Shown: positions 1 through 64,000 of the stretch, piece after piece
Layout of the letters: each line of letters starts with the position of its first letter
Position numbering within the stretch: position 1 is the stretch's first letter
Virus record (IMG/VR): IMGVR_UViG_3300005573_000004
Coordinates: 85,962-149,961 of that record
From: a virus
Strand: one strand, 5' to 3'
Length of the DNA stretch: 64,000 nucleotides
The notes under the pieces: model-generated
What the model was told of the DNA's origin: nothing
Database searches by the model: none
Seen by the model: only the letters and a program-made list of their open reading frames with translations
Program-made: the position numbers and the translations under genes

Positions 1-2
1 AA

Positions 3-1334
3 GATTTAGATATATTAGTAGATGGTCCAGGAGATAATCCAGCTGTTGAATTTGCTTCTATTTTAGAACAGAATAACGTTGGAAAAAATGCAGTAACGTT
101 TGAAAAAGAAGTATCAGATATAGATCCAATGGCTGCAAAATTTGGCGTTGCTAAAATGATTATTGATGGTATTCCTGTAGAATTAGTTATGCCACGTGGA
201 GAAAAGTATAATCCTGATTCTAGAAAGCCTGAAGTTTTTAAAGCAGATATAAAACAGGATGCTTTAAGAAGAGATTTCACTATTAACACATTAATGTATG
301 ATCCTGCAACCAAGCAAGTATTAGATCCGACGGGACACGGTTTAGAAGATTTAAAAAACGATGTTATAAGATCTGCTAATCCTGATGTAGATACAGTTTT
401 CAAAGATGATCCATTAAGAATGCTTAGAGCTATCAGATTTATGATAACTAAAGATATGAAAATTGATCCAAATACTTTAGATGGTATTCGTAGGAATGTT
501 GATAGGCTTAATATAATTTCTAAAGAACGAATTGCTGATGAACTTAAAAAAATAATTTTAGCAGATAAACCCAGTAGGGCAATCAGGCTAATGAAAGACC
601 TTGGTCTTTTAAAATACATTATACCGGAGCTTGAAGATACAGAGAAAGTGATGGAAGTTTCTAAATATCATCTTGAGGAACCTACTTTTGAACATATTAT
701 GCGAACATTAGATAACATTCCTCCAGAAATAACTTCTAGATTAGCAGCTTTATTACATGATATTGGTAAACCATTGACAAGAACCATAGAAAAAGGAGTA
801 GTGCATTTTATAAATCATCACAATGTTGGTGCTGATATGGCTAGGAAGATATTACAAAGATTAAAATTTCCAAATGAAATGATAGAAGATGTTAGTAAAT
901 TGATCCAATATCATATGGTGCCTCATATGTATACTAGCGAACAAGGAGATAAATCATTAAGAAGATTCTTATTAGATATTGGTCATTTGATAGATTTCAT
1001 ATATGATTTAGCAGAAGCTGATAGAAAAGGTTCTGGAGTTAGAAATGAAGAAGCCGAAGCTAGATTTCAAGAATTTAAAGAAAGATTAGAAAAGTTAAGA
1101 CATCAACCTATTACGGTTGAACAGTTGAATAAACCTCTTATTGATGGGAATGAACTAATGGAAATGTTTAATAGTCCGCCTGGAAGGTGGATACGTGATG
1201 TACATAAAGCTCTTGTAGATTTGCAACTAGAAAATCCACAATTAACAAAGGACCAAGCCAAGACTTTTGTTGAGGAATATGTAAGATTAAAGCATCCCGA
1301 AATTTTTAAGAATAGACTCTTGACAGAACATTAG
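3..1334 (+). CDS. cca: CCA-adding tRNA nucleotidyltransferase / poly(A) polymerase family with HD domain (5'-truncated by window edge)
   Basis: The frame is open from nt 3 (DLDILV = catalytic DxD), upstream of the ORF-track start at 129. Contains DALRRDFTIN, DDPLRMLRAIRF, ISKERI and HD-domain LLHDIGK...H motifs. Confidence 0.9.
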   Translation, partial: DLDILVDGPGDNPAVEFASILEQNNVGKNAVTFEKEVSDIDPMAAKFGVAKMIIDGIPVELVMPRGEKYNPDSRKPEVFKADIKQDALRRDFTINTLMYDPATKQVLDPTGHGLEDLKNDVIRSANPDVDTVFKDDPLRMLRAIRFMITKDMKIDPNTLDGIRRNVDRLNIISKERIADELKKIILADKPSRAIRLMKDLGLLKYIIPELEDTEKVMEVSKYHLEEPTFEHIMRTLDNIPPEITSRLAALLHDIGKPLTRTIEKGVVHFINHHNVGADMARKILQRLKFPNEMIEDVSKLIQYHMVPHMYTSEQGDKSLRRFLLDIGHLIDFIYDLAEADRKGSGVRNEEAEARFQEFKERLEKLRHQPITVEQLNKPLIDGNELMEMFNSPPGRWIRDVHKALVDLQLENPQLTKDQAKTFVEEYVRLKHPEIFKNRLLTEH

Positions 1335-1369
1335 ATATTTTGTATACTTTATAAAAAAGGAGTAAAACT

Positions 1370-1990
1370 ATGGGTTACCCTACAAATTATGACAGTTTTG
1401 TACCTGTAAAAAAGACTGGAGATACGATAACAGAAGTTATTAATATTCCTGCATCGGCAGCTCCAATTACAGTTTTTACAACATATCCAATTTTAAGAGG
1501 CGTGTCTATTCCTGGTTATGTGGAAGTTGTTGCCATTCCGGCTACTGGACAGTTTAGAGTCTATTATAAATCAAACCAGATTGTATTTGGTCCAACACCA
1601 TTACCTGTTTCGGTAACTATTACTTATATAACTACCGGGACACCAATTGCAGATATTCCATTTCAAGCAATATTAGATGCTATTACAGCGATTGAAAAAG
1701 CTCTCGGTTTAAATCCAGGAGGAACATTTTCAACACTAGCAGATAGGCTTATCGCAATTGAAAGCGGAGCAAATCATACACATAAAGTATATGATGGTAC
1801 TGGAGCAATTAATGGAACTAATATAATATTTACATTGCCTGAGGCACCATCACAACCAGAAGCGACCATAGTAGTTTTAAACGGAAGTGTTTTAACTTAT
1901 AATACAGATTATATTCTTAGTGGTGCTGATGTGGTATTTTCAGATCCTCCATCAGTTGGAGATACTTTAATAATTTATTATACAGTCTAA
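1370..1990 (+). CDS. Putative virion structural / tail-fibre-associated protein
   Basis: AGGAG RBS. T/P/G-rich beta character, AIEKALGLNPGG...LADRL motif and a C-terminal 'NGTN..FTL...LNG...DY...F..PP..GD' module typical of phage tail appendages. Confidence 0.5.
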   Translation: MGYPTNYDSFVPVKKTGDTITEVINIPASAAPITVFTTYPILRGVSIPGYVEVVAIPATGQFRVYYKSNQIVFGPTPLPVSVTITYITTGTPIADIPFQAILDAITAIEKALGLNPGGTFSTLADRLIAIESGANHTHKVYDGTGAINGTNIIFTLPEAPSQPEATIVVLNGSVLTYNTDYILSGADVVFSDPPSVGDTLIIYYTV

Positions 1991-2003
1991 ATAGGAGGAA
2001 AAT

Positions 2004-2288
2004 ATGGCTAAATATAATGCTAAAATACGTGGAAGTAGACAGATTATGGATAAAACTATAACAAATGCAGAGATAGCAGATGGAGCTGGAATAGAAGAAC
2101 AAAAATTAGCCTTAGCACACGGAACTAAAGATTTATATGATAAAAGTGTTCGTACAGATGAATCTAGAACAGTAGAGGACAATGTTGATATTGAAGTTCC
2201 TCATATTATTATACGAGACAAAGTAAACGGTAAAAAATATCGTTTAGAACTTCGCAATGGAACTCCAGTTACGGTGGAATTAACATGA
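2004..2288 (+). CDS. Small putative virion protein
   Basis: GGAGG RBS. QI..KTITNAEIA..AGI...KL motif resembles phage fibre segments. Confidence 0.4.
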   Translation: MAKYNAKIRGSRQIMDKTITNAEIADGAGIEEQKLALAHGTKDLYDKSVRTDESRTVEDNVDIEVPHIIIRDKVNGKKYRLELRNGTPVTVELT

Positions 2289-2536
2289 ATGTTAATCCTG
2301 ATTCATTAAAAAAGCTTTGGGAGATTCAAAAACAATATTCTGGAAAATCCAGAAAAAGAATATTAGACTCTTTGAGAAAAAAGGAATATAATCCTCACCA
2401 AGATACGGATTATGTTAACCAGATGCAAGTTACTGATAGAGATACACAAATGGATCCAGATTTACAAGGAGAAGGAGGATCTTCTCTTGGAGTTGGAATA
2501 CCAAATTTAACAAACGATAAACTGGAGGGTTACTAA
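2285..2536 (+). CDS. Hypothetical protein
   Basis: ATGA overlap with the upstream gene; operon packing. Confidence 0.5.
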   Translation: MNVNPDSLKKLWEIQKQYSGKSRKRILDSLRKKEYNPHQDTDYVNQMQVTDRDTQMDPDLQGEGGSSLGVGIPNLTNDKLEGY

Positions 2537-3205
2537 ATGCTGCTCACTCCCAAGGCTTTGCTTCTTAAGAAGTTAGAGTTTTTAGTTGGTCGTCCTCTTA
2601 CTGCAGAAGAACATATGGAATTAACTAAAAAAATTAAAGTAGGAAATAATGCAGAAATTAAGGCTGCTGTAGACAAATTACGTCAAGCAAATAGAAAATT
2701 TGAACCTCTTTATGTTATTGTTGAGAAATATGCTAAAAATCAAGATTTATCAAAGTTATCTCAGGAGGAATTGATCAATATTGTAGAGGATATAGTAGTA
2801 AAGACAACTTCAGTACAAGCAGGATTACGCATTCTTAAAAAATCTAAATCTATGTCTAAAATGGCTCTAATTAGGTATATCTATAATCTTTATCTCAGAG
2901 ATGTACGTAGAAGAGAAAAGAAAGGAAATCGTGAAGCAATTACAAATGATCAATCAAATAGGCCACCAGTCGGAGAAAGTATGGCAGCTCCGTTAGGATT
3001 TGAAAATCCAGTTAAACTTGACCGTCTTTTGCCTATTGACGAATATGATTCAAAGGATGAATATCTAAATACTGAATTTAGGAATCGTCCTTCACATAAT
3101 GAACCAAAAAAACTTACTGTAAAAGAACGCATTAAAAATTATATCCAAAATTTTATTGGAAAACCAACAGGAGGAAAAGAAGATGTCGGAAATCAAAAGA
3201 ATTAA
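2537..3205 (+). CDS. Hypothetical protein
   Basis: GGAGG RBS; abuts the upstream stop. Confidence 0.6.
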   Translation: MLLTPKALLLKKLEFLVGRPLTAEEHMELTKKIKVGNNAEIKAAVDKLRQANRKFEPLYVIVEKYAKNQDLSKLSQEELINIVEDIVVKTTSVQAGLRILKKSKSMSKMALIRYIYNLYLRDVRRREKKGNREAITNDQSNRPPVGESMAAPLGFENPVKLDRLLPIDEYDSKDEYLNTEFRNRPSHNEPKKLTVKERIKNYIQNFIGKPTGGKEDVGNQKN

Positions 3206-3455
3206 CACAAAGTATTCTAGAGTTAAACCAGCAACAAAATCAGATCCTAATTCTAATCAACTTAAACGCAAAGCTTTTTTAGATGCCTTATTAGATGAAG
3301 CAATGGAGGACCCGTATACATATAGTTCTTTTGAAGAGGCTATTGCTGATTTAAGTGGAAAGTTTAAATTATCTTTAGACGAAATTAAATATTTGAAGCA
3401 ATCTTCTAAAGATAAAAAAATTAAATTTGTAGAGGAATTTAGAAAAAAACATTAA
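3156..3455 (+). CDS. Hypothetical protein upstream of terminase (small-subunit candidate by position only)
   Basis: Likely start is ATG 3183 after AGGAGG; immediately precedes terL. Confidence 0.4.
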   Translation: MENQQEEKKMSEIKRINTKYSRVKPATKSDPNSNQLKRKAFLDALLDEAMEDPYTYSSFEEAIADLSGKFKLSLDEIKYLKQSSKDKKIKFVEEFRKKH

Positions 3456-3459
3456 TTCT

Positions 3460-5241
3460 ATGCTCCAAGAACTAGACCCAATATATTTTATAGAGAAGAA
3501 TTTTGAATTAAATGGCAAGCATTTTACTTTAATAGATGATAAACTAGAAAATGCTCGCCATTATATTCGTGGTATTTATTATACCATAGCATTTACTTTG
3601 CCTAAAATAAAGAAGCCTATGGTTATTGTAAAAGGTCGTCAGGTTGAGATGTCAACCACGATGAGTAATATTATAGCGTATTTTACAGAGACATATCCAT
3701 ATTTTAAAACGTTATATGTTACTCCTGCTCTTGAACAGATGAAGAAATTTTCTGGAGAAAAAATTTCTCCGTTACTAAGATATAAACGTAATCCAGATAT
3801 TTTAAATCCTTTAGCCAAACAGGAGGATATTGAAGGAACGTTTACAGTTAAAATGAAACAGTTTTCGAATGGATCTACTATCTATTTAGAATCAGCATCA
3901 GATGAAGGAAATAGGATACGTAGTATTTCCGCAGATATGTTAATAAAAGATGAGTATCAGGATTTTGATGAAAATGCAGAAAGCAATATAGACGAAGTTT
4001 TAAGCCATTCTGCTTGGGGTTTAGATATAGCTTTAGGTACTCCGAAATATACAGAGACTAATTTTGAAAGAAAATGGAAGAGTTCAACTCAGCATTATTA
4101 TCATTTACAATGTCCATCGTGTAAACATTGGTTTGTATTGAAATTTGATTTATTAACTACAGGATTTAAAGTTCAATGTCCGAATTGCCATCACGAAGAA
4201 GACAAAAGAGCACTAATTCCGCACGGGAAGTGGATACCATTAGGTAATCCAAATGCCTTATATATAGGTTATCATTTATCACAGCTTTATGTTCCTTGGA
4301 AGTCTAAAGAAAAACTGGACCAAAACATAAAGGAAAAGCAGGAAGCTGGAATTAACGTTGAGAAATATTTAAAAAACGAAATTTTAGGAGAATTTTACGC
4401 TGGTATTTCTCAAAAACCTCCGACAGAAGCTATTGAACGTGCTTTTAAGCGAGATTTGCCTTATAATATTATTATTCCTATTTCTCGTCCAGTTTATGCT
4501 GGAGTTGACTGGGGTGGATGGAGTGCTTTGGAAGATGACCCGACACAATGTTATACTATTTATGCTGATGGTACATTAACAGAAAACGGAGTTTTATTTG
4601 TTAATTATATGGAAGTTATAGATATGCAAGATGATATAGAAAAAGCTGATAGAGTTGCACAATTAATGGAGCAGCGTCGTGTTAAATTATGTGTAGCTGA
4701 TAGTGGATATGGCAAAAATCAATGTTTGCGTTTATATTCAAAGTTTCCTACTAGATTTTTGCGTTGCAAATATCTTCCAGGATCATCGCTTACTTTAATT
4801 GATACTAAATCAGAAATAAAATCTGGTCTTATAAAAGCTAATATAGATTATTCATTAGAAGAGCTTTATTCTGCGATGCAGCAGGATAAAATACATATTG
4901 CTCGAAATCAATATACAGAAAGATTTATAGAACATTTTAAGAACTATGAAATAACTTTACAAGAAACGCATAATCATGTCCATAAACATTTTCAGAAAGT
5001 AAGAGGAAAGAAAAATAAAGTAGATGCAGTTCACGCAATCAATTTTTTACGTTTAGCTGCGTTACACGATTCTAATGCTTTAGAGCATTCAGATCTACCT
5101 GTAGTAGGTGGAGAAAGTATGCGTCCTAGAGCATATCCTTTATTAACTGGGCATTCATTGGAAGAATTAAAATATAGAGCACAAATGGGTAATCCATTAG
5201 GAGTTCTTAGTAGATCCATTAGACGCACAATGGGTGAATAA
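3460..5241 (+). CDS. terL: Terminase large subunit (lambda GpA-like)
   Basis: VKGRQVEMST Walker A variant, LIKDE Walker B, GTP coupling motif, CPSC/CPNC zinc motif, GVDWG RNase H-like nuclease domain. Confidence 0.9.
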   Translation: MLQELDPIYFIEKNFELNGKHFTLIDDKLENARHYIRGIYYTIAFTLPKIKKPMVIVKGRQVEMSTTMSNIIAYFTETYPYFKTLYVTPALEQMKKFSGEKISPLLRYKRNPDILNPLAKQEDIEGTFTVKMKQFSNGSTIYLESASDEGNRIRSISADMLIKDEYQDFDENAESNIDEVLSHSAWGLDIALGTPKYTETNFERKWKSSTQHYYHLQCPSCKHWFVLKFDLLTTGFKVQCPNCHHEEDKRALIPHGKWIPLGNPNALYIGYHLSQLYVPWKSKEKLDQNIKEKQEAGINVEKYLKNEILGEFYAGISQKPPTEAIERAFKRDLPYNIIIPISRPVYAGVDWGGWSALEDDPTQCYTIYADGTLTENGVLFVNYMEVIDMQDDIEKADRVAQLMEQRRVKLCVADSGYGKNQCLRLYSKFPTRFLRCKYLPGSSLTLIDTKSEIKSGLIKANIDYSLEELYSAMQQDKIHIARNQYTERFIEHFKNYEITLQETHNHVHKHFQKVRGKKNKVDAVHAINFLRLAALHDSNALEHSDLPVVGGESMRPRAYPLLTGHSLEELKYRAQMGNPLGVLSRSIRRTMGE

Positions 5242-5261
5242 TCAACCGGAGGTTCTAATAT

Positions 5262-8024
5262 ATGTATATAAATAGTTCTACTCCTCAAGGACAGTCAAAT
5301 TTTTACAAAAAGATAGCTTCACAGAAACTTGCAAGAGGCAATCAAGGATTTACACGTAAAGCTTCAGTATTTGGATATGGTACAGGATCGGATTCTGTTG
5401 GTATGCCTCCAGTAGCACTTAGTGGTGGACAGGTTAGCCGTATGGCTATGAAGCCGTTCAGTCCATTATACCAAGAATCCAATTTAATGTTGCCAAAAGA
5501 TAGAAAGACAATGAACGCCTACAACAGGCATTATTATGAAACAGATTATTGGGTTGGGAATATTATTGATTTACATACTTATTATCCACTTGGTGGATTT
5601 GATATTATTTCAAAAAATAAAGATCTAGAACGTCTAATGATTCGTGCAGCTGATCGTGTAGATTTATTAAACATAGTATTAGGGGTTGGGTTAGAATATT
5701 GGGTTTATGGGGAAGCATTTCCGTTCTTAGAATGGGATAAAAATACTATGATGTGGAGCAGAGCAACTATATTTAATCCTGATTTAATGGAAGTTCGAAG
5801 AACCATATTTATGGATAAACCAATTATTACTTTAATTCCTGATGCTGAATTAAAGAGAATTGTTACTTCTACACACCCAGCGGATGCAGTATTGCGTGAA
5901 CAAATTCCGAGAGGAGTTTTGGAATATGTTTTAAAAGGTGAGAATATTCCATTATCATCAAGAAATATATCTCATATTCTTAAAAAGACCGTTCCACACG
6001 ATTTACGTGGAACTTCTATTATTCAAAGAGTTTGGAAAGAACTTATGTTACGTGATGCATTCAGAGAAGTATTATTTGTTATTGCTCAAAACCATATTAC
6101 TCCATTAAAGATATTCAAGATTGGTGGAGTTAATAAAGAATATTATCCAAGTTCTGATGAATTAGCAATATGGCAAGGAATTATTGAAGAAGCACAGAAC
6201 GATCCGAATTTTAGTATTATAACACACGAAGGATTAGAAGTAGATTATAAGGGTGCAACTGGACAGATTCTAGATGTTCATTCATATTTAGAGCAAATAC
6301 AAAATAACGTATTGACAGGTTTATTTGCTTCTAAAGCTATGACATCTGGTGATGGTCCGTGTTATGATTGTCAAACGGAAGTATTAACTGAAAATGGATG
6401 GAAGAAATATGAGGAAGTTTTAGAAAATGAAAGGATAGCAGTTTTTGATCCTGAAACTCATAAAATAGACTATGAACTTCCAGAAGAGCGGCATTATTGG
6501 TTAAATGATGGTAAAAAAGATATGATCCATTTTGAAACTCAGCATATAGATGTTTGTGTAACTGCAGACCATAATATGCACGTTTTGCGTGACGGTAAAT
6601 GGATAAAGATTCCTGCACAAGAGGTACGTTTAGGAGATAAATTTTGTGGACATTTAGAATGGGAAAGTCCAATTGAACCAAAACCTATAGTAATTGGTGA
6701 TAAGATTATAGATCCAAAAATTTGGATGAAATTTTTGGGCTATTTTATTTCAGAAGGTTATATTAGTTATAATAAATCAGAACACGAGAACGGACCCAAT
6801 AGTTTTACTTATCAAATACGTATACCACAGAGTAAATTAAGAAATCCAGAAACATTTGCAGATATAGAGGAAACGCTAAAGGCTATGGAATTTACTTATT
6901 CTATCATAGAGAAATCTCCAAAAGGATCGGAAAGCTATGATTTTATTATTTATTCAAAAGAGTTAGTAGAATATTTAGAAGAATTATTTGATGTAGTTCA
7001 AATAAATTCGTATACTAAATATATTCCACAAGACTATTTAATGTGGCCGAAAGAATATTTAAGTTTACTTTTACAAACATTGATGTCTGGAGATAGACAT
7101 ATTCGTTATTCACATAAGAAGAGAGGGCATTATTATGCGTACTCTACTTGTTCTGAGAAATTGGCTGATTCTATACAAGAACTTATTTTAAAGGTAGGAT
7201 ATTTGCCAACTAAGAGATGGGATCCTTATAGTGGAACTTCTGGGTTATGGCGTGTATATTACTCAACGAATTCCCCAGATATTGTTACGCCAGGATTAGC
7301 TAGTGCAGAACATATAAGTAAACTAGATGGCTATAAAGATTATGTATGGTGTTTTAAAATGCCATCAGGTGCTTTTATAACGAGACGTAATGGTAAAATT
7401 GGTACACATTTCAATACATATGCAAACGCACAAGTAGCTTATGAAATTCTTCAGAAGCGTTATGTTTATTTTAGAAATGTTATTGAGAGATGGCTTAAGA
7501 ATAAATTTTTCCTTCCTATTTCTATTATGCATGGTTTCAAAAATAAAGAAGGTGGATATGATGTACCACAGATTAAATGGTCTCGTATGGATTTTAATAA
7601 AGATGATGCTTGGAGAAATAAAGTTATTGAACTCAATCAGTCAGAGAAAAAACTTATTTCTGATAGAACTGTTGTTACGGAACTCGGTTTTGATTATGAT
7701 GAGCAACAGGAACTTATTCAGACAGAACGTATTGCTCAACAAGCACAAAAAGAAAAAGCCAAAGCAATGGCTAAAGGAGAAGAAGGTGGAGCTGGTGGTT
7801 TAGGAGGTTTAGGTGGAGGTTTAGGTGGAGGTTTGGGAGGCGGACTTGGAGGTTTAGGTGGAGGTGGAGGTTTGGGTGATTTAGGTGGGGGAGGAGGTTT
7901 AGAAGGTCTAGGTGGAGGAGGAGAAGGCGGACCAGAACTTGGAGGTCTTGGTGGTGGCTTAGAAGGTTTAGGTGGTGGCGGTGAAGGTCCAGAATCAACA
8001 GCATTTGGTACACCTGGAGAATAG
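5262..8024 (+). CDS. Portal protein containing an intein, with Gly-rich C-terminal tail
   Basis: Follows terL. YWVYGEAF and ISHI...DLRGTSII portal-like motifs; spliced junction reads GDGP|TYANAQV. Confidence 0.85.
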   Translation: MYINSSTPQGQSNFYKKIASQKLARGNQGFTRKASVFGYGTGSDSVGMPPVALSGGQVSRMAMKPFSPLYQESNLMLPKDRKTMNAYNRHYYETDYWVGNIIDLHTYYPLGGFDIISKNKDLERLMIRAADRVDLLNIVLGVGLEYWVYGEAFPFLEWDKNTMMWSRATIFNPDLMEVRRTIFMDKPIITLIPDAELKRIVTSTHPADAVLREQIPRGVLEYVLKGENIPLSSRNISHILKKTVPHDLRGTSIIQRVWKELMLRDAFREVLFVIAQNHITPLKIFKIGGVNKEYYPSSDELAIWQGIIEEAQNDPNFSIITHEGLEVDYKGATGQILDVHSYLEQIQNNVLTGLFASKAMTSGDGPCYDCQTEVLTENGWKKYEEVLENERIAVFDPETHKIDYELPEERHYWLNDGKKDMIHFETQHIDVCVTADHNMHVLRDGKWIKIPAQEVRLGDKFCGHLEWESPIEPKPIVIGDKIIDPKIWMKFLGYFISEGYISYNKSEHENGPNSFTYQIRIPQSKLRNPETFADIEETLKAMEFTYSIIEKSPKGSESYDFIIYSKELVEYLEELFDVVQINSYTKYIPQDYLMWPKEYLSLLLQTLMSGDRHIRYSHKKRGHYYAYSTCSEKLADSIQELILKVGYLPTKRWDPYSGTSGLWRVYYSTNSPDIVTPGLASAEHISKLDGYKDYVWCFKMPSGAFITRRNGKIGTHFNTYANAQVAYEILQKRYVYFRNVIERWLKNKFFLPISIMHGFKNKEGGYDVPQIKWSRMDFNKDDAWRNKVIELNQSEKKLISDRTVVTELGFDYDEQQELIQTERIAQQAQKEKAKAMAKGEEGGAGGLGGLGGGLGGGLGGGLGGLGGGGGLGDLGGGGGLEGLGGGGEGGPELGGLGGGLEGLGGGGEGPESTAFGTPGE
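6360..7415 (+). mobile_element. Intein (352 aa) with LAGLIDADG-type homing endonuclease domain
   Basis: Starts CYDCQTEVLTENGWK (block A), VTADHNM (block B), FLGYFISEG and LQTLMSGD (endonuclease motifs), ends FITRRNGKIGTHFN with +1 Thr. Confidence 0.92.
7783..7990 (+). repeat. GGL/GGGG low-complexity coding repeat in portal C-terminus
   Basis: Repeated ggaggtttaggt-type units encoding GGLGGLGGG... Confidence 0.9.
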
Positions 8025-8026
8025 TC

Positions 8027-9193
8027 ATGAATTTCTTTAATAACTCATTGCGAGGTGTAGATATGAAAATATCCAAGGCAGCTGAAATTGCCATAGATTT
8101 AGATGGAACTTTAATAGAAGATAGATTTCCGTTTCTTGGCAAACCTATTGAAGCAAATGTAGAATTGGTGCGTAAATTACACGATGCTGGTTATCGTATT
8201 GTAATTTTTACTGCAAGGCTTACTACTAGACCAGGTGATAAAGCAAAAATTGAAAAATTTCTACGTGATCGTGATATTCCATTTGATAAAATTACAAATG
8301 TAAAACCTAGTACAGCTTCAGTTTTTATAGATGATCGTAGCATTAATGTTAAATATAATGAAAACTGGCCAAGAAATATTATAGATCGTATTAAAAAGAT
8401 TATAAAAGACCATAAAGATGCAAAAGCTAAATTAAAAAAAGCGTCTTTAGAACATCCAGATACAATAGTGTTCAAACCAAATGAATATTATACGCAAGGA
8501 TTGACAGAACAACAAGTTTTTGATTATTATAATAAGTATGCAAATCAAATTGTTGAACAGCTAAAAGATAAACCAGTAATGATTGTGATAAGAACACCTG
8601 CTGGAGATATAATTAGAAAGAACGACCCAGCTGATGGAACTCTTACTATTTCAAATATTGAAGATTTTAATAATAAATTAAATACAGGTAGAACTATTGA
8701 AGTTCATAGAATATTAAAAGACGAAGAAAAATTTGGTCTTGTAGATGTAGATCCAAGACCGGAAGTACCATTTGAAGATACTAAAAAACTAACCCAAGAA
8801 TTAGTAGATTTTTTAAAGGAAGCTTTTAATGATATTTTAGATAACATTCAGGTTTATTTTAGTGGGAATAGAGGATTTCATATATATCTAAATTGGAGAA
8901 AAGAGATGAATGTCACTGAAATGCGTCAAGAACTTAGAAAGGCACTTGAAAATTTTTTAATTCAAAAGAAAGATCCTAAAGTAAAATTAGAATTACCCAC
9001 TAGAAATGATGAGACCAGGTTAGATATTACAATTTATCATCCTGGTGGCTCTATTAGAGTTCCTTATTCTTTACATAAGAAAACAGGTTTAGCTGCTATA
9101 CCAGTTAATAATATTATGGAATTTGATCCAAAATCGGCTATTATTGTAAAATCAAAAGGTAGTTATATTAACCTAAAATTTTTTAAAAAATAA
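8027..9193 (+). CDS. HAD-superfamily phosphatase fused to LigD-type archaeo-eukaryotic primase/polymerase domain
   Basis: N-terminal DLDGTL, FTAR, K and FIDD HAD motifs; C-terminal DVD, FSGNRGFHIY and RVPYSLH AEP motifs. Likely start is ATG 8063 after GAGGTG. Confidence 0.8.
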   Translation: MNFFNNSLRGVDMKISKAAEIAIDLDGTLIEDRFPFLGKPIEANVELVRKLHDAGYRIVIFTARLTTRPGDKAKIEKFLRDRDIPFDKITNVKPSTASVFIDDRSINVKYNENWPRNIIDRIKKIIKDHKDAKAKLKKASLEHPDTIVFKPNEYYTQGLTEQQVFDYYNKYANQIVEQLKDKPVMIVIRTPAGDIIRKNDPADGTLTISNIEDFNNKLNTGRTIEVHRILKDEEKFGLVDVDPRPEVPFEDTKKLTQELVDFLKEAFNDILDNIQVYFSGNRGFHIYLNWRKEMNVTEMRQELRKALENFLIQKKDPKVKLELPTRNDETRLDITIYHPGGSIRVPYSLHKKTGLAAIPVNNIMEFDPKSAIIVKSKGSYINLKFFKK

Positions 9194-9206
9194 GGAGGAA
9201 AGAGAA

Positions 9207-9674
9207 ATGGCAATTGTTAATCACAAGTATCATGTAACGTTTACGGAAGATACTGATACGTATCCATCAGTAGACAGAGAGATTAATTTTACAGATAGTT
9301 CAACTCCGATAGATGATAAGGATAGGATTTTTATTGCTCCTAGTTCTGCTGCTACATGGACTTTAGACACACCAGTTAAAATTTTTGATGTCAGTGCCCC
9401 TATTTCTGGAGTTGCCCCAAATGGACGTAAAGCTCGTTATATGCTTATTGAAGTTACTTCTCCGGTATATTTATGGTTTGAAAATGACCCTACTCCGACA
9501 AATCCAGTAGATCCAATTACTGCTGTTCCTATACGTATAGAACGTATGATGATGGTTGAGGGTCCAACAAGTGGAAGTATTCAAAAGATTTGGGCTGTTA
9601 ATCCAAGTAGAACAACTGATCCGACCCCAGTGACTGTAGAAATTAAATTATACTATACATTAATTAATTTATAA
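9207..9674 (+). CDS. Putative virion structural protein
   Basis: AAGGAGG RBS; T/P-rich, beta-type composition. Confidence 0.45.
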   Translation: MAIVNHKYHVTFTEDTDTYPSVDREINFTDSSTPIDDKDRIFIAPSSAATWTLDTPVKIFDVSAPISGVAPNGRKARYMLIEVTSPVYLWFENDPTPTNPVDPITAVPIRIERMMMVEGPTSGSIQKIWAVNPSRTTDPTPVTVEIKLYYTLINL

Positions 9675-9688
9675 AATAGGAGGATACC

Positions 9689-9931
9689 ATGCAAAATATT
9701 AAAAAGACACTTGAATCATTAAAAAAATCTGGTGATAGTAAAACAGTTAAAACAGGTAAAGTAGGTCCTATGCTTGATCCTATAGACTATCTTTTAGGAT
9801 TAGGACTTCAGTTTTATAGAGATCCTCTTTTTAGAAAATTTGTTTATAAAAAAACTCATAAGGTTCCGGCTGATTTACCGGAAGAACAACAATTAGAATT
9901 ATTAGCAGAATTCTATAAAGGTTTATCTTAA
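9689..9931 (+). CDS. Hypothetical protein
   Basis: AGGAGG RBS. Confidence 0.6.
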   Translation: MQNIKKTLESLKKSGDSKTVKTGKVGPMLDPIDYLLGLGLQFYRDPLFRKFVYKKTHKVPADLPEEQQLELLAEFYKGLS

Positions 9932-9958
9932 TTTTTTCTAACCTGAAAGGAGGAGATT

Positions 9959-10744
9959 ATGGCATTTTATGGACCTGTTATTGGGAGTTCACGATTAAAC
10001 AAAGCTTTGTATTTATTAGCCCAAGGAAAGTCAAAACGAGCAGCCTGTTCAATCGCAAAAATAGATAGACAGCGATTGAGTTTTCTGTTAGGAGGAAGTA
10101 AATTAGTTCCATATAAGTTTGCTACAAAAGTAGCTAAAGATGTATTACAAAATCATCTTACTTTTGATCAAATTAAGAAAAAATATGGAATTCGTGGCTT
10201 ACGTGCTCTTAATAATTATCAGATAATTGTGAAACTGTATAGAGATAAGATTGAAGAACAAATGATTTTAAGAGCTCGGATTAAGGCGGATTCAGTAGAA
10301 AATATACCAAGTGTTAAAACTTTAAGTAAAACTCTAAATGTCTCTAAAGATAAAGTTTATGCTAAACTCCGAAAAATACTAAATTCAGTACGAATAGGAA
10401 ACGTAGCATTAATGAGAGGTTCTAAGGTTAGAACTACAGTATTTGCACTTTGGAAACAAGGGGTTCGTGATCCATATGTTATTAGTTCTATAGTAAAAAG
10501 AACACCACAATATGTTGTTTATATTTTAAATAGATATGGAATTCGTGTTAGAGAAAATAAAACTCCATTTTTTACAGATAGGGACTATGAGTTGATTGAC
10601 CGTTTACGTAAGACCATGACATGGCGTGAAATCGCCACAGTTTTCGGTTGTTCTATTGGGTCAGTTTACAACTTCTACGTCCAGTATAGAATAAAACCAA
10701 GGAGGAACGAAAATGAAAAAATCTACTCAGCTGTCCGCAGTTGA
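9959..10744 (+). CDS. Multi-HTH DNA-binding protein
   Basis: Basic protein with several HTH-like segments (SKRAACSIAKIDR, SVKTLSKTLNVSK, TWREIATVFGCSIGSVY). Confidence 0.65.
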   Translation: MAFYGPVIGSSRLNKALYLLAQGKSKRAACSIAKIDRQRLSFLLGGSKLVPYKFATKVAKDVLQNHLTFDQIKKKYGIRGLRALNNYQIIVKLYRDKIEEQMILRARIKADSVENIPSVKTLSKTLNVSKDKVYAKLRKILNSVRIGNVALMRGSKVRTTVFALWKQGVRDPYVISSIVKRTPQYVVYILNRYGIRVRENKTPFFTDRDYELIDRLRKTMTWREIATVFGCSIGSVYNFYVQYRIKPRRNENEKIYSAVRS

Positions 10745-11804
10745 AGTCCGAGCAATTCAGGCTCTTATCAACAAAGGAAATTCCCCAGAAGTTATTTCTG
10801 AAGTCTTAAAAATTCCAAAGAAGCACGTCGTTTATGTACTTCGTAATTTGAAAAAATTTGATCCAGTTTTAGAACCTAAATCTATTGAGCAGAGAGAGAC
10901 TGAAGAACAAATTGAAGATTTTACCAGGATACTTATAGATAAAAAAAGTTCAGCCGAAATAGGTGCTAAACTGTTTGAACATATTTCAGAATTATCTGAA
11001 GATTATATGCATAATTTTAAAGCCGATTCTATTTGTAAATTCAAATGGAAACCTCGTTATGTCGGGATAACAGCATTATCTGATTTTCATATAGGGCATG
11101 AAGGAGTAGACTATAAACGACTTCAGCATGATATGAACGTGATAGCAAAAACACCAAATATGTTTATAGCTTTCTTAGGCGATGCTATTGATAATTTTAT
11201 TAACGAAAAGCATCTAGGTGCCATTATTAATGCAGTTAGTAGCCCAAAACAGCAATTGTATATGTTACAGCATCTTTTGAGTATGCTAAAAGATCCTAAA
11301 GCCAAGATTTTGTTTGTTACAAAAGATAATCACGTTTCTAACAGACTTAAAAAAGCTACTGGAATTGATTGGTCCAATAAAATGTGGGACGATTACGGAG
11401 TATTTTATGGTGGTGAAGAAGTTCGTTGTGAATTATATCTGGGAAAACAACAGTATAATATTTTAGCTAGACATAGTTTTCGTGGTCAATCATCTGTACA
11501 TCTAACGGCTGGAGCTAAAAAACTACTCCGAGAAGGTATGTATGAAGATATAGATGTCGTTATGTTAGCCCATAAACACGAAGGAGCGGCTGAACTCTTT
11601 TCATATAGAGGTCGTCCTCGTTTGGCTATTCAAACCTCTACTTATAAACTTTTGGATCCATATGCTGCTCATTTAGGGTTCCATCCTCCGACGGTATTTA
11701 TGCCTTGTATTATTTTATCTCCAGAAAAAAAGGATTTTATATTTTGTCCTAATGTGGACGTTGCTGCGGAAATGCTGGAAGTTTTAAATAAAAAATATAA
11801 ATAA
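10713..11804 (+). CDS. Calcineurin-like metallophosphoesterase with N-terminal HTH-like segment
   Basis: SDFH, LGDAID, DNH, RH and AHKH metal-binding motifs. Confidence 0.8.
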   Translation: MKKSTQLSAVEVRAIQALINKGNSPEVISEVLKIPKKHVVYVLRNLKKFDPVLEPKSIEQRETEEQIEDFTRILIDKKSSAEIGAKLFEHISELSEDYMHNFKADSICKFKWKPRYVGITALSDFHIGHEGVDYKRLQHDMNVIAKTPNMFIAFLGDAIDNFINEKHLGAIINAVSSPKQQLYMLQHLLSMLKDPKAKILFVTKDNHVSNRLKKATGIDWSNKMWDDYGVFYGGEEVRCELYLGKQQYNILARHSFRGQSSVHLTAGAKKLLREGMYEDIDVVMLAHKHEGAAELFSYRGRPRLAIQTSTYKLLDPYAAHLGFHPPTVFMPCIILSPEKKDFIFCPNVDVAAEMLEVLNKKYK

Positions 11805-11810
11805 GCATTA

Positions 11811-11846
11811 TAGGCGGCTCAAAAGAGCCGCCTAACTGATTTTTTC
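11811..11846 (+). terminator. Intrinsic terminator
   Basis: Perfect 10-bp stem TAGGCGGCTC-AAAA-GAGCCGCCTA, followed shortly by a T tract. Confidence 0.8.
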
Positions 11847-11906
11847 TCATATTTTTCCCCATACCCCCACCCACACCCCACCCCTAATATATATTAGAGT
11901 GTATTT

Positions 11907-12278
11907 TTGAAAAGGAGTCTTAAATTGATAGGTTATACTATAAATTCTATAAAACGTGCAGAAGTAATGGATGAGATGCCTACTAGTCCTAATCAACAGG
12001 GATTAGGTTTTGGGCCTTATCTTGATAATGAGCATCCAAACGATGGAGAGAGTCTAGTAGCGATAGAACGTAGCTTTCCAAAACCAACTGGCTGGAAAGC
12101 GATTAAAATAAGAAAGCCAAGTGATAAATCTACGATAGCTTTTGAAGATCTTTTGAGAGTTAGCGAAGAGTTTGAAGATTTAATTAGATTTTTAGTAGAT
12201 GAATCTCAAGGAGAGACTTTAGAAGAGTCTTTAGCGGAACAATTTAAACATTTTCCACGAGTAAATTGGAGTTTATAA
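11907..12278 (+). CDS. Hypothetical protein (head region)
   Basis: ORF abutting the next gene; start uncertain. Confidence 0.5.
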   Translation: MKRSLKLIGYTINSIKRAEVMDEMPTSPNQQGLGFGPYLDNEHPNDGESLVAIERSFPKPTGWKAIKIRKPSDKSTIAFEDLLRVSEEFEDLIRFLVDESQGETLEESLAEQFKHFPRVNWSL

Positions 12279-12458
12279 ATGGCATTTACAAAAGTTGGTG
12301 ACAGTATTATCACAAAGATAATGGATGTTAAAGATGGTAAAATTGTAAAGACCAGTGAGGTTAATAGTATTAGTAATGTATGTCCTAAATGCGGTAAAAA
12401 TCCGTGTGAATGTACTAAAACTCAAAATTTAGAGGAAAACAATGGACTTAAAAGATAA
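12279..12458 (+). CDS. 59-aa protein with CPKCGKNPCEC motif (not in ORF track)
   Basis: Manual translation MAFTKVGDS...VCPKCGKNPCECTK...; ATG directly after the upstream TAA, with GGAG upstream. Confidence 0.65.
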   Translation: MAFTKVGDSIITKIMDVKDGKIVKTSEVNSISNVCPKCGKNPCECTKTQNLEENNGLKR

Positions 12459-14931
12459 GATTACTCAAATTTTTAATTATTTAGAAAACAGATCTATTGC
12501 TAATCCAGAAGAAGCGGCTCAGATGCAAAAGCAAGCTGTTATGAAAGAAAGAGAAATTTTTGAGAGAGCACTTATAGATACAGTTAAAAGTGGTGGAATG
12601 TCTTATGATGAAGCCGTGGCTAGAGTAAAGGCTTCAGATTTTTCACCATTAGACCAAAATATAATTTTAGCAAATATAGGTCATCTTGAAGCAAATCTAC
12701 CTATAAAAACAGCTAGTCAAAAATCTATGGAGGTTGACACTATGGACCCAGTTTCAAAGGAAATTGAGGAATTAAAAAAACGTCTTCCTCATTACGGGGC
12801 ATTTGTCGAAAATGTTTTAAAAACTTCTTATTATTTGGGCACTGGTGATAAAGCAAAACCAGATCCTCAAGGTGAGAAAGTTTTTAAAGAAGACGAAAAA
12901 TACGTTGAACAATCTAAATCAGAGGAGGCTAAAAGAATGAGCCAGACAGAAAAGAGAATTAATCCAGAAACAAGACTTTATCCAAAAACCGCAGGAACTG
13001 ACAAGTATAATACGAAAGCTCCGGAAGATCTTAGAGAATCGTATGCTCCAAAACACGATCAATGGGACAATGATGTTTTGGATAAAGAATTAGCTGACAA
13101 TAAAAAAGGTCAGAGCGAACAGGAACGTCGTACGAAAGAATTGCAGAAGAAGAGAGAAGAGTATTTAAGAGCAGCAGACAAAGTAGATGTTAAATTTTCA
13201 CACGCATCTAATGCATGGGTTATTTCAGAAAAAGCAACTGGAATTCCAATAGTGATCGCTTCTGTAGAAGATATCACAGGCAATCATCCTATTAGTCCAG
13301 AAGCATTAGCAGAATTAAAGAGTGATAAATTTGGTGAATTAATTAAGGAAGATATCAAAGAAAGTGGATTAGAAACTACAGCAAGAAATTTACTTGGTGA
13401 TACTTTTGATAAACTTGCTGCAGAACACGCGTCTTCTATAAAAACAGCCGAAGAGAAAGCAGATATGAGAGTGAAACTTGAGACTCTTAAAGATATTTAT
13501 GCTTCTCTTAAAGAAGGTCTTGGTAAATTAACAAAAGTAGCTTCAGTTTCTAGATTATTTAAAAGAGCAGTAGAAGCTATTCAAGATGCTGAGGAAGCAG
13601 TAGAAACTGATAAAGATAATGCTCCAGAAGCAATTTCTGATGCAGCAGAAGCACTTACACCTATAAGTGATATGGGTCTTGCAATGGAAGGCCAGAGTGA
13701 ACAGCCTGATGCAAATAAACTTGCAGAAGAAATTAAAGCATCAATTTCTGACCCAGAAATTCAGGCTAAAGTTGATCAGTTAGTAGATATGGTACTTTCT
13801 TCAAATTCAGGTACTACTCCTCTTATTGAAAATGAAATAGGAGAAGCAGAGGAAGAGATAGGAAAAGCAGAAGAAGAAATAGGAGAAGCAGAAGAAGAAA
13901 TAGGAGAAGCAGAGGAAGAAATAGGAGAGGCAGAAGAAATAGGAGAGGCAGAAGAAAAAGAGGAAAAAGGAAAGAAAGAGAAAAAAGAAGATAAAGAAGA
14001 AAAGGAAGATAAAGGCAAAGAAAAGAAAACCTCTGCAGTTGTTGCAGCACTTAGGAAACTTGGTGCTGATAGAGGCAAAGGCGATTATGATGTAACAAAA
14101 GGATTTAGCCTGGATCAGATGGGTGAACATAACAAAGGAAACATCACTCAAGATGGTAAAAAGTTTATGACATGGGAAACATTAAAGAAGCAATTTGAAG
14201 CTTTAGTAAATAAAAAACCTACAGGTAAACTTGTTGCTAACTTTGTAAATGAATTAGTAAAAACAGCAGCTGGAACTGGGGTTATGTCAGCAGAAGAAGT
14301 TTATAGATTAGCATTTGGTCCTGAATATGCAAAACAATTAACAAAGGAAATGACACAGAAACAAATTCTTAAAGAACATGATAGATTAACAAAAGACACA
14401 GATAATGTATATGCTTCTGCAAGCGAAGCTTATATGAGTGGTGCAACAAGGATGAAGCTTGCAATTGAAGCTACGCAGAATATGGTTAAAAAAGGTTTGA
14501 TCAAAGAAGCGGATAGAGAAGCATTTGATCGTCAGGTAGATAATTTTATGAAAATGGATGAAGATACATTTAGAGCGTTTATGGATTCAACTGAAAATAT
14601 AGTAGCAACGTCAGAACTTGAAGATGGTAGATTTAAAGTTGCAGCTTTAGACAGACCAGACGAATATGGAAACATAGTGACAGGTTGGATTGATGGAAAA
14701 CACGTTGCATCTATGTCTGGTGAAGATATAAAAGCTCCAAATGGTAAAGTAACAAAAGCACATTTAGCAAACGCAATGCATTTATTAAAACAGGCATTTA
14801 AAGAAGGGCTCTTTGATGAAGAGCTTTCTGATGGTAAAGTTCCTACTGATGTTCAGGGTGTAGACTTAAAAGGCTTGAACGTTGGACAGGAATCATCTAA
14901 ACCAGTTTTGAAAGTAGAAGATTTAATATAA
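12442..14931 (+). CDS. Capsid scaffolding / prohead core protein
   Basis: Highly charged and coiled-coil-like, directly upstream of decoration and MCP genes, many K-x-A motifs. Confidence 0.7.
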   Translation: MDLKDKITQIFNYLENRSIANPEEAAQMQKQAVMKEREIFERALIDTVKSGGMSYDEAVARVKASDFSPLDQNIILANIGHLEANLPIKTASQKSMEVDTMDPVSKEIEELKKRLPHYGAFVENVLKTSYYLGTGDKAKPDPQGEKVFKEDEKYVEQSKSEEAKRMSQTEKRINPETRLYPKTAGTDKYNTKAPEDLRESYAPKHDQWDNDVLDKELADNKKGQSEQERRTKELQKKREEYLRAADKVDVKFSHASNAWVISEKATGIPIVIASVEDITGNHPISPEALAELKSDKFGELIKEDIKESGLETTARNLLGDTFDKLAAEHASSIKTAEEKADMRVKLETLKDIYASLKEGLGKLTKVASVSRLFKRAVEAIQDAEEAVETDKDNAPEAISDAAEALTPISDMGLAMEGQSEQPDANKLAEEIKASISDPEIQAKVDQLVDMVLSSNSGTTPLIENEIGEAEEEIGKAEEEIGEAEEEIGEAEEEIGEAEEIGEAEEKEEKGKKEKKEDKEEKEDKGKEKKTSAVVAALRKLGADRGKGDYDVTKGFSLDQMGEHNKGNITQDGKKFMTWETLKKQFEALVNKKPTGKLVANFVNELVKTAAGTGVMSAEEVYRLAFGPEYAKQLTKEMTQKQILKEHDRLTKDTDNVYASASEAYMSGATRMKLAIEATQNMVKKGLIKEADREAFDRQVDNFMKMDEDTFRAFMDSTENIVATSELEDGRFKVAALDRPDEYGNIVTGWIDGKHVASMSGEDIKAPNGKVTKAHLANAMHLLKQAFKEGLFDEELSDGKVPTDVQGVDLKGLNVGQESSKPVLKVEDLI
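13834..13956 (+). repeat. About 6 x 21-bp tandem repeat encoding (EIGEAEE)n
   Basis: gaaataggagaagcagaagaa-type units. Confidence 0.9.
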
Positions 14932-15083
14932 TTTTTTTGTCCTTATTTCTGAGGCCTTTATGAATTGAAAAAGCCTGACTTTGACTGGGTCAAGGCTTTG
15001 TAAATGAGTAAAGAGCGTGTAAGAAAAGAGGAAAGCCGCTTAATAAAAGGCTTTATACTTAAATTAATAGGAGGTATGAACGA

Positions 15084-15872
15084 ATGGGTTTTTTCAGACC
15101 AGTAATGGCTGTTAACAAACCGGCTAGCTTTCCAATTGAAAGTGGCATAGCATTTGAACGCGGCACGTTTTTATGGTTCAAAAAAGGTAGTGGTGTCGCA
15201 ACAACTGATCGTGACGCTACTTATCAGCCACTTGGAATAGCAGATGATGACAAAACGGATAATGTTACAGCCAAAATTCAGAACCAGGTGATTTCTTATA
15301 CTTTGGTTGTTAATTCATCAGGTAATGCAACAGCAACATATTCACTTGGTCGTACAATCGCGAAAGATTCTGTAATAGAGACTGCAATTCAAAAACCAGC
15401 TTCTTGGACACTTGTTTCAACACCTAATTTAGATGGTACATCAACTTTTACATTGTCAGCAGACGGTATATTGACGCATAATGTTACAGGTGCAACTGCA
15501 GGTACATACAATGTAACCTTAACACTTGATTATTCTTATGTAAAATCAGCATCACAGAATGGCGGAGCTGCTATAGTAACAGATATGTTTAACAACAATA
15601 GCACAGCAGCGTCTCAATTAGTTACAGTTTGGTTCATGGAAGGAATCTATGAATCAGACCAATATGATCCTTACGTAAGTTATTCAGTTGGTGATCCAAT
15701 TTATGCAAAAAATGGTGGTATTTTAACTTCTGACAGTACAAATGCAACAAAAATTGGGTTTATTACAAAAGTTCCGTCAACAAACTGGAACGCAGAAACG
15801 AAGACAACTCTTGGGCATTCACAGCCGAAACCAGAAGCTGTGCAATTCCTTATGAGATTGTCTCTTGTATAA
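15084..15872 (+). CDS. Head decoration / capsid cement protein
   Basis: Lies between scaffold and MCP. PLGIADD...VTVW...G.YESDQYD...Y.VGD.IY...G.LT motif with an inserted T-rich domain. Confidence 0.7.
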   Translation: MGFFRPVMAVNKPASFPIESGIAFERGTFLWFKKGSGVATTDRDATYQPLGIADDDKTDNVTAKIQNQVISYTLVVNSSGNATATYSLGRTIAKDSVIETAIQKPASWTLVSTPNLDGTSTFTLSADGILTHNVTGATAGTYNVTLTLDYSYVKSASQNGGAAIVTDMFNNNSTAASQLVTVWFMEGIYESDQYDPYVSYSVGDPIYAKNGGILTSDSTNATKIGFITKVPSTNWNAETKTTLGHSQPKPEAVQFLMRLSLV

Positions 15873-15888
15873 GTGGAGGTAATTAACT

Positions 15889-16920
15889 ATGCAGATAATT
15901 AAAACAGGTACAGGATTTGACAGAAGGGCAGATGTATCCTTCGGCAGAGATGGCAACATCAATGCTTTTGATAGACAGGATGCAATCAATCGTATTGCAA
16001 AATATTTAACTGCAAGCGAACAGCCCACTTATGATGAGAGAGTGTCTTCGTTATTTTCTGAAGAAGAAAAAAACCACCTAATTAACAAATTTGCATCACC
16101 AAACGTAAGGTTAGTAATTGGACAGGCAATGGCCAGTCCATTAAAAACGTTCTTAGAATACAAGGGCGTTATGAGACGTGCATTAAAAGTTGATCCGCTT
16201 GCTCCAGGTGCTATTCCGATTTACGATCGTGATACAGAAGAAATTTCAGCTGAGCCGATTGCTTCCCAGTCAGCAATTACTCAGACGAAAATAGTTGGGG
16301 AACGTATCATGGTCCCAGTTTTTGAAATCGCAGCGAACCCAACTATAAAACTGCGTGAGGTTAAAATTCGCAGATTTAACATAATTGACCGTATACAAGT
16401 TCGTACACGTCAATTTATGCAGGAAGCTGAAGACGCAAGTATTATAAACTTGTTAAATGCAGCTTCTACTTTGGTTAACTCTCCAGTTGTAGTTGACACT
16501 TCTGCAAGTGGAAACTCACAGGGTTATATCCAGAGAAAAGACTTGGTCAAGCTTGCTCGAGAAATTGAACAGCATGACTTATTTGCAGTATCTATGTTCT
16601 TTTCAATTTACAGATATGCAGATATCAAACAGTGGGGTACACAAGAATTGGATCTTGTAACCTTAAAACAGGTTATAGATACAGGTCTTGTAGCTCAGTT
16701 ACATGGGCAGAATATCTATGTGACAAAGAAATTGCCACATGATATAGTACTCTGCACTTCAGATCCTGACTATGTTGGCGTGATGCCAGTATATCAGGAT
16801 ATTGAAGTAATCCCTGCTGATATTCCTTGGGAAACCTCATTCGGATGGGCGTTCACAGAGCTCATTGGAATGTCGGTATTTAACCCGAAGGGCGTCAGTA
16901 AGTTAGTTATTTCAAAATAA
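15889..16920 (+). CDS. Major capsid protein (HK97 fold)
   Basis: 343 aa, after scaffold and decoration genes. YKGVMRRAL.VDPL..GA.P.YDRD, VPVFEIAANP and QEAED motifs; codon usage differs from neighbours, as expected of a highly expressed gene. Confidence 0.88.
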   Translation: MQIIKTGTGFDRRADVSFGRDGNINAFDRQDAINRIAKYLTASEQPTYDERVSSLFSEEEKNHLINKFASPNVRLVIGQAMASPLKTFLEYKGVMRRALKVDPLAPGAIPIYDRDTEEISAEPIASQSAITQTKIVGERIMVPVFEIAANPTIKLREVKIRRFNIIDRIQVRTRQFMQEAEDASIINLLNAASTLVNSPVVVDTSASGNSQGYIQRKDLVKLAREIEQHDLFAVSMFFSIYRYADIKQWGTQELDLVTLKQVIDTGLVAQLHGQNIYVTKKLPHDIVLCTSDPDYVGVMPVYQDIEVIPADIPWETSFGWAFTELIGMSVFNPKGVSKLVISK

Positions 16921-16934
16921 CTAGCTGTAATATT

Positions 16935-17065
16935 TTAGCTATGGAGGTCGATTAAACCTCCATAGCTAATTGGACTTATACCTATCGGGTCGTGATGACC
17001 CGATTCGCTTCTCATTATATAGAAGCACCTCCTTTCAGGTGGAGGCCAGGGTTTCCTTGGCCTCC
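16935..17065 (+). other. Chain of five hairpins downstream of MCP (structured 3' UTR / ncRNA candidate)
   Basis: Stems at 16935-16969 (14 bp), 16984-17004, 17007-17026, 17026-17041 and 17041-17065. Confidence 0.6.
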
Positions 17066-17091
17066 TAAAAAAATCAAAAATGGAGTAAAAA

Positions 17092-17682
17092 ATGGCTGAA
17101 AATCCAAACAAAAATCAAAACAAAGATGTCAATAAACACGTAAATAAACCCTCAATGCAATTAGATACAATGGAACTTGCCATTGTTAATGCTATTAAAA
17201 AGAATATTTTTGATTTAGCAGCTCAATGGGTAAATAATCTTTCAGCTGATCAAGCTAAAGCACTTTATACTCAATTAGGGGAAGGTAATATTGATTTTGG
17301 TAAACCTGAAGTTCTTTCTTTAATGAAAAAATTTGATGCTCAAATGAAGCCAAATTATTATGGACGTAAATCTTTTATTTATTATATACCTTTCGCTATT
17401 AGGGAAGCTATAAAAAATAAATATGCTAGAGAACTTAAATTAACAAATAGTTTCGTCAATATTAGATTATTCCATAAATATGCTAAAATTCCAGAAAGAC
17501 CATATTTAGTTAAAAATAGTAAAGTTTTGTTACCAAATAATCGTGGTGTTGGAGTATTGGAAGATGATCCAGAACTTTTAGAAAGCTTTACTGGATTTGA
17601 TTGGATTGCTCGTGTGAAAGCAGAAAATCCAGTACATTCTGGAATATATTATGTGTCAACGCTAAAAGAACTGAAAAAATAG
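17092..17682 (+). CDS. Hypothetical protein
   Basis: GGAG RBS; internal SFVNIRLFHKYA leader-like motif. Confidence 0.6.
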   Translation: MAENPNKNQNKDVNKHVNKPSMQLDTMELAIVNAIKKNIFDLAAQWVNNLSADQAKALYTQLGEGNIDFGKPEVLSLMKKFDAQMKPNYYGRKSFIYYIPFAIREAIKNKYARELKLTNSFVNIRLFHKYAKIPERPYLVKNSKVLLPNNRGVGVLEDDPELLESFTGFDWIARVKAENPVHSGIYYVSTLKELKK

Positions 17683-17695
17683 GGGTAATTTCAAA

Positions 17696-18517
17696 ATGGC
17701 GTTACCTGCACCAACAAATTTTGACGCAGATTATGAAACGTTATCTAGAGATAGATTATGTGTAACATTATGGTGGGAAGAAGATCCACGTGCAGCATAT
17801 TATCGCCTTTATAGAGATACCGATGTGCGTGAAATTCGTCCTCCATATGAATATAAAACTGTAGATGGAAAAAAGTTTATAGTTTATCGTGATGTAGAAG
17901 CTTGGTCAGCAGGCCAAGCTTTAGATTTATTTTATTGGGTTGCAGCAGTAGAAAACATTGCTCCCTCAGGGAGTCCTCCAATCTATCAAGAAGGGGCCCT
18001 CTCAGACGCTATCACCAATTTACATCCTTTCGGACTTAGGGTCATTGAAGAAGCCAGATCAATGATCGGTGATGATTTACGTATTTTTAATGATAAAATG
18101 AATAAAGTCCAAGAACAAATTTCAATTTATAATTATAAAATAGCTATGGATCAAGCTTTGAGTGCTATAAATTCAACTCCGACTTTTACCTCATATACTT
18201 ATGGAAGTATTCCATATGAATTTAAACATTTATTAACTCTTGGAACATTAGTTAATGTCCTACCAAAATTAATTCTTTTAGAAAAAGCAAAAGCTATGCA
18301 ATTTGAAGATCAGGGGCAACAGTGGACTCCTCCTGATTTATCAGCAGCATTTGAAACTAGGCTAAAAGAATTAAAAGAAGATTTTAATACACTCAGAAAA
18401 GAAATTAAACATAATGTTCGTCCAAATCCAAGAGGAGTTGGTAGTTTAAAAGCTTTATTTATCAGTCCACAAATGTTAAAATGGCGTCACGTTCCAACTG
18501 GAAGAAATTTCTTCTAA
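17696..18517 (+). CDS. Head-tail adaptor / neck protein with N-terminal Fn3-like segment
   Basis: Position after MCP. PAPTNF...W...YYRLYR...YWVAAV (Fn3-like) followed by ALSAINSTP...F.DQG adaptor-like segment. Confidence 0.6.
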   Translation: MALPAPTNFDADYETLSRDRLCVTLWWEEDPRAAYYRLYRDTDVREIRPPYEYKTVDGKKFIVYRDVEAWSAGQALDLFYWVAAVENIAPSGSPPIYQEGALSDAITNLHPFGLRVIEEARSMIGDDLRIFNDKMNKVQEQISIYNYKIAMDQALSAINSTPTFTSYTYGSIPYEFKHLLTLGTLVNVLPKLILLEKAKAMQFEDQGQQWTPPDLSAAFETRLKELKEDFNTLRKEIKHNVRPNPRGVGSLKALFISPQMLKWRHVPTGRNFF

Positions 18518-18528
18518 GGAGGAAAATC

Positions 18529-18693
18529 ATGGTAAAAATAATAGAATTTTTATACGGAATAGTAAAAGATTATATAATAAAACAAGCGAATGCTACAGGT
18601 AATAATGCTTTTATAACTAAATTTGAGATAGCTTTTAGGATCATTGAAGAAACTTGGAATGAGATTAAAGCAATAAAGCAAAATTTGAAATAA
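18529..18693 (+). CDS. Small hypothetical protein
   Basis: AAGGAGG RBS before ATG 18529 (MVKIIEF...), in frame with track ORF 18481. Confidence 0.5.
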   Translation: MVKIIEFLYGIVKDYIIKQANATGNNAFITKFEIAFRIIEETWNEIKAIKQNLK

Positions 18694-18699
18694 ATAAAA

Positions 18700-20274
18700 A
18701 TGAGCTTTGTAAATTTCAAAAGATTAAGTAGTATAATTGATTATCCTAGGAGTGGTCTAGATAGTAAAGTTTGGACTACTCAAGGGATTTTAAAACCTAG
18801 AATTAAAGATTTTATTTTAAAAAAATTAGATAAGTTTTTTAGAAGTAAAGGATATACATTAAATGAAATTTTAAGTGCAGTTAATGCTGTATATTTTATA
18901 GGTTCTTTGACATCTTATCAATATACAGATAAGACAGATTTGGATATTCATTTCCATTTTGATCAGAATAAGATAAAAGATGTATTAAGAAGACACGGTC
19001 AAATAGTAAAATCTAATGAAGAGCTTGATGAGATATTAAATAAAGAATGGAAAGATGCTATTGATGAAGATATAATACCTGGAACTCAACATCCTCTTGA
19101 AGTTTATTTTGAAATTGACGGGTTTACAAAGAGTGATAATAGTGATGGAGTTTATGATATTCTTAACGATAAATGGTTAAAAGAACCCCCTTCTATTGAG
19201 GATGATTTTGATGTAGAAGAGATATATCCAGCAGCAGTAGACGAAGCAATTGATATTATGAGGAATATTGATGATAAAATTGGACATATAAAGCGTGAGA
19301 TAAAAGATATTAGTCTTTTAAAGGAAACTCTTAGATCTTGGGATAAAGGTAAGAAAAAATTATTTTTTAAAAAGCTCTTAGATAAAATAGATACAATAGA
19401 AAAATCAATACGAGATATAGTAGAGATGGGTTCTGAAATTATAGATAATAGACAAGATGATTACGTAAAACAATCAGAAGATAATATTAAATTTAAATAT
19501 TTACAGAGATATAAATATATTTGGCTTGTTAAAAATCTGGAAGATGCTTTAGAAGATGAAAAAGAAAAAATTCAAGTTGAAGATGATGATGATATTGAGA
19601 GAATTAGGATAATTTTGAAAGAATTTGAAGATAAAGATACGAGTAAAGATATAGAATTTGAAAAAAAGGAGAGTAAAATGAGTTTTATAAATTTTAAAAA
19701 ATTAGGTTTAGGTTTTGGTTTGGGTCCTGGTGCAGGATTCGGGTTAGGTCCTGGTGTAGGAAGAGGTTTAGGTCCTGGTGCAGGTTTAGGTCCTGGTGTA
19801 GGAAGAGGTTTAAATCCTGGTGTAGGAAGAGGTTTAGGTTTAGGTCCTGCAGGATTAGGAAGAGGTTTAGGCCCTGGTGCAGGACTCGGTTTATGTTTGG
19901 ACCAAGATGTAGGACTTACACCTTCCGATCCTACTTTAGTACAACCAGATGTTTCTATAGAGGTTCCTAAAGAAGTTTTTCCAGAAACTCTTCCAGAAGG
20001 TTCGTCAGCGACTTCTTTAGAAATTCCTTCTGGAATACCTGAAGGAAGAGAAAGAGATTATGAAATTTTAAAAAGAGATATCATATTGGAGCAAGCAGCT
20101 ATTGACGAATATCGTGGACAACTTAGGGATGCTTCTCCAGAAGTCAAAAAGATATTGGAACATTTAATTAAGGAAGAAGAGGAACATAGGAAAGAATTGG
20201 AAGAATTAATAGAAGAAATAAAATCTAAACCGTCAGGCAATACAACGGACGAAATCAAAGTTATAGAATTGTAA
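18700..20274 (+). CDS. Pol-beta-superfamily nucleotidyltransferase fused to GLGPG repeats and a C-terminal ferritin/rubrerythrin-like domain
   Basis: GSLTSYQY...DLDIH (GS..DxD); C-terminal E..AI..Y...EE..H di-iron-type motif; internal RBS+ATG at 19678. Confidence 0.7.
19704..19890 (+). repeat. (GLGPG[AV]GR) coding repeats
   Basis: ggtttaggtcctggtgtaggaaga-type units. Confidence 0.85.
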
Positions 20275-20302
20275 TTCTAAGTTCTTTTATAATTTTTTCA
20301 TA

Positions 20303-20476
20303 ATGAAAAAACTGAACAAAGAGAAAATTGAAAAATGTGAAATGTGCGGTATGTTCACAGTCGAGACTATTAAAGTAGTAGGTCCAAAAGGTTTCGTGCA
20401 TTTGTGTGTTTCTTGTTATAATAAATTTTTTAAAAACAGATATAAAAAGTCAAATAGGAGTTCAGAACATGAATAA
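20303..20476 (+). CDS. 57-aa CxxC...CxxC zinc-finger protein (not in ORF track)
   Basis: Manual translation MKKLNKEKIEKCEMCG...HLCVSCYNKF; weak RBS. Confidence 0.5.
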   Translation: MKKLNKEKIEKCEMCGMFTVETIKVVGPKGFVHLCVSCYNKFFKNRYKKSNRSSEHE

Positions 20477-21308
20477 TAATTATTTAAAACAATTAAAAGC
20501 TGCAAATATGTGGTTACGTAGAATAGCAGTACGAACACCGGAACAGACTGTAAAACAAATTTTATCTGATCTTAGAAAAGTTAATAAAGAATTAAAAGAT
20601 ATTCGTGCTGCTGTAAAAGATGGAAAATATTCAGAAATTTCTGAACAAGTTCAAGCTGCTATTTCTTATTTACAAGCTATTGACCACGTATCAAAATCTC
20701 CAACTGCAAAAGCTATAGAAGAAAAACGTGAGAAAAATCTAGCAAAAAATATATCTGAAACTAATGAAGAAGATGAAGATGATGAATCAGAAGAAACAGA
20801 TAAAGCAGATGAGTCAGAAGAAACGGATGAGGATATAGATAGATCTTTAGGACTAGGATTTTTAACTACAAAGTCTAGACTTTTATCTATTATTAAGAAT
20901 TCTGCAAAAGATTTTCCTACATCTTGGGAAGAGCCTATGATGGAAATTAAAGGTTCTATGAAAGTTGAGATAGTACCTCAAGGAAATGATGAATATTTAA
21001 TTAAAGGATATTGGATGACAGATCCAAAATTTAAAGCAGAGAAAAAAATTAAAGGATTAGATCAGATAAGTAATGCTATTATAGAACTTGAATATATGAT
21101 TTTAGATCAAAAACCTTTAAAACCTGGAAATTCTTCTAATAAGACAAGTTCTAGTATTAATTTTGATAAACTTGGTAGAATTGTAAAAGAAAAAGGCGGA
21201 TATTACGTCAAAAGTGAAAAAGGTAAAAATCTTGGTGGGCCATATAAAACCAAAGAAAAAGCGAAAAAAAGGCTTCGCCAAGTAGAATATTTTAAACATA
21301 GAGGGTGA
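20469..21308 (+). CDS. Multi-module putative internal head protein
   Basis: ATG 20469 after AGGAG (track start 20406). Acidic linker; C-terminal basic KSEKGKNLGGPY...A.KRLRQVEYFK module preceded by SSINFDKLG. Confidence 0.6.
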   Translation: MNNNYLKQLKAANMWLRRIAVRTPEQTVKQILSDLRKVNKELKDIRAAVKDGKYSEISEQVQAAISYLQAIDHVSKSPTAKAIEEKREKNLAKNISETNEEDEDDESEETDKADESEETDEDIDRSLGLGFLTTKSRLLSIIKNSAKDFPTSWEEPMMEIKGSMKVEIVPQGNDEYLIKGYWMTDPKFKAEKKIKGLDQISNAIIELEYMILDQKPLKPGNSSNKTSSSINFDKLGRIVKEKGGYYVKSEKGKNLGGPYKTKEKAKKRLRQVEYFKHRG

Positions 21309-21312
21309 TTAA

Positions 21313-21630
21313 ATGTCCAGTTTTATAAATTTCAAAAAATTGGCCTCGATGAGTTCTAATAAAATAAGAAAAATTTCTACTAATTTGTTGGAATGGATAG
21401 AAAACACAAAAAAGATGAATGAGAAATATCCAAGTCTTGTCAATTTTTTAGAAGCGGTAAAGGAACATTATTTGAGGAATTTTAGTGATGATCCAAAAAT
21501 AAGACAGATGGGGATTTCTCTTGAACAAGCTAAGAATATAATTTCTTCTGCTCTTGGCAGACATAAAGAATATAATTTAGATTTTCAAGCGTTACATAAT
21601 GCAACAGAAACATATTTTTCAAAAGACTAA
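21313..21630 (+). CDS. Leader-bearing putative internal head protein
   Basis: Starts [12 protein letters not shown]. Confidence 0.6.
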   Translation: MSSFINFKKLASMSSNKIRKISTNLLEWIENTKKMNEKYPSLVNFLEAVKEHYLRNFSDDPKIRQMGISLEQAKNIISSALGRHKEYNLDFQALHNATETYFSKD

Positions 21631-21639
21631 CTACTAAAT

Positions 21640-22005
21640 TTGAGGTGTTTTATGGAAGATGCACAGCTTAAGTTAATTTTAGAATCTTTAAAAGAATTAA
21701 AAGATGAGGTTAAATCTATTAAAAAGCTCCTAAATGGAAACGGAGAAATTGGTTTATTAGAAGCTCATAGAGATTTAGAGCAAAAATTTACTAGTGTTAG
21801 CGTAAGAGTTCGTGCTATTGAAGAAGATGTTAAACCATTAAAAGAGTCTTCTTTTAAAAGAAATACATTAAAAGAATTTGTCAAACAAATTGGGGTTATT
21901 TTAGCAACTATGTCGCCTATCATAATTCCTACGCTTATTTGGATGACAAAAATTTGGGACAAACTTAATCAGTTAGTTCCATTGGATACAGTTATTAGAA
22001 AATAA
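21640..22005 (+). CDS. Coiled-coil membrane protein (holin/XhlA-like candidate)
   Basis: Coiled coil with LNGNG..GL motif and a single C-terminal hydrophobic segment; likely start ATG 21652. Confidence 0.45.
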   Translation: MRCFMEDAQLKLILESLKELKDEVKSIKKLLNGNGEIGLLEAHRDLEQKFTSVSVRVRAIEEDVKPLKESSFKRNTLKEFVKQIGVILATMSPIIIPTLIWMTKIWDKLNQLVPLDTVIRK

Positions 22006-22022
22006 AAGGAAATAAAAAATTT

Positions 22023-22472
22023 ATGAGTTTTATCAATTTTAAAAAAATGACAAAAATATCTAAAGAATGGTTTCCGAATTTGGAACCACACGAACAATAT
22101 TCATATGTTACTTCTCATAGTAACCAGCCAGAATTACTAAAAGAGTTATATCCTAGTGCAAAAGATGATATAACTCGTTTGGAAATAGTAAATATAACTG
22201 GAGATAGTGATCTTGCAGAAAGATTATTTATTAATACTAAATATCCGTTAATAAAAGCACGTCTTGTTCCTTTTATAAAAAATAAGGAGTTATTAAGAGA
22301 CTTTTTTGTATCGTATATTAATTCTGCAGAAGCATTACGAAAAGTTAAAACACGTTTAACGGATGAACAAAATAGAGCTTTAATCCAAAGTATGAAAGAA
22401 CTTCATTTGTTGCCTGATAATATAAATACAGAGTTTGAAGATATGAAAAAAAGAAATCCAATGATAGACTAA
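22023..22472 (+). CDS. Leader-bearing putative internal head protein
   Basis: Starts [13 protein letters not shown]. Confidence 0.6.
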   Translation: MSFINFKKMTKISKEWFPNLEPHEQYSYVTSHSNQPELLKELYPSAKDDITRLEIVNITGDSDLAERLFINTKYPLIKARLVPFIKNKELLRDFFVSYINSAEALRKVKTRLTDEQNRALIQSMKELHLLPDNINTEFEDMKKRNPMID

Positions 22473-22488
22473 GGAGGATAAAAGGTAT

Positions 22489-23379
22489 ATGTTTACTAAA
22501 ATTGCAGAATCAGCAATTATAGATATTAAATCAAAACCTTTAAATTTGTTTGAAGAATTAGCACAAAGGCACGCTACAGAATATGCCAAAGTTGCTACAT
22601 TGGGAGAGGAAGATATTCGTAAACAGAATTATAATTTATATAGAACTATAGCAGAAAAGAAACCGAATCTGTTAGCTTTTGCAACTCGTGCTATTTCTGC
22701 ATATGAAACTTGGGGTCCAAACAAGAATGGAGATGCTTTTGAACGTGCAGAATTAGAAAAATATTATCCTACATTTTTTATGCGTCCGCATTTATTGGAC
22801 CACAGGATGGAGATCCCATATATTCGTGGAATGATAGCTGGAAGTTATTGGCGTCCTTTAACAAAAACGGCATCTAATAGACCAGATGGAGATTATGTAG
22901 AGACTTTAATTTTTGTAAATAGAGATGATTTTCCAAAATATGCATCAATGGTAGAAAACGGTACTGTAAATTCGTTTTCTATGGGTGTCGAAGTTCAAGA
23001 AGCTGAGTGTAGTCATTGTCATAACATAGCCAGAAATCCATCGGAACTCTGTGAATGTGTTTCAAGGTTAAAAAATTTAGTAGTTGGAGGGCGTAAAGTT
23101 TTCGAATTTAACCGTGGTTTGAATTTTATTGAACAATCTGCTGTAGTAAGTCCAGCTGATGTTGATTCACATACTTTGTATATTTTAGCTAGTGTAAAAA
23201 ATACAGCTCATCAAGATGTAGAAAGATTAAAAAAGATAGCTTCTGTACTTGATAGTTATTCAGAAACTGAAAAACAAATAAGACGATACGAATATCAGAT
23301 GTTAGAAGCATATGCCAATCAATTGGCAGATAAGATAATGCTCGATTTAAATATTCTTCCAAGGAGGCCCAATTTATGA
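22489..23379 (+). CDS. Prohead maturation protease (HK97/herpes-type fold) with Cys cluster
   Basis: N.NGDAF...EL, LLDH (His), SFSMG (Ser) and FIEQSAV..PAD motifs; CSHC...CEC insertion. Confidence 0.75.
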   Translation: MFTKIAESAIIDIKSKPLNLFEELAQRHATEYAKVATLGEEDIRKQNYNLYRTIAEKKPNLLAFATRAISAYETWGPNKNGDAFERAELEKYYPTFFMRPHLLDHRMEIPYIRGMIAGSYWRPLTKTASNRPDGDYVETLIFVNRDDFPKYASMVENGTVNSFSMGVEVQEAECSHCHNIARNPSELCECVSRLKNLVVGGRKVFEFNRGLNFIEQSAVVSPADVDSHTLYILASVKNTAHQDVERLKKIASVLDSYSETEKQIRRYEYQMLEAYANQLADKIMLDLNILPRRPNL

Positions 23380-24530
23380 GCTTTGTAAATTTTAAAAGAA
23401 TTGCAGCAGAAAGGAAAGTTAGAGCTTTATGGAGACGTGCGAACCAGAATTTGCCTTTGTTTTTGTCACAGTTAGAAGACACTTTTCAATCACCAGAGGT
23501 TAAGAAAAAGTTTCAAGATTTAAAGAAAAGATATCTTGAGAATCAGATTGCTGAAAAACTGCTTTTACAAGAATTAACCAAACTTTTAGAAGAAGATATG
23601 AATTATATAGATAAGACGCAACACGAACAAGATAAAAATCTTTTTGCTCCACCTATATCAAATCCAAAAACATCTAGATCAACATTTAGAAATACTCGTT
23701 TACTAACTGCCGAACAGTTTAATCTTTTATGGAAGTTTTCAGGTTTTGATATTTTATCTTTCTTATTAAAATTAAAGAATTTAGTAAAAGATCCTCAAAG
23801 TATAAAAGAATTGGACGCTTTAAAAAAAGCATATTTAGCTAATAAAATGGACGAAAAGACTATTTTAAATAGAGTTCAATATATATTAGATAAAGATATG
23901 GCTTATACGGATGCTTTTTATCGTCAAAGAGATAGAGAATTATTTTCTCCAAAAACTAACAAAGCCAGTTCTTTATATAATCGTAGATTAGTTATTGCAA
24001 ATTTATGGAAACGCGCCGATAAGGATCCTATAGTTTTTTTAGATGAATTGATAAATAATAATACATTTCAGACTCCAGAAGTGTTAGAACAAGCTAAAGC
24101 TTTAAGAGCTAAAGCTGATAAAATGGATAAACGTGTCCTTCTTGATAAAATACAAAAATTACTAGATGAAGATGCTGAATTGTCTCTAGAATCTGCAAAA
24201 GATAGAGATATAGAAATAGCTAAAAAGGATCCATTTTATGCTAGACAGTATGAGACTCCTGACTATGACTTTACAAATACAGATACAGAAGAATGGTCAC
24301 CAGAGGATTATAACGTTATAAATATTTTTGAATCTAATAATAAAAAAAGTTCTAATTTTAAAAATAAAAGATATATTTTTGGAGAAGAAATATCAGATGA
24401 AGATTTAAATAGTATACCTACTGATCCAGATAAAATTTCTGATTTTGCGCAAAAGAAGAGAGAGTTGGCAGATAAAGCGGAAGAAATAGGAAAGATTTTG
24501 CAGGAATTGAAGCAATTGAAAAAACAATAG
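23376..24530 (+). CDS. Leader-bearing protein with three internal ~90-aa helical repeats
   Basis: Starts [11 protein letters not shown]; repeats of LW(R/K)....FL..L...L..D. Confidence 0.65.
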   Translation: MSFVNFKRIAAERKVRALWRRANQNLPLFLSQLEDTFQSPEVKKKFQDLKKRYLENQIAEKLLLQELTKLLEEDMNYIDKTQHEQDKNLFAPPISNPKTSRSTFRNTRLLTAEQFNLLWKFSGFDILSFLLKLKNLVKDPQSIKELDALKKAYLANKMDEKTILNRVQYILDKDMAYTDAFYRQRDRELFSPKTNKASSLYNRRLVIANLWKRADKDPIVFLDELINNNTFQTPEVLEQAKALRAKADKMDKRVLLDKIQKLLDEDAELSLESAKDRDIEIAKKDPFYARQYETPDYDFTNTDTEEWSPEDYNVINIFESNNKKSSNFKNKRYIFGEEISDEDLNSIPTDPDKISDFAQKKRELADKAEEIGKILQELKQLKKQ

Positions 24531-24541
24531 GAGTATAACTT

Positions 24542-25438
24542 TTGTTTGGATATCTGCATAGTTTCATCAGACAGGCATTTATCAGAGAGATCCAGAATTT
24601 ATTGGATGAACATCCGTTTTATACTAGATCAAAAGATTCTGGATTTCAACGTTCTCCTGTAGTAGTTTCAGAGAAATATAATTTTGATGGCAGACAATTT
24701 CCAGCGGTAATTGTTGATACTTCTAGTGCTTCAGAATTTAGGCTAGATTTTACTAATTTTATTGAAGATGTTTATGGGAACGTAAGATTAACAAGTATAA
24801 TTCCTTACGTAGTAACCAAAGTAGAAACAGATAAAACTTATTCTAAGCCTAGAACTGACAATGTATATGGATTGCAATTTGTTAATATTGGTCGAGATAA
24901 TAAACGAGAAATTAATCTAAGAGTGTCTGATGGAAATGCAGGAACATATAGCTATTTTGCTGTAAAGCCTTGGGAAGTAAGAAATGATATTATACCTGGT
25001 GCAATATTGTTCTTTGGAAGTTTTAATGATATAGAACCTGGTAAAGTAATTTATATTGAAACTTTTAAAGACACTACTATACTTGGCGAATTATATGGAA
25101 AAGGTTTTGATTTTTCTATAAGTATAAATGTTTATGCCCAATCACAAAACGAAGCAAAGGAATTAACAGATTTAATAAACGCTTATGGAGTGTATATTCT
25201 TCCACAGCATCTACATAATGCTCATGGTTTTGTATTAAAATCTATGAAAACAGATGGTGTGATTGAAAAAGATGGAGAATTAGGTGAAGAAGTATTTAAA
25301 GGTGGATTTAGCGTTGATCTTTGGACTGAACATCAGTTTTTTGTTCCAGTTGATAGAGCTGAGAGTTATACACTTTGGGTAGAATTACGTGAACGTGTAG
25401 ATCATTTGGTGAACCAATTATGGCAATACACGGAGTGA
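24542..25438 (+). CDS. Tail completion / terminator-like neck protein
   Basis: FPAVIV and INVYAQS..EAKELTD motifs, upstream of the sheath gene; AGGAG plus TTG start. Confidence 0.5.
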   Translation: MFGYLHSFIRQAFIREIQNLLDEHPFYTRSKDSGFQRSPVVVSEKYNFDGRQFPAVIVDTSSASEFRLDFTNFIEDVYGNVRLTSIIPYVVTKVETDKTYSKPRTDNVYGLQFVNIGRDNKREINLRVSDGNAGTYSYFAVKPWEVRNDIIPGAILFFGSFNDIEPGKVIYIETFKDTTILGELYGKGFDFSISINVYAQSQNEAKELTDLINAYGVYILPQHLHNAHGFVLKSMKTDGVIEKDGELGEEVFKGGFSVDLWTEHQFFVPVDRAESYTLWVELRERVDHLVNQLWQYTE

Positions 25439-25441
25439 TTC

Positions 25442-26191
25442 ATGTCTAGTTATATTCCGAATAGTAATCCTAGAGAATCAAGATATATACCTAAATCAAA
25501 AGAAGAACGTATATATACTCATACATTTCAGAGTTTAACGGATTTATGGGATCCTAAAGAAATGTATGATCGTAATATTATTAAGGAAGCAACAGGTGGA
25601 CAGAATATTCTAGATGAGCATATAGAGAGGCTTCAGAGGCTCATAGAGGCACGTGGTAACTATGTATTTTTAGTGAAGCGGATACTTGACGGAGACTATT
25701 GTAGTTGCTATAATCCTATTAGTAAGGAAGTTATGAGAAAGTATTGTCTTGAATGTTATGGAACTAGGATTTCAGGTGGTTATAGGCTCTTTTATAACAA
25801 AGATAGAGTAGATGGAAAAATCATTATATCTCAGCCATTTGCTGATGAGTCTATTTCAATGGAAGAATGGGGCAGAGATTGGAAAGAGGAATTAGAAGGT
25901 TGGACTTTACCTTGGATTCCTTTAGAAAATGGTTCTACAACATTTTCATATGATTTTATAATTAAGTATAATGAGGATGGAACAGAACTCGGAAGATATT
26001 ATATTACATCTGTTAAACCATCTAGAGCCATTGGAAATAAAGTTACGTATCAAAGATTTTCTATGAGACTTGCTGATAAACCAACCTATGAAATAGGTCG
26101 CAATGGTGAGAAGATTATTTCTCGCCGTGGCGATATTATATATGAAGTAGATATTAATAAGTTAGATAAAGTATTTGGCGGAAAACCATAA
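25442..26191 (+). CDS. Head closure / neck protein with zinc motif
   Basis: G..CSC...C..CYGT...GGY motif; position in the neck cluster. Confidence 0.55.
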   Translation: MSSYIPNSNPRESRYIPKSKEERIYTHTFQSLTDLWDPKEMYDRNIIKEATGGQNILDEHIERLQRLIEARGNYVFLVKRILDGDYCSCYNPISKEVMRKYCLECYGTRISGGYRLFYNKDRVDGKIIISQPFADESISMEEWGRDWKEELEGWTLPWIPLENGSTTFSYDFIIKYNEDGTELGRYYITSVKPSRAIGNKVTYQRFSMRLADKPTYEIGRNGEKIISRRGDIIYEVDINKLDKVFGGKP

Positions 26192-26202
26192 AGGAGGATT
26201 AA

Positions 26203-26538
26203 ATGAAAGATTTTCAAAGAATGTATAAAGCATTAAATGTTAATCCAGGAGAAACTAAAACACTTGTTATTAGTAGAACTGAAGCTGTTAATAATAAATT
26301 TGCTTTTGTCTTTAGTGGAGTTGGTTCAGGTGATTTATATCAATATGCAAAAATATGGATATTAGCTGGAGCGGCAGATAAAAAAGTTAATTTGACAGAT
26401 TGTTTAGATATTATTTTAGATTGTGGTGATGCCGGATGTATTCTTACAGTGGACTTTCCAATAGTAAGTGATATTGAAATATCTATTACTGGTCCAAGTA
26501 ACGGTTTATCACTAGGTGTTCATGCAGGAAATGATTAA
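26203..26538 (+). CDS. Hypothetical protein, tandem paralogue A
   Basis: First ~40 aa and C-terminal SLGVHAGND nearly identical to the next gene. Confidence 0.75.
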   Translation: MKDFQRMYKALNVNPGETKTLVISRTEAVNNKFAFVFSGVGSGDLYQYAKIWILAGAADKKVNLTDCLDIILDCGDAGCILTVDFPIVSDIEISITGPSNGLSLGVHAGND

Positions 26539-26574
26539 GATTCTCCGTAAGATTTTTGAATAAAAGGAGTCTAC

Positions 26575-26916
26575 ATGAAAGATTTTCAAAGGATGTATAA
26601 AGCATTAAATGTTAATCCAGGAGAAACTAAAACACTTATTATTAGTAGAACTGAAGCTGTTAATAATAAATTTGCTTTTGTCTTTAGTGGAGTTGACCGT
26701 TCGGATGTAATAAATCATGCAAAAATATTGATAACGGCTGGAGCTGAGGATAAAAAAATTGATTTAGTACAATGTGGAAGTCGTGTTTTAGCTTGCGGTT
26801 TTCATGCGTGTATTCTTGTAGTAGATTACCCTATAATGAGTGATATTGAAATAATACTTATTGGGCAGCAAAGAAGTGGTGTTATATCACTAGGTGTTCA
26901 TGCAGGAAATGATTAA
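26575..26916 (+). CDS. Hypothetical protein, tandem paralogue B
   Basis: Duplicate of 26203-26538 with a divergent middle. Confidence 0.75.
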   Translation: MKDFQRMYKALNVNPGETKTLIISRTEAVNNKFAFVFSGVDRSDVINHAKILITAGAEDKKIDLVQCGSRVLACGFHACILVVDYPIMSDIEIILIGQQRSGVISLGVHAGND

Positions 26917-26940
26917 ATAAACTCTAAAGAAAAGGAGTTT

Positions 26941-28827
26941 GTGGATATGTATTTAGTACATACAATTAGAATAGCATTAGCAAAAGAACAAATGGAAGAG
27001 AAGAAAGCATTTATAGTAGAAAATATAGTAGATGTCGCATTAAATCTACTAGATAATAGAAATCTTATACAAGCTTTAATGAAACTTAATCCATTTGTTG
27101 TGATTGAAAAAGGTACATATAAAACTACATATAAAGCTATAGAAACTGTTGAGATTGAAAATTTAATTAGATATATAGTATCTTCTCATTGGCATGATAT
27201 TTTATGGAAGTTTGCAAGCTTAGATAAAGACGACTGGAGTAAAGACGCATTTATAGCAGTATCTAATGTTTATTTAAATAAATATTTAAGTAGATTAGAA
27301 CAGGAGCAAAAAATAAAGAGAATATTGAATCCTTTGTCACCTGATTCTTATCATAAAGATAAAGATTCTGTAATATATTATAAAATCCTTCCAGAAGGAT
27401 ATAGTATATCTGGAAGGAAATCCATGAAAAAGTATTTGGAAGAACAGGAACCTACATATGCTAGTTATGTTGACGAATTAGTAACATCGCTTGATCGTAG
27501 AGCAACTCCAAATGATTATGTAGCGAAGCTCTTAGAATTTATTTTTAAATATCCAAATAAACCAGAAGTTATGTGGATATTAAATACTGTCAATAAATCT
27601 TTTTTTACTATAAAAAGAAAGGATGGATCTACATCATATATTGATAATGAATTATACGATGCAGAACTCTTTAAACTTTTACGTGAAAAGAATATTTCTG
27701 ATAAAAATTTACCCTTATATGAACTTTTAGCAAAAACAGTTGAAGACTTAACGCCAGAATTAACCGATTCACAAACCAGAATTTCATTTGATAAATTAGT
27801 AAGGGATAAGAATATTATTAATCAAATTATTGATAAAGTTAAAACTAAGGAAGGACTTACGCAATTTTTTGCTAAATTTTTAGATAATTATAAAGCTCAT
27901 ATAGAGAAAAAACGAGAAGAACGAAAAAATCGCCAGTCTGTTTATGCGGTTACAGTTTCATTTAAATCTAAAAATGATGATGATAATGGTAAATATAAAG
28001 ATTTAGACGCTGTTCTTGAAGAATTACCTGACGACTCATATACTGTTGAGGATTTGAATGATAAAATATATTTTTCCGATAAGCTTGTTAGGATGATTTA
28101 TGCACAAGTATTAGCAAACATATTACAGCAAAATGTATTTCCAAAGATGAAAGCAATACTTAATACTGATGAGATTGCGAATATTATAAAAGATATTATT
28201 GAAACATTATTAAAAGAATGGCACCTTGATACAGAGATATTAGGTTTAGAAAGCTTTACACCATCGATAGCTTCACAATTTCAAAAAGTATTAATAGATT
28301 TATTAGAGAGAGAGCTTAATCCACAAAAGTTGTCGAAATATTTTGATATTCAAACAACTGTTGACGATACAAGTAGTATTATTAACTTACGTAATGTATT
28401 TTTTGAAGTGACAGAAGAAATAATTAAGGAAGCTATACAAAAATTAATACGTATATCTGCTGGAACTTCTGGAACTCCTGGAACTCCTAGAACTCCTGGA
28501 ACTTCTGGAACTCCTAAAACTCCTGGAATAGTTGGAATAAAAATATTTGAGACGCGAGCATTTCAAATTGCTCTTGCTGCGGCTTTAAATGTAAGAGTAC
28601 TTAGATCTATTCTACCTGAAGTTGAAAGTAACTTACAAAACAACTTTGAAACTGTAAAAACTAACTTTATAAACTTTCTTCTTGGGTCTAAAAAGAGTAA
28701 AAAAGATAAAAAATATATTGAAGACTCTACGGAGGGAATACTTAGTGATATAATTAATGAAGTTAAAATTTTGAGAACAAATGTAAGCAGACGTAACAAT
28801 CAAACAGAAAAAACGCAAAACACATAG
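26941..28827 (+). CDS. Large helical hypothetical protein (possible internal virion protein)
   Basis: 628-aa ORF with AAGGAG RBS; no recognised motif. Confidence 0.6.
   Translation: MDMYLVHTIRIALAKEQMEEKKAFIVENIVDVALNLLDNRNLIQALMKLNPFVVIEKGTYKTTYKAIETVEIENLIRYIVSSHWHDILWKFASLDKDDWSKDAFIAVSNVYLNKYLSRLEQEQKIKRILNPLSPDSYHKDKDSVIYYKILPEGYSISGRKSMKKYLEEQEPTYASYVDELVTSLDRRATPNDYVAKLLEFIFKYPNKPEVMWILNTVNKSFFTIKRKDGSTSYIDNELYDAELFKLLREKNISDKNLPLYELLAKTVEDLTPELTDSQTRISFDKLVRDKNIINQIIDKVKTKEGLTQFFAKFLDNYKAHIEKKREERKNRQSVYAVTVSFKSKNDDDNGKYKDLDAVLEELPDDSYTVEDLNDKIYFSDKLVRMIYAQVLANILQQNVFPKMKAILNTDEIANIIKDIIETLLKEWHLDTEILGLESFTPSIASQFQKVLIDLLERELNPQKLSKYFDIQTTVDDTSSIINLRNVFFEVTEEIIKEAIQKLIRISAGTSGTPGTPRTPGTSGTPKTPGIVGIKIFETRAFQIALAAALNVRVLRSILPEVESNLQNNFETVKTNFINFLLGSKKSKKDKKYIEDSTEGILSDIINEVKILRTNVSRRNNQTEKTQNT
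28460..28528 (+). repeat. 9-bp tandem repeat (GTP/GTS)n in CDS
   Basis: ctggaactc/ctggaactt units, about 7 copies. Confidence 0.85.
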
Positions 28828-28840
28828 GAGGTAGTAAATT

Positions 28841-30559
28841 ATGGCATACACATCGCCAGGCGTTAGAATTACAAATCAATTTCAACCACTTGCAAATCCG
28901 GCTGTAGGTGGCGACAGATTATTAGCTATTGTAGGGAAAATACCAACAAATCCAAATCTTTTTCCAAGATTGAATGTTGAGGCTAGGAGAGCAAATTCAA
29001 ACCCAGATGCAATAACATTTTTAGTACCGGATCCATCTTTAGGTACTATCTCAGATAATCAGCGTGTAGTACGTATATGGCAAGGAGGTACACGATATAA
29101 TCCAGCTCCGGCAGACCATATTTATACAGTAACTCACGGATCATCAGGTGGTACAGATACTATAACTACTACTTTATCAACTCCAGCTTCAGGTGCAAAT
29201 GTTCTTGCTGTATATAGCAAAGTAGGAACAAGCTTTGTTAAATATATAGCAGGGACAGATTATACTTTTACTTTATCCAACGGATCAGGAGGCGAATTAC
29301 AAGTAACTATTGATTGGTCGCCGTCCGGAAGTGAACCACCAGCAAATGAAGATTATGTTGTAGTTATTGAAGATTCGTCTGTAGATTATACATATGCAGT
29401 AGATGATACTGTGGAAGGTAAAGTGACTGTATATGTATATTGGGGTACAATTTCTAGTAATAAACCAGAGACTGGATCTGCTTATATGGCTACTGTAATA
29501 TTACCATTTCCATATGATAGACAGATTATTACGTCTACAGATGAAGCATATCGTATGTTTGGACCGGTATTGGACCCGACAAATCCAGATCCTTCAAATG
29601 CATTTTATATTAATGAATTAGCAATGGCAGCTTATTTGGCATTTAACGAAGGTGCTGGACAAATTATGCTTGTTCCGTATGATACAACTACATTAACATA
29701 TGAAGCTGCTCTTGATTTGCTTAAATCGGATGATTTACCAAATATTATAACAGGTATTGATTCAACGGTAATTCAATCTGGTAATCCATCATTAAATAAC
29801 AAAATTATTAATCATGTTGAAGATGCTAGTTCTCAGCAGTTTCAGAAATTTCGTATTGGGATTTTAAATCCGTCAGTTGGAGATTTCAATGATGCTAAAA
29901 GTAAATATGCTAATATGGTAGCACTTGCAGATTCTCGTCGTATAATTATAGTAGGACCATCGCAATTAACTTTTAAAATTCCTATACCAGGAACAGGTGA
30001 ATATGTAGATTTTAAAACAGATGGTGGTTATGGTGGAGTAATTTTAGGAGCTATGATGAGTCGTATTGAATATGATTTAGCAACTTCTATGTTACGTAAA
30101 CCTTCTCGTACTATTTTTAAGGTTCGTAAAGATCAAGAATGGGATGATAGGAAATTAGATATTATTGCAGCTTTAGGTATTACATTATTTCAGAAAATGG
30201 ATGGAGTTTATAAATGCCGTGAAGATATAACGACATCTCAATCTGGAACAATTTTTGAAGCCGAACCGACTATTACTATGATTTCTGATAATATTGCAAA
30301 ATCTGCTATTAAGGTATTAGATGCAACAGTTATTGGAACTAAACTTTTATTGCCTACAACATTAGAAAATATAAAAGCACGACTCATAAGTATGTTGGAA
30401 AATAAAGCAAAGGCTCCATCTATTATTATAGGTTATGGATCACCAGAGATTTCAGTAGATAGTACTGATCCTAGAAAAATTAATGTAGTTATTCCAGTTC
30501 AACCAGTTCAGAAAGTTAGAGAAATCAATGTTACATTTAGTTATGTAGCATCACTATAA
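28841..30559 (+). CDS. Tail sheath protein
   Basis: MAYTSPGV N-terminus, FGP...NELA.AA.LAF.EGA, and C-terminal DPRKINV.I..QPV...I.V.F. Confidence 0.9.
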   Translation: MAYTSPGVRITNQFQPLANPAVGGDRLLAIVGKIPTNPNLFPRLNVEARRANSNPDAITFLVPDPSLGTISDNQRVVRIWQGGTRYNPAPADHIYTVTHGSSGGTDTITTTLSTPASGANVLAVYSKVGTSFVKYIAGTDYTFTLSNGSGGELQVTIDWSPSGSEPPANEDYVVVIEDSSVDYTYAVDDTVEGKVTVYVYWGTISSNKPETGSAYMATVILPFPYDRQIITSTDEAYRMFGPVLDPTNPDPSNAFYINELAMAAYLAFNEGAGQIMLVPYDTTTLTYEAALDLLKSDDLPNIITGIDSTVIQSGNPSLNNKIINHVEDASSQQFQKFRIGILNPSVGDFNDAKSKYANMVALADSRRIIIVGPSQLTFKIPIPGTGEYVDFKTDGGYGGVILGAMMSRIEYDLATSMLRKPSRTIFKVRKDQEWDDRKLDIIAALGITLFQKMDGVYKCREDITTSQSGTIFEAEPTITMISDNIAKSAIKVLDATVIGTKLLLPTTLENIKARLISMLENKAKAPSIIIGYGSPEISVDSTDPRKINVVIPVQPVQKVREINVTFSYVASL

Positions 30560-30570
30560 GGATCAATCGC

Positions 30571-31020
30571 GTGAATATATTAGAAGCTAACAGATATTTG
30601 AAGAGTTTGAAAAAATCTCGTGTCAAAAACAGGATGAAACTCTCTTTTACTGTTAGTAAAATTCTTCTTACTGCTATTGAGCGTGGCGGATCTTTTAAAA
30701 AAGAGATTCCTCAAGTTATAGAAGAACGTTTTAAAAAACAACCACGTCCAATTAAAGAGGATATAAGACAACTTATTATTAAGATGCAATCAAGTGTAAA
30801 TAAGGAGTTAATCTACAATCTCTCTCATATTACAGAAGTTGCACAAAAACTAGATAAAGACCAAAACGATTGGAGTGCTTTAAGATTATTAGTAGGTCCA
30901 AAATTATTGGACTTTTTGTCAAAACATATTGACATGACAGCTAAAGAATTTTTCTACAAATTGATTGGTAATAGCGGACAATTGGATAAAATATTTGATA
31001 CTACAAATCATATCTTATAG
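30571..31020 (+). CDS. Hypothetical protein between sheath and tube
   Basis: Open frame filling the gap; start uncertain. Confidence 0.5.
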   Translation: MNILEANRYLKSLKKSRVKNRMKLSFTVSKILLTAIERGGSFKKEIPQVIEERFKKQPRPIKEDIRQLIIKMQSSVNKELIYNLSHITEVAQKLDKDQNDWSALRLLVGPKLLDFLSKHIDMTAKEFFYKLIGNSGQLDKIFDTTNHIL

Positions 31021-31033
31021 GAGGTAAAATATT

Positions 31034-31579
31034 ATGGCGAATCTTTACGGTCCTTCAGCTCCAGGAGTTAGGACTCAAACAGTTTTTAGTTTACAAGTAG
31101 TTATAGGAAGCTCAGTTATAGAAAGCTCCAATAATACAACTGGTACAACGAACTCAACAGATGTACAAATTGGAACAGCAACTGAACTTAGTCCTAACCA
31201 CGAACGTTCTAATACGCTTATTGGTGGTGTAGGTATAGGTGATAGAATAATGGAGATCGTTCCTGGACGTTCAAAATATTCTGTTTCCTTAAAAAAATTT
31301 TCACTATGGACAAAAAGACTGGCGGAAATTTTTGGATATAGTAGAGATTTCAGAATGTTAGCAGAAATGCAAAAACCTTTTGATATTAAAGTTTATCACG
31401 TTAATCCAAATAATAAAGATGAAGTTGAAGTTACCATATATAGGAATTGTGTGATTAGAAGTTGGAGACGTAGACAAGAATGGTCTGATGAAGTAGTTAT
31501 TGCAGATGATGTAGAAGTTGATGTTACTTCAATAGATGCAAATAAAACACTATGGCCATCATTAAGTGAATTATTCTAA
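31034..31579 (+). CDS. Tail tube protein
   Basis: Follows the sheath gene; IG...EIVPG, Q.PFDI and YRNCVI motifs typical of myovirus tubes. Confidence 0.85.
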   Translation: MANLYGPSAPGVRTQTVFSLQVVIGSSVIESSNNTTGTTNSTDVQIGTATELSPNHERSNTLIGGVGIGDRIMEIVPGRSKYSVSLKKFSLWTKRLAEIFGYSRDFRMLAEMQKPFDIKVYHVNPNNKDEVEVTIYRNCVIRSWRRRQEWSDEVVIADDVEVDVTSIDANKTLWPSLSELF

Positions 31580-31601
31580 ACTAATTTAAAGGAGGTGCCC
31601 A

Positions 31602-31967
31602 ATGGGAGCACTTGAAGATTTAAAAGTTCTTATTATGGAAGGAATGCTAGAGAAGGAAGTTGAAGTAAAATTAAAGGACAAGGTTTTTAAATTTAAAATT
31701 CGTACTATGACGCTTTTGGAAGATTTAAAGGCTATGCAGGACGCAGGTTTAACTGATGTTCCTAAAAATGGTGTAGAAAACTTTAATTATATTCTTGCTG
31801 CTATTCCTTATATTGTTAAAGAAGTTAATGGAGAACCAGTCAAACCTGAAACTCTTAAAGAATTTATCGGGGTATTTCCCGGTGATGTTGTAATGCAAAT
31901 ATTTGACGCATATAATCAATTACGTTCTAGAGAAATAAAAGCAGGTGAAGAACTAAAAAACTCCTAA
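31602..31967 (+). CDS. Tail assembly chaperone (gpG-like)
   Basis: Between tube and TMP; ends at slippery A AAA AAC. Confidence 0.8.
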   Translation: MGALEDLKVLIMEGMLEKEVEVKLKDKVFKFKIRTMTLLEDLKAMQDAGLTDVPKNGVENFNYILAAIPYIVKEVNGEPVKPETLKEFIGVFPGDVVMQIFDAYNQLRSREIKAGEELKNS

Positions 31968-32356
31968 ACGACTCCGAGTTTCGTGCCTATTGGCAATTAA
32001 TAAGATCCGCGGCCGGGGTCGTTAGTGAGGAAAGATTTAGCGGATCTAAACGTACCCCAAATAGATTACAACTTATTTGGTCGGTACTGAATATGCGATT
32101 AGATGAGGGTGTTCCAATAGAAGATCTTGAAGTTGCTGAACAGGATATTTCTACTGTTCCTGATTTCTTTATTTTTGAATTATCACAACATATGTCTAGG
32201 GCTGATATTGCAAAGAAATTCCATACTACTGAAGAAGAAATAGACAAAATCATTACGAGATATATCGAAGTAGCAGCTAGACTCAATCAAGTAAAAGAGA
32301 AACTAGACACGGAATTGCGAGAAAAATATAAAAATACATCAGATAATATAGGGTGA
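31602..32356 (+). CDS. Tail assembly chaperone -1 frameshift product (gpGT-like)
   Basis: The -1 frame from 31958 is open through track ORF 32093-32356 up to the TMP start. Confidence 0.8.
31955..32047 (+). promoter_or_regulatory. -1 programmed frameshift signal: slippery heptamer plus H-type pseudoknot
   Basis: AAAAAAC at 31955-31961; stem 1 31967-31976/32014-32023; stem 2 32003-32010/32040-32047. Confidence 0.8.
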
Positions 32357-34014
32357 CTTTTATGGCAGATTTAGAATTAAATAAGATTATAGAAGAGTTA
32401 AAAAAGGCTACACAAGATCTCAAAGAAGTTTTTGAGATGAAAGATTTGGATGATAAATCTACCCTTCTTTTGACTAAACTTAAAGCTGTCGAAACCCTAT
32501 TTGCCTCCCTTAATAAATTGGAAGAAAAATCTAAAACCAATATATTAAATTTAACCAAAAGCCAAAAAGCTTGGACGGATGAAGCTAAAAAGACTAAAAA
32601 AGCTATTGAAGAAGCTTTTATAGCGAATGCGGAAAAACGTATTTCAAAGATGAAAGGTGTTGATTATGAGGAACAACGAGCTACTAATGAAATGGTCGGA
32701 CAGCTTCGGTTATTGCAGAGAATTGGAGATAAAGAAACAGCATCATTAGCTACTAATAAACTTCGTGTATATTACACTACTGTTTGGACAAAACAAGTTG
32801 GAAATGCCCTTCAAATAGCTAAACAGTTTACATCTGAAGAAGGAATGGCAGGAGGGCTTAGTAGCTTAGCTACAGCTGGAATTAGTAAAGGTCTAGGAAG
32901 TATTATTGGAGGATTAACAGCTGGGGGTATTGGAGCAGTTTCAACTTTTATGGTAGGGATTATCGGTGTAGGTACAATCGCTTATAGTCTTTATCAAAAT
33001 TTGCATCAGTTAAAGGATCGTGTAGCTGGTTATACTACTATGATAGGATCAAGTACAAAATCCAGTTATGAAGTAGCCAGACAAGCTGAATTTTATTCTG
33101 GGACTCTTGCTAAAGCTTCTCACGATTTTGCTATGAAGACAGACGAAGTAAGATCAGCTCATAGTATTTTTGCTCAGAATTTAATGGTTGAATCAGAAGA
33201 TTTTTTTAATATTCTGAAAAGTGGAACAAAGAGTTTAGGAGGTATCCGTCGCTATGCTACAGCATTTGGACTTTCTTATGATGATGCTACTCAAGCATCT
33301 ATACTTTTAACTAATACACAACGTAAATTAGTTGGAGCAAAAAAAGCTGAAGAAGCAGCTACTAAAGATTCAATTTATTTATTTTCTAATTTAAGATATG
33401 CAGCTAGGAAAACTGGTATAGCACTTCCAGCTTTAGAAAGAGCTGCCAGAAGTGCTGTTTCTTCTACTAATGAATATGCTACATCTGCAGAATCAGTTAG
33501 CAGAATGATGACTATGCTTTTGACTCAAAAAAGTTCGGTAGCTCCTGCTACAGCTGAACAAGCTGCAAGCGATGTGGCAGCTATTACTAGTGCTATTAGA
33601 AGTATGCCATTAACAGCAAAAATGTTAGCTATGCCTCAAGCAGGTTTAGGAGCAGGGATTGAAATGATGGGATTAGATCCTATGCAATTATTAGAAAAAT
33701 TTAGGGGGCTAATGGGAGGAAAACTCATGTTTTCAGATGCAGATTCACCAGCTATAAAGCAATTAAAAATGCTTTTAGCTAGTTCTATTACTGGAATTCG
33801 AAATGATAGGATGCTTTATCAGATGTTAGATAGGAAATCATCTGAAACTGCTAAAGCGGACCTTACCCGATTTGAACAAGATAAACAACTTATAATGAAC
33901 GCCGATAAAAATCAAAAAGATACACAAGGATTTACGATTGCTTTTGCTCGTGCTATTATTTCATTATTAACACAACTGAACAATAGTTTAGCTATTTTAG
34001 TTGGTGGAGGCTAA
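32353..34014 (+). CDS. Tape measure protein
   Basis: Follows the chaperones; Ala-rich helical with a Gly-rich hydrophobic stretch. Confidence 0.75.
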   Translation: MTFMADLELNKIIEELKKATQDLKEVFEMKDLDDKSTLLLTKLKAVETLFASLNKLEEKSKTNILNLTKSQKAWTDEAKKTKKAIEEAFIANAEKRISKMKGVDYEEQRATNEMVGQLRLLQRIGDKETASLATNKLRVYYTTVWTKQVGNALQIAKQFTSEEGMAGGLSSLATAGISKGLGSIIGGLTAGGIGAVSTFMVGIIGVGTIAYSLYQNLHQLKDRVAGYTTMIGSSTKSSYEVARQAEFYSGTLAKASHDFAMKTDEVRSAHSIFAQNLMVESEDFFNILKSGTKSLGGIRRYATAFGLSYDDATQASILLTNTQRKLVGAKKAEEAATKDSIYLFSNLRYAARKTGIALPALERAARSAVSSTNEYATSAESVSRMMTMLLTQKSSVAPATAEQAASDVAAITSAIRSMPLTAKMLAMPQAGLGAGIEMMGLDPMQLLEKFRGLMGGKLMFSDADSPAIKQLKMLLASSITGIRNDRMLYQMLDRKSSETAKADLTRFEQDKQLIMNADKNQKDTQGFTIAFARAIISLLTQLNNSLAILVGGG

Positions 34015-34019
34015 GATAT

Positions 34020-34919
34020 ATGGATATTAATAATTGGCAATCAAGTCTTGGTCAAAATTTAGGACAAAATTTTGACGCCTTTAAAACTAAAATTAATATG
34101 TGGAATCAAGCTATTAATCTTTATGCTTCAACTAGTCCAGGTGGAGCTAGCAAGGATTTTGATTTACCTTTAGCTACTAGACTATTAGCTATTTCTGTAT
34201 ATGGAAATAATTTTTTAGAAACAGTACTTCCAGCTCTTGTTATGCCAGTTAATCCAAAGCAACTTAGAGTAGATCATAAGAAGAAGAGTAGTTATAGATA
34301 TACATTGGGTGGATTTGTATTGAATCATTGGCATCCAGACTTAACTACGATTACAGCTAATGGATATATTCCATCATTTCAGGGAAAATCTAAACCACTA
34401 TCTTTATCTTTTTGGTATTTTATGGCTTTATTGCAGTTATATAGAAAATGCGGTGAAGTGGATACTACTGTCGCGCCACCGGTACCGGCAGTACTACCGA
34501 TGGATTCTATTATGAATTCTCAGCAACCTACTATTCCTCCGGATTTACCTGCTTCTGCTGAAGGAGAACCTCCTATGCCTTCAGAAATGGAAACTTCGCC
34601 AACTACTACTGTCAATTTAATAGCCCAACAAACTTCATTACGTAATGCTGAACTTGTATTATGGTATAATACAGATATTTATATAGGAATTTTTACTAAT
34701 TTTACAATAGAAGAAGATGAAGAACATCCAAACACACTTTTATATAATTTTACTTTTTCTGCAAGATCATACAGAAATATAATTGGAGACACTATTCCAA
34801 TTGCAGATATTGTTCGTGGCACTATTGATACTGTTATTGGAATTTCAGCATTAAAAGGTACTTTTGCTGGACCAGGAAGTTCTTTAGATGTTGGGCCAGC
34901 AGGAAAAATTTTCAAATAG
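34020..34919 (+). CDS. Baseplate tube-initiator-like protein
   Basis: MPVNP..L...TLGG....HW and Y.G.F.NF.I.E......YNF.F motifs; after TMP. Confidence 0.65.
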   Translation: MDINNWQSSLGQNLGQNFDAFKTKINMWNQAINLYASTSPGGASKDFDLPLATRLLAISVYGNNFLETVLPALVMPVNPKQLRVDHKKKSSYRYTLGGFVLNHWHPDLTTITANGYIPSFQGKSKPLSLSFWYFMALLQLYRKCGEVDTTVAPPVPAVLPMDSIMNSQQPTIPPDLPASAEGEPPMPSEMETSPTTTVNLIAQQTSLRNAELVLWYNTDIYIGIFTNFTIEEDEEHPNTLLYNFTFSARSYRNIIGDTIPIADIVRGTIDTVIGISALKGTFAGPGSSLDVGPAGKIFK

Positions 34920-34927
34920 GAAAAATT

Positions 34928-37900
34928 ATGGCTGATTTAGATTCTCTAAAACAATTAATTCTATCAAATAATATTGGCCAGATAACTAGAGATAATGTAA
35001 TTATTCAAGCTCCTGATATTCTTATTTATAAGAATAATATTAACGTTTTTAAAGGCGGAGCACCTCTTGAAGCAGCTGATTATGAAATTATGAGTTTACC
35101 ATTCAATCAGGAAGTTGCTGACTTTAGATTAATTAGTTTAACTATTAACGCTGATACAAATCCTAATCCACATACTGCGAGTCTACAATTTGCAATCCCT
35201 ACCGCACAAAATGATACAAAAGTAACATATGTTACTGAATTAGACCTTCCAAATGAAATGGATAAATGGTATTTGATGGACCGTGTAGAAATCTGGATTT
35301 CACCAAATAAAGGAGTATTACCATATATACGTTCATTTGTTGGATGTGTAACATCTTTATCTTATGAAATTCGTGAGTATCAGTTTATTTTTACTGTTCA
35401 GTTAAAGGATATGATGTTTTGGCTAGATCAGGCTAGAGTACAAACTAACTGGTCCATGTTTGATTTAGCTCTTCGTCGTCCACAGTATATTACAGACCCA
35501 AAAGATACATCTAAATGGATGATTTATTCTAATAGATTTGCTGGTCTTAATTTTAGACATTTAATTGAGAAAGTGTTATTTAATCGAAAAGTTAAAGATT
35601 TACCATATAGTGCAATAGCTGGGTCTAAAGTTGAAGGTAATCCAAAAGAGTATGATTTATATGAAAATGAAGAATTTAATTTATTACCAGTTTATAGTGC
35701 TGGAGAAATGTATGCTATTTTAGCTTCAGTTGGAATCAATCAAAGTCCGGTAGCAGAGCTTCCATATAGTTCTAAGTTTAGGAATGCTGTAGTTAACTCT
35801 ATTCAAAACGCTCCTGGTGGAGCAATTGCGAAGCAACTTCCACAAGGTTCTGATTCTACAAAGCTTGGTATAAATGCTAATGTAATAGCACAAAAAGTAA
35901 AATCTGTTGATTCAAACCCTCCATTACAAGTAAATGATATTGCTTTTGGTTTTGTTGAAAATGTTGCAGAAGCAGAAGAATTACGTGCTATGCAAATTAG
36001 AAATCAAAAAGCCATGAGTTTATATTGGGAATTTGCATTTTTTAGTTATATAAGAGAGAATTATATTTCTTTAATACGAGAAGATGATATAGCTCTAATG
36101 CCTTTTCCTTGGGAATCTGATTCTAATTCGTTAGTATTATATGAAGGAAAATTTTCTTCCAGAGGGCAAATTATTAGACAATTGTCAGAACAAACTCTAT
36201 ATGAAATTTATCAATCTAATCAAGGATTTATATTTGTCAAACCACCATTATATAACGCTCCTCCTATTAATAATATTCAGGCTTCTGAAATTTCAGATAT
36301 AGTTAAACAGGAAAATATTGATCCAGTTTTAACTTCAGCAACTACAGAAGGTATTATAGACTGGAAGACTATGGATAAAGAAATGCCGCAAGTAACTATT
36401 CCTAAAAATGAATATCCATTTGTATTAGGTGCCTATCAGATATTATTTCCAAAAAATTTTAAACTGGAGACACCAGAAAATTTTGATTTTAGAGATGATG
36501 CTTTGGCATTTAGAGTACCAATTGATTCTGTTCCTGCTTATACTCAGATTTGGATCCAGTTACAAAACGAAAATGATAGATTTGTCAAAGACTCATTAGT
36601 TCTTAAATTAAAAGAGGAAGTTAAATCAAATGGTCAAATAGTTAAACTTGATCCTTTAGTAGGGGAAAAGCCTCAAGTTTTAATCAATGTTATGTTATGG
36701 AAATTTTATTATAAAGTATTAGATCCAGTTCAAATTTCAGCTTTAAACTCTGGTTTAAATGCTCAAATATTTTATTTAGAGTTTAGTACGAAAGGCAGAA
36801 CGGTTGGTACTGTTGTTGCATTAGATCTCTTTTTTGCTTTTATTGAAGAATGGCTACTTGCACATATGAAAGACTTTGGTATATCTGATCCTGTGCAGAT
36901 TCGAAAAATTAATTATAATATTTACACTAAAATTAAGCAGATTTTAGACACAAATAGGGTAAATACGAATAAAGAAAGTGGCGAGATATCGAACCAGGCA
37001 GTTGTAGAAGAAGAACGTCAAAATGAAATAGAGAAATTTAATAATAATGATTTATATCAAACCATTATTAGTAGTTTCTCACCCACAACATCAGGATCTT
37101 TTAGTCTTATGGAAAGATTTTTTATTTCACCTGGTGGATATCAATCTGTAGATGCCTATGTTGAAGCAACATTTTCTTATAAGAAAATTAATTTGGACCC
37201 CTCGTACAAACAAGAGAATGCACAGTGGATTAGTGAGGAAGTTAGAAGAGTACATCCTTCTAATTTAGAAAAACCTACGGTTTTAATATTAATCGGTGGA
37301 ATACTTGCAGCAGAAAGCTACAAACTTAAATCATATTCTACAGGTGAATATAATATTATGCAGCATGGATTTAGAGACGTAAAATTAAATAATAATTTAA
37401 TTCGTTCTAATTTAGGAGCATCGGTATTTTCTAAATATTATTTATATAAAAATAATGTTCAGGCTAAAACTTATACATTTACGCTACAAACGTTACGTCC
37501 TGATATTGTGCCAGGATTTCCAATATTAAATACTATAGATGGATGTGTATATTATGTGCAATCTATAGCTTTATCACTTACTGCAGGAGAATCTACTCAA
37601 ACAACTGTAACTTGTGTTGCAAGGAGGCGTCCACTTTTTGGACTTACTGACTATGTAATAGAAGAAGGTATTCTTGGGGATGCAAATAATTATTTAGAAG
37701 CTCTATCTACTTGGGAGCAATATTCAGAAGAAACATTAGATGGATTACCCATTTTTACTACATCATTAGAAGCAGCATCAAATCCAGCGTATACTTTTTT
37801 AGGATGGGAAATGTATGGTCCATCTGATAATGATTTAGGTGAAATTTTTACTAATGCAAGTGGAATTTTCCTTCCACCATTTGGTGGATATTTAACTGCA

Positions 37901-38563
37901 GATTTAGCAGGATTAGTTAAAACTGGTTTAGAAGACCTAGATACTACAATGAGTATAGTTTTTTATGGCTATGATGAAAAAACAGGATATTTTTATAGAT
38001 TCGGATTACTACCTAGCGACTATTTTGGTCCTGGAGCACCACGTGGAACAGTTCTTTGGGATGAAGATCCTGCACTTTTTGCATCAGCTCGTAATAAAGA
38101 CACATATATTTTTGGTTGGAACCCAGCTTCTCCAGGAATAAGAAAGGAAGGAGAAATTTTTATTACTCCTATTATAGATTTTAGAGGACAAGATATTTTA
38201 TTTGTATATAAGGATGAGGGGACAGAGATTAATCCAACAGTTAAAGTAGTTGGACTGGAGAATAATAATAGAGTTATAAAGTATTCTGTTACAAAATTAC
38301 ACATAATAGAACCAAAACAATTAGAATCTATATTGAAAAAAACAACATATTTAAGTGACAAAGAAAATTCTTATTTATCTGGGACATTTGAAGGCAACGT
38401 ATCTACCCTTGAAAGGCAAGATTTAACTACTGCTTATAATCCAACCTTATATTATCGAAGAATAGCTATGATAAACGACTTAGTAAGTAAGCAAGAAGCT
38501 ACTATATCTAAGTTGCCAAAGAAGTGGGTAGGTAATAAAAAGGGAGGAAATACTAATGGCTAA
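34928..38563 (+). CDS. Baseplate hub protein (large, with insertions)
   Basis: MDRVEIW...F.G.V, G.IF.KPPLYN, HGFR and RPDI.PGFP...YYV.S segments typical of hub proteins. Confidence 0.65.
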   Translation: MADLDSLKQLILSNNIGQITRDNVIIQAPDILIYKNNINVFKGGAPLEAADYEIMSLPFNQEVADFRLISLTINADTNPNPHTASLQFAIPTAQNDTKVTYVTELDLPNEMDKWYLMDRVEIWISPNKGVLPYIRSFVGCVTSLSYEIREYQFIFTVQLKDMMFWLDQARVQTNWSMFDLALRRPQYITDPKDTSKWMIYSNRFAGLNFRHLIEKVLFNRKVKDLPYSAIAGSKVEGNPKEYDLYENEEFNLLPVYSAGEMYAILASVGINQSPVAELPYSSKFRNAVVNSIQNAPGGAIAKQLPQGSDSTKLGINANVIAQKVKSVDSNPPLQVNDIAFGFVENVAEAEELRAMQIRNQKAMSLYWEFAFFSYIRENYISLIREDDIALMPFPWESDSNSLVLYEGKFSSRGQIIRQLSEQTLYEIYQSNQGFIFVKPPLYNAPPINNIQASEISDIVKQENIDPVLTSATTEGIIDWKTMDKEMPQVTIPKNEYPFVLGAYQILFPKNFKLETPENFDFRDDALAFRVPIDSVPAYTQIWIQLQNENDRFVKDSLVLKLKEEVKSNGQIVKLDPLVGEKPQVLINVMLWKFYYKVLDPVQISALNSGLNAQIFYLEFSTKGRTVGTVVALDLFFAFIEEWLLAHMKDFGISDPVQIRKINYNIYTKIKQILDTNRVNTNKESGEISNQAVVEEERQNEIEKFNNNDLYQTIISSFSPTTSGSFSLMERFFISPGGYQSVDAYVEATFSYKKINLDPSYKQENAQWISEEVRRVHPSNLEKPTVLILIGGILAAESYKLKSYSTGEYNIMQHGFRDVKLNNNLIRSNLGASVFSKYYLYKNNVQAKTYTFTLQTLRPDIVPGFPILNTIDGCVYYVQSIALSLTAGESTQTTVTCVARRRPLFGLTDYVIEEGILGDANNYLEALSTWEQYSEETLDGLPIFTTSLEAASNPAYTFLGWEMYGPSDNDLGEIFTNASGIFLPPFGGYLTADLAGLVKTGLEDLDTTMSIVFYGYDEKTGYFYRFGLLPSDYFGPGAPRGTVLWDEDPALFASARNKDTYIFGWNPASPGIRKEGEIFITPIIDFRGQDILFVYKDEGTEINPTVKVVGLENNNRVIKYSVTKLHIIEPKQLESILKKTTYLSDKENSYLSGTFEGNVSTLERQDLTTAYNPTLYYRRIAMINDLVSKQEATISKLPKKWVGNKKGGNTNG

Positions 38564-39335
38564 TCCTATTTTTGCTAGAAGAATTGGCAGATTATTTAAT
38601 ACTCCTATAAATAATGAAATGGGTATGTCCGAGCTTTTTCCATATGCTGGAGTTATTATGTCAGTAGATGAAAAAGCATTGTTAGCAACTGTTAGTACTA
38701 GCAATGGAATAGTTACTAATGTTAAAATTCCTATTTTATCTTATAGTCTTGATACTGGTATTTTCCATAAACCTTCTGTAGGAGATTATTGTTTGGTAGT
38801 TTCGACTGCTCGTGATGAGAAATATATTATCGGTTTTTATTCATTTAATTCTATACAGGAACTAACTAATCAAAATAGAGTAATGCCGAAAGAACACACT
38901 TTAGTTATTAAAACTAAAGCAGGTGATACAATACAACTTTCTATAGATGAGGCTACTCCAACTATATCAGTACAGAGTCCAAAAAAACTTCAGCTCCAGG
39001 TTGACTTAGACAAAAAAAGTGGTATAATTAGTATAGATTCTACAGATACAGATGTGACTATGAAATTAAGTGTTGTTGATAAGGACGCAGGAAAAGAAAA
39101 AGCTTCAATTGAATTTGGTACTGAAACTGGTGATATGACTCTAAAGACTGAAAATGCTTCAATTGAAATGAAGAGTACAGGAGAGGTAAGTGTTAATAAT
39201 GGTCAGTCTCCTGTTGTTACTTTAGATATGTTAGCAGCCTTGGTAACTAGCGGGTCTGCCGCTTTTATCAACAGTGGAGCCTTCATCGGTGCAATTAATA
39301 CGGAAAAAACTAAACCATATAAATTTACAGCATAA
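38556..39335 (+). CDS. Baseplate spike (gpV/gp5-like OB-fold plus beta-helix)
   Basis: G.I.SVD...NVKIP...P.VGD.C.V motif followed by beta-strand repeats. Confidence 0.7.
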   Translation: MANPIFARRIGRLFNTPINNEMGMSELFPYAGVIMSVDEKALLATVSTSNGIVTNVKIPILSYSLDTGIFHKPSVGDYCLVVSTARDEKYIIGFYSFNSIQELTNQNRVMPKEHTLVIKTKAGDTIQLSIDEATPTISVQSPKKLQLQVDLDKKSGIISIDSTDTDVTMKLSVVDKDAGKEKASIEFGTETGDMTLKTENASIEMKSTGEVSVNNGQSPVVTLDMLAALVTSGSAAFINSGAFIGAINTEKTKPYKFTA

Positions 39336-39346
39336 GAGGAAAACTA

Positions 39347-40333
39347 ATGGCATTTGATTTAGAATATATTTTAACAGAGTGTGACCACAGAATACACGAT
39401 GAACTTTTATTTGAAAGTGTAATAACTTCTGACATAGTAGCGTCAGATGCAGCACGCTTTGGTTCTTCTTTTTTTGGGCGTAGTAGATTCGGGTATACTG
39501 TTTTTTATTTAAATGATAGATATGGAGCGAGTGGACAGTTTTTTGATAATCCTGATGGAACTGTTACTGCTGTTTTTCCATTAGTAAATAAAATAGCTGG
39601 CTCACCAAAGCTTTTTTATAAACTTCCATCAGAATATTTAAGACATCCACTTCCGCAGTATACGAGCACAGAACTTGGAACTCCTTATTATGGAACTTTT
39701 GGTATATATTATGGTGCAGATACTGATTATTATTTAGGTAGTTCAACTGAAGTTCCATCAGATTCTAATAGTTCTGCAAATGAATTATGGTTTATAGCAT
39801 ATGAACCAATGGCATATAAGGGCTATAATATTCCAGCTAATAGTATTGTTATAAATAGATTTAATAATGAATATACTTGGTTATTGGATTATAATGTAGT
39901 AATGGAAGAATGTCCGTATTGTGAAGGAACTGGAGTAAAAAATGATTTAAAACTCAGTCCAATTGGTAGACTTAAATTAGTTGCTGATATGGATAAACTT
40001 ATGCAACAAGTTATAAAAGCTATAATTACTTCTAAAGGAAAAAACATATTCTTTCCTAGTTATGGAACTATTATTCCGCAAGCAATTGGATCTCGTGGTT
40101 TAAATGGTTTTATCTTACGTGAAGAAATTTATCAACAATTATCTATGATTGCTAAAAATCAACAAGATATACTAAATATGAATTCATTATTTTTTACTGC
40201 AGGAGAAGTATTGCATGATTTAATTGGGGTTCAAGTACAACCATCTTCAGATCCAAGACAAATTAATTTATTAGTTACGATACAGAATAAAGCATCAGAA
40301 ATGCGTACGTCTAAGACATTCAAAGTAGGCTAA
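39347..40333 (+). CDS. Baseplate wedge protein with gp25-like C-terminus
   Basis: CPYC.G.G..ND, KL.Q...K.I.T.KG.N.F.P.YGT and DPR motifs. Confidence 0.75.
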   Translation: MAFDLEYILTECDHRIHDELLFESVITSDIVASDAARFGSSFFGRSRFGYTVFYLNDRYGASGQFFDNPDGTVTAVFPLVNKIAGSPKLFYKLPSEYLRHPLPQYTSTELGTPYYGTFGIYYGADTDYYLGSSTEVPSDSNSSANELWFIAYEPMAYKGYNIPANSIVINRFNNEYTWLLDYNVVMEECPYCEGTGVKNDLKLSPIGRLKLVADMDKLMQQVIKAIITSKGKNIFFPSYGTIIPQAIGSRGLNGFILREEIYQQLSMIAKNQQDILNMNSLFFTAGEVLHDLIGVQVQPSSDPRQINLLVTIQNKASEMRTSKTFKVG

Positions 40334-40343
40334 GGAGGATTTT

Positions 40344-42116
40344 ATGGAATTAATACCAACTAAATCTCGTACTCAATTAGTTCGTGAAGTTATAGATTAT
40401 ATAAATAGTCGTTATCCGTCTGCAGATCTAAGTCCAGGTCTAGTTTTTAGAGATCTTCTTGTAGAAGCTCCTATGCAGTTCATAGGAGATACAGTTGCTA
40501 TGACTAATTTTATTGGACAAATTTTAGATTTATCTGCTTTAGAGCAATTAGTATCTAATCCTAAAACTAGAATTGAAACTGCTATTGCTTTAGGAATAGA
40601 TCAAACTGCTATGAACGATATTATTACTAAAATTATAGAACTTTATGCAGCTAATTATAATATAGTTAGAAGAGTTGGTACTTATGCATCAGGAGTTTTA
40701 ACATTTTATTCTATTGAAAAACCTACTGATATTATTAGAATTCCTGCTGGAACTATAGTTCGTGTGCCTAATACTGGTATTTCTTTTCAAACTATTCAAG
40801 ATGCTGCTTTAGATGGAAATAATTTAGATTTTAATAGAGATTATGATACTCTTAAGAATCGTTGGTTTGTTAAAGTTTCAGCACAATGTACTATAGTAGG
40901 TAGTATAGGAAATGTTCCAGCGAATAGCATAACTCAAATAGATGATACATCTATAAAACTTTCTGTAACTAATGAAGACAGGTTTACTGGAGGTTCAAAT
41001 TCAGAAGATGATTATACTCTTCTAACAAGAGTAAAAAGAGTATATCGTGGGAACTTTCAGGGTACTGCAGACTCATTATTAGCTAACGTATTAGCTTATT
41101 CTGGAGTTAAAGATGCTGTAATTGCATATCTCCCAAACGATCCTAATAAGATAGACGATTCAATTAATTCTATAGATATATTTGTTTATGCTAATAATAG
41201 AGTAAATTTCACAGATTCTGTACAACCAGCATTTAACTCAAATTTTATTGCACTTTCATCAAAATACATTTCAAATATACGTACTTTAACAATTCCTCAA
41301 GATAATAATTCAGATTTTTATGTTCCTTCATTTGCATATTCATTATCCTATACTTCTGATGGAACTTCATATATAAGTTTTTCATATATCAAAGATAAAT
41401 ATATTTCTGTTTTGCCTTATTCTACTTATAGTTGTAAGATTAAATTAGTTTTAAATGGAGATTCTCAAAAGCCAATTTATGGAAGCTTTCCAGATTTTTC
41501 AGATGATCAATATCTAAACTCTAATAGTAGACTTTATGTATTTGTTAATCAAAATGGAATGTGGGATGATGTGACTTCAAGTTGTTTATATAAAAAAGAT
41601 GGAAATGATCAAGCTATAATACTACCTGGATTAGGTTATTCTCCAACTATTGCACTTAAAATACATCCAAAATCTACAGACATAATTAAAGTTAATTATG
41701 ATTATGATTCAGTTATTTCTGATATGTCTACATACTTATTTAGTTCAAGTCGTAAATTTGTTGGACAAAATATATATTTCTATCCAGCAACTCCAGTAGG
41801 TATTATTGCTCAGATTCAAATACAAGTTGATCCATCCTATGGCACGACTGATCGGGAAGCTATGGCTAAACAAAAATATATAGAATTAATAAATAGTTAT
41901 AGATTAGGTGCAGAATTAAACCAAACAACTTTTGTTTCTGAATTTTTAAAAATTGCTGGTATTGTAGATGTAAAAATACCATTTGATATATTCACACGAG
42001 ATCAAAATACTCGCACCGGATCTAGTGATATTATTTTGTCGGCAAAAGAATATCCAGTTATTCTCAATGATGCGGATATAAAAATTATTGGAACATATGA
42101 GACAATAAATATCTAA
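40344..42116 (+). CDS. Baseplate J-like wedge protein
   Basis: IPAGT.V, G..GNVPANSI and VTN...FTGG...EDD..L..R motifs. Confidence 0.88.
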   Translation: MELIPTKSRTQLVREVIDYINSRYPSADLSPGLVFRDLLVEAPMQFIGDTVAMTNFIGQILDLSALEQLVSNPKTRIETAIALGIDQTAMNDIITKIIELYAANYNIVRRVGTYASGVLTFYSIEKPTDIIRIPAGTIVRVPNTGISFQTIQDAALDGNNLDFNRDYDTLKNRWFVKVSAQCTIVGSIGNVPANSITQIDDTSIKLSVTNEDRFTGGSNSEDDYTLLTRVKRVYRGNFQGTADSLLANVLAYSGVKDAVIAYLPNDPNKIDDSINSIDIFVYANNRVNFTDSVQPAFNSNFIALSSKYISNIRTLTIPQDNNSDFYVPSFAYSLSYTSDGTSYISFSYIKDKYISVLPYSTYSCKIKLVLNGDSQKPIYGSFPDFSDDQYLNSNSRLYVFVNQNGMWDDVTSSCLYKKDGNDQAIILPGLGYSPTIALKIHPKSTDIIKVNYDYDSVISDMSTYLFSSSRKFVGQNIYFYPATPVGIIAQIQIQVDPSYGTTDREAMAKQKYIELINSYRLGAELNQTTFVSEFLKIAGIVDVKIPFDIFTRDQNTRTGSSDIILSAKEYPVILNDADIKIIGTYETINI

Positions 42117-42125
42117 AGGGGTGTT

Positions 42126-42794
42126 TTGATGGAACCAATAAAATTAGATTCTAATAGAAAAATAATAGATACATTAGTAGAACGAAAAGATGGTAGTATG
42201 TATGATACATACTACAAAGCTTTAGAAGAATTAATCCATACTTATGTGGATCAAGTAGTGACAGCTGCTATTAATAATTCTTTTATTACCATAGCCGATG
42301 ATACTGGATTAAAGCGTTGGGAAGCCTTTTATACAGCCAAACCATTTGATATGGATATAAATGAATATCGTAGATTATTGTTTATTCTTAATGATCTTAC
42401 TGGTAATGGTCCAACATATGATAATGTTTTAAAACTTATAAGATTTTTTGATCCTGATGGGACTTTTTTTCCAATTATTGTTTATCCTATATATGCAGAT
42501 TATCCTCATGATGCAGCAACGCCTCCTTTTTCTGAATTTTGGAGAGAGTCTGATGGTAAATATTTTACTGATGAAATGACTATTTATGATGAGAATTCTT
42601 CGTTAGAAAAAATAAATGAATTTACTTTTTTAGATAATGATAGTCTTATTTATGAGACATCGGTTTTAAATGTTGAAAAGCAAACTTATAGAATACTTCT
42701 TAAAACATTATTAGAAATGTTACTTCCAGCTAACGTTATTTTTATGTTACATTTTTCGGATTATTCTCCTATTCTTTTTGGAGGGAATGCTTAA
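42126..42794 (+). CDS. Baseplate I-like / tail protein
   Basis: Follows baseplate J; TA...GL.RWE, EYR..L, GPT and L.PA motifs. Confidence 0.6.
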   Translation: MMEPIKLDSNRKIIDTLVERKDGSMYDTYYKALEELIHTYVDQVVTAAINNSFITIADDTGLKRWEAFYTAKPFDMDINEYRRLLFILNDLTGNGPTYDNVLKLIRFFDPDGTFFPIIVYPIYADYPHDAATPPFSEFWRESDGKYFTDEMTIYDENSSLEKINEFTFLDNDSLIYETSVLNVEKQTYRILLKTLLEMLLPANVIFMLHFSDYSPILFGGNA

Positions 42795-43773
42795 TATGAT
42801 AAAATTATTAGAATATACACCTCCAGCAGGAATTAATACTGTATACGATTTAAATATTATTGGCCCAAGAAATATAAAAGTAAATCTTTCTAAAGCTATA
42901 AAGATAGCAAATAATAGATTTTTAGTGCACGTTCATAATGAAAATGCTCCTTGGGAACAATATTTATATGATTATTCTGTTGGTTCCAATACCTATACGC
43001 TCATAGATCAGATCGGATATGCAGGTTTTGAATTCTATCCTTTTGGAAGTCAACAAATCATAGTAGCCTATATAGGATTTTGTAGGCCAAGTCGTTATAG
43101 CATATATGATATATATTCTAACTCTTATAGAACTTATAATCTTTATGAAGATAAACCGTGGGCTTCAATCTATAAATCCTATAAAACTAATAATGATTAT
43201 TTAGTATTAGCTATCAATAGTTATGATCCAACTAAAAATTCTTTTATAGATGTTATTGATCCTAGAGACGCAACTAGGAAGAATACATTTGATATTGGTG
43301 TCCAAAGACCTATATCCACAATTGCAGCTTTATCAGATACATTATTAATCTATTTTTTATTAGAAGATGTAAAGGGAAATGGTATTTTATATTTTGTAGA
43401 TACAAATAATAATACTAAAACTTTAGTACAATTTAATCCAGGAGATATGTTATATTCTCGTTCTAATTGGATAATTCCTATACATCAAGGTCTTATCATT
43501 TATGTTCAGCAGGTTAAGAATAATAACACTAATACTATAAATTTACTCACTGGGGCTTTTGGATCCAGTTCTATTAAACTTAGGTTATCTATTCCTTATT
43601 TAGATAAACCATCAGTATTTCTAGATAAGACATCTATCATCTTAGCTGACAATTCTAAACAGGTAGTTGTGGTAGAAGATTTTGTTAATCAATTAGGCAC
43701 ATCTAAAGTGAATAGGTATACTATCAATACAAGTATAACGGATTTGACACCTTTTTATTTGACAACACTATAA
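42778..43773 (+). CDS. Hypothetical beta-rich tail-associated protein
   Basis: Y/N/I-rich; located after the baseplate genes. Confidence 0.45.
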   Translation: MEGMLNMIKLLEYTPPAGINTVYDLNIIGPRNIKVNLSKAIKIANNRFLVHVHNENAPWEQYLYDYSVGSNTYTLIDQIGYAGFEFYPFGSQQIIVAYIGFCRPSRYSIYDIYSNSYRTYNLYEDKPWASIYKSYKTNNDYLVLAINSYDPTKNSFIDVIDPRDATRKNTFDIGVQRPISTIAALSDTLLIYFLLEDVKGNGILYFVDTNNNTKTLVQFNPGDMLYSRSNWIIPIHQGLIIYVQQVKNNNTNTINLLTGAFGSSSIKLRLSIPYLDKPSVFLDKTSIILADNSKQVVVVEDFVNQLGTSKVNRYTINTSITDLTPFYLTTL

Positions 43774-43786
43774 GGAGGATAATAGA

Positions 43787-46700
43787 ATGAAATTAGGTAT
43801 TAAAGCTTTATTGGAAAGTTTATTTCGCAGATTTGGAGAAGATTCAATGGAAGAATCAATGGAAAAATCAACAAATAATACTCAAACTAACAGGTATGAA
43901 CAAGATGATATAACACGCTTATGGCAAGAATTTTTATATTTTGTAGAAGCTACACTATCTGACGCAAATTCAATGAGATCCGAATTTGAAGAGAAAAATC
44001 TTGAAGAAAAAGGTTTGAAGATAAATGATGTAAAAAATTCTAAGAATTTTGTAAATTGGCTAACGAGTGATACCGGCTCTACAGAGAAACTTCAAAATGA
44101 ATTAGTAAAAGATTTTAAAGCATCTAAATTAGGACTTGAAGATTATTTAAATAAATTTAGAGATAGAAAAGAAATACAAGACTTAGTAACAGATGCTATA
44201 GGATATTACATTGACTTCCTTGCGGAACAAAAAAGAAGTCAAAAAGGGCCAGATCAAATTAGACTGACAAAAGAATTATTGGGACATTTTTCTAAAATTC
44301 TCATGGAGAAGTTTAATCAGTTTTTTAAAGAAGAATATCAAAATGATGAGTTTTTTAAAGGTTTAAATGAACGCTTAATAGAATCGCTGCGTATTGAATT
44401 TCTAGATATGATAGAAGAAGATATGAATCCTCTTACGAATTCTACTGCATACCAGCAGATATCACAAAACATTGTAGGCAAAGATCGAAAACAATATCAA
44501 GAGTTATTAAATAATGTAGCAACTAAGTTATTTGAAAACGATTACAAAAATAGATTAAGACAGCGTAGTCGTGAAATAATATCAAAGTTAGCAGATCCTA
44601 AAGAAGTTGAGAATATCATAAATGGAAATAACCTTCTTAATTTACAAGAAACATTTCAAAAAATAGCAGAACAGAAAATAAACAAAGAACAAGATTATTT
44701 TTATGTAATAGGTGAAGATTTATATTTTACAGACCTCGGTAAAACTACACTTTTAACGTTATGGCGAGCTCACTTAAAAACTAATGCAGAATCTATTATT
44801 AATCTTTTTTTAGCCCAAATTGAATCTGCTGGTGCTGAACAACACAAGGAAGTTTTAGAAAAAGAAAATTTTAAATATCAGACGTCTGCTTTATCTGAAG
44901 ATATGCAAAAACTTGCATCTGTAAATGAGAGGTATAAAGCGTTTTTTGGTACACAATCAATGCCACTCTTGGAATTTCTTATTGAGAGAAATCTAGATCA
45001 ATTGCCTAATGTTAATAAGTTTGATATTGAAGTTCCTGGATATTTTGGCCGTGATACAACTATACTTCACGCTATGAATCGTATGACAAAGCGTAATTTA
45101 TTTTATCCAATGGCTCCAGATTTAAAATCTGAAAAATGGACACTTACTATTAATCCCACATTAGAGTACGATAAAATAGCTAGTCTATATGCTGGTTCTT
45201 TAGCTACAGAATTTAGAGATATTCTTACTGTTTTTGCTTATAGAGGAGCTTTAGACGAAAATGATCCATTTCATCCATTATGGGTTCTTATTAGAAATGT
45301 AATGTTAGCATTTGATAAATATGCTTTTGCTCATTTAGAACCAGGAAATTTAGAAAAATTAGTTCAAACAGGAGGTAAAGTCGTGGACGTAACAAAACAG
45401 ACTTTAGAGAATGTTAGTTCTAAAAATCCAATTGAAAATCCAACAGAGAATCAACCTGAAGCAAAACCAGAACAAGCAGCATCAGGAGCAGAACAAAATA
45501 TTGAACCAACTGGAAAAACTGGTATATATTCCTTACATAGACTTTTAAAGTATGCTGCAACTGAAAGTGAAATTCAGGAATTAGTACGTTCTTTTTTTAG
45601 AAGATTCTACGGTAATGCATGGGAACAGAAAAATCCTTTAAACATAGACTACGTTGAATATGCATCAGACATATTACCTTGGAAAGTAATTAAATTAAAA
45701 ATCCCATATACTTTTTTTCGTAGAATTGATATGATTAAACCTGCACGTATAGTAAATATACTACAAGGCATCGGATTAAAAAGTTATCCAAAGTTTGGAG
45801 GCAATAGATATATAGTTGGCTATACAGCTTTATCTGATTTCGTCGAAGGATCTCAGTTTAACGAAGTTTTCATAGCTGTACCTAATCAAGAGTATAAGGA
45901 GAAACTTAAAGATATTTTATCTCAGAAGTATCCTGATCATGAAAAAGAGATTAAAGATATTAAGGATTCTGATATAGGAAATTGGTTTAGAAAAGTAGTC
46001 GAAATATTGGGTCAACCGCCAGATGACCTTATAAAAGAAATACGAGTGTCTCCCTTACTAAAAGCTATTATTAATAAAACAGATTTTACGAAAATTACAG
46101 ATGGGGAGCTAAAGAAATATATTACAGAAATTACTGATAAATTTGACAAAGCATATATCTGGGAAAAACTTGGTTTAAAACCAGAAGAGGCAATTTCTCC
46201 TATGACAGATCAAGCAAGACTTCAAGATTTAAAATATAAATTAAATCAATTAGTTCAGGTAGCTCAGGAAGATTTCTTTGTTACAGGCCACGGTTCTATT
46301 CAGTATAATATTTTTGGCTCATCAAAGAGAAATGCACCAGAAGTTAAACTTACTAGAGAAATTAACACAATTATAAAACAGATTCAAATGCAGTACGGAG
46401 TTACTCCTGATAGTCCATTTCCAGATAAGTTAATACAAGAGCTAATTAATATGGTTAATAAGCTACGAGATAGTTTCGAGCAGAATAACTTTGGAGGGTC
46501 TGCGTTCGGTCTTGTTCAAACTGCATATAATAGAGTACTGCACACAGCAGAGCGCATAGTTTTGTCAGTTGATGATACTGTTGCTTTGAAAGATATTGCA
46601 AAGTTATACGATTCGTTTGCAGAATTTAGATCTGAGTTGCTAAAAGTGTTAGAGACACTCCATCGTGAAAGAGATAGAGGTCCTAAAAGTACTGGAGAAG

Positions 46701-47668
46701 ATACACCAATAGCTCGAGCTGTAACGTCTATGTATCTGGATACAGCTTATATTTTTATGGATAAATTTGTAGAAAATCCTGATATTTCAATTATGCTTGA
46801 TATTGGTCGTTTAGAAAATATATTAGATTATTTACGTACTACAGATCCTACACGAATTGCGAGAGAAAAGGAAAAAGTAAAACTCAAAATTGAGGAAATT
46901 GTAACTAGACTTAAATTACCAAAAATAAGTAATGATAAATTAGAAAAATTGCCAAATGCAGAAGCTTTAGTAAAAATGTTACAAGAATTAGCTACTTCAT
47001 CTAGAGTACAGGAAAAATTACAGCAAGGTGAGGAGGGATTGATAGAAGTTTCTAAATTTCCAGAAGATGTAGAGCCGGACAAATATAAGCTTAACGTAAA
47101 ATTTCCTAAATTCGGAGATCGGATTAAAAAGGTATTTGATAAATTCAAAAATGTATTTAATACATCCAAAAATGTTTCTCAACAAACTTTAGTGGATGAC
47201 GAGCAAGTTTATAAGAATATAGTAGAGATGTTAGCTGTTGCAAGTAAAAATGGAGTTCCCGTAGATATTCTAGAAGAATCTTCTCCCGTCATGAAACGAA
47301 AGATATCACCAACAGTATCACCAGGATCTTCTCAAGTAGAAGAGGTGATTATACAAGAAAAACCTACTGGTATTGATTCTATTAGTTTTGATACTCCAGA
47401 AAAGCTTCTTGATAGAATTGATAGAGCTATTCAAACTTTTCAGAAACAGCCAGACCTGGTCAACGAATTAAATCCTTTGAAAGACAAATTATTAAAATTA
47501 TTAAAAGGAGCTAAAAACGACAATAAAGAACAGACAATAAATGAAATAAAAAAGATAGAAAACGAATTCAAAGAAACTTTGAAAACTTTTCTTAGGTCAA
47601 GAGGTACATCTTTAGATATTTCTTCTACATATTTGTCACCTATTTTTGGCGATGAGATTCCAAAGTAA
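43787..47668 (+). CDS. Very large helical hypothetical protein (possible ejected/internal protein)
   Basis: 1293 aa with AAGGAGG RBS; contains QKLAS and LLKYAA motifs. Confidence 0.65.
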   Translation: MKLGIKALLESLFRRFGEDSMEESMEKSTNNTQTNRYEQDDITRLWQEFLYFVEATLSDANSMRSEFEEKNLEEKGLKINDVKNSKNFVNWLTSDTGSTEKLQNELVKDFKASKLGLEDYLNKFRDRKEIQDLVTDAIGYYIDFLAEQKRSQKGPDQIRLTKELLGHFSKILMEKFNQFFKEEYQNDEFFKGLNERLIESLRIEFLDMIEEDMNPLTNSTAYQQISQNIVGKDRKQYQELLNNVATKLFENDYKNRLRQRSREIISKLADPKEVENIINGNNLLNLQETFQKIAEQKINKEQDYFYVIGEDLYFTDLGKTTLLTLWRAHLKTNAESIINLFLAQIESAGAEQHKEVLEKENFKYQTSALSEDMQKLASVNERYKAFFGTQSMPLLEFLIERNLDQLPNVNKFDIEVPGYFGRDTTILHAMNRMTKRNLFYPMAPDLKSEKWTLTINPTLEYDKIASLYAGSLATEFRDILTVFAYRGALDENDPFHPLWVLIRNVMLAFDKYAFAHLEPGNLEKLVQTGGKVVDVTKQTLENVSSKNPIENPTENQPEAKPEQAASGAEQNIEPTGKTGIYSLHRLLKYAATESEIQELVRSFFRRFYGNAWEQKNPLNIDYVEYASDILPWKVIKLKIPYTFFRRIDMIKPARIVNILQGIGLKSYPKFGGNRYIVGYTALSDFVEGSQFNEVFIAVPNQEYKEKLKDILSQKYPDHEKEIKDIKDSDIGNWFRKVVEILGQPPDDLIKEIRVSPLLKAIINKTDFTKITDGELKKYITEITDKFDKAYIWEKLGLKPEEAISPMTDQARLQDLKYKLNQLVQVAQEDFFVTGHGSIQYNIFGSSKRNAPEVKLTREINTIIKQIQMQYGVTPDSPFPDKLIQELINMVNKLRDSFEQNNFGGSAFGLVQTAYNRVLHTAERIVLSVDDTVALKDIAKLYDSFAEFRSELLKVLETLHRERDRGPKSTGEDTPIARAVTSMYLDTAYIFMDKFVENPDISIMLDIGRLENILDYLRTTDPTRIAREKEKVKLKIEEIVTRLKLPKISNDKLEKLPNAEALVKMLQELATSSRVQEKLQQGEEGLIEVSKFPEDVEPDKYKLNVKFPKFGDRIKKVFDKFKNVFNTSKNVSQQTLVDDEQVYKNIVEMLAVASKNGVPVDILEESSPVMKRKISPTVSPGSSQVEEVIIQEKPTGIDSISFDTPEKLLDRIDRAIQTFQKQPDLVNELNPLKDKLLKLLKGAKNDNKEQTINEIKKIENEFKETLKTFLRSRGTSLDISSTYLSPIFGDEIPK

Positions 47669-47798
47669 AAAACCTTAACTCAATTAGACCTTAGTAAAGT
47701 TCATAAATATGTAGATCAAGCTAAATACATTTTGGATGAAGCAAAGGAGAAAGCAAAGAAGTCAATTTCTGAGCTAATTAATAATTCTTCAACCAACT

Positions 47799-47841
47799 AA
47801 CTGAACTGCCTATGTCTTTAGGCATAGACAGTTCAGTTCAC
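47799..47841. terminator. Long hairpin at the convergence of the two transcription units; resembles the IS605 right end
   Basis: AACTGAACTGCCTATGTCT-TT-AGGCATAGACAGTTCAGTT near-perfect inverted repeat. Confidence 0.65.
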
Positions 47842-47856
47842 TTCAAACTTGATCAT

Positions 47857-48435
47857 CTATGCCAGATGATCAAGTTTAAGCATTCTACTCATAAGTGTCT
47901 GCCAAGCCACGTGAAGTGGTATAACACTCGGTTCTATGGACTCTGCTCTATAGGATCCTGAATTTCCGTCGAAGTCTTCACGATTTTTAATTCTCTCTAA
48001 AAAGGAACTTAGTGGCTCTGCTTGGCTAATCTGTTTTGCTTGTTCAGCAAGCCAATCTTTTTTAGTCTTTTTATATCTCTTTATTTCTCTAGTGTGTAGA
48101 GTTTTACGTAATATATCTATAATTTTATTTCTACAACTTTTCCAAAACAATGCATTGAAATTATTATGTATAGTAGGATCATACCTACATATTAGAGAGA
48201 CTAATACAATATCTAATTCTTGTATTAAATCATCCACAGTTATCCATGTTTCTGATCTTTTACTACTGCGTGTTAATTGAGCAGCTAAATTCCTTACCAT
48301 ACTTCTTAATGAGCTACTATAGTAAGTCCGCATTCTCTTGTATTCTCTCTGATTTATTATAGTCATTGTATCTGTATTTATTTGGAATTCAAAGAGCTGG
48401 TCTTTTACTGCTATTTGTTTTTTAATTATTGACAT
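47857..48435 (-). CDS. Sigma-70 region-2-containing phage sigma-like factor
   Basis: DDLIQE...L...RYDP....F.......RNKIIDILRK matches sigma region 2. ATG 48435 follows AAGGAGG; an alternative GTG lies at 48489. Confidence 0.7.
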   Translation of the reverse strand: MSIIKKQIAVKDQLFEFQINTDTMTIINQREYKRMRTYYSSSLRSMVRNLAAQLTRSSKRSETWITVDDLIQELDIVLVSLICRYDPTIHNNFNALFWKSCRNKIIDILRKTLHTREIKRYKKTKKDWLAEQAKQISQAEPLSSFLERIKNREDFDGNSGSYRAESIEPSVIPLHVAWQTLMSRMLKLDHLA

Positions 48436-48454
48436 AATTTCCTCCTTCAGGTTT

Positions 48455-49642
48455 TTAGAATTTTGTTTTAGAACTAAAAAAGAACCCACTTAGTGAACTA
48501 CCTTGCCTAAAGACAGAGGCTTCAAGTGACGAAACAATAGGAGTTGGGTTGTCACTTAGGCTCGTTCCGAGCCTTAATATATTTAAAGCTGAATTAAAAT
48601 CTCTATCTAAGGAGCAGTTACAATGAGGACAATTATGAATACGAATATCAAGAGTTTTAGGAACTACTTTTCCACATTGGCTACAAATCTGAGATGTATC
48701 TTTGGCTGGAACTTTAACTATTGTTCTACCAGCTTCTGCCGCTTTATAGGACAAAATGTTAAAGAACTGAAACCAGGCTACATCTCTCATGCTCCTATTA
48801 AGATTTCTAAAACTTGTAAAAGCATTCATTTTTTCGTGACAAATAGTATCATAATTATCTACATAATATCTAGCAACTTTATGATGAAAATCAAGACGTT
48901 GATTAGCGACCTTCTCATGAACTTTACTCAAAAGCAATTTAGTTTGTTTGTATTTATTAGAACCTTTGACTTGTTTAGAAAGTTTCTGTTGAAGTTTTTT
49001 AATTTTCTCAAAAGATTTATTCAACCATCTTGGATTTTCAATCTTTTTTCCTTCACTATCTGTAAGAAAACTTTCACAACCTACATCTATTCCAATTGCT
49101 TTATTAACCTTTGGAAGAACTTTAGGAGTTATATTATCACAAACAAAACTAATATACCATTTTCCAGTACTAGTTCTGCGGATAGTAACTGTTTTGATTT
49201 TGGCCTCTTTAGGAATTTGTCTATGAAACCTAATTTTGAATATACCTATTTTAGGAATATTCAAAACAGAACCTTCCAAAGACCAACTTGCTTGTTTAAG
49301 AGTAAAGGAATCATATCTATTAGTTCCTTTAAACCTTGGAAATCCTGGATTTTCTCCTTTTTTGACTCTATTAAAAAAATTTTGATAAGCTCTATCAAGA
49401 CGTTCTATAACATCTTGGAGACTTTGAGAAGGAATTTGTTTAAATTCAGGATAATATTGTTTGAGTTCCGGAAGTTGTTTTATTTGATCAAATTTAGAAA
49501 TAGACTTCCTATGAAGCTTCCAAGCATTAATTCTTTGACTAAGACAAAGATTATATACTTGGCGACAAAGTTCCAAGACTTTATTAGCTTGGTCTTCTGT
49601 AGTCTTATTGATATAGGCTCTAAATTTGTATGTCTTTTTCAT
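48455..49642 (-). CDS. tnpB: TnpB RNA-guided endonuclease
   Basis: MKKTYKFR N-terminus, GFPRFK, RuvC D (GIDVG), E (HEKM) and D (DRDFNSA), CSQC/CPHC zinc finger. Confidence 0.95.
   Translation of the reverse strand: MKKTYKFRAYINKTTEDQANKVLELCRQVYNLCLSQRINAWKLHRKSISKFDQIKQLPELKQYYPEFKQIPSQSLQDVIERLDRAYQNFFNRVKKGENPGFPRFKGTNRYDSFTLKQASWSLEGSVLNIPKIGIFKIRFHRQIPKEAKIKTVTIRRTSTGKWYISFVCDNITPKVLPKVNKAIGIDVGCESFLTDSEGKKIENPRWLNKSFEKIKKLQQKLSKQVKGSNKYKQTKLLLSKVHEKVANQRLDFHHKVARYYVDNYDTICHEKMNAFTSFRNLNRSMRDVAWFQFFNILSYKAAEAGRTIVKVPAKDTSQICSQCGKVVPKTLDIRIHNCPHCNCSLDRDFNSALNILRLGTSLSDNPTPIVSSLEASVFRQGSSLSGFFFSSKTKF
48473..48640 (-). ncRNA. Predicted TnpB omegaRNA (reRNA); guide = flank TAAGTGGGTTCTTTTTTAGT
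   Basis: Inferred from established TnpB biology: scaffold overlaps the tnpB 3' end and right end. The 5' boundary is approximate. Confidence 0.55.
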
Positions 49643-49778
49643 TTGATTTCTCCTATTGTTTCTTATTTTTTTAGATAACTTAATTATATATTAGTTTTGG
49701 TGCAAAAGCAAGTCAAAAGCACGGCAATTTATCCCTGCCCTAAAGGGGTTGACAGGGTTTTCTTTTCGTTAAGGCATT
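48493..49778 (-). mobile_element. IS200/IS605-family element carrying tnpB only (no tnpA)
   Basis: Left end TTAT|AATGC...AAAA-CCCTG hairpin; right end GAAG-CCTCTGTCTTTAGGCAAGG...TCAC. Guide tetranucleotides match the cleavage sites by the IS608 rule. Confidence 0.85.
49683..49711 (-). promoter_or_regulatory. Sigma70-type promoter for tnpB
   Basis: TTGCTT-17 nt-TATAAT. Confidence 0.65.
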
Positions 49779-49806
49779 ATAACCTCCTTTCAGTTTTAAT
49801 AATTTA

Positions 49807-49835
49807 ATTATAGCATATTATCATCTATTTGCCAA
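49807..49835 (-). promoter_or_regulatory. Sigma70-type promoter upstream of the IS insertion site
   Basis: TTGGCA-17 nt-TATAAT with extended -10 TG, followed by AAGGAGG. Confidence 0.7.
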
Positions 49836-49836
49836 C

Positions 49837-51492
49837 TCAATTTTTGGAAGTTTGATTTTGCAAAACTGCATCAATAGCTCTACTAATTACTCTAAGTCTT
49901 TGATCTAATGTTGCTCTTCTAAACAATTCAGCTATTTTTTTCTCTTCTTCAAGGTCCCATAAACCAGATTTAGAGTGTAAACTCGTGCAATATTGGTCAA
50001 GTATACGGCTATTATATATATTTCTATTCGGAGCTCCTTTATATCTATCCCAAGCAAGATTAATAACTTTCCAATTTTTTAAATACGTATCACTAATTGT
50101 TAAAGATTCATCTCCTTTATTACGCACATTCTTTACATCCCCTCCACTCATTTCTAAATATTCTAATGTCCTTCTGACGTAAACCTGTATATCATTAAAA
50201 TATAGATCATAGTCAGAAGCAAGATTTACAATTACATCATATGCAGTAGTTTCAGGATACTTGTCAACTTCCAATACTACTGCCTGTAGCCAAGACATCC
50301 CGCCACGTCTTTTATAGATAGGTTGTATTGCATACCATTCAGCATCTTTCTTTAATTCTTCAAATTCAGTTTTCTTCTCATCTGTATTAGCAGGTATTTC
50401 TTTAACTTTCATATTTGATATTTTTTCTTTTATAGTATTTAAATCAATAAAGAACGAATTTCCAGTTTGGCAAGTTCCAAGTTTATAGATAAACTCACCT
50501 GGTAATAAAGTCTCAGCTCCATCCTGGTCTAAAATAACTCTTGAATCCACTGCAGTTCCTACTCTCAATGCTATTCTTGATTCAATATTTGCTTTAATAT
50601 GTCCAGATATAACATCAACTGTAGGTCTTTGAGTCGCTATAATAATGTGTATACCAGCTGCTCTTGCCTTCTGTGCTAACCTAATAACACCGGCATTAAT
50701 TTCATCGGCTAACTTCTTATCAGCAAAAACTATATCAGCATACTCATCTATAACAAGAAACAATCTATTTAACTTCATTTTATTAGCTTGATTATATTCA
50801 TCTATATTGTTATATTTATCAGTTAAATATTCTTTATATCTAATTTCCATTATCTCTACAAGTTGATTTACTACTTCTTTTGCTTCTGTAATTTCTGTTA
50901 CTGGTAAAAAATCTGAAGGCATAAACTTTTCATACATCTTTAATTCTGTCCCTTTAAAATCAATCGGTATTATATGTACTCTATTTGGATTTGCAGAGAT
51001 AATGTTATAAAGAATATTATGCAGCATTCTTGATTTACCTGATCCAGTTACACCAGCAACTATCAAATGTGGATATTTAGTAAAATCGTGAATTATCGGC
51101 TCATTTGCATATACTTCACGTTCTTTACCACCATCTATCACTTTTACTTTTTCAGTTTCAGAAACAATTTCACTCATACCAATTGGAATAGAAAAATTAA
51201 CCGGTTTGGCTAATTCTAACGGCCAGTAATTGGATTCCTTTATTGGGACGGTGATACTAACTAATCTCTTAGTTTTATTGATTGTAACAAGAACTTTCTG
51301 CTTTCCCATATAGAAAGCTATATCTTCAGCTTTCTTTACAAACTCAGAAGGAGAACTTTTAGGATCTACAAAGACTACTACACTGTTTAAACCTTCAATT
51401 TCTTCAGCAAAATTTCCCTTAAGTCCAGTCTTATTCATTGCTTCCTTAAGTAAATTTTTAACTTCATTGATATTGGTACGCATAATATTCAC
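49837..51492 (-). CDS. FtsK/SpoIIIE-family ATPase
   Basis: PHLIVAGVTGSGKS, IDFKG.EL, VIDEYAD, RLAQKARAAGIH.I.ATQRP and DSRVILD..GAE.L motifs. Confidence 0.92.
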   Translation of the reverse strand: MNIMRTNINEVKNLLKEAMNKTGLKGNFAEEIEGLNSVVVFVDPKSSPSEFVKKAEDIAFYMGKQKVLVTINKTKRLVSITVPIKESNYWPLELAKPVNFSIPIGMSEIVSETEKVKVIDGGKEREVYANEPIIHDFTKYPHLIVAGVTGSGKSRMLHNILYNIISANPNRVHIIPIDFKGTELKMYEKFMPSDFLPVTEITEAKEVVNQLVEIMEIRYKEYLTDKYNNIDEYNQANKMKLNRLFLVIDEYADIVFADKKLADEINAGVIRLAQKARAAGIHIIIATQRPTVDVISGHIKANIESRIALRVGTAVDSRVILDQDGAETLLPGEFIYKLGTCQTGNSFFIDLNTIKEKISNMKVKEIPANTDEKKTEFEELKKDAEWYAIQPIYKRRGGMSWLQAVVLEVDKYPETTAYDVIVNLASDYDLYFNDIQVYVRRTLEYLEMSGGDVKNVRNKGDESLTISDTYLKNWKVINLAWDRYKGAPNRNIYNSRILDQYCTSLHSKSGLWDLEEEKKIAELFRRATLDQRLRVISRAIDAVLQNQTSKN

Positions 51493-51516
51493 CTCCTTTT
51501 AAAGATTTTAAAAATA

Positions 51517-52134
51517 TCAAAATCTAATAATAGTAATGCCATGAGAAGCTAAAAACGATCCGATCCAAGATGCAGCAAGAATACCTAACCCAGCTAAAAC
51601 TACTTTTGATATAAAAGTAATTGGTTTTCTTTTAGCCAAAGTTATTTCCCTATCACGTAAAAGTTTATCAGTCGCTGCTAATTTTTCTAAGTCTTTATCT
51701 AATCTGTCTTTTATATACTGTCTTAATTCTGGAATTACTACTGCAAGTTCATCTCTATTTGGCAATCTATGTTTTATTTTGTCAACCCATAGTATATTCA
51801 CTAAGTATGTATATCCTAAACTAAGTGTTCCTCCTTCTTCTGGCAATAAGGTCTTATCCACAGCTAATTTAGCTAAATCATAATAACCATGTACCAAAAG
51901 TCCATATATAAGCAATCCGCCTAATTGGTCTCGCCTTGAATAATGTTCTAATTCTAACGCCCTTTCAAAAGCATAAAAAGTTATAAGTAATTTTTCATCT
52001 GTACTAATATTATCGTTTGCAATAATTGGAGTATAAGCTAAACCTTTCTTTTCTAAATTTAACATATGATGTATGACCTTTTTACGATCTACGTTTTCAT
52101 CTAAATCTTTAGGAATTAATGTTTTAAGATCCAT
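51517..52134 (-). CDS. Membrane-anchored hypothetical protein
   Basis: C-terminal TM segment; AGGAGG RBS. Confidence 0.65.
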   Translation of the reverse strand: MDLKTLIPKDLDENVDRKKVIHHMLNLEKKGLAYTPIIANDNISTDEKLLITFYAFERALELEHYSRRDQLGGLLIYGLLVHGYYDLAKLAVDKTLLPEEGGTLSLGYTYLVNILWVDKIKHRLPNRDELAVVIPELRQYIKDRLDKDLEKLAATDKLLRDREITLAKRKPITFISKVVLAGLGILAASWIGSFLASHGITIIRF

Positions 52135-52148
52135 TTGTATACCTCCTT

Positions 52149-52439
52149 TTAATTTTGTTTTTGTGTTAACTGTTTTGTTTTTTGCTGTGCTAACTGTTGC
52201 GTCCTTTGTTGCACTCGTTGTTGTACTCTTTGTTGCATTTTTTCTTCTGCTATTTCCCTTGCTGATTCCTTTAAATCAGACTGATCAAGCACCGAAGCTA
52301 TAACAAAACTTGGAGCGTGTATAATGAGCCTAATTGTCATTATCATTATGAACATACCAGATGACATGAACGCCCACAAAGCACACCACAGTAAATTAGT
52401 TCCTAAATCTGGAGCAGGGGACCAAAAACCATAATCCAT
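52149..52439 (-). CDS. Small membrane protein with Q-rich tail
   Basis: N-terminal TM segment; QQR(V/T) repeats. Confidence 0.6.
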   Translation of the reverse strand: MDYGFWSPAPDLGTNLLWCALWAFMSSGMFIMIMTIRLIIHAPSFVIASVLDQSDLKESAREIAEEKMQQRVQQRVQQRTQQLAQQKTKQLTQKQN

Positions 52440-52445
52440 ATTAGA

Positions 52446-53051
52446 TCACCTCCTTAGGAGTTTTGAAAAAGCTTCATTACTAAATGTCGTATGCTCTTTT
52501 GTCATATATAATTTAGATGAAAATAGAAACGTACCCGTTCCAAAAAACGCTGCCAAGAGCAATGGTGGAACTGGCATTCCTGAAAGAGCTTCAAGGAAAA
52601 ACCAAATTGGAAACGCAACTGAGAAACTAAGCAATCCTATTATAGCACTGTTTACAAATGCTCTCCAAAGACCATATATCAAAACTCTTAATCTCCTTTC
52701 TGCTATTATAGATCTTAAAGGAAGTTTTGTCAATCTTTCTTTTTCACTCATCGGAACACTCGAATCATTAAGCATAGTCACTAATTCTTGATAAGTCTTA
52801 TCTAGGAAATAAGATTTAAGCATTTGCTTCTCAATTTCAAATACAAGTTTATCATAATCTATCTTTAAAATTTGTGCTACTTGTTCTAACCATTCAGTAT
52901 CAGAATCAACATCCATAGCCTTAAGTTCCGGATACTTTTTAGATAACTCTGCTTTAATATATTCAAAAGCTTCTTCATCCTCTATATCCGTAATAATCTC
53001 CATACAATTGTGATCAAAGATTAATGACAAACCGTTCTTCTTATGAAGCAT
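52446..53051 (-). CDS. Two-TM membrane protein
   Basis: Two C-terminal hydrophobic segments. Confidence 0.65.
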   Translation of the reverse strand: MLHKKNGLSLIFDHNCMEIITDIEDEEAFEYIKAELSKKYPELKAMDVDSDTEWLEQVAQILKIDYDKLVFEIEKQMLKSYFLDKTYQELVTMLNDSSVPMSEKERLTKLPLRSIIAERRLRVLIYGLWRAFVNSAIIGLLSFSVAFPIWFFLEALSGMPVPPLLLAAFFGTGTFLFSSKLYMTKEHTTFSNEAFSKLLRR

Positions 53052-53607
53052 GATGATTCACCTCCTCTTTATTTAAAATTATAACTTGTGTTGGGTCAAA
53101 TAGTGTTATATTTTTTGTATAGGATTGTTCAAAGGTAAATTTGAAATGTAGTTCTTTAACTTCTCTTTGGGTTAGAAGAGCTTCTATATCATCCTTTAAT
53201 TTCTTTATTCCGATTTCTTGATTAAGTGAATATGAAGCTATCCTTTCTGCATCGTTACTATACGTAATATCCAAATCCTTAATGATTTTGTGTAACAATA
53301 TTGGTTTATTAGTGATTACAACTTTAATTTCCATACGATAATCATATAGAATTTTAATTGCCTCTTTTAGATATTTTACTAATATATCAATCATATTTCT
53401 CATAGCAAATATTCTACTATATAAACTAGTTTCTGGATCAAATACTAAATCAACAGTCAGTCGCAATTGAGAAATAACATCAATATATTTGACATCAGCT
53501 TTCTTAAGTAAAGGAATTAGTGAATTGTAAAGTTTATTTTTAAGGCTTTTAATTGAGTCTAAATCAAATACATATCGCATCGGCATTATTTGGTTCATTT
53601 GTATCAC
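53041..53607 (-). CDS. Hypothetical protein, first gene of the FtsK operon
   Basis: AAGGAAGTG RBS region; overlaps the next gene. Confidence 0.6.
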   Translation of the reverse strand: MIQMNQIMPMRYVFDLDSIKSLKNKLYNSLIPLLKKADVKYIDVISQLRLTVDLVFDPETSLYSRIFAMRNMIDILVKYLKEAIKILYDYRMEIKVVITNKPILLHKIIKDLDITYSNDAERIASYSLNQEIGIKKLKDDIEALLTQREVKELHFKFTFEQSYTKNITLFDPTQVIILNKEEVNHHAS

Positions 53608-53671
53608 TTCCTTTCTAAATTCCCTACTATATCATACAATATAATATAGTAAAAATTAATTTTATTTTTTC

Positions 53672-54544
53672 TTAATCCATATCGTTTTCACTTCTAAATC
53701 CTAAGAATACCGGAAATCTTGGAGCTTCTTTTATCCCTGTTGGTTGATACTTATACTTGATGATCTTATTTAAAAACTGTTCTTTATTCTGCCAAATTAG
53801 ATTTCTAATGTTATCGCTTAATCCACTGCCAATTCCAAATTCTATATTAGTTTTTAAATCTCTCACGATTAAAGTTCCCAATGTTCCTGCTGGAACCATT
53901 CCAGATTTCGCTTGACTTCTTTTAGTATGTCCTAACGCATCTTTCTCTGCTTCATTTTCATTATGCATCTTTTCTTCAAAACCAATAATAATTGCTTCCG
54001 CATCTTCAAATCTTTTTAATTTTAAAAGATAACCTTCTTTAGTGGTTGATCTTCCTAATTTGTATGGTCCGTTTCCAGATCTAATCATAACTCCTTCGTA
54101 GCCTGAGGCTAAGCACTCTCTTTCATAGAGTAACAAATCCTCTACTTTATTTATTGTGACAGGTAAAACTTTAACTACAAAATCAGGTAATGATAATGCT
54201 TTTAGATCTTCCATTCTATCTTTATATGGTCGGTCTAACGAATCTTTAACATAATCAAATACATAATATTTAAACTCTGGATGACCTTCTTCACTCATTA
54301 CTTTGCTGGTAGTTTCCTGGAACGAACCGCTAGTCATAAGTTCACCATCCAACCCATCAGGAAGTTGACTAACAAGAGATCTAATATATTGGTTAGGTAT
54401 CTCTTTAAACTTCCTTGATAATACTTTTCCATCTAATTTAAGGCATCTAATTCCATCAAGTTTTGGAGTGCAATAAACTGGATATTGTAATTTGTTTACA
54501 TCCTCAACCTTTCCTGCTAACATCGGTTTACTGACATACTCCAT
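53672..54544 (-). CDS. lig: ATP-dependent DNA ligase (minimal, Chlorella-virus-like)
   Basis: KPMLA, TPKLDGIRC (adenylated Lys), LDGEL, YVFD, EGVMIR, LLKLK and PRFPVF motifs. Confidence 0.93.
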   Translation of the reverse strand: MEYVSKPMLAGKVEDVNKLQYPVYCTPKLDGIRCLKLDGKVLSRKFKEIPNQYIRSLVSQLPDGLDGELMTSGSFQETTSKVMSEEGHPEFKYYVFDYVKDSLDRPYKDRMEDLKALSLPDFVVKVLPVTINKVEDLLLYERECLASGYEGVMIRSGNGPYKLGRSTTKEGYLLKLKRFEDAEAIIIGFEEKMHNENEAEKDALGHTKRSQAKSGMVPAGTLGTLIVRDLKTNIEFGIGSGLSDNIRNLIWQNKEQFLNKIIKYKYQPTGIKEAPRFPVFLGFRSENDMD

Positions 54545-54796
54545 GGGCTAAAACACCGTGGGTTCTAAGGTCGGCACTCCTATTGCCGTTGCCTCTTTAG
54601 GGGTGTCAGTGCTCCCTTTGCACAAATCTCTATTATGTTTTATTTTATATGTTAATATCATTTACCTTTTTGCTCCTTATACTTTATTATACCATATATT
54701 AGATAACAAAGCAAGAAGAAAGTTGCGATTTATTTATTATGCCCAAAATTCATCCCACGCCTTAAAGGGACGGGGCTTTCTTTTTGGCAAAGCATT
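54531..54796 (-). mobile_element. 266-bp non-autonomous IS605-type element with internally deleted tnpB, inserted in codon 9 of the ligase
   Basis: TTAC|AATGC...AAAG-CCCCG hairpin (left end) and GAAC-CCACGG hairpin...TCAG (right end). Removal restores MSTMNTKITKPMLA from RBS+ATG 54822. Confidence 0.85.
54548..54661 (-). pseudogene. 37-aa tnpB remnant (N- and C-terminus fused)
   Basis: MILTYKIKHNRD-LCKGSTDTPKEAT...TLEPTVF, with a promoter TTGCTT-17-TATAAT at 54686-54714. Confidence 0.65.
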
Positions 54797-54912
54797 GTAA
54801 TTTTAGTATTCATTGTACTCATTCTCTTTTACCTCCTTCGTTTACTAATAAGTAAACTAATATAAACAACCACAAAAAAGTAATTAAAAGATAGAAAAAC
54901 ATGATACACCTC

Positions 54913-55374
54913 CTATTTAGCAGATAAAAGTTCCATAGCCGTAACTTCAAATATAACATCTTCTTTTTCTGCAAAATTAATTAAAAATTCTCCAACAGTC
55001 ATAAGCTTATAATCATTGGAAGTATTGCCTTTTTTATCCAGTTTTCTAACAGCAATTTTGTCATCGATTTTCCACGCAGAAATAAAGCTATAATGCGTTG
55101 GTGTAGCTAATGTAAGCACTACAGGAAGATCAGAATCGTACTTGTCATCTAATGCCTTAAGTCTATTTATGAAACCTTTAATTATATAATTTATACTTGA
55201 AATAGAAACCTTTCCAGCCGGAAAAACAATTACGATCTCTATATTGAATGGGTTTCTTTTAGAAATTTTAAATTTATCTATTCTACCTAAACCTTCTCCC
55301 TGATTCTTAAGCCAATTTATTATCTTGATAAACTCTTCTCTTTCCTCTTTTTTTATTTTTGTCATTTTTAGCAC
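54913..55374 (-). CDS. Hypothetical protein
   Basis: AAGGAG RBS; open frame. Confidence 0.55.
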   Translation of the reverse strand: MLKMTKIKKEEREEFIKIINWLKNQGEGLGRIDKFKISKRNPFNIEIVIVFPAGKVSISSINYIIKGFINRLKALDDKYDSDLPVVLTLATPTHYSFISAWKIDDKIAVRKLDKKGNTSNDYKLMTVGEFLINFAEKEDVIFEVTAMELLSAK

Positions 55375-55389
55375 GCTCCTTTCAATTGA

Positions 55390-55914
55390 TTATTCAGCTC
55401 CACATCGTGTTAAAAATTCTATCACATCATTATACTTTCTTCTAATAGCTACTGATAGAGCAGTTTCTCCTTCTTCATTTCTATCATTAATATGAGCTTT
55501 TGCATTAACTAACAATTTTACTATTTCAATATATCCATCACTACTAGCATATATTAACGCAGTATTTCCCCATTTATCTTTGATATTAACTTTTGCATTA
55601 GCATCAAGTAGCAACTTAACTATATTTGTATGCCCAAACTTACTAGCTTTAATCAAAGCAGTTTCACCTATGCCATCAATAAGATCAATATCTGCTCCAG
55701 CATCTATTAACAATTTTGCTATAGTATAGTTTCCCACTATGCAAGCTTCCATTAAAGCAGTTACTCCATATATATTTCTAGCATTAAGATTATTAGGTAA
55801 TGAATCAGCAGTTGTATAGCTCATACCTAATTTTTTTAAAGCCATTAGTCTAGAAAATTTGCTAGCAGTTTCATCATTTAATAGTTTCAATAAATCTTGC
55901 TGATATGGAGTCAT
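55390..55914 (-). CDS. Ankyrin-repeat protein 1 (no signal peptide)
   Basis: GxTAL..A...G...IVKLL..A.A..N repeats. Confidence 0.92.
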   Translation of the reverse strand: MTPYQQDLLKLLNDETASKFSRLMALKKLGMSYTTADSLPNNLNARNIYGVTALMEACIVGNYTIAKLLIDAGADIDLIDGIGETALIKASKFGHTNIVKLLLDANAKVNIKDKWGNTALIYASSDGYIEIVKLLVNAKAHINDRNEEGETALSVAIRRKYNDVIEFLTRCGAE

Positions 55915-55935
55915 ATAGATACCTCCTTTCTAACT

Positions 55936-56667
55936 TTATTCTTTGGCTCCTGCTTTTTTTAAGAGTTCTACTACTGCAGTTCTACCATTTTTACTAGCTT
56001 CCATAAGAGCAGTATCTCTATTGTTATTTCTAGCATTTACATTAGCTCCCGCTTTAATTAGCAGCTCTACTATTTCAGTTTTACCACGTTTACTAGCCAT
56101 CATTAAAGCAGTACCCCCATATATATCTTTAACATTAACATCCGCTCCTGCTTTAATTAATATCTTTACTGTATCAGTATGACCACGATCACTAGCTTCT
56201 AGAAGAGCAGTATCTCCATAGTTGTTTTTAGCATTTATATCAGCTCCAGCTTTCAATAATAATTTTACCACTTCAGTTCTGCCTTTTGCACTAGCACGCA
56301 TTAAAGCAGTTCTTCCATTCATATCTTTAGCATTAACGTCTGCTCCTGCATCTATTAACTTTTTAACTACTTCATATTCCCCAGCATCACTAACAGGCAT
56401 CAAAGCAGTCCATCCATCTATAGTTTGGGCATTAACATCTGCTCCCGCATCTATAAAAACTTTTGCTACATCAGTTTGTAGCCAACCACAAGCATATAGT
56501 AAAGCAGTTTCTCCTCTATAGTCTTGATAATTAATGTCACTTAATATATTAAATCCAGATTTATATTCTGGATATACTTTTGTTATTGCAAATAATCTAG
56601 TATAGATACCAGCAGTTTCGTCTTTTATTAACTTTCTCAATTCATCCATTTGCATATTATAAAACAC
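55936..56667 (-). CDS. Ankyrin-repeat protein 2 (no signal peptide)
   Basis: About 6 ANK repeats; N-terminus related to protein 1 (L.KL..DETA...RL.A). Confidence 0.95.
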   Translation of the reverse strand: MFYNMQMDELRKLIKDETAGIYTRLFAITKVYPEYKSGFNILSDINYQDYRGETALLYACGWLQTDVAKVFIDAGADVNAQTIDGWTALMPVSDAGEYEVVKKLIDAGADVNAKDMNGRTALMRASAKGRTEVVKLLLKAGADINAKNNYGDTALLEASDRGHTDTVKILIKAGADVNVKDIYGGTALMMASKRGKTEIVELLIKAGANVNARNNNRDTALMEASKNGRTAVVELLKKAGAKE

Positions 56668-56678
56668 CTCCTTTCTAT

Positions 56679-57203
56679 TTATTCTTTGGCTCCTGCTTTC
56701 TTTAATAATTCTACTATTTCAGTATTCCCAACTCCACTAGCTTCTATTAAAGCAGTATTTCCATATTTATCTTTAGCATTAACCTTTGCTCCTACTTCTA
56801 TTAATAACTTCACTATTTCAGTATTTCCATGAAGACTAGCCCACATTAAAGCTGTCCTTCCATCTTTATCTTTAGCATTAATATTCGCTCCAGCTTCTAT
56901 TAATAACTTCACTATTTCAGTATGTCCATGAAGACTAGCCCTCATTAAAGCAGTCCATCCCGCTTCATCTTTAACATCTATATCAGCTCCTGCTTTAATT
57001 AATAACTCTACTATTTCAGTATTTCCGTGAAGACTGGCCAGCATTAAAGCAGTATCTCCATATTCACTTTCCTTAGCATTTACATCAGCTCCTGCTTTAA
57101 TTAATATTCTAACTGTTTTCACATCGTCCAATACACTAGCCTTAAATAATTCATTACTTTCCTGTCTAACATCTTTCTTAAATGACTTAGCAGTTTTACT
57201 CAT
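56679..57203 (-). CDS. Ankyrin-repeat protein 3
   Basis: ANK repeats; MSKT...LFKASVL N-cap. Confidence 0.95.
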   Translation of the reverse strand: MSKTAKSFKKDVRQESNELFKASVLDDVKTVRILIKAGADVNAKESEYGDTALMLASLHGNTEIVELLIKAGADIDVKDEAGWTALMRASLHGHTEIVKLLIEAGANINAKDKDGRTALMWASLHGNTEIVKLLIEVGAKVNAKDKYGNTALIEASGVGNTEIVELLKKAGAKE

Positions 57204-57240
57204 AGTTTATTACCTCCTTTTTTATTTTACAAAATTTAAT

Positions 57241-58152
57241 TTATTCTTTGGCTCCTGCTTTCTTTAATAATTTTGCTATTTCAGTATACCCTTTTTCTTT
57301 AGCAAGCATTAAAGCAGTATCATTTACATCCGCTCCAGCATCTACTAACAACTTCACTATTTTAGTTCTACCACGCATACTAGCCCATACTAAAGCAGTA
57401 TTTTCGTATTTATTTTTAGCTTCAATATCCGCTCCTGCTTTTAATAATAATTTTACTACTTTAGTATATCCTTTGTCAATTGCCAGCATCAAAGCAGTTT
57501 CATCTAAAGTATATTCCTTAGCATTAATATCCGCTCCAGCATCTATTAAAAGTTTAACTATCTTATGGTAACCATATTTACTTGCTTTCATTAAAGCAGT
57601 ATCTCCCCATTTATTTTTAGTATTTACTTTAGCTCCTGCTTCCAACAACATTTTAACTACTTCGGTTCTACCTTTTTCGCTAGCCCACACTAATGCTGTT
57701 TCCCCATATAATTGTTCTCTTACGTTTACATCAGCTCCTGCTTCCAACAACACTTTTACTACTTCGGTTCTACCTCTTTCACTTGCCCACAGTAATGCTG
57801 TTTCACTAAAACTATTTTTAGCATTAACATCTGCTCCAGCTTTAATTAATAATTTAACAAGATCAACATATCCCCACAAACTAGCATACATCAATGCTGT
57901 TCCACCAACTTTATCTTTAGCATTAACATTAGCCCCCGCTTTAATTAAAGTTTTAGCAACATTAATACTTCCATTTTTACTAGCCTCTATTAAAGCAGTG
58001 ACACTATTAACATCCTTAGTATTAACATCAATCTTATCCTGCTTAATTAATATCCTAACTGTTTCCACATCGTTCAATACACTAGCCTTAAATAAAGCTT
58101 CCTGTTTAACTTTCTCGTCTAACATCTTTAATAACCCAGTAGTTTTACTCAT
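57241..58152 (-). CDS. Ankyrin-repeat protein 4
   Basis: About 8 ANK repeats; MSKT...LFKASVL N-cap. Confidence 0.95.
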   Translation of the reverse strand: MSKTTGLLKMLDEKVKQEALFKASVLNDVETVRILIKQDKIDVNTKDVNSVTALIEASKNGSINVAKTLIKAGANVNAKDKVGGTALMYASLWGYVDLVKLLIKAGADVNAKNSFSETALLWASERGRTEVVKVLLEAGADVNVREQLYGETALVWASEKGRTEVVKMLLEAGAKVNTKNKWGDTALMKASKYGYHKIVKLLIDAGADINAKEYTLDETALMLAIDKGYTKVVKLLLKAGADIEAKNKYENTALVWASMRGRTKIVKLLVDAGADVNDTALMLAKEKGYTEIAKLLKKAGAKE

Positions 58153-58182
58153 AGTTCTTTACCTCCTTTTTATTTTAGTGAG

Positions 58183-58211
58183 ATTTTACAAAATTTAATT
58201 TATTTTGTCAA
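58183..58211 (-). promoter_or_regulatory. Sigma70 promoter in repeated ankyrin cassette junction
   Basis: TTGACA-17 nt-TAAAAT. Confidence 0.8.
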
Positions 58212-58231
58212 GAGTTATTAGTATTATTCTA

Positions 58232-58780
58232 TTATTTTTTGGCTCCAGCATTTTTCAATAATTCTGCTATTCCAGTATCTCTAGAAAAGAAATTAGCAAG
58301 TACTAAAGCAGTATCTCCATTATTATTTTTAGCATTAATATCTGCTCCTGCATCTAATAATAATTTTACTATTTTAGGATATCCGTTTGCACTAGCTATC
58401 ATTAAAGAAGTATATCCATATCTATCTTTAGCTTCAATATTAGCTCCTGCTTTAATTAACATCTCCACTACTTCAGTATTCCCATTAATACTAGCCAGCA
58501 TCAAAGCAGTTTCTCCTAAAGTATATTCCTTAGCATTTACATCTGCCCCTGCTTTAATTAACAACTCTACTATTCTAGTATGTCCAAATACACTAGCCAG
58601 CATCAAAGCATTCCAACCTGCTTCATCTTTAGCATTTACATCAACCCTTGCTTTAATTAGCAATTCTACTATTTTAGTATTTCCATATCTACTAGCCAAT
58701 ATTAAAGCAGTTCTTCCGTATACTATACTCAATACAAGTAATACTACCACACCTAACAAAACTAATAGCTTCTCAATCAT
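58232..58780 (-). CDS. Ankyrin-repeat protein 5 with N-terminal signal/TM
   Basis: MIEKLLVLLGVVVLLVLSIVYG followed by ANK repeats. Confidence 0.95.
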   Translation of the reverse strand: MIEKLLVLLGVVVLLVLSIVYGRTALILASRYGNTKIVELLIKARVDVNAKDEAGWNALMLASVFGHTRIVELLIKAGADVNAKEYTLGETALMLASINGNTEVVEMLIKAGANIEAKDRYGYTSLMIASANGYPKIVKLLLDAGADINAKNNNGDTALVLANFFSRDTGIAELLKNAGAKK

Positions 58781-58809
58781 AGTTTATTACCTCCTTTTTT
58801 ATTTTATAT

Positions 58810-59685
58810 TTATTCTTTGGCTCCTGCTTCTTTTAACAATTCTACTGTTTCAATATTACTAGTCACCATTAAAGCAGTATATCCATTATTATTTTTAGCA
58901 TTAACATCTGCTCCTGCTTCTATTAACAGTTTTACTGTATCAGGATGTCCATTTCTACTAGCAAGCATTAAAGCCGTATCTCCATTTTTATTTTTAGTAT
59001 TAACATCTGCTCCAGCTTCTAATAATAACTTTACTATTTCAGTATAGCCTTTGTCACTAGCAAGTATTAACGCTGTTTCTCCAAGTTCATTTTTAGCATC
59101 AATATCGGCTCCTGATTCTATTAGTAACTTTACCGTTAACAATTTTACTGTTTCAACAATATAATCTCCTTCTTTACTTTCTTTACTTTCTTCATTATCT
59201 TTAATAGCAAGCATCAACGCCGTATTACCACTCCATTTATCTTTAGCATCAATATCGGCTCCTGATTCTAATAATAACTTTACTACTTCAGCATATCCAT
59301 AATAACTAGCCCACATCAACGCCGTATTACCCAGTTTATCTTCAGCATCAACCTCAGCTCCTGCTTCCAATAATAACTTTACTATTTCAGTATTACCGTT
59401 TTCACTAGCCCACATTAACGCCGTTTCTCCTTCCTTATTTTTAGTATTTACTTTAGCTCCTGCTTCCAATAATACTTTAACTACTTCGGTTCTACCATTA
59501 TAACTAGCCCACATCAATGCAGTATTTTTATCTTCATTTTCAGCATTTACATCTACTCCTGATTCTAATAATAACTTTACTACTCCAGTATGTCCATATT
59601 TACTAGCCAGTATCAACGCCACGCCACGTTTATTTTTAGTATTAGCCCCTGCTTTTTTTAATACTTCTAATAGCTTCTTAATCAT
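58810..59685 (-). CDS. Ankyrin-repeat protein 6 (signal core absent)
   Basis: MIKKLL joined directly to EVLKKAGA; ANK repeats. Confidence 0.95.
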   Translation of the reverse strand: MIKKLLEVLKKAGANTKNKRGVALILASKYGHTGVVKLLLESGVDVNAENEDKNTALMWASYNGRTEVVKVLLEAGAKVNTKNKEGETALMWASENGNTEIVKLLLEAGAEVDAEDKLGNTALMWASYYGYAEVVKLLLESGADIDAKDKWSGNTALMLAIKDNEESKESKEGDYIVETVKLLTVKLLIESGADIDAKNELGETALILASDKGYTEIVKLLLEAGADVNTKNKNGDTALMLASRNGHPDTVKLLIEAGADVNAKNNNGYTALMVTSNIETVELLKEAGAKE

Positions 59686-59714
59686 AGTTTATCACCTCCT
59701 TTTTTATTTTATAT

Positions 59715-60473
59715 TTATTCTTTGGCTCCTGCATCTTTCAAGAGGTCTACTATTTTAGTATAGCATCTTTCATCACCACCTTTTTCTTTAGCATAGTTTA
59801 AAGCTGTCTTTCCATCTTTATCTTTAGCATTAACCTCAGCTCCAGCCATCAATAACATCTCAACCATTTCAGTAAACCCATTTGCACTAGCATACATTAA
59901 AGCAGTTTTTCCGTCCTTATCTTTATCATTAACATTAGCCCCATCTACCAATAAAATCTCCACTGTTTCAGTCTTTCCATACACGCTTGCCCATATTAAA
60001 GCAGTATCTCCATAGTTATCTTTAGCATTAATATCTGCTCCCGCTGTAATTAATGATTCTACTACTTCATTATGTCCATTTTTACTCGCCCATATCAAAG
60101 CAGTATATCCATACTTATTTTGGGCATTAACATCTGCTCCAGCTTCAATTAATATCTTTACTATCCCACTATATCCATCTCTACTTGCCAACATTAAAGC
60201 CGTATTTCCATATAGCTTGTCCTTAGTATTAACATCTGCTCCAGTCATTAACAATTCTGCTACTTTTGTTGTATCATTTTTTTCAATCGCTCTTATAAGG
60301 AGCAATCCCTTTGATGCTACTTTTGTTTTTGTAGCAGTTTGAACAGTTTGGACAGTGGGATCACCCAATCCATCCAATCCATCCAATCCATCCAATCCAT
60401 CTGACTCATAACCTAATACCATACTTTGCAACCCAATTACCACTCCTAATAAAATTAATAACTTCTTAATCAT
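59715..60473 (-). CDS. Ankyrin-repeat protein 7 with signal peptide
   Basis: MIKKLLILLGVVIGLQSMVLG, (DGL)4 linker, ANK repeats. Confidence 0.95.
   Translation of the reverse strand: MIKKLLILLGVVIGLQSMVLGYESDGLDGLDGLDGLGDPTVQTVQTATKTKVASKGLLLIRAIEKNDTTKVAELLMTGADVNTKDKLYGNTALMLASRDGYSGIVKILIEAGADVNAQNKYGYTALIWASKNGHNEVVESLITAGADINAKDNYGDTALIWASVYGKTETVEILLVDGANVNDKDKDGKTALMYASANGFTEMVEMLLMAGAEVNAKDKDGKTALNYAKEKGGDERCYTKIVDLLKDAGAKE
60365..60401 (-). repeat. 9-bp tandem repeat (GATGGATTG)x4
   Basis: ccaatccat units on the + strand. Confidence 0.85.
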
Positions 60474-60504
60474 GGTTTATTACCTCCTTTTTTATTTTAG
60501 TAAG

Positions 60505-60533
60505 ATTTTACAAAATTTAATTTATTTTGTCAA
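60505..60533 (-). promoter_or_regulatory. Second identical copy of the cassette promoter
   Basis: TTGACA-17 nt-TAAAAT, same sequence as 58183-58211. Confidence 0.8.
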
Positions 60534-61359
60534 GAGTTATTTTAGTATTATTTTTAGCTCCAGCTTTCTTTAAGAGTTCTACTATTTTGGTATACTTATT
60601 GTTACTAGCCAATGTAAGAGCAGTATCTTTATTGTTATTTCTAGCATTTACATCAGCCCCCGCTTTAATTAGCAACTCTACTATTTCAATAATTCCATCT
60701 CTACTTGCCAACATTAAAGCCGTATTCCCGTCTTTATCTCTAGCATTAATATCAGCCATTGCTTCTTTTAAGAGTTCTGCTATCTCAGTATAGCCTTTTT
60801 CTTGAGCAATCATTAAAGCAGTCCACCCAGCTTTATCTTTAGCATTAACCTTAGCCCCAGCTTTAATTAACAACTCTACTATTTCAATATAGCCTTTTTC
60901 TTTGGCCATCGTAAAAGCAGTATCACCCCATTTATCCTTAGCATTAACATCCGCTCCCGCATTTATTAATAACTTTACTATTTCAGGATGATTATTTAAA
61001 ATTGCCAACATTAAAGCCGTACCTCCATTTTTATTTTCAGCATTAATATCCGCTCCTGCTTCTAATAACAACTCTACTATTTCAGTATTTCCAAATACAC
61101 TAGCCCATATTAGAGCAGTATTTCCATATAGTTTTTCCCTAGCATTAATATTTGCTCCGTTCTCTAATTCTTTTTGTATTTCATCCATATAACCCTCTTT
61201 AGCTGCTCTTATAAGACGCAAATCCTTTAATGCCATTTTCGTTTCCTTAGTAGTTTTGGCAGTCGGAGTCTTTGGAGAAGCACTTGATTTATAACCTAAT
61301 ACCATACTTTGCAACCCTATTACTACTACACCTAACCAAACTAATAACTTCTTAATCAT
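60517..61359 (-). CDS. Ankyrin-repeat protein 8 with signal peptide
   Basis: MIKKLLVWLGVVVIGLQSMVLG followed by ANK repeats. Confidence 0.95.
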   Translation of the reverse strand: MIKKLLVWLGVVVIGLQSMVLGYKSSASPKTPTAKTTKETKMALKDLRLIRAAKEGYMDEIQKELENGANINAREKLYGNTALIWASVFGNTEIVELLLEAGADINAENKNGGTALMLAILNNHPEIVKLLINAGADVNAKDKWGDTAFTMAKEKGYIEIVELLIKAGAKVNAKDKAGWTALMIAQEKGYTEIAELLKEAMADINARDKDGNTALMLASRDGIIEIVELLIKAGADVNARNNNKDTALTLASNNKYTKIVELLKKAGAKNNTKITLDKIN

Positions 61360-61464
61360 AGTTCCTGACCTCCTTCTTTAATAGTTTAATTTTTTTGAAA
61401 TACTTTTTTCTATTTAACAGATTTTTAAAATCGGTTTGTATAGTATCATATAGCACCTCCTTTT

Positions 61465-62514
61465 TTATTTTAGTAAGATACGTTTACGAACCTCTTTAGC
61501 TCCTGCATCTTTCAATGATTCTGCTATTTCAGTATACCCTCTTCCGTTAGCTAGCCTCAAAGCAGTATATCCATTTTTATTTTTAGCATTAATATCCGCT
61601 CCAGCATCTATTAACAACTCCACTATTTCAGTATTTCCAGCTTCACTAGCCTCTATTAAAGCAGTATCTCCATCTGTATTTTTAGCATTAATATCAGCTC
61701 CTGCCTCTATTAATAGTTTAACTATCTTATAGTAACCATATCTACTAGCATACATTAAAGCAGTATCTCCATCTTTATCTTTAGCATTAACATCAGCTCC
61801 TGCCTCTATTAATAGTTTAACTACTTCAGTATGTCTGTTTACACTAGCATACATTAAAGCAGTATCTCCATCTTTATCTTTAGCATTAACATCAGCTCCT
61901 GCCTCTATTAATAATTTTACTATTTCAGTATAGCTGTGCTTACTAGCATACATTAAAGCAGTATTTCCACTTTCATCTTTAGCATTAACCTTAGCCCCCA
62001 CTTTTATTAATAATTCTACTGTATCAATATGACCGTGATCACTAGCTTCTAGAAGAGCAGTATCTTTAGTGTTAATATCAGCTCCTGCTTTTAATAATAA
62101 CTCTACTATTTCAGTTTTACCATTTCTACTAGCCCATATTAAAGCAGTATCTCCCCATTTATCTGTAGCATTAATATCAGCTCCTGCTTCTATTAATAAT
62201 TTTACTACTTTAGGATGCCCATTAATACTAGCCATCATTAAAGCAGTATATCCATCTATATTGTCCTTAGCATTTACATTAGCTCTTGCTTCTATTAACA
62301 TCTTTACTATATCAGTATGTCCATTGTCACTAGCCCATATTAAAGCAGTATATCCATACATATCTTTAGTATTAACATTAGCTCCTATATTAATTAACGT
62401 CTTCACTACTTTAGTTCTACCGTATTTACTAGCAAATCTAATAGCAGGTCCTCCATAAATTATATACCACCCCATTACTACTACTCCTAACCAAACTAAT
62501 AACTTCTTAATCAT
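61465..62514 (-). CDS. Ankyrin-repeat protein 9 with signal/TM
   Basis: MIKKLLVWLGVVVMGWYIIYG followed by about 10 ANK repeats. Confidence 0.95.
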   Translation of the reverse strand: MIKKLLVWLGVVVMGWYIIYGGPAIRFASKYGRTKVVKTLINIGANVNTKDMYGYTALIWASDNGHTDIVKMLIEARANVNAKDNIDGYTALMMASINGHPKVVKLLIEAGADINATDKWGDTALIWASRNGKTEIVELLLKAGADINTKDTALLEASDHGHIDTVELLIKVGAKVNAKDESGNTALMYASKHSYTEIVKLLIEAGADVNAKDKDGDTALMYASVNRHTEVVKLLIEAGADVNAKDKDGDTALMYASRYGYYKIVKLLIEAGADINAKNTDGDTALIEASEAGNTEIVELLIDAGADINAKNKNGYTALRLANGRGYTEIAESLKDAGAKEVRKRILLK

Positions 62515-62814
62515 AGTTCTTTACCTCCTTCTTTAATAGTTTAATTTTAAAACCATTTTTCCAAAAATCTTTCCCTACCAAATTTCTTCCAGTTCCATAA
62601 CTAAACACCATCCTAACCTTTATTATACTACCCATACTAATCGTAGTATAATAAAACACCTACCATCATCCTATCTAAACTAACCTAACCAAACCGTTCT
62701 ATTCTACTACACTCTACTACTTCTTAATACTTACTAATCTAAAACTGCTTTATTTTATTACATTTTCCAATAGAACCTCCTTTCTATAGTATCTTTTATC
62801 ACTCCCCGGTTCCC

Positions 62815-62880
62815 CTTATTCCCCCTATTCTATTGCTTATTCCCCATATTCTATTGCTTATTCCCCCTATTCTATTGCTT
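62815..62880. repeat. 3 x 21-bp direct tandem repeat (CTTATTCCCC[C/A]TATTCTATTG)
   Basis: Units at 62815, 62836 and 62857. Confidence 0.9.
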
Positions 62881-62957
62881 CTGGTATAGCCCCCAAAAAT
62901 TCTACCTTCATCCACCCCGCCCCCGCTTCTACCGAACCTAATTCCTTAATTCCAGGG

Positions 62958-63052
62958 CTACTTAACTACCTAACTACTTAACTACCAAAACTACCAAAAC
63001 TACCTAACTACCTAACTACCAGGGCTACCAGGGGCTACTAAAACCTACTTAA
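62958..63052. repeat. Degenerate 8-9-bp CTAC(C/T)(T/A)AA tandem repeat
   Basis: ctacttaa ctacctaa ctacttaa ctaccaaaa ... about 11 units. Confidence 0.85.
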
Positions 63053-63209
63053 TTCCCCCCTAGTTACCCCTCCAGATACCCCCCTAGTTGCTACTAAGGT
63101 AGAACGGAGAGCAAGGAAGCAGGCAAAGAACTTTTCTTAATGGGAAATAGTTGAAGGCTTCCTTGCTCCTGCAAACTATTTATAGGATTTTTAGAACCCT
63201 CTACTTTTA

Positions 63210-63836
63210 TTATTTGGCTCCAGCTTCTTTCAAGAGTTCTACTATTTTAGTATATCCGTTTTTACTAGCCAGCGCCAAAGCAGTATATCCATCATTATTT
63301 TTAGTATTTACATCAGCTCCTGCTTCTAATAATAGCTTTACTATTTCAGTATATCCGTATTTACTAGCCCCCACCAAAGCAGTATTTCCATATCTATTCT
63401 TAATATTTACATTAGCTCCTGCTTCTTTCAAGAGTTCTACTATTTTAGGATATCCGCTTGCACTAGCTATCATTAAAGCAGTATTTCCATATCTATTCTT
63501 AATATTTACATTAGCTCCTGCTTCTAATAATAGCTTTACTATTTCAGTATAGCCGTAAAGACTAGCTATCATTAAAGCAGTAGTTCCATATAACTTTTCT
63601 TGAGCATTAATATTAGCTCCGGCCATTAACCACATTTTTACTCCTAATATATCATTCTTTTCAGCTGCTTCTATAAGGAACAATTCCTTATTTTTAATGT
63701 TATGAAGTTGTGCAATATGTTTTACCGCCAGTACCATGTTCGTTTCTGGAAGCGGATTCTCTCCCCCATAAAAACCTAATACTATACTTTGCAATCCAAT
63801 TACTACTCCTAACAAAACTAATAGTTTTTTAAACAT
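63210..63836 (-). CDS. Ankyrin-repeat protein 10 with signal peptide
   Basis: MFKKLLVLLGVVIGLQSIVLG followed by ANK repeats, including an exact internal duplication at 99-nt spacing. Confidence 0.95.
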   Translation of the reverse strand: MFKKLLVLLGVVIGLQSIVLGFYGGENPLPETNMVLAVKHIAQLHNIKNKELFLIEAAEKNDILGVKMWLMAGANINAQEKLYGTTALMIASLYGYTEIVKLLLEAGANVNIKNRYGNTALMIASASGYPKIVELLKEAGANVNIKNRYGNTALVGASKYGYTEIVKLLLEAGADVNTKNNDGYTALALASKNGYTKIVELLKEAGAK

Positions 63837-64000
63837 AATTTGTTACCTCCTTTTTAAAATATAGGGGTGGGTAGTTTTATATTACCTCCCCTGATTTACT
63901 CAAAACTAACGAGAGGCGTTAAAAGGAACCCTCCATTTTCAAGTCGGCCTTTTCTTTTGAAGCCTATGAGGGCTTTTCTTGGCACGTTTGGTAGGTTTGG

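Follow-up and report, generated by a model that had tools for sequence, protein, structure and literature searches.

In phage T4, internal proteins are docked to the prohead core by a capsid-targeting sequence (CTS), which is removed by gp21 (PMC3012670, PMC7411985). The propeptides of the giant phages phiKZ, 201phi2-1 and SPN3US are cut at A-x-E, with long precursors being cut several times (PMC10052503, PMC5694885), and the herpesvirus protease-scaffold fusion is cut after Ala (PMC4498786). Phages and conjugative elements also encode polyvalent proteins, for which delivery together with the DNA and processing are presumed (PMC5512222). Here we describe a short peptide tag in the head module of an uncultured tailed phage. 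On balance, and by analogy, we read this tag as a lineage-specific counterpart of the T4 CTS, acting in docking and probably also in cleavage.

The window is a 64,000-nt stretch of IMGVR_UViG_3300005573_000004, the complete genome (149,961 bp) of this phage, in which terminase, portal, protease and decoration protein genes are present. All coordinates are window positions, and every feature given lies on the + strand. The original prediction was that one leader opens otherwise unrelated polypeptides at 18700, 19678, 21313, 22023 and 23376, and all five strong copies lie at exactly these positions. A six-frame search for the strict motif F-[IV]-N-F-K-[KR] gave five matches in the whole genome (0.03 expected from base shuffles), all at 18.7-23.4 kb of the window and none elsewhere; in the complete genome the tag occurs in the head module only. 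Four of the five directly follow a start codon, and the fifth (19678) follows an in-frame ATG with its own ribosome-binding site. A position matrix was derived from 19 copies and run over ORFs of at least 80 aa; only the five strong copies score 13 or more. Once the tag is removed, the tagged proteins show no mutual sequence similarity (all BLASTP pairs E > 0.2), which bears out their description as otherwise unrelated. Codons vary among the window copies and far more among those of relatives, and because they differ between copies the conservation is at the peptide level, as had been proposed. The tag was rejected as a RiPP leader, Sec/Tat signal, prepilin leader or double-glycine leader: each putative core is a folded protein 100-500 residues long, and neither a hydrophobic nor a G-G feature comes after the tag.

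Tag copy 1 (18700..18732; matrix score 25.6) forms the N-terminus of a 524-aa ORF, whose NTase-like module (18700-19677) contains a G-S...D-x-D motif and has weak Pfam palm-domain matches, together with an Atlas match (0.97) to viral NTP_transf_2 clusters; a PDB sequence search with this module gave nothing usable. Tag copy 2 (19678..19710) is internal in the same ORF, is preceded by AGGAG and ATG, and is probably the nested start of a product composed of the tag, a Gly-rich linker (19705-19902) and a half-ferritin (20053-20271). The half-ferritin matches Pfam Rubrerythrin with an E value of 3e-4, which fails the Pfam cut-off, and its PDB sequence matches include bacterioferritin (1.9e-6, the best), EncB (0.004) and EncC (0.59). 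A two-helix ferritin-like domain with weak EncB similarity behind a Gly-rich linker raises the analogy of an encapsulin-type cargo-loading peptide, which would occupy an inner-face pocket of the HK97-fold capsid protein from any position in the cargo and would stay uncleaved. The occurrence of both N-terminal and internal copies, and a tag length about that of encapsulin loading peptides, would fit such a role. We nevertheless regard it as very improbable: the genome belongs to a true tailed phage, which encodes terminase, portal and protease, the best PDB sequence match of the ferritin-like domain is bacterioferritin and not an encapsulated ferritin, and the tag differs from the encapsulin loading-peptide consensus. 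It is quite improbable, again by analogy, that the tag works like an encapsulin loading peptide, docking from any position onto the inner face of the HK97-fold phage capsid and loading, for example, the half-ferritin. If that were true, the lineage would be a living intermediate on the way from phage scaffolding/protease targeting to encapsulin cargo loading, and the peptide would be a portable packaging tag. Half-ferritin homologues in other lineages have a different short motif upstream, W-L-basic-basic-x-A; judged from their sequences, the cargo is the same there and the label is another. A word-index protein search with the 82-aa tagged half-ferritin returned itself as the sole match.

The three-module protein (20469..21308) of the following 300-aa ORF has a W-L-R-R-I-A motif at 20508-20531, and its start is likely to be ATG 20469, which has a ribosome-binding site, rather than GTG 20406. 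Its small basic module is preceded by a decayed tag (21150-21179). Among the degenerate copies originally noted, this one, at ~21153, is real, because the orthologous position scores 19 in L010, the same contig as L006, where the orthologue of the three-module protein carries scoring tag copies. The other two did not hold up. The tag-like stretch at 17449..17484, inside a 196-aa ORF, scores below 8 and was rejected as lacking statistical support; the L006 orthologue of this ORF stops shortly after a similar tag-like stretch. The stretch at 9161 was likewise rejected, with a matrix score below 8 that is not above chance. Tag copy 3 (21313..21348; matrix score 25.9) is the N-terminus of a 105-aa protein (21313-21630), and tag copy 4 (22023..22055) is that of a 149-aa alpha-solenoid protein (22023-22472). 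In the orthologue alignment of the 149-aa protein, the tag is a 14-15-residue appendage that is missing in L088, and the model has a pLDDT of 80 overall and ~50 across the first 10 residues. A fold search with this model found generic helical repeats only.

Seven related genomes, with proteases 51-80% identical, keep a 9-residue core, S-[FY]-[VI]-N-F-[KR]-[KR]-[LIV]-[ASG], encoded by different codons. As had been claimed, this consensus differs from the T4 CTS, to which it bears no resemblance; we take the two sequences to be unrelated. Across 25 scoring head-module copies from 6 genomes, nine positions are kept and conservation collapses beyond them, stopping at the small residue at +8. Orthologous proteins carry the core, as do differing modules, and it often lies within polyproteins, where modules meet. 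Module content differs among the window, L006, L007, L089, L090 and L091 while the tag is kept throughout. The half-ferritin unit is a separate 82-aa gene in L006, is fused in the window and is internal in a 643-aa polyprotein of L090; the small basic module, internal in the window, forms a gene of its own in L089, with the tag at its start. Modules with no relation to one another thus bear one tag, and a given module may bear or lack it, or stand in another gene context in relatives, in agreement with the predicted portability. The description as an N-terminal leader fits four of the five window copies and does not fit most copies in relatives, which are internal, at module junctions.

Multi-module polypeptides in the head module comprise the 524-aa and 300-aa ORFs of the window, the 643-aa protein of L090 and three proteins of L091. 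The many internal copies at module borders, and the alternation of fused and split states among close relatives, are what would be expected if the motif were purely a protease junction, a site for splitting polyprotein modules with no role in capsid entry. Known prohead-protease sites comprise 3-4 residues, fewer than the nine conserved here, and there is no conserved P1/P1' pattern beyond the small residue at +8. On stand-alone proteins, moreover, a cut would remove only ~9 residues, which suits a targeting tag and not a junction. We therefore consider a pure junction rather improbable.

Two tag positions hardly vary, Ser at 0 and Asn at +3, as might be the case if the tag were recognised by a modifying enzyme or a chaperone, or acted as an RNA-level element. 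Against a modifying enzyme, the protease is the sole recognised enzyme at every locus examined, and L006 lacks the NTase and still has tags. An RNA element is argued against because synonymous codons (for Ser, Val/Ile, Asn, Phe and Lys/Arg) vary freely across the 25 copies and start signals are missing at internal copies; five copies in L091 are truly internal, without ATG or ribosome-binding site. This group of explanations is extremely unlikely. Hardly more credible is mimicry of the ribosomal protein L27 N-terminal extension, which would be removed by host Prp as in Staphylococcus phage 80alpha. The Prp motif is MLxx(D/N)LQ(F/L)F'A(S/H)KK, and Prp is found in Firmicutes and some Thermotogae (PMC9405229), groups that include thermophiles. 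The superficial likeness (hydrophobic-N-hydrophobic-x-x-hydrophobic-A-S) does not extend to the core L-Q-(F/L)-F, in place of which the tag has F-K-K-L, so that only the Asn and Ala-Ser positions agree. In addition, the phage encodes its own protease, and internal copies are unfit as substrates of N-terminal trimming.

The exact tag DNA pattern gave 72 stretches in IMG/VR, nearly all of them chance matches or other small families, and only known relatives were gained. A metagenome scan with the protease alignment returned two known contigs only, and no relatives were found among 185,579 species genomes. The 106.7-kb contig of L007 (CheckV completeness 67%) has three matches outside the module, which are out of frame or low-scoring. 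A matrix scan of the phage G region found no copy of the tag. For the DNA pattern of R-L-I-K-K in phage G, seven of nine forward matches are at N-termini; genome-wide, the pattern is not enriched over the reversed control.

The prohead protease (22489..23379), next to which the tags had been placed, matches PHROG 18299, head maturation protease, with an E value of 5e-10. Its model is of moderate quality (pLDDT 67) and has as best PDB matches in Foldseek T4 gp21 (5jbl, prob 0.99) and herpesvirus proteases; the enzyme models as a T4 gp21/herpesvirus assemblin fold. PDB sequence searches with the protease and with the scaffold-like protein encoded after it gave nothing usable. The gene of this 384-aa scaffold-like protein (23376..24530) directly follows that of the protease, with the start overlapping the protease stop (ATGA). 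The protein consists of three tandem ~95-aa repeats (z-scores 11-18) and has a conserved C-terminal helix. Tag copy 5 (23376-23408; matrix score 28.8) opens the protein, and the repeat alignment begins at the tag. Two decayed copies (23682-23714 and 23970-24002), additional to those first noted, open repeats 2 and 3. Because the scaffold-like protein carries the tag three times, part of the tagged set may belong to the assembly core and not be injected cargo. The presence of the tag in all three repeats, the classical protease-scaffold gene order, and a hydrophobic then dibasic stretch at a predicted helix start would all suit an assembly-core motif, a self- or scaffold-association element on proteins that leave before or during DNA packaging and are not delivered to the host. 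This alternative is unlikely, as the NTase-like enzyme and the half-ferritin, improbable scaffolds, are also tagged. It overlaps the CTS-like reading, as both would put the proteins in the prohead and they differ only in the proteins' fate.

The second half of the tag recurs outside the tags. In the protease, R-L-K-K-I-A-S (23224-23244) lies at the junction with the C-terminal helical tail and is kept in 22 homologues; it is in a predicted helix and may have a structural role. Proteases of other phages commonly autoprocess at such a domain junction (PMC10052503), and this location is a further point for a pure protease junction. An 829-aa head-module protein (12442..14931) has a conserved half-site, L-[KR]-K-L-[GA]-A, at a domain junction (14050-14067), just past an acidic linker, and it is kept in L006 and L089. 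The half-site 4-mer is enriched just 3-fold, mostly via the tags themselves. The major capsid protein (15889..16920; PHROG 2522, E 2e-56; 40% identity to phage G gp27) is untagged and has a 52-residue N-terminal extension, missing in phage G, with a conserved basic-I-A-K stretch at 15979-16005.

Under the CTS-like reading that we favour, each tagged module (enzyme, half-ferritin, alpha-solenoid, small basic module or scaffold repeat) would dock via its tag onto the assembling prohead, where either the capsid protein, on its inner face, or the core of scaffold and protease would serve as the docking surface. The gp21/assemblin-fold protease would most likely recognise the second half of the tag (basic-basic-hydrophobic-small), and its cuts would split fused modules apart and trim off the tag. 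The docking step, the cut and the place where it falls, and what becomes of the cargo are inferred. Docking and cutting are not separable, because the nine conserved residues exceed the needs of known prohead-protease sites. T4-type Glu cleavage right after the tag was rejected as a general rule, because Glu at +9/+10 occurs in just 7 of the 25 head-module copies.

Should the tag bring proteins into the head, the T4 capsid-targeting principle would extend to an unrelated, phage G-like lineage, and the internal or delivered protein set of an uncultured phage, comprising an NTase-like enzyme, a half-ferritin, an alpha-solenoid and a small basic protein, would be defined from sequence alone. Foreign proteins could then also be packaged into a capsid by means of this short peptide. 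The half-site common to the tag, the protease tail and the 829-aa protein is a testable guess at the specificity of this protease family, of which we know no studied member. The cultivable phage G appears to have a separate N-terminal tag and could provide a laboratory system for the idea.

Among known systems, the protease of HK97 is said, from the work of Duda, Oh and Hendrix in 2013, to have a C-terminal capsid-targeting tail. As in HK97 and the herpesviruses, where the protease itself bears a procapsid-entry element, the protease tail here has a tag-like basic-basic-hydrophobic-Ala-Ser stretch, these tails being set side by side by motif type and not by homology. Enzymes of the assemblin fold cut behind a small residue that has a hydrophobic residue before it. 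We know of no description, for HK97 or herpesviruses, of such an element on many other proteins.

Polyvalent proteins (PMC5512222) similarly string together unrelated modules and are encoded in head or transfer modules. At this locus the units are small and often form genes of their own, with a single defined peptide at the head of each one. Encapsulins (PMC8346489) likewise use a short peptide and a flexible linker to direct a two-helix ferritin-like protein into an HK97-fold shell. Their peptides, however, are mostly C-terminal and uncleaved, whereas the tag is mostly N-terminal or internal, and their shell lacks the portal, terminase and protease that are all encoded here. In phiKZ, 201phi2-1 and SPN3US one prohead protease processes many head proteins (PMC10052503, PMC5694885), which is the likeness to this locus; their propeptides are long, dissimilar and have only a 3-residue site in common, whereas here a 9-residue peptide is common. 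Unlike the T4 CTS of IPI-III and Alt (PMC3012670, PMC7411985), the tag has no terminal L/I-x-E cleavage site, is found also at internal module junctions and on a scaffold-like protein, and belongs to a lineage related to Bacillus phage G and cluster C mycobacteriophages. The two systems are alike in having a ~10-residue peptide common to unrelated proteins, a prohead protease of the gp21/assemblin fold (here from a model), and a cargo that varies while the tag is conserved.

Five copies of the strict form of the tag, F-[IV]-N-F-K-[KR], are present in the six frames of the whole genome, against 0.03 in shuffled sequences, confirming the shared leader of the original prediction. All five are found on the + strand at window positions 18706-23382. 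A position matrix was made from 19 tag copies, taken by coordinates, and scored on ORFs of at least 80 aa, where only the five strict copies scored 13 or more. As had also been predicted, the tagged proteins are unrelated, showing no mutual similarity once the tag is removed. Among the degenerate copies proposed, the one at ~21153 is real by orthology, and those at 17449 and 9161 do not rise above chance on the matrix.

The virus record, 149,961 bp long, is complete and has terminal repeats; the window is its final 64 kb. All genes of this region lie on the + strand, from the terminase large subunit (3460-5241), the portal with an intein-like insert (5262-8024), an 829-aa protein (12442-14931), the decoration protein (15084-15872) and the major capsid protein (15889-16920) to the protease (22489-23379), which lies at the end of the tagged stretch, and the 384-aa protein (23376-24530), its last gene. 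The portal ends in a Gly/Leu-rich tail of ~80 residues, reminiscent of the Gly-rich linker between the tag and the half-ferritin. A 388-aa ORF (8027-9193) combines a HAD-like domain with a primase-polymerase-like domain. Inside the head module is an untagged 121-aa coiled-coil protein (21640-22005) with a C-terminal hydrophobic segment, probably membrane-spanning, that is kept in most relatives (L006, L007, L088, L091, and L093).

A start codon precedes four of the five copies; the remaining one, at 19678, lies within a 524-aa ORF and in its reading frame. This ORF begins with a nucleotidyltransferase-like module (18700-19677) that has a G-S...D-x-D motif, weak Pfam palm-domain matches and an Atlas score of 0.97 to viral NTP_transf_2 clusters, and it continues with the internal tag and the half-ferritin, a ferritin-like domain of two helices that follows a Gly-rich linker of 66 residues. 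Because the internal copy has an ATG with an AGGAG six bases upstream (19660-19680), and because the tag plus half-ferritin unit is a separate 82-aa gene in the related locus L006, the 524-aa ORF is a fusion caused by stop loss, and the internal ATG is a probable nested start. Internal tag copies in L010, L089, and L090 likewise have a strong ribosome-binding site and ATG, and copies of this kind seem to be nested starts, in frame, that remained when stop codons were lost. The remaining tagged proteins are a 105-aa protein, a 149-aa alpha-solenoid on which the tag is an N-terminal appendage modeled with low confidence and absent from the L088 orthologue, a three-module 300-aa protein, and the 384-aa protein directly after the protease. 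The last has three tandem repeats (z 11-18), each headed by the tag or a decayed copy, and its C-terminal helix is conserved; its position and composition mark it as a predicted scaffold. For the 300-aa ORF, an ATG at 20469 with an AGGAG site is a better start than the annotated GTG, which is overlapped by a 57-aa ORF (20303-20476) with two C-x-x-C pairs, resembling a zinc ribbon.

Homologs of the protease in public data number 22, at 49-80% identity, and DNA was available for eight loci (L006/L010, L007/L087, L088, L089, L090, L091, L092, and L093). From 25 scoring head-module copies in six genomes, the core of the tag is S-[FY]-[VI]-N-F-[KR]-[KR]-[LIV]-[ASG]; conservation ends after position +9, and upstream of the core only the start Met is conserved. 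One extra matrix match, with a score of 16.3, is not within an ORF and probably reflects chance. In the 106.7-kb L007 contig (CheckV completeness 67%), the pattern matches beyond the head module either score low or are not in frame. Codons at every tag position vary among relatives, so it is the peptide that is under selection. The tag goes with modules rather than genes. L006 encodes the half-ferritin as a stand-alone protein, the window has it fused, and in L090 it is module two of a 643-aa polyprotein with several modules and four tag copies; a small basic module is internal in the window's protein and heads its own gene in L089. Five of the six tag copies of L091 are internal and have neither ATG nor ribosome-binding site. 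L088/L093 and L092 have a smaller cargo set and a drifted tag, which takes the form F-I-Q-x-F-basic-basic in L088/L093 and A-Y-I-N-V-K-L-A in L092.

Using the half-ferritin as query, a full HMMER search gave 27 representatives. The closest homologs have the same tag, whereas more distant homologs with other architectures (P0026, P0028, P0031, and P0034) are instead preceded by W-L-basic-basic-x-A, at N-termini and between modules, so the same cargo is found under different labels. A regular expression for W-L-basic-basic-x-A or L-W-basic, written after seeing the data, matches this genome five times, only in head-module proteins at 20.5-27.2 kb of the window: as W-L-R-R-I-A near the start of the 300-aa protein (20508-20531), and at 23427, 23727, 24003, and 27202. 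In each of the three scaffold repeats, the tag is followed by an L-W-basic stretch. The same half-ferritin domain is also inserted in the middle of a 1199-aa LigD-type protein (ligase, primase-polymerase, phosphoesterase) encoded on a 55.8-kb metagenome contig (P0030, L106 10001-13600).

The protease sequence matches a PHROG head maturation protease, and the best PDB matches of its model (22 homologs, pLDDT 67) are T4 gp21 and herpesvirus assemblins. Across the family, His101/His105 and Ser164 do not vary. Recognition of the tag by a modifying enzyme is unlikely, since the protease is the only recognized enzyme found in every locus. The protease family strongly conserves [RN]-L-[KR]-K-[LIV]-A where the C-terminal helical tail is joined on; this motif, L-K-K-I-A-S in the protease of the window, is similar to the second half of the tag. 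The 829-aa protein has a similar conserved half-site after an acidic linker, and in some relatives basic-basic-[IL]-[AS]-K occurs in the N-terminal extension of the capsid protein. The head module shows a 3-fold enrichment of the half-site 4-mer (p 0.007), most of it supplied by the tags themselves, and we regard these half-sites as a lead, not proof. The protease also has an insertion, possibly a zinc ribbon, in which Cys174, Cys177, and Cys188 are invariant and His190 nearly so, and one homolog (P0018, L093) contains an intein.

Bacillus phage G is the closest cultured relative (capsid protein 40% identity, protease 32%), and cluster C mycobacteriophages come next. Proteins of phage G (L001, NC_023719) share an N-terminal tag of their own, [ML]-[KR]-R-L-I-K-K-[SAG]. 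Of nine forward matches to an R-L-I-K-K DNA pattern, seven come right after a start codon (record nt 16061, 28224, 73336, 147660, 246000, 254658, and 446715), scattered over the 497-kb genome, and looser variants occur in gp9, gp10, gp12, gp13, and gp20. Phage G is cultivable, so its tag is testable.

We found no paper describing the tag of the window. The original prediction had proposed that it loads a payload into the head; the principle is already known, and the mechanism here is an unproven proposal. The published motif of the L27/Prp route of phage 80alpha (PMC9405229) is not matched by the tag. The tag may, with low probability, be an encapsulin-like docking peptide that stays uncleaved, although membership of the encapsulin family fails because the genome is that of a true tailed phage. 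Herpesvirus assemblin-fold enzymes cut after Ala with a hydrophobic residue before it (PMC4498786), which makes it plausible that the head protease would cut at the small residue with which the tag ends. In T4, a short common peptide lets varied proteins dock to the prohead core before gp21 removes it (PMC3012670, PMC7411985). The anatomy of the tag matches this capsid-targeting logic, but its sequence differs, it has no Glu-ended cleavage site, and it is also found at internal junctions and on scaffold-like repeats.

Follow-up and report, generated by a model that had tools for sequence, protein, structure and literature searches.

Some insertion sequences express the genes next to them, either through promoters that are outward-facing or hybrid or by creating fusion starts. 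Autonomous elements of the IS200/IS605 family encode a Y1 HUH transposase, TnpA, which moves their top strand as a single-stranded circle, and an accessory TnpB, with a RuvC-like domain and a zinc ribbon, that overlaps the right end. IS608 of Helicobacter pylori is a member of this family that transposes as a single strand ('peel and paste') and whose target is TTAC (PMC3201880). Its left cleavage site, TTAC, works with the guide AAAG and its right cleavage site, TCAA, with the guide GAAT; each guide consists of 4 nt located 5' of a hairpin foot, the cleavage site lies 19 nt from that foot on the left and 10 nt on the right, and the base pairs A+16:T-3 and A+17:T-4 have been described (PMC3201880, PMC5934647). 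It follows from these base pairs that the first base of the cleavage site pairs with the second of the guide, the second with the first, and the fourth with the fourth. A second group of relatives, the PATEs (palindrome-associated transposable elements), are IS200/IS605 derivatives without genes, which often retain omega RNAs that act in trans (Meers et al., bioRxiv 10.1101/2023.03.14.532601). The disrupted gene described below has a close counterpart as well, the DNA ligase of Chlorella virus PBCV-1 (PDB 1p8l, 2q2t, 1fvi), a minimal ATP-dependent ligase of about 290-300 aa composed of an adenylation and an OB domain.

The locus studied here lies in a 64,000-nt stretch (hereafter the window) of an uncultured phage genome of 149,961 bp, in which the first codons of a ligase gene of the PBCV-1 type are interrupted by a 266-bp insert. 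A direct reading of the minus strand reproduced all the coordinates of the first-pass annotation. The features of the locus are the following.

54832..54838, minus strand: native ligase Shine-Dalgarno AAGGAGG; direct reading, same in contigs L016-L019.
54730..54822, minus strand: 30-codon stub ORF made of the native ATG and MSTMNTKIT, 21 transposon left-end codons and a stop; its first 9 codons are the N-terminus of protein P0001.
54797..54800, minus strand: TTAC target, which is the left cleavage site and the expected TAM, outside the element; found directly 5' of 7 independent left ends.
54531..54796, minus strand: 266-bp non-autonomous IS200/IS605-family element, PATE-like, with tnpA deleted and tnpB internally deleted; both boundaries set by the empty allele and by aligning the 13 other copies.
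54754..54779, minus strand: guide AAAG of the left end (54779-54776), then the left subterminal hairpin (54775-54754), whose stem is weakened by a private G-to-A at 54762.
54686..54714, minus strand: promoter of the transposon, TTGCTT and TATAAT spaced by 17 nt, plus an extended -10 (TGn); direct reading, the homologous box of relatives being TATACT or TACAAT.
54548..54678, minus strand: Shine-Dalgarno AAGGAG (54678-54673), originally that of tnpA, and 37-codon tnpB remnant (54661-54548) with stop TAG; matches P0121 residues 310-341.
54624..54631, minus strand: AGAGATTT microhomology, junction of the internal tnpB deletion; from comparison with L011 and full-length copies.
54531..54631, minus strand: conserved right-end block, an omega-RNA-like scaffold without the 5' arm of its first helix; 12-copy comparison.
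54531..54565, minus strand: right guide GAAC (54565-54562), right hairpin CCACGG/CCATGG (54561-54541) and 10 nt to the cleavage site TCAG (54534-54531); private C-to-T at 54553 and G-to-A at 54544.
53672..54544, minus strand: ATP-dependent DNA ligase ORF in its present form, 290 aa, MEYVS followed by KPMLAGK...; from Pfam, the PBCV-1 match and P0001.
54511..54530, minus strand: 20 nt 3' of the right end, TAAACCGATGTTAGCAGGAA, a putative guide if the right end serves as an omega RNA; by analogy with the known TnpB mechanism (Meers et al.).
1321..1325, plus strand: site TGAC|A, empty in the window and occupied in the sibling phage L011 by a 672-bp sister element.

The native Shine-Dalgarno and the native ATG (54822-54820) of the ligase are both intact. 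They are followed by the nine native codons MSTMNTKIT, the last two of which end in TTAC. The insert comes next and terminates in TCAG, interrupting the ligase at codon 9/10, and 3' of it the ligase picks up again with T AAA CCG ATG TTA GCA. The 290-codon ligase ORF is opened by an ATG (54544-54542) located 14 bases before the end of the insert, inside the right-end hairpin, in the same frame as the 37-codon ORF and 3 nt after its TAG stop.

The insert was initially proposed to be a mini IS605 element splitting the start of the ligase, whose precise removal gives back a defined N-terminus, and a search for the empty allele in related phages was suggested. This allele exists. A search of a protein collection returned one protein with the predicted start, P0001 (294 aa, 97% identical to the window ligase), which begins MSTMNTKITKPMLAGK. 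It is encoded on four metagenome contigs from four samples (L016-L019), which represent sister phages with an uninterrupted ligase and share the gene neighbours of the window, namely a gene for 153 aa on the upstream side and genes for 188 aa and 201 aa on the downstream side. Homologous ligases natively starting MEYVSKP, with no empty site, had been named as the observation that would speak against an insertion; the start of P0001 is a different one. When the window flanks are joined, they match the empty-allele contigs without a gap at 197/204 bases and with no target duplication, so that both boundaries of the insert are exact. The empty allele has TAAC where the window has TTAC, and differs again at +7 of the would-be target. 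The occupied allele, known from one lineage, was also found in identical form on a separate Logan assembly contig. The pattern at this locus is beyond chance, as the predicted empty allele was found, its join is ungapped, and related copies occur at 13 places with unrelated flanks.

These 13 further copies, all on phage-like contigs, were retrieved with a 25-base right-end probe and then with the TnpB fragment reached in this way. Two of them (L020 and L021) are full-length relatives, each encoding a 137-aa Y1 TnpA that overlaps a co-oriented TnpB of 331-343 aa (~342 aa), the same arrangement as in IS608. The tnpA of L020 (2591-3004) matches PF01797 at E 1.7e-41, and tnpA was also called in L021, L039, L040 and L042; the TnpB P0121 matches PF07282 at E 3.1e-25, and 22 nt separate its stop codon from the right end. 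All copies terminate in ...GAGTATGTCAG, beyond which the flanks are unrelated, with TCAG closing 13 right ends. Both occupied/empty pairs, at the ligase site and at the L011 site, join without a gap, as expected of seamless insertion. The window element is 86-92% identical to its relatives at the left end and 84-94% at the right end. With such relatives, ends and target, the assignment to an IS200/IS605 element of the IS608 type holds.

The window copy is a gene-less, PATE-like deletion derivative of this IS608-like family: it has no intact gene, both of its ends are kept and the 37-codon fusion ORF remains. Two deletions account for this structure. One of them, shared with the L011 copy, removed tnpA and brought the tnpA Shine-Dalgarno 11 nt before the tnpB ATG. 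The other took place in the window copy between two AGAGATTT repeats, one of which, in the L011 and full-length copies, falls on tnpB codons 11-13 and the other some 100 nt short of the right end, and it left 13 N-terminal and 24 C-terminal tnpB codons. The 37-aa ORF, suspected from the start to be a tnpB remnant, is indeed a fusion of the N-terminal codons with the C-terminal tail of that gene. As in PATEs, the element has lost its coding capacity while keeping both ends and most of the right-end RNA scaffold, and it would need TnpA and TnpB in trans. Unlike PATEs, the window element is not a repeat family, with one copy in the whole genome; it sits inside a coding sequence, its scaffold is truncated at the 5' helix, and its terminal hairpin is mutated into a start codon.

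No TnpA is encoded anywhere in the phage genome, nor is any TnpB of the family of this element. The two resident TnpBs belong to another lineage and were ruled out as cognate partners, given their identity of 26-28% and the lack of end similarity. A blastn search of the element against collections of cultured phages and plasmids gave no match. A host assignment was also attempted and abandoned, the best cultured-phage matches (51% for the ligase, with cyanophage S-CRM01, and 34% for TnpB) being too distant to name a host.

The guide rule of IS608, which the first-pass annotation had applied to the two ends, agrees with both of them. At the left end, the guide AAAG, identical to that of IS608, predicts TT.C and the actual site is TTAC. 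At the right end, GAAC predicts TC.G and the actual site is TCAG, a matched change relative to the GAAT/TCAA pair of IS608. The right cleavage site is 10 nt from the hairpin foot in both elements, whereas the left one is 21 nt away here instead of 19 nt. The two also have in common insertion 3' of TTAC, the absence of target duplication and of terminal inverted repeats, and subterminal hairpins that are each preceded on the 5' side by a guide of 4 nt. They differ in the compact TnpB (~342 aa) of the present family, in its location on phage-like contigs and in the gene-less state of the window copy. DNA and RNA folding of the ends and of the leader gave structures no more stable than those of shuffled sequence (z -0.05 to -1.5), so that the support for guides and hairpins comes from comparisons and not from folding energy.

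One such comparison is a natural test of the guide rule. The sibling phage L011 is 95-96% identical in DNA to the window over 12 kb, on both sides of its own element. This element has a different left hairpin with the guide CAAG, which predicts TG.C, and it is inserted after TTGAC. The corresponding site is empty in the window (1324|1325), and so the sister elements of the two siblings occupy separate sites. The changed guide of L011 accompanies a changed target, and both sites have a known empty state.

The start codon of the present ligase ORF is a peculiarity of the window copy. Its first base is A in this copy only and G in 13/13 others. The 3' arm of the right hairpin reads CCATGG here and CCGTGG in the other copies, with the exceptions of L011 (CCGTAG) and L042 (CCGCGG). 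The ancestral triplet, GTG, belongs to the tnpB frame, in which it comes 3 nt behind the TAG stop; at this locus the ligase is read in that frame too. The element would thus have brought in a weak in-frame start, which the G-to-A transition converted to ATG. This change is one of six substitutions private to the window copy (54762, 54738, 54704, 54605, 54553 and 54544) in about 236 comparable nt. An in-frame ATG downstream of the last in-frame stop can arise by 1 of the roughly 700 possible single changes, and six random changes would comprise that one with a probability of about 1%, an estimate framed after the result was seen. The transition at 54544 breaks a C-G pair and, together with the private C-to-T at 54553, it lowers the predicted stability of the hairpin RNA (-7.2 instead of -14.7 kcal/mol), while the surroundings of the ATG are predicted to be unpaired with a probability of 0.41 instead of 0.29. 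The window copy is moreover the only one inserted in frame in a long ORF. Since it improves the start codon and at the same time opens a hairpin in which that codon would otherwise be buried, the G-to-A change looks like a compensatory mutation fixed after insertion; alternatively, the ATG may have been present in the donor copy beforehand. The same change damages the hairpin bound by TnpA, for which reason the window copy is probably immobile. The idea that the right end is a general donor of start codons was discarded: among the 12 other sites, a long ORF runs from the terminal ATGTCAG only in L041, the flank of which has its own ATG 2 nt further on.

Signals that could feed this start codon are found upstream in the insert. 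A TTGCTT hexamer (54714-54709) is separated by a 17-nt spacer from TATAAT (54691-54686), with the TG of an extended -10 at 54694-54693. The Shine-Dalgarno AAGGAG follows, 11 nt before the ATG of the 37-codon ORF, which is a long gap. This internal promoter is absent from the list returned by a simple consensus promoter scan because its -35 box matches the consensus at 3/6 positions only. It had been claimed that the insert supplies a replacement promoter together with an in-frame start codon. Both are present; the promoter and the Shine-Dalgarno, however, are the own tnpA signals of the transposon, conserved in its relatives, and are not special to this copy. The reading of TATAAT as a private 'up' mutation of TATACT was rejected, the A at position 5 being shared by L042 (TACAAT).

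The following sequence of events can be proposed. A tnpA-less IS608-like element circulating among related uncultured phages would have been pasted as single-stranded DNA 3' of TTAC, by a TnpA that must have come in trans, and the near-complete loss of tnpB through deletion between the two AGAGATTT repeats would have produced the 266-bp PATE-like remnant. The native Shine-Dalgarno and ATG would now give a 30-residue stub only, and the ligase frame would survive because the right end carries an in-frame start 3 nt after the tnpB stop. Transcription may be ensured by read-through from a phage promoter, by the extended -10 promoter of the transposon, or by both; the 37-codon remnant would then be translated from the former tnpA Shine-Dalgarno, and ribosomes terminating at its TAG would re-initiate at ATG 54544. 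No Shine-Dalgarno stands in front of this ATG, so that initiation there would depend on coupling or on leader structure. We consider this expression route, from promoter to re-initiation 3 nt past the stop, rather probable. As in other insertion sequences that drive genes, the promoter and the Shine-Dalgarno of the element point into the downstream gene, which stays expressible. The difference is that the element would also provide the start codon and five N-terminal residues, that this start came from a point mutation in a transposase-binding hairpin, and that translation is probably coupled to a transposon remnant ORF.

The reading frame preserved in this way is that of an intact ligase. It matches Pfam DNA_ligase_A_M (PF01068) and OB_2 (PF14743), both above cut-offs and from residue 7 on, and contains the KxDG motif as KLDGIR. 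The match to the PBCV-1 ligase reaches E 1.9e-70: the native KITKPMLAGK is aligned with AITKPLLAA, the PBCV-1 N-terminus MAITKPLLAA being colinear from ITKP on. In the window allele, the residues preceding KP are replaced by transposon-derived ones, MEYVS standing in for MSTMNTKIT just before KPMLA, the first conserved ligase motif. This exchange should be harmless, as homologous ligases begin 1-8 variable residues before KP(M/L)LA. The ORF is free of lesions over its 290 codons, and no second ligase gene of either type is present in the complete 150-kb genome. Compared with the empty allele, 36 synonymous and 7 non-synonymous differences give a dN/dS of 0.043, a value that spans the whole divergence from that allele and would look alike after a recent insertion into a now-dead gene; dS between the phage lineages is 0.24.

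The right end was also considered as a possible guide RNA. Over 12 copies, identity reaches 93% in its last ~115 nt, versus 83% in the stretch of tnpB coding sequence that precedes them. Five helices make up the consensus fold, and helix 4 keeps its pairing through double changes at 4/5 pairs, with a covariation score reached by 0/500 shuffles. At the level of the family, this conserved and covarying block fits an omega-RNA scaffold. The window copy retains helices 2-5; the 5' arm of helix 1 is gone, and the terminal hairpin is weakened. An Rfam search of positions 53500-55500 with E up to 10 returned chance-level matches only and no omega-RNA family. That the leader of the ligase mRNA doubles as an omega RNA, as had been suggested, is a legitimate idea, unsupported here and in our opinion improbable.

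Three other explanations of the locus have to be weighed. The insertion may simply have inactivated the ligase, a host enzyme acting as substitute, in which case the ORF has not yet decayed and its ATG is a neutral coincidence. The missing Shine-Dalgarno before ATG 54544 and the restriction of the occupied allele to a single lineage fit such a fresh knockout. So does the age of the insertion, which may be young, given that the element has few private changes (6 in about 236 nt) as compared with a dS of 0.24 between the lineages. An in-frame ATG among only six private changes, in the only copy lying in frame in a long ORF, argues however in the opposite direction, as do the uniqueness of this ligase in the phage and its 290 unbroken codons, and we judge the knockout unlikely. 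Another view makes expression conditional on excision, the ligase being produced only from genomes out of which a TnpA acting in trans has precisely removed the element. Excision of IS200/IS605 elements is seamless and restores the donor joint (PMC3201880; Meers et al.), and removal of the element does restore the native frame exactly. Yet the phage encodes no TnpA, both hairpins carry private changes that weaken their stems (54762 and 54544), and the element is present in the assembled genome as well as in an independent contig; this explanation is very improbable.

The third explanation concerns homing in trans. An omega RNA would be processed from the right end together with the first 16-20 nt of the ligase, and a cognate TnpB coming from a co-infecting phage or from the host would use it to cut empty alleles (TTAC followed by TAAACCGATG...), so that the occupied allele would spread by recombination and ligase expression would be a side condition. 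The extra constraint on the right-end block (93% versus 83%) and its covarying helix are in line with this scheme, as are the frequent retention by PATEs of omega RNAs used in trans (Meers et al.) and the intact elements of the family on other phage-like contigs. The only known empty allele has, in addition, the TAAC and the +7 mismatch that escape from TAM or seed recognition would give. Opposed to it are a phage without TnpA or a TnpB of the family, its resident TnpBs being 26-28% identical, a scaffold deprived of the 5' arm of helix 1, and a weakened terminal hairpin. TAM escape was itself discarded as a reading of the empty allele: with a background of 3.4%, a difference at two of 20 nt is not significant (~P 0.15). 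We therefore give homing in trans little credence. Retention of the remnant as a gene-drive cassette, in which the right end and the first ligase codons act as a putative omega RNA, is equally doubtful. If it were true, a TnpB from a co-infecting phage or from the host would cut the uninterrupted ligase of rivals at TTAC, the private ATG would be the price of a working ligase, and the TAAC and +7 mismatch of the sister phages would be escape mutations.

The best overall explanation, which we regard as likely, is that an IS608-like remnant keeps the ligase translated through its private in-frame ATG. The identity and limits of the element, its empty counterpart, the rule for its targets, the private ATG and an intact, conserved ligase frame are observed directly; the use of the promoter, the translational coupling, the activity of the ligase and the occurrence of the mutation after insertion are inferred. 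The locus appears worth reporting both for a natural guide/target retargeting pair and for a private hairpin mutation that would turn the right end of a transposon into the start codon of a ligase.

This locus provides a clean natural experiment on single-strand transposons in phages, with sibling elements whose sites are each empty in the other lineage. The retargeting rule of IS608, shown so far by engineering, is followed here by a natural guide/target pair, CAAG/TGAC. The family, which has a compact (~342 aa), phage-borne TnpB, defined ends and TTAC as its target, could also prove useful in practice. The ligase illustrates a way for a gene to outlast an insertion into its first codons, by means of a weak in-frame start brought by the element and of one transition yielding both an ATG and a looser hairpin. 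If borne out by expression, this would be a compact case of compensatory evolution that also immobilises the element.

The element of the sibling phage and the two resident tnpB genes are located as follows.

L011 1732-2403: element of the sibling phage (IMGVR_UViG_3300029625_000023), chimeric
Window 48455-49642, minus strand: tnpB, intact, one of two nearly identical copies
G000:C1 about 50.6-51.8 kb (L012 1411-2565, on the same phage genome as the window): tnpB, intact, second copy

Beyond its first ~70 nt, the sibling element is 92-94% identical to the mini element found at the start of the DNA ligase gene in the window. These first ~70 nt cannot be aligned to the left end of the family and carry a hairpin CCCTG...CAGGG with the guide CAAG; the element is a chimera, and its tnpB is split into 66-aa and 128-aa pieces.

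The two nearly identical TnpB proteins resident in the phage (395 and 384 aa, starting with MKKTYKFRAY...), both encoded by intact genes, belong to a lineage different from that of the TnpB of the mini element, and TnpA is absent from this phage. In the sister contig L017, about 200 bp with a 78-aa ORF stand at the place of the about 1.29 kb carrying tnpB in the window. On one side this place is bordered by an FtsK-like gene, on the other by a gene of sigma-like type; the window tnpB overlaps with its 3' end the first part of this sigma-like ORF, which measures 210 aa in the window versus 184 aa in L017.

The compact TnpB family of the full-length relatives (P0121-P0240, about 342 aa) has its nearest named relatives mostly in archaea (Thermoplasma, Methanomethylovorans, Bathyarchaeota and Asgard-group MAGs), one Rhabdochlamydiaceae MAG being also among the closest, and the copies closest to it, at 75-90% identity, are without exception on phage-like contigs of low GC. 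In L039 (65-116) and L040 (40-91), an inverted 52-nt copy of the right end directly abuts a full-length element at its left end, an arrangement that suggests tail-to-head or nested insertions within one family. A second ATG, in a different frame, sits in the terminal ATGTCAG of the right end and was taken by gene callers as the start of a 173-aa ORF with an HNH-like motif (L041 1882-2403) and of a 49-aa ORF (L023 4055-4204); in L041 the flanking DNA supplies a separate ATG 2 nt past the element. The copy of one lineage (L042/L043), whose right end reads CCGCGG and TAGGTCAG and whose tnpA is called at 93 aa only, is decaying; it neighbours genes for dGTP diphosphohydrolase-like and nucleoside deoxyribosyltransferase-like proteins.

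Four sister-phage contigs (L016-L019) show, where window 54800-54521 aligns with them, the empty ligase allele AAAATAAC|TAAACCAATG. Its target is TAAC and not TTAC, the codon ATT having changed synonymously to ATA, and a further synonymous change, CCG to CCA, occurs at +7; the excess of differences at this target over background is not significant. Judging from the target sequence, the TAAC allele would be unable to receive the mini element, and would likewise be uncuttable by a TTAC-dependent TnpB using the guide of the window copy.

Follow-up and report, generated by a model that had tools for sequence, protein, structure and literature searches.

Ankyrin genes of the window

The window, the whole stretch of DNA analysed here, is 64,000 nt long and covers positions 85,962 to 149,961 of the virus record IMGVR_UViG_3300005573_000004. 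The earlier note had placed ten co-oriented ankyrin-repeat (ANK) genes at 55390-63836, and ten minus-strand open reading frames lie at exactly those coordinates. All ten have strong Pfam Ank matches (E-values 1e-29 to 1e-95; PF00023 scores of 99-306 bits, cut-off 21.1). The genes and other elements of the array are as follows.

55390..55914 (-): ANK gene, 174 aa, with the modelled lineage-specific N-cap module (KL..DETAS) and 4 repeats; ends CGAE
55936..56667 (-): ANK gene, 243 aa (called as 239 aa in related contigs), with the modelled lineage-specific N-cap module, 6 repeats and an AGAKE-type C-cap
56679..57203 (-): ANK gene, 174 aa, with a short basic tail and canonical N-cap (LFKASVLDDVKTVRILIKAGADVNA), 3 internal repeats and a C-cap
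57241..58152 (-): ANK gene, 303 aa, canonical N-cap class, ~9 repeats
58183..58211 (-): sigma-70-like promoter TTGACA-17-TAAAAT, by consensus match only
58232..58780 (-): ANK gene, 182 aa, 5 repeats, with a hydrophobic N-terminal helix (residues 2-21) joined straight to repeat 1
58810..59685 (-): ANK gene, 291 aa, with a truncated leader, MIKKLL, fused to EVLKKAGA, which resembles ANK helix 2
59715..60473 (-): ANK gene, 252 aa, with a signal-peptide-like leader (h-region, then LQSMVLG), a (DGL)x4/T-rich linker, an N-cap and repeats
60505..60533 (-): second copy of the TTGACA-17-TAAAAT promoter-like cassette
60517..61359 (-): ANK gene, 280 aa, with a signal-peptide-like leader, a T/P/K linker, an N-cap, 7 repeats and a C-terminal extension
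61314..61393 (-): leader block of 80 bp, -34 to +46 of the 280-aa gene
61465..62514 (-): ANK gene, 349 aa, with a hydrophobic leader joined straight to 10 repeats
62469..62548 (-): 80-bp leader block of the 349-aa gene, partner of the block at 61314..61393
62515..63209 (-): gene-free spacer of 695 bp with short tandem repeats (21 nt x3, 8-9 nt x7)
63210..63836 (-): ANK gene, 208 aa, with a signal-peptide-like leader, a linker, an N-cap and 4 further repeats (5 counting the N-cap)

The repeats recur with a 99-nt periodicity (67-85% match, TRF). Our own repeat HMM gives 67 matches in the ten genes, some of them partial, in place of the 55-60 repeats estimated earlier. The previous tally of termini is the same on recheck: nine proteins end in AGAK (E/K/N or an extension) and one in CGAE, and the N-termini comprise five intact hydrophobic leaders, one truncated (58810), two of type MSKT..LFKASVL and two of type KL..DETA. 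Irregular repeats occur in three genes: an in-frame hairpin deletion joins ADVN to DTAL in 57241..58152, an insertion with a duplicated VKLL interrupts one repeat of 58810..59685, and a 71-nt exact tandem duplicate lies among the repeats of 61465..62514. The 695-bp spacer is conserved in relatives.

Genome context and occurrence

The contig covers the whole phage genome (149,840 bp). Its ends share an exact 121-bp overlap, the ANK array runs across the junction, and an independent 31-kb contig (L091) bridges it. The earlier note had assigned the array to a phage, which is borne out by the TerL and portal genes found in the contig and by the IMG/VR record, with direct terminal repeats and a completeness of 100 (CheckV's estimate). 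The window ends at the contig end, 164 bp upstream of the start codon of 63210..63836, the last ANK gene ahead of the junction. Eleven further ANK genes lie within 25 kb beyond it, which brings the whole genome to 21 (ten in the window). The genome-wide repeat total is 119 by our own repeat HMM, or 107 by Pfam Ank matches in a six-frame scan, all 107 on one strand. The family takes up 9.7% of the genome. The phage also encodes a GroEL-type chaperonin, and one ANK gene is adjoined by genes for a MoxR-like ATPase and a DUF2201 protein. A search for a tyrosine integrase found none. The phage is large, thermophilic and probably virulent.

Independent contigs with a 98.5-100% identical array were found in the Yellowstone springs SJ3 and Obsidian Pool and in several other metagenomes, and exact pieces of the phage are present in two 2017 hot-spring runs. 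An artefactual or chimeric origin, which the earlier note had named as one of the outcomes that would overturn its reading, is contradicted by such contigs. Together with non-adaptive repeat expansion it forms an alternative that we regard as extremely unlikely. Repeats are hard to assemble, and Logan contigs of two runs do break up across the array; however, long independent contigs from several metagenomes span the contig ends and agree in gene order, with 99.9% identity. None of the 21 ORFs is disrupted, and their framework is under purifying selection (see below). The GC content of the array (0.32-0.35) is within the range of the remaining window, and ANK genes are interleaved with phage-type genes.

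Two relatives of the phage, with TerL identities of 65% and 49%, have no Ank match, and in the closer one other small genes occupy the ligase-GP88 interval. The family is therefore dispensable for such a phage. The array lies in a variable accessory region and the family is lineage-specific. Among GenBank phages the commonest ANK matches are WO phages.

Fold and N-terminal modules

AF2 models (pLDDT 95.3 and 92.6) have helix pairs every 33 residues. The best PDB structural matches are DARPins (Z 18.7, 40-49% identity), and 969 of the 997 PDB chains ranked highest by Foldseek align at Z >= 8, those listed being DARPins and other ankyrins. By sequence the strongest PDB matches, behind long natural ankyrins, are mostly DARPins and designed consensus ankyrins. 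The protein of 56679..57203 aligns with DARPins end to end (query residues 18-172 against DARPin residues 8-161). The description of these proteins as DARPin-like thus holds: the paralogs have 2-9 near-consensus repeats between an N-cap and a C-cap. Pfam searches of the window proteins returned only Ank-clan families, the few other matches all falling below cut-offs.

Three interchangeable N-terminal modules had been proposed. Of these, the export- or anchor-type leaders of five genes stand as such, but the other two types belong to the repeat fold. MSKT..LFKASVL is a canonical, ordinary N-cap. The KL..D.TAS module (~45 aa) is conserved in 13 paralogs with a mean column identity of 49% and occurs in only 11 representative clusters among 1.84 billion proteins. 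In the AF2 models it is a helix-turn-helix-loop packed on repeat 1. Its helix 2, and in some matches both helices, aligns with the beginning of DARPin and designed-ankyrin chains. In the structural search, model residues 17/21 onward align with DARPin residue 26 onward, which by DARPin numbering we take to be the N-cap. As modelled, KL..D.TAS is a lineage-specific N-terminal capping repeat and no separate handle.

The conservation of this module raises the alternative of an adaptor family comparable to poxvirus ANK/PRANC proteins, in which the 45-aa module of the 13 paralogs docks on one shared machine (a protease, chaperonin or secretion system, for example) and the repeats bring substrates to it. 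The module is conserved well beyond the repeats and confined to the phage clade, and the chaperonin, the MoxR-like ATPase and the DUF2201 protein would be candidate partners. However, the models place it on repeat 1, the structural search aligns it with the probable DARPin N-cap, and N-caps control ANK thermostability (PMC8683736), so its conservation is explained without a partner. The Pfam search of the window proteins found no PRANC, F-box or other docking domain, and the proteins end at the C-cap (AGAKE). Docking on a common machine is quite unlikely.

Hydrophobic leaders

In five genes an uncharged run of 18-21 residues follows M(I/F)(K/E)K; the remaining 16 of the 21 ANK genes have no hydrophobic leader. 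Three of the five have a leader, c-region (VLG), linker and ANK domain, and in two the leader is joined to the repeats. The leader is modelled as one long helix apart from the ANK stack; in the protein of 58232..58780, for example, this single helix is followed by 5 ANK helix pairs. By hydropathy and the -3/-1 rule, the only criteria applied, these segments are putative export or anchor helices.

Leaders of this kind recall the ankyphage proteins (ANKp) of sponge phages. The corresponding reading here is that the infected bacterium releases ANK proteins that damp phagocytosis or immunity in a eukaryotic host or predator. A phage ANK protein with an N-terminal signal peptide is the ANKp architecture (Jahn et al., 10.1101/608950), and three genes here have a leader, linker and ANK domain. 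The 16 leaderless genes speak against secretion as the general mode. A temperature of ~62 °C is at or above the usual upper limit for eukaryotes. The phage comes from Yellowstone hot springs, Obsidian Pool and SJ3, the latter chemosynthetic, at 61.9 °C and pH 5.4 (PMC6368606). Modulation of eukaryotes, which had been among the functions suggested earlier, is very unlikely in such a spring.

Repeat framework and variable positions

Repeat positions G4, T6, A7, L8, A11, V20, L23, A26, G27, A28 and N31 are conserved at 91-100%. The framework had been called almost invariant, which is accurate for these positions and overstated for K2, T17, E18, I19 and V30. Only at repeat positions 2, 3, 5, 10, 13, 14 and 16 is entropy above 2.6 bits, and in the core framework it is below 1 bit. 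This non-uniform profile agrees with the earlier observation that variability is concentrated at hairpin and helix-1 positions. There, on the ankyrin concave face, each paralog has its own residue set, rich in Tyr, Trp, Arg and Asp; Trp (5.9x), His (4.7x) and Tyr (3.8x) are over-represented at the variable sites.

The repeat framework is kept by purifying selection (pN 0.175, pS 0.44). At the variable sites pN is 0.57 and pS 0.55, and a ratio of ~1 fits relaxed constraint equally well. Diversifying selection is not proven: variation limited to the surface is a general property of the ankyrin family. The framework is in itself ordinary, and bacteria have a great many near-consensus ANK proteins (1,726 matches at E <= 1e-20 among the candidates scored).

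Duplication, recombination and strain variation

Nucleotide identity between repeat units averages 69% and reaches at most 88%. By this divergence the units are old, and no recent mosaic repeats were seen among them. Recent exchange is limited to leader, promoter and Shine-Dalgarno (SD) cassettes, one whole-gene indel and a few tandem unit duplications. For example, 58810..59685 and 59715..60473 share an exact 39-nt cassette (AGAKE-stop, spacer, SD), and the promoter-like site at 58183..58211 lies inside another 39-nt cassette with an exact copy upstream of the 252-aa gene. Such promoter/SD cassettes are reused between ANK genes, although promoter-like matches in total are not clearly above shuffles (52 vs 40.4, sd 6.5). 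The 349-aa gene is present here and in contig L092 and absent from L091 and L093. It was gained or lost through a clean crossover in the shared 80-bp leader (61314-61393 and 62469-62548 are identical at 76 of 80 positions). The first proposal, a recombination-diversified repertoire, is weakened: recombination works on genes and not on repeat bodies.

The ten window genes are 99.9% identical across samples and thus give no sign of rapid diversification or of an arms race at the sampled scale of time and space. Outside the window, strains differ more in two paralogs (91-93% identity) than in the neighbouring genes (98-100%). In one of the two paralogs, 10 of 22 in-repeat changes fall at variable positions (p ~0.009). 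Targets of a diversity-generating retroelement were considered and rejected: the complete genome has no RVT_1 match to a reverse transcriptase, and the array is near-identical between samples. The family expanded through tandem duplication, both of repeats and of entire genes along with their promoter/SD/leader cassettes, and crossover in these cassettes still adds and removes genes.

Proposed function

Fold and context suggest that the family consists of lineage-specific, heat-stable ankyrin-repeat binders. Each paralog would bind a different bacterial protein during infection and block or redirect it, a reading that we consider fairly probable. For the 16 leaderless genes, the candidate targets comprise housekeeping factors as well as host defence or toxin proteins; for the five leader genes they are envelope components (receptors, secreted enzymes, rival-phage entry routes). 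The proteins may serve in anti-defence or superinfection exclusion. The near-consensus sequence probably reflects thermostability, because a consensus ANK framework gives very high thermostability (PMC8683736) and the phage would live at ~60 °C or more. A bolder version, in which duplication has produced a natural DARPin-like library with cytoplasmic and Sec-exported sets that inhibit, stoichiometrically and on a broad front, defence, toxin and envelope proteins of bacteria, is possible but doubtful.

A special case of the binder explanation has a defined target class. Each ANK protein would neutralise one toxin, from an abortive-infection or toxin-antitoxin system or from an interbacterial effector that reaches the periplasm, and the infected cell would be kept alive. 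Ankyrin repeats are an established type of immunity protein (Imm-ank, which acts against Tox-AHH) and have been described in heterogeneous polyimmunity loci (PMC3482391). In a phage search, an ANK-like match fell over genes annotated as polymorphic toxin immunity protein and polymorphic toxin, and the array itself is tandem, with many diverged predicted binders, some predicted to be exported. However, 20 neighbouring proteins contain no toxin domain by Pfam (seven also by PHROGs), and the similarity seen so far is to the generic ANK framework only. This narrower version is rather unlikely.

Single phage ANK genes are already known, and eukaryotic giant viruses and Wolbachia have ANK multigene families. 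Our literature search turned up no report of a tailed phage that devotes ~10% of its genome to 21 ANK paralogs, nor of one living where a eukaryotic target is implausible. The abundance of near-consensus bacterial ANK proteins tempers this singularity. If the proteins do bind bacterial proteins, ankyrin repertoires would serve purely prokaryotic conflicts. The family would then offer 21 natural, probably very heat-stable binder-target pairs that could be mined for counter-defence mechanisms, and a natural case in which to test whether a consensus sequence means stability. Under the library version, the family would represent in a bacterial virus what the ankyrin host-range families are in poxviruses and giant viruses, and it would supply hyperstable natural binding scaffolds whose targets are known.

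Comparison with known systems

DARPins and other consensus-designed ankyrin proteins (Binz et al. 2003 and Kohl et al. 2003, as cited in PMC8683736) have the same N-cap, n consensus internal repeats and C-cap as the phage proteins. The phage framework motif is TALMxAS and not TPLHLAA. The phage proteins are natural, have ~2-9 internal repeats and in some cases export leaders, and their binding is predicted. The library positions of the 2003 Binz design are reportedly 2, 3, 5, 13, 14 and 33. Five of these six (2, 3, 5, 13, 14) are among the seven most variable in the phage repeats, but position 33 is a conserved Lys, and positions 10 and 16 vary in addition.

Ankyphage ANKp are likewise ANK proteins of tailed phages, some with an N-terminal signal peptide and no other domain. 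Of three sponge phages from animal-associated communities, one had its ANK protein tested, and an effect on macrophages was seen (Jahn et al. 2019, 10.1101/608950). In contrast, the present family has 21 mostly cytoplasmic (predicted) paralogs, and its source metagenomes are hot springs, not a community with a eukaryotic host, which makes a eukaryotic target implausible.

Imm-ank proteins of polyimmunity loci (Zhang et al. 2012, PMC3482391) are ANK-only stoichiometric inhibitors in tandem arrays of diverse immunity genes. The array described here is instead phage-borne and not beside a toxin locus, with no cognate toxin genes among the proteins scanned. Poxvirus ANK/PRANC, mimivirus and Wolbachia/phage WO families (PMC3563639, PMC9203015) also comprise many diverged ANK paralogs clustered in variable regions, with gain and loss between strains as here, and are thought to be host-interaction binders. 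The phage ANK proteins described here differ from these families in that they lack PRANC, F-box or other effector domains and have a bacterial host, a thermophilic habitat and repeats far closer to consensus.

Extent of the ankyrin array

Ten minus-strand ORFs fill the final 8.4 kb of the window, exactly at the coordinates proposed in the earlier note for ten ankyrin (ANK) genes. Every one of them is a strong Pfam Ank match (99-306 bits, cut-off 21.1), and re-reading of the sequences showed that their C-termini and N-terminal classes had also been described correctly. An HMM built from the family's own sequences found 67 repeat matches, some of them partial, across the ten genes, and Tandem Repeats Finder detected a 99-nt period with 67-85% match along the array.

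The window makes up the final 64 kb of one contig of 149,961 bp, whose two ends overlap exactly by 121 bp. The IMG/VR entry lists direct terminal repeats and gives completeness as 100 (a CheckV estimate according to the tool's note). The junction is spanned directly by L091, an independent 31-kb contig of a near-identical phage from a different metagenome. Past the junction there are eleven further ANK genes, so the genome contains 21 in total, all on a single strand and occupying 9.7% of its length, with 119 repeats by HMM or 107 Pfam Ank matches.

ANK genes of the phage genome
Window 55390-63836, minus strand: ten ANK genes
Genome 847-3620: four ANK genes, directly past the junction
Genome 4299-5314: two ANK genes, just beyond the GP88-like gene
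Out to 25 kb past the junction: five scattered ANK genes

Within the array, window 62515-63209 is a 695-bp spacer devoid of genes. Its minus strand is rich in G, a 21-nt unit is repeated in tandem 3.1 times and units of 8-9 nt about 7 times, and the spacer is 99.7% conserved in related contigs. Rfam gave no match across window 54000-64000, the spacer included.

Occurrence and habitat

Contigs that are 98.5-100% identical over stretches of 5-18 kb are present in at least six further metagenome samples, TerL with 98% protein identity in two further IMG/VR records, and exact pieces in two 2017 hot-spring sequencing runs. Because near-identical contigs carrying the same array come from independent metagenomes, and L091 spans the junction, an assembly artefact or a host chimera is ruled out, leaving this explanation a vanishingly small probability.

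Three of the matching datasets could be traced through publications. The Yellowstone spring SJ3, which is chemosynthetic, at 61.9 °C and pH 5.4, is the source of IMG 3300029625 (PMC6368606), and Obsidian Pool that of IMG 3300017461 (PMC6421429); IMG 3300009503 bears a credit to J. Elkins. The earlier note had included modulation of eukaryotes among the possible roles. Since the habitat is a hot spring, with source springs that include SJ3, a eukaryotic target and with it an ankyphage-type action are very unlikely. The sequencing runs listed as containing phage sequence include no RNA runs. The two hot-spring DNA runs yielded fragmented contigs only, not readable for depth or copy number; the lower depth in hot-spring runs of a contig specific to the 349-aa gene (ANK genes are named here by protein length) is no more than a hint.

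Variability within the repeat

Across 66 full-length units, with position 1 being the D of DxxGxTAL, entropy exceeds 2.6 bits solely at positions 2, 3, 5, 10, 13, 14, and 16. G4, T6, A7, L8, A11, V20, L23, A26, G27, A28, and N31 are 91-100% conserved. At the seven variable positions pN is 0.57 and pS 0.55, while the framework has a pN of 0.175 and a pS of 0.44. As had been predicted, then, variation is not uniform along the repeat, by per-site entropy and pN/pS alike. At the variable sites Trp is 5.9 times, His 4.7 times, and Tyr 3.8 times as frequent as in other proteins of the phage, a composition that would be expected for protein-binding surfaces. Five of the seven sites are among the positions reportedly randomised in libraries of DARPins (designed ankyrin binders). 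Such a pattern of surface-position variation is common among ankyrin families generally. The pN/pS ratio near 1 fits diversifying selection or relaxed constraint alike and cannot separate the two.

Terminal modules

Three interchangeable N-terminal families had been proposed. The classes exist as described, but 'KL..D.TAS' and 'MSKT..LFKASVL' fold or align as N-terminal caps (N-caps). The 'KL..D.TAS' module (N-module) is found in 13 of the 21 genes. An exhaustive profile search of 1.84 billion proteins returned only 11 representative clusters, all of them ANK proteins which start with the N-module and are similar to paralogs of this phage; a profile search was required, as a word-indexed one detected only the protein itself. 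In the AlphaFold2 model (pLDDT 95) the N-module, made up of two helices (4-12 and 18-28) and a loop, packs against repeat 1. Structural searches aligned the model from residue 17 or 21 onward with DARPins from residue 26 onward, and some hits began at residue 1; in DARPin numbering the aligned region is the N-cap. The predicted fold points to a lineage-specific N-terminal capping repeat, not an independent handle. It thereby weakens the alternative that the ANK proteins are adaptors sharing a common handle, which is improbable. The 'MSKT..LFKASVL' class is a canonical N-cap.

Five genes encode hydrophobic leaders, with 18-21 uncharged residues directly after M(I/F)(K/E)K. In three of them LQS(M/I)VLG closes the run, and a low-complexity linker and an N-cap come next; judging by sequence, these leaders appear signal-peptide-like. 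In two the hydrophobic run abuts the first repeat. AlphaFold2 models it as a single long helix apart from the ANK stack. A truncated leader is present in one gene, where MIKKLL alone was kept and is fused to ANK sequence. The linker of the 252-aa ANK protein predicted to be exported, (DGL)x4, is encoded by a perfect 9-nt tandem repeat (x4.1, window 60365-60401) and is possibly a length-variable spacer.

The C-caps fall into two types, ..AGAK(E/K) and ..(Q/R/S)YGAK. The lineage N-cap is paired with the AGAK-type C-cap in two genes, and such combinations hint weakly at module exchange.

Duplication and recombination

The repeat units have a mean DNA identity of 69% (maximum 88%) and their invariant residues are encoded by mixed synonymous codons. 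This marks an old family whose framework has been preserved by selection; recent amplification or gene conversion does not account for it. Recent events are limited in number. In four genes, segments of 71, 51, 48, and 44 nt recur exactly at repeat-unit offsets, as tandem unit duplications, and the N-modules of two adjacent paralogs have a 67-nt exact match. Two 39-nt cassettes each occur twice, one promoter-like (TTGACA-17-TAAAAT) and one consisting of 'AGAKE-stop, spacer, SD'. The total of promoter-like sites is not clearly above that in shuffled sequences, and among them the duplicated 11/12 cassette alone deserves mention.

An 80-bp leader block is common to the 349-aa and 280-aa genes; its two copies match at 76 of 80 positions, and the sequences on either side are unrelated. 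L091 and L093, independent contigs of near-identical phages, lack the 349-aa gene and its spacer (1,155 bp), while a third such contig, L092, retains the gene; the loss junction is a clean crossover within the leader block. In the repeat bodies no recent mosaicism was found: inter-gene exact matches are 35-41 nt, about as long as conservation predicts, and fall within the most conserved framework stretch. Clustering of the genes by repeat similarity does not track N-terminal class but is dominated by the consensus-likeness of each gene. Of the recombination-diversified set envisaged earlier, shuffling of genes and of regulatory and leader cassettes was borne out, but recent mosaicism of repeat bodies was not; the indel and the cassette reuse place recombination at the former level.

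Between samples, the ten window genes differ at 5 of 12,343 bases. Between the paralogs at genome 4299-4799 and 4796-5314 and their alleles from Obsidian Pool, identity is only 91-93%, against 98-100% for their neighbours (past-junction region L001 vs contig L006). In one of these two paralogs 10 of 22 in-repeat replacements fall at the seven variable positions (binomial p about 0.009), and both pS and pN are raised in the comparison. This looks like a divergent allele imported with a changed binding face. Genome 4299-5314 is a local hot spot of allelic replacement between Yellowstone samples.

Gene content and host

The large terminase and portal genes are on the plus strand, and their region has no DNA match among GenBank phages. 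The minus-strand block near the ANK genes encodes DNA ligase, an FtsK-like ATPase, a sigma-70-like protein, and TnpB. Past the junction the block contains a GroEL-type chaperonin, an SbcC-like protein, a glycosyltransferase, a GP88-like protein, and a MoxR-like ATPase with a DUF2201 protein.

Selected genes and repeats
Window 47857-48489: protein resembling sigma-70 region 2
Window 48455-49642, minus strand: IS605-type TnpB (OrfB_IS605 + Cas12f-like TNB domain)
L002 17839-19482 (genome 37839-39482): bacterial GroEL-type chaperonin
Genome 16733 and 18139: 702-bp exact direct repeat (region genome 16.5-21.7 kb; L001 16562-19281, L002 1-1700)
Genome 19989 and 20912: 326-bp exact direct repeat

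The genome has only one tRNA, and no tyrosine integrase or reverse transcriptase was found in it. A TnpB search of genome contigs gave as best match a short contig of an Actinomycetota MAG (54% identity), and the chaperonin is of bacterial GroEL type. No relatives of a 153-aa neighbour protein were found in IMG/VR. Many small early genes have a recurring motif of ~35 nt (TCCCCTGCCTATGGGGGAA..ATACATAGGC) immediately ahead of their SD.

Relatives and origin of the family

ANK matches at E <= 1e-10 occur in 21 of 50,697 GenBank phage records, all below 60% identity and most of them Wolbachia WO. An IMG/VR search with an ANK protein detected at least five loci. TerL relatives range from 79% to 42% identity, and two long ones in IMG/VR, with TerL identities of 65% (107 kb, 67% complete) and 49% (173 kb, complete), gave no Ank match. 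In the former, the ligase-GP88 interval consists of 10.6 kb of unrelated small genes, while in the present phage it contains 14 ANK genes. The ANK genes thus occupy a plastic, accessory part of the genome, and the family is restricted to a narrow lineage. The syntenic region of the 65% relative includes an adjacent pair of 138-aa paralogs (L181, G001:C1:59000-73000, at 6323-6739 and 6744-7160). These comparisons suggest that the locus hosts different expanded families in different phages.

A more distant relative's contig (L094, ENA ERZ6863929) has two adjacent ANK genes at 2401-3790, the first with the same N-cap module. The pair adjoins a gene for a 345-aa protein, equal in length to one encoded in the present phage. 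Outside homologues do not exceed 59% identity; they come from many phyla and are bacterial ANK proteins of the generic near-consensus kind. The framework itself is thus nothing unusual, and no particular donor emerges.

Proposed role and known systems

With moderate confidence, the genes are best read as a duplicated repertoire of heat-stable binders. During infection each paralog would have a bacterial protein of its own to block or redirect; sixteen would act in the cytoplasm and five would be exported or membrane-anchored. An immunity or antidote array is an unlikely alternative to this binder repertoire. Literature searches found nothing relevant tying ankyrin repeats to phage anti-defence or hot-spring phages. 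The thermostability of consensus ankyrins is well documented, and caps are important for it (PMC8683736). Given a habitat at 60 °C or above, the need for thermostability may be the simplest explanation of the near-consensus framework.

ANK genes have been described in phages before (Jahn et al. 2019), as have ANK multigene families in viruses. What sets this family apart is its copy number and its thermophilic, eukaryote-free setting, along with its dedicated N-cap variant and predicted exported subset.
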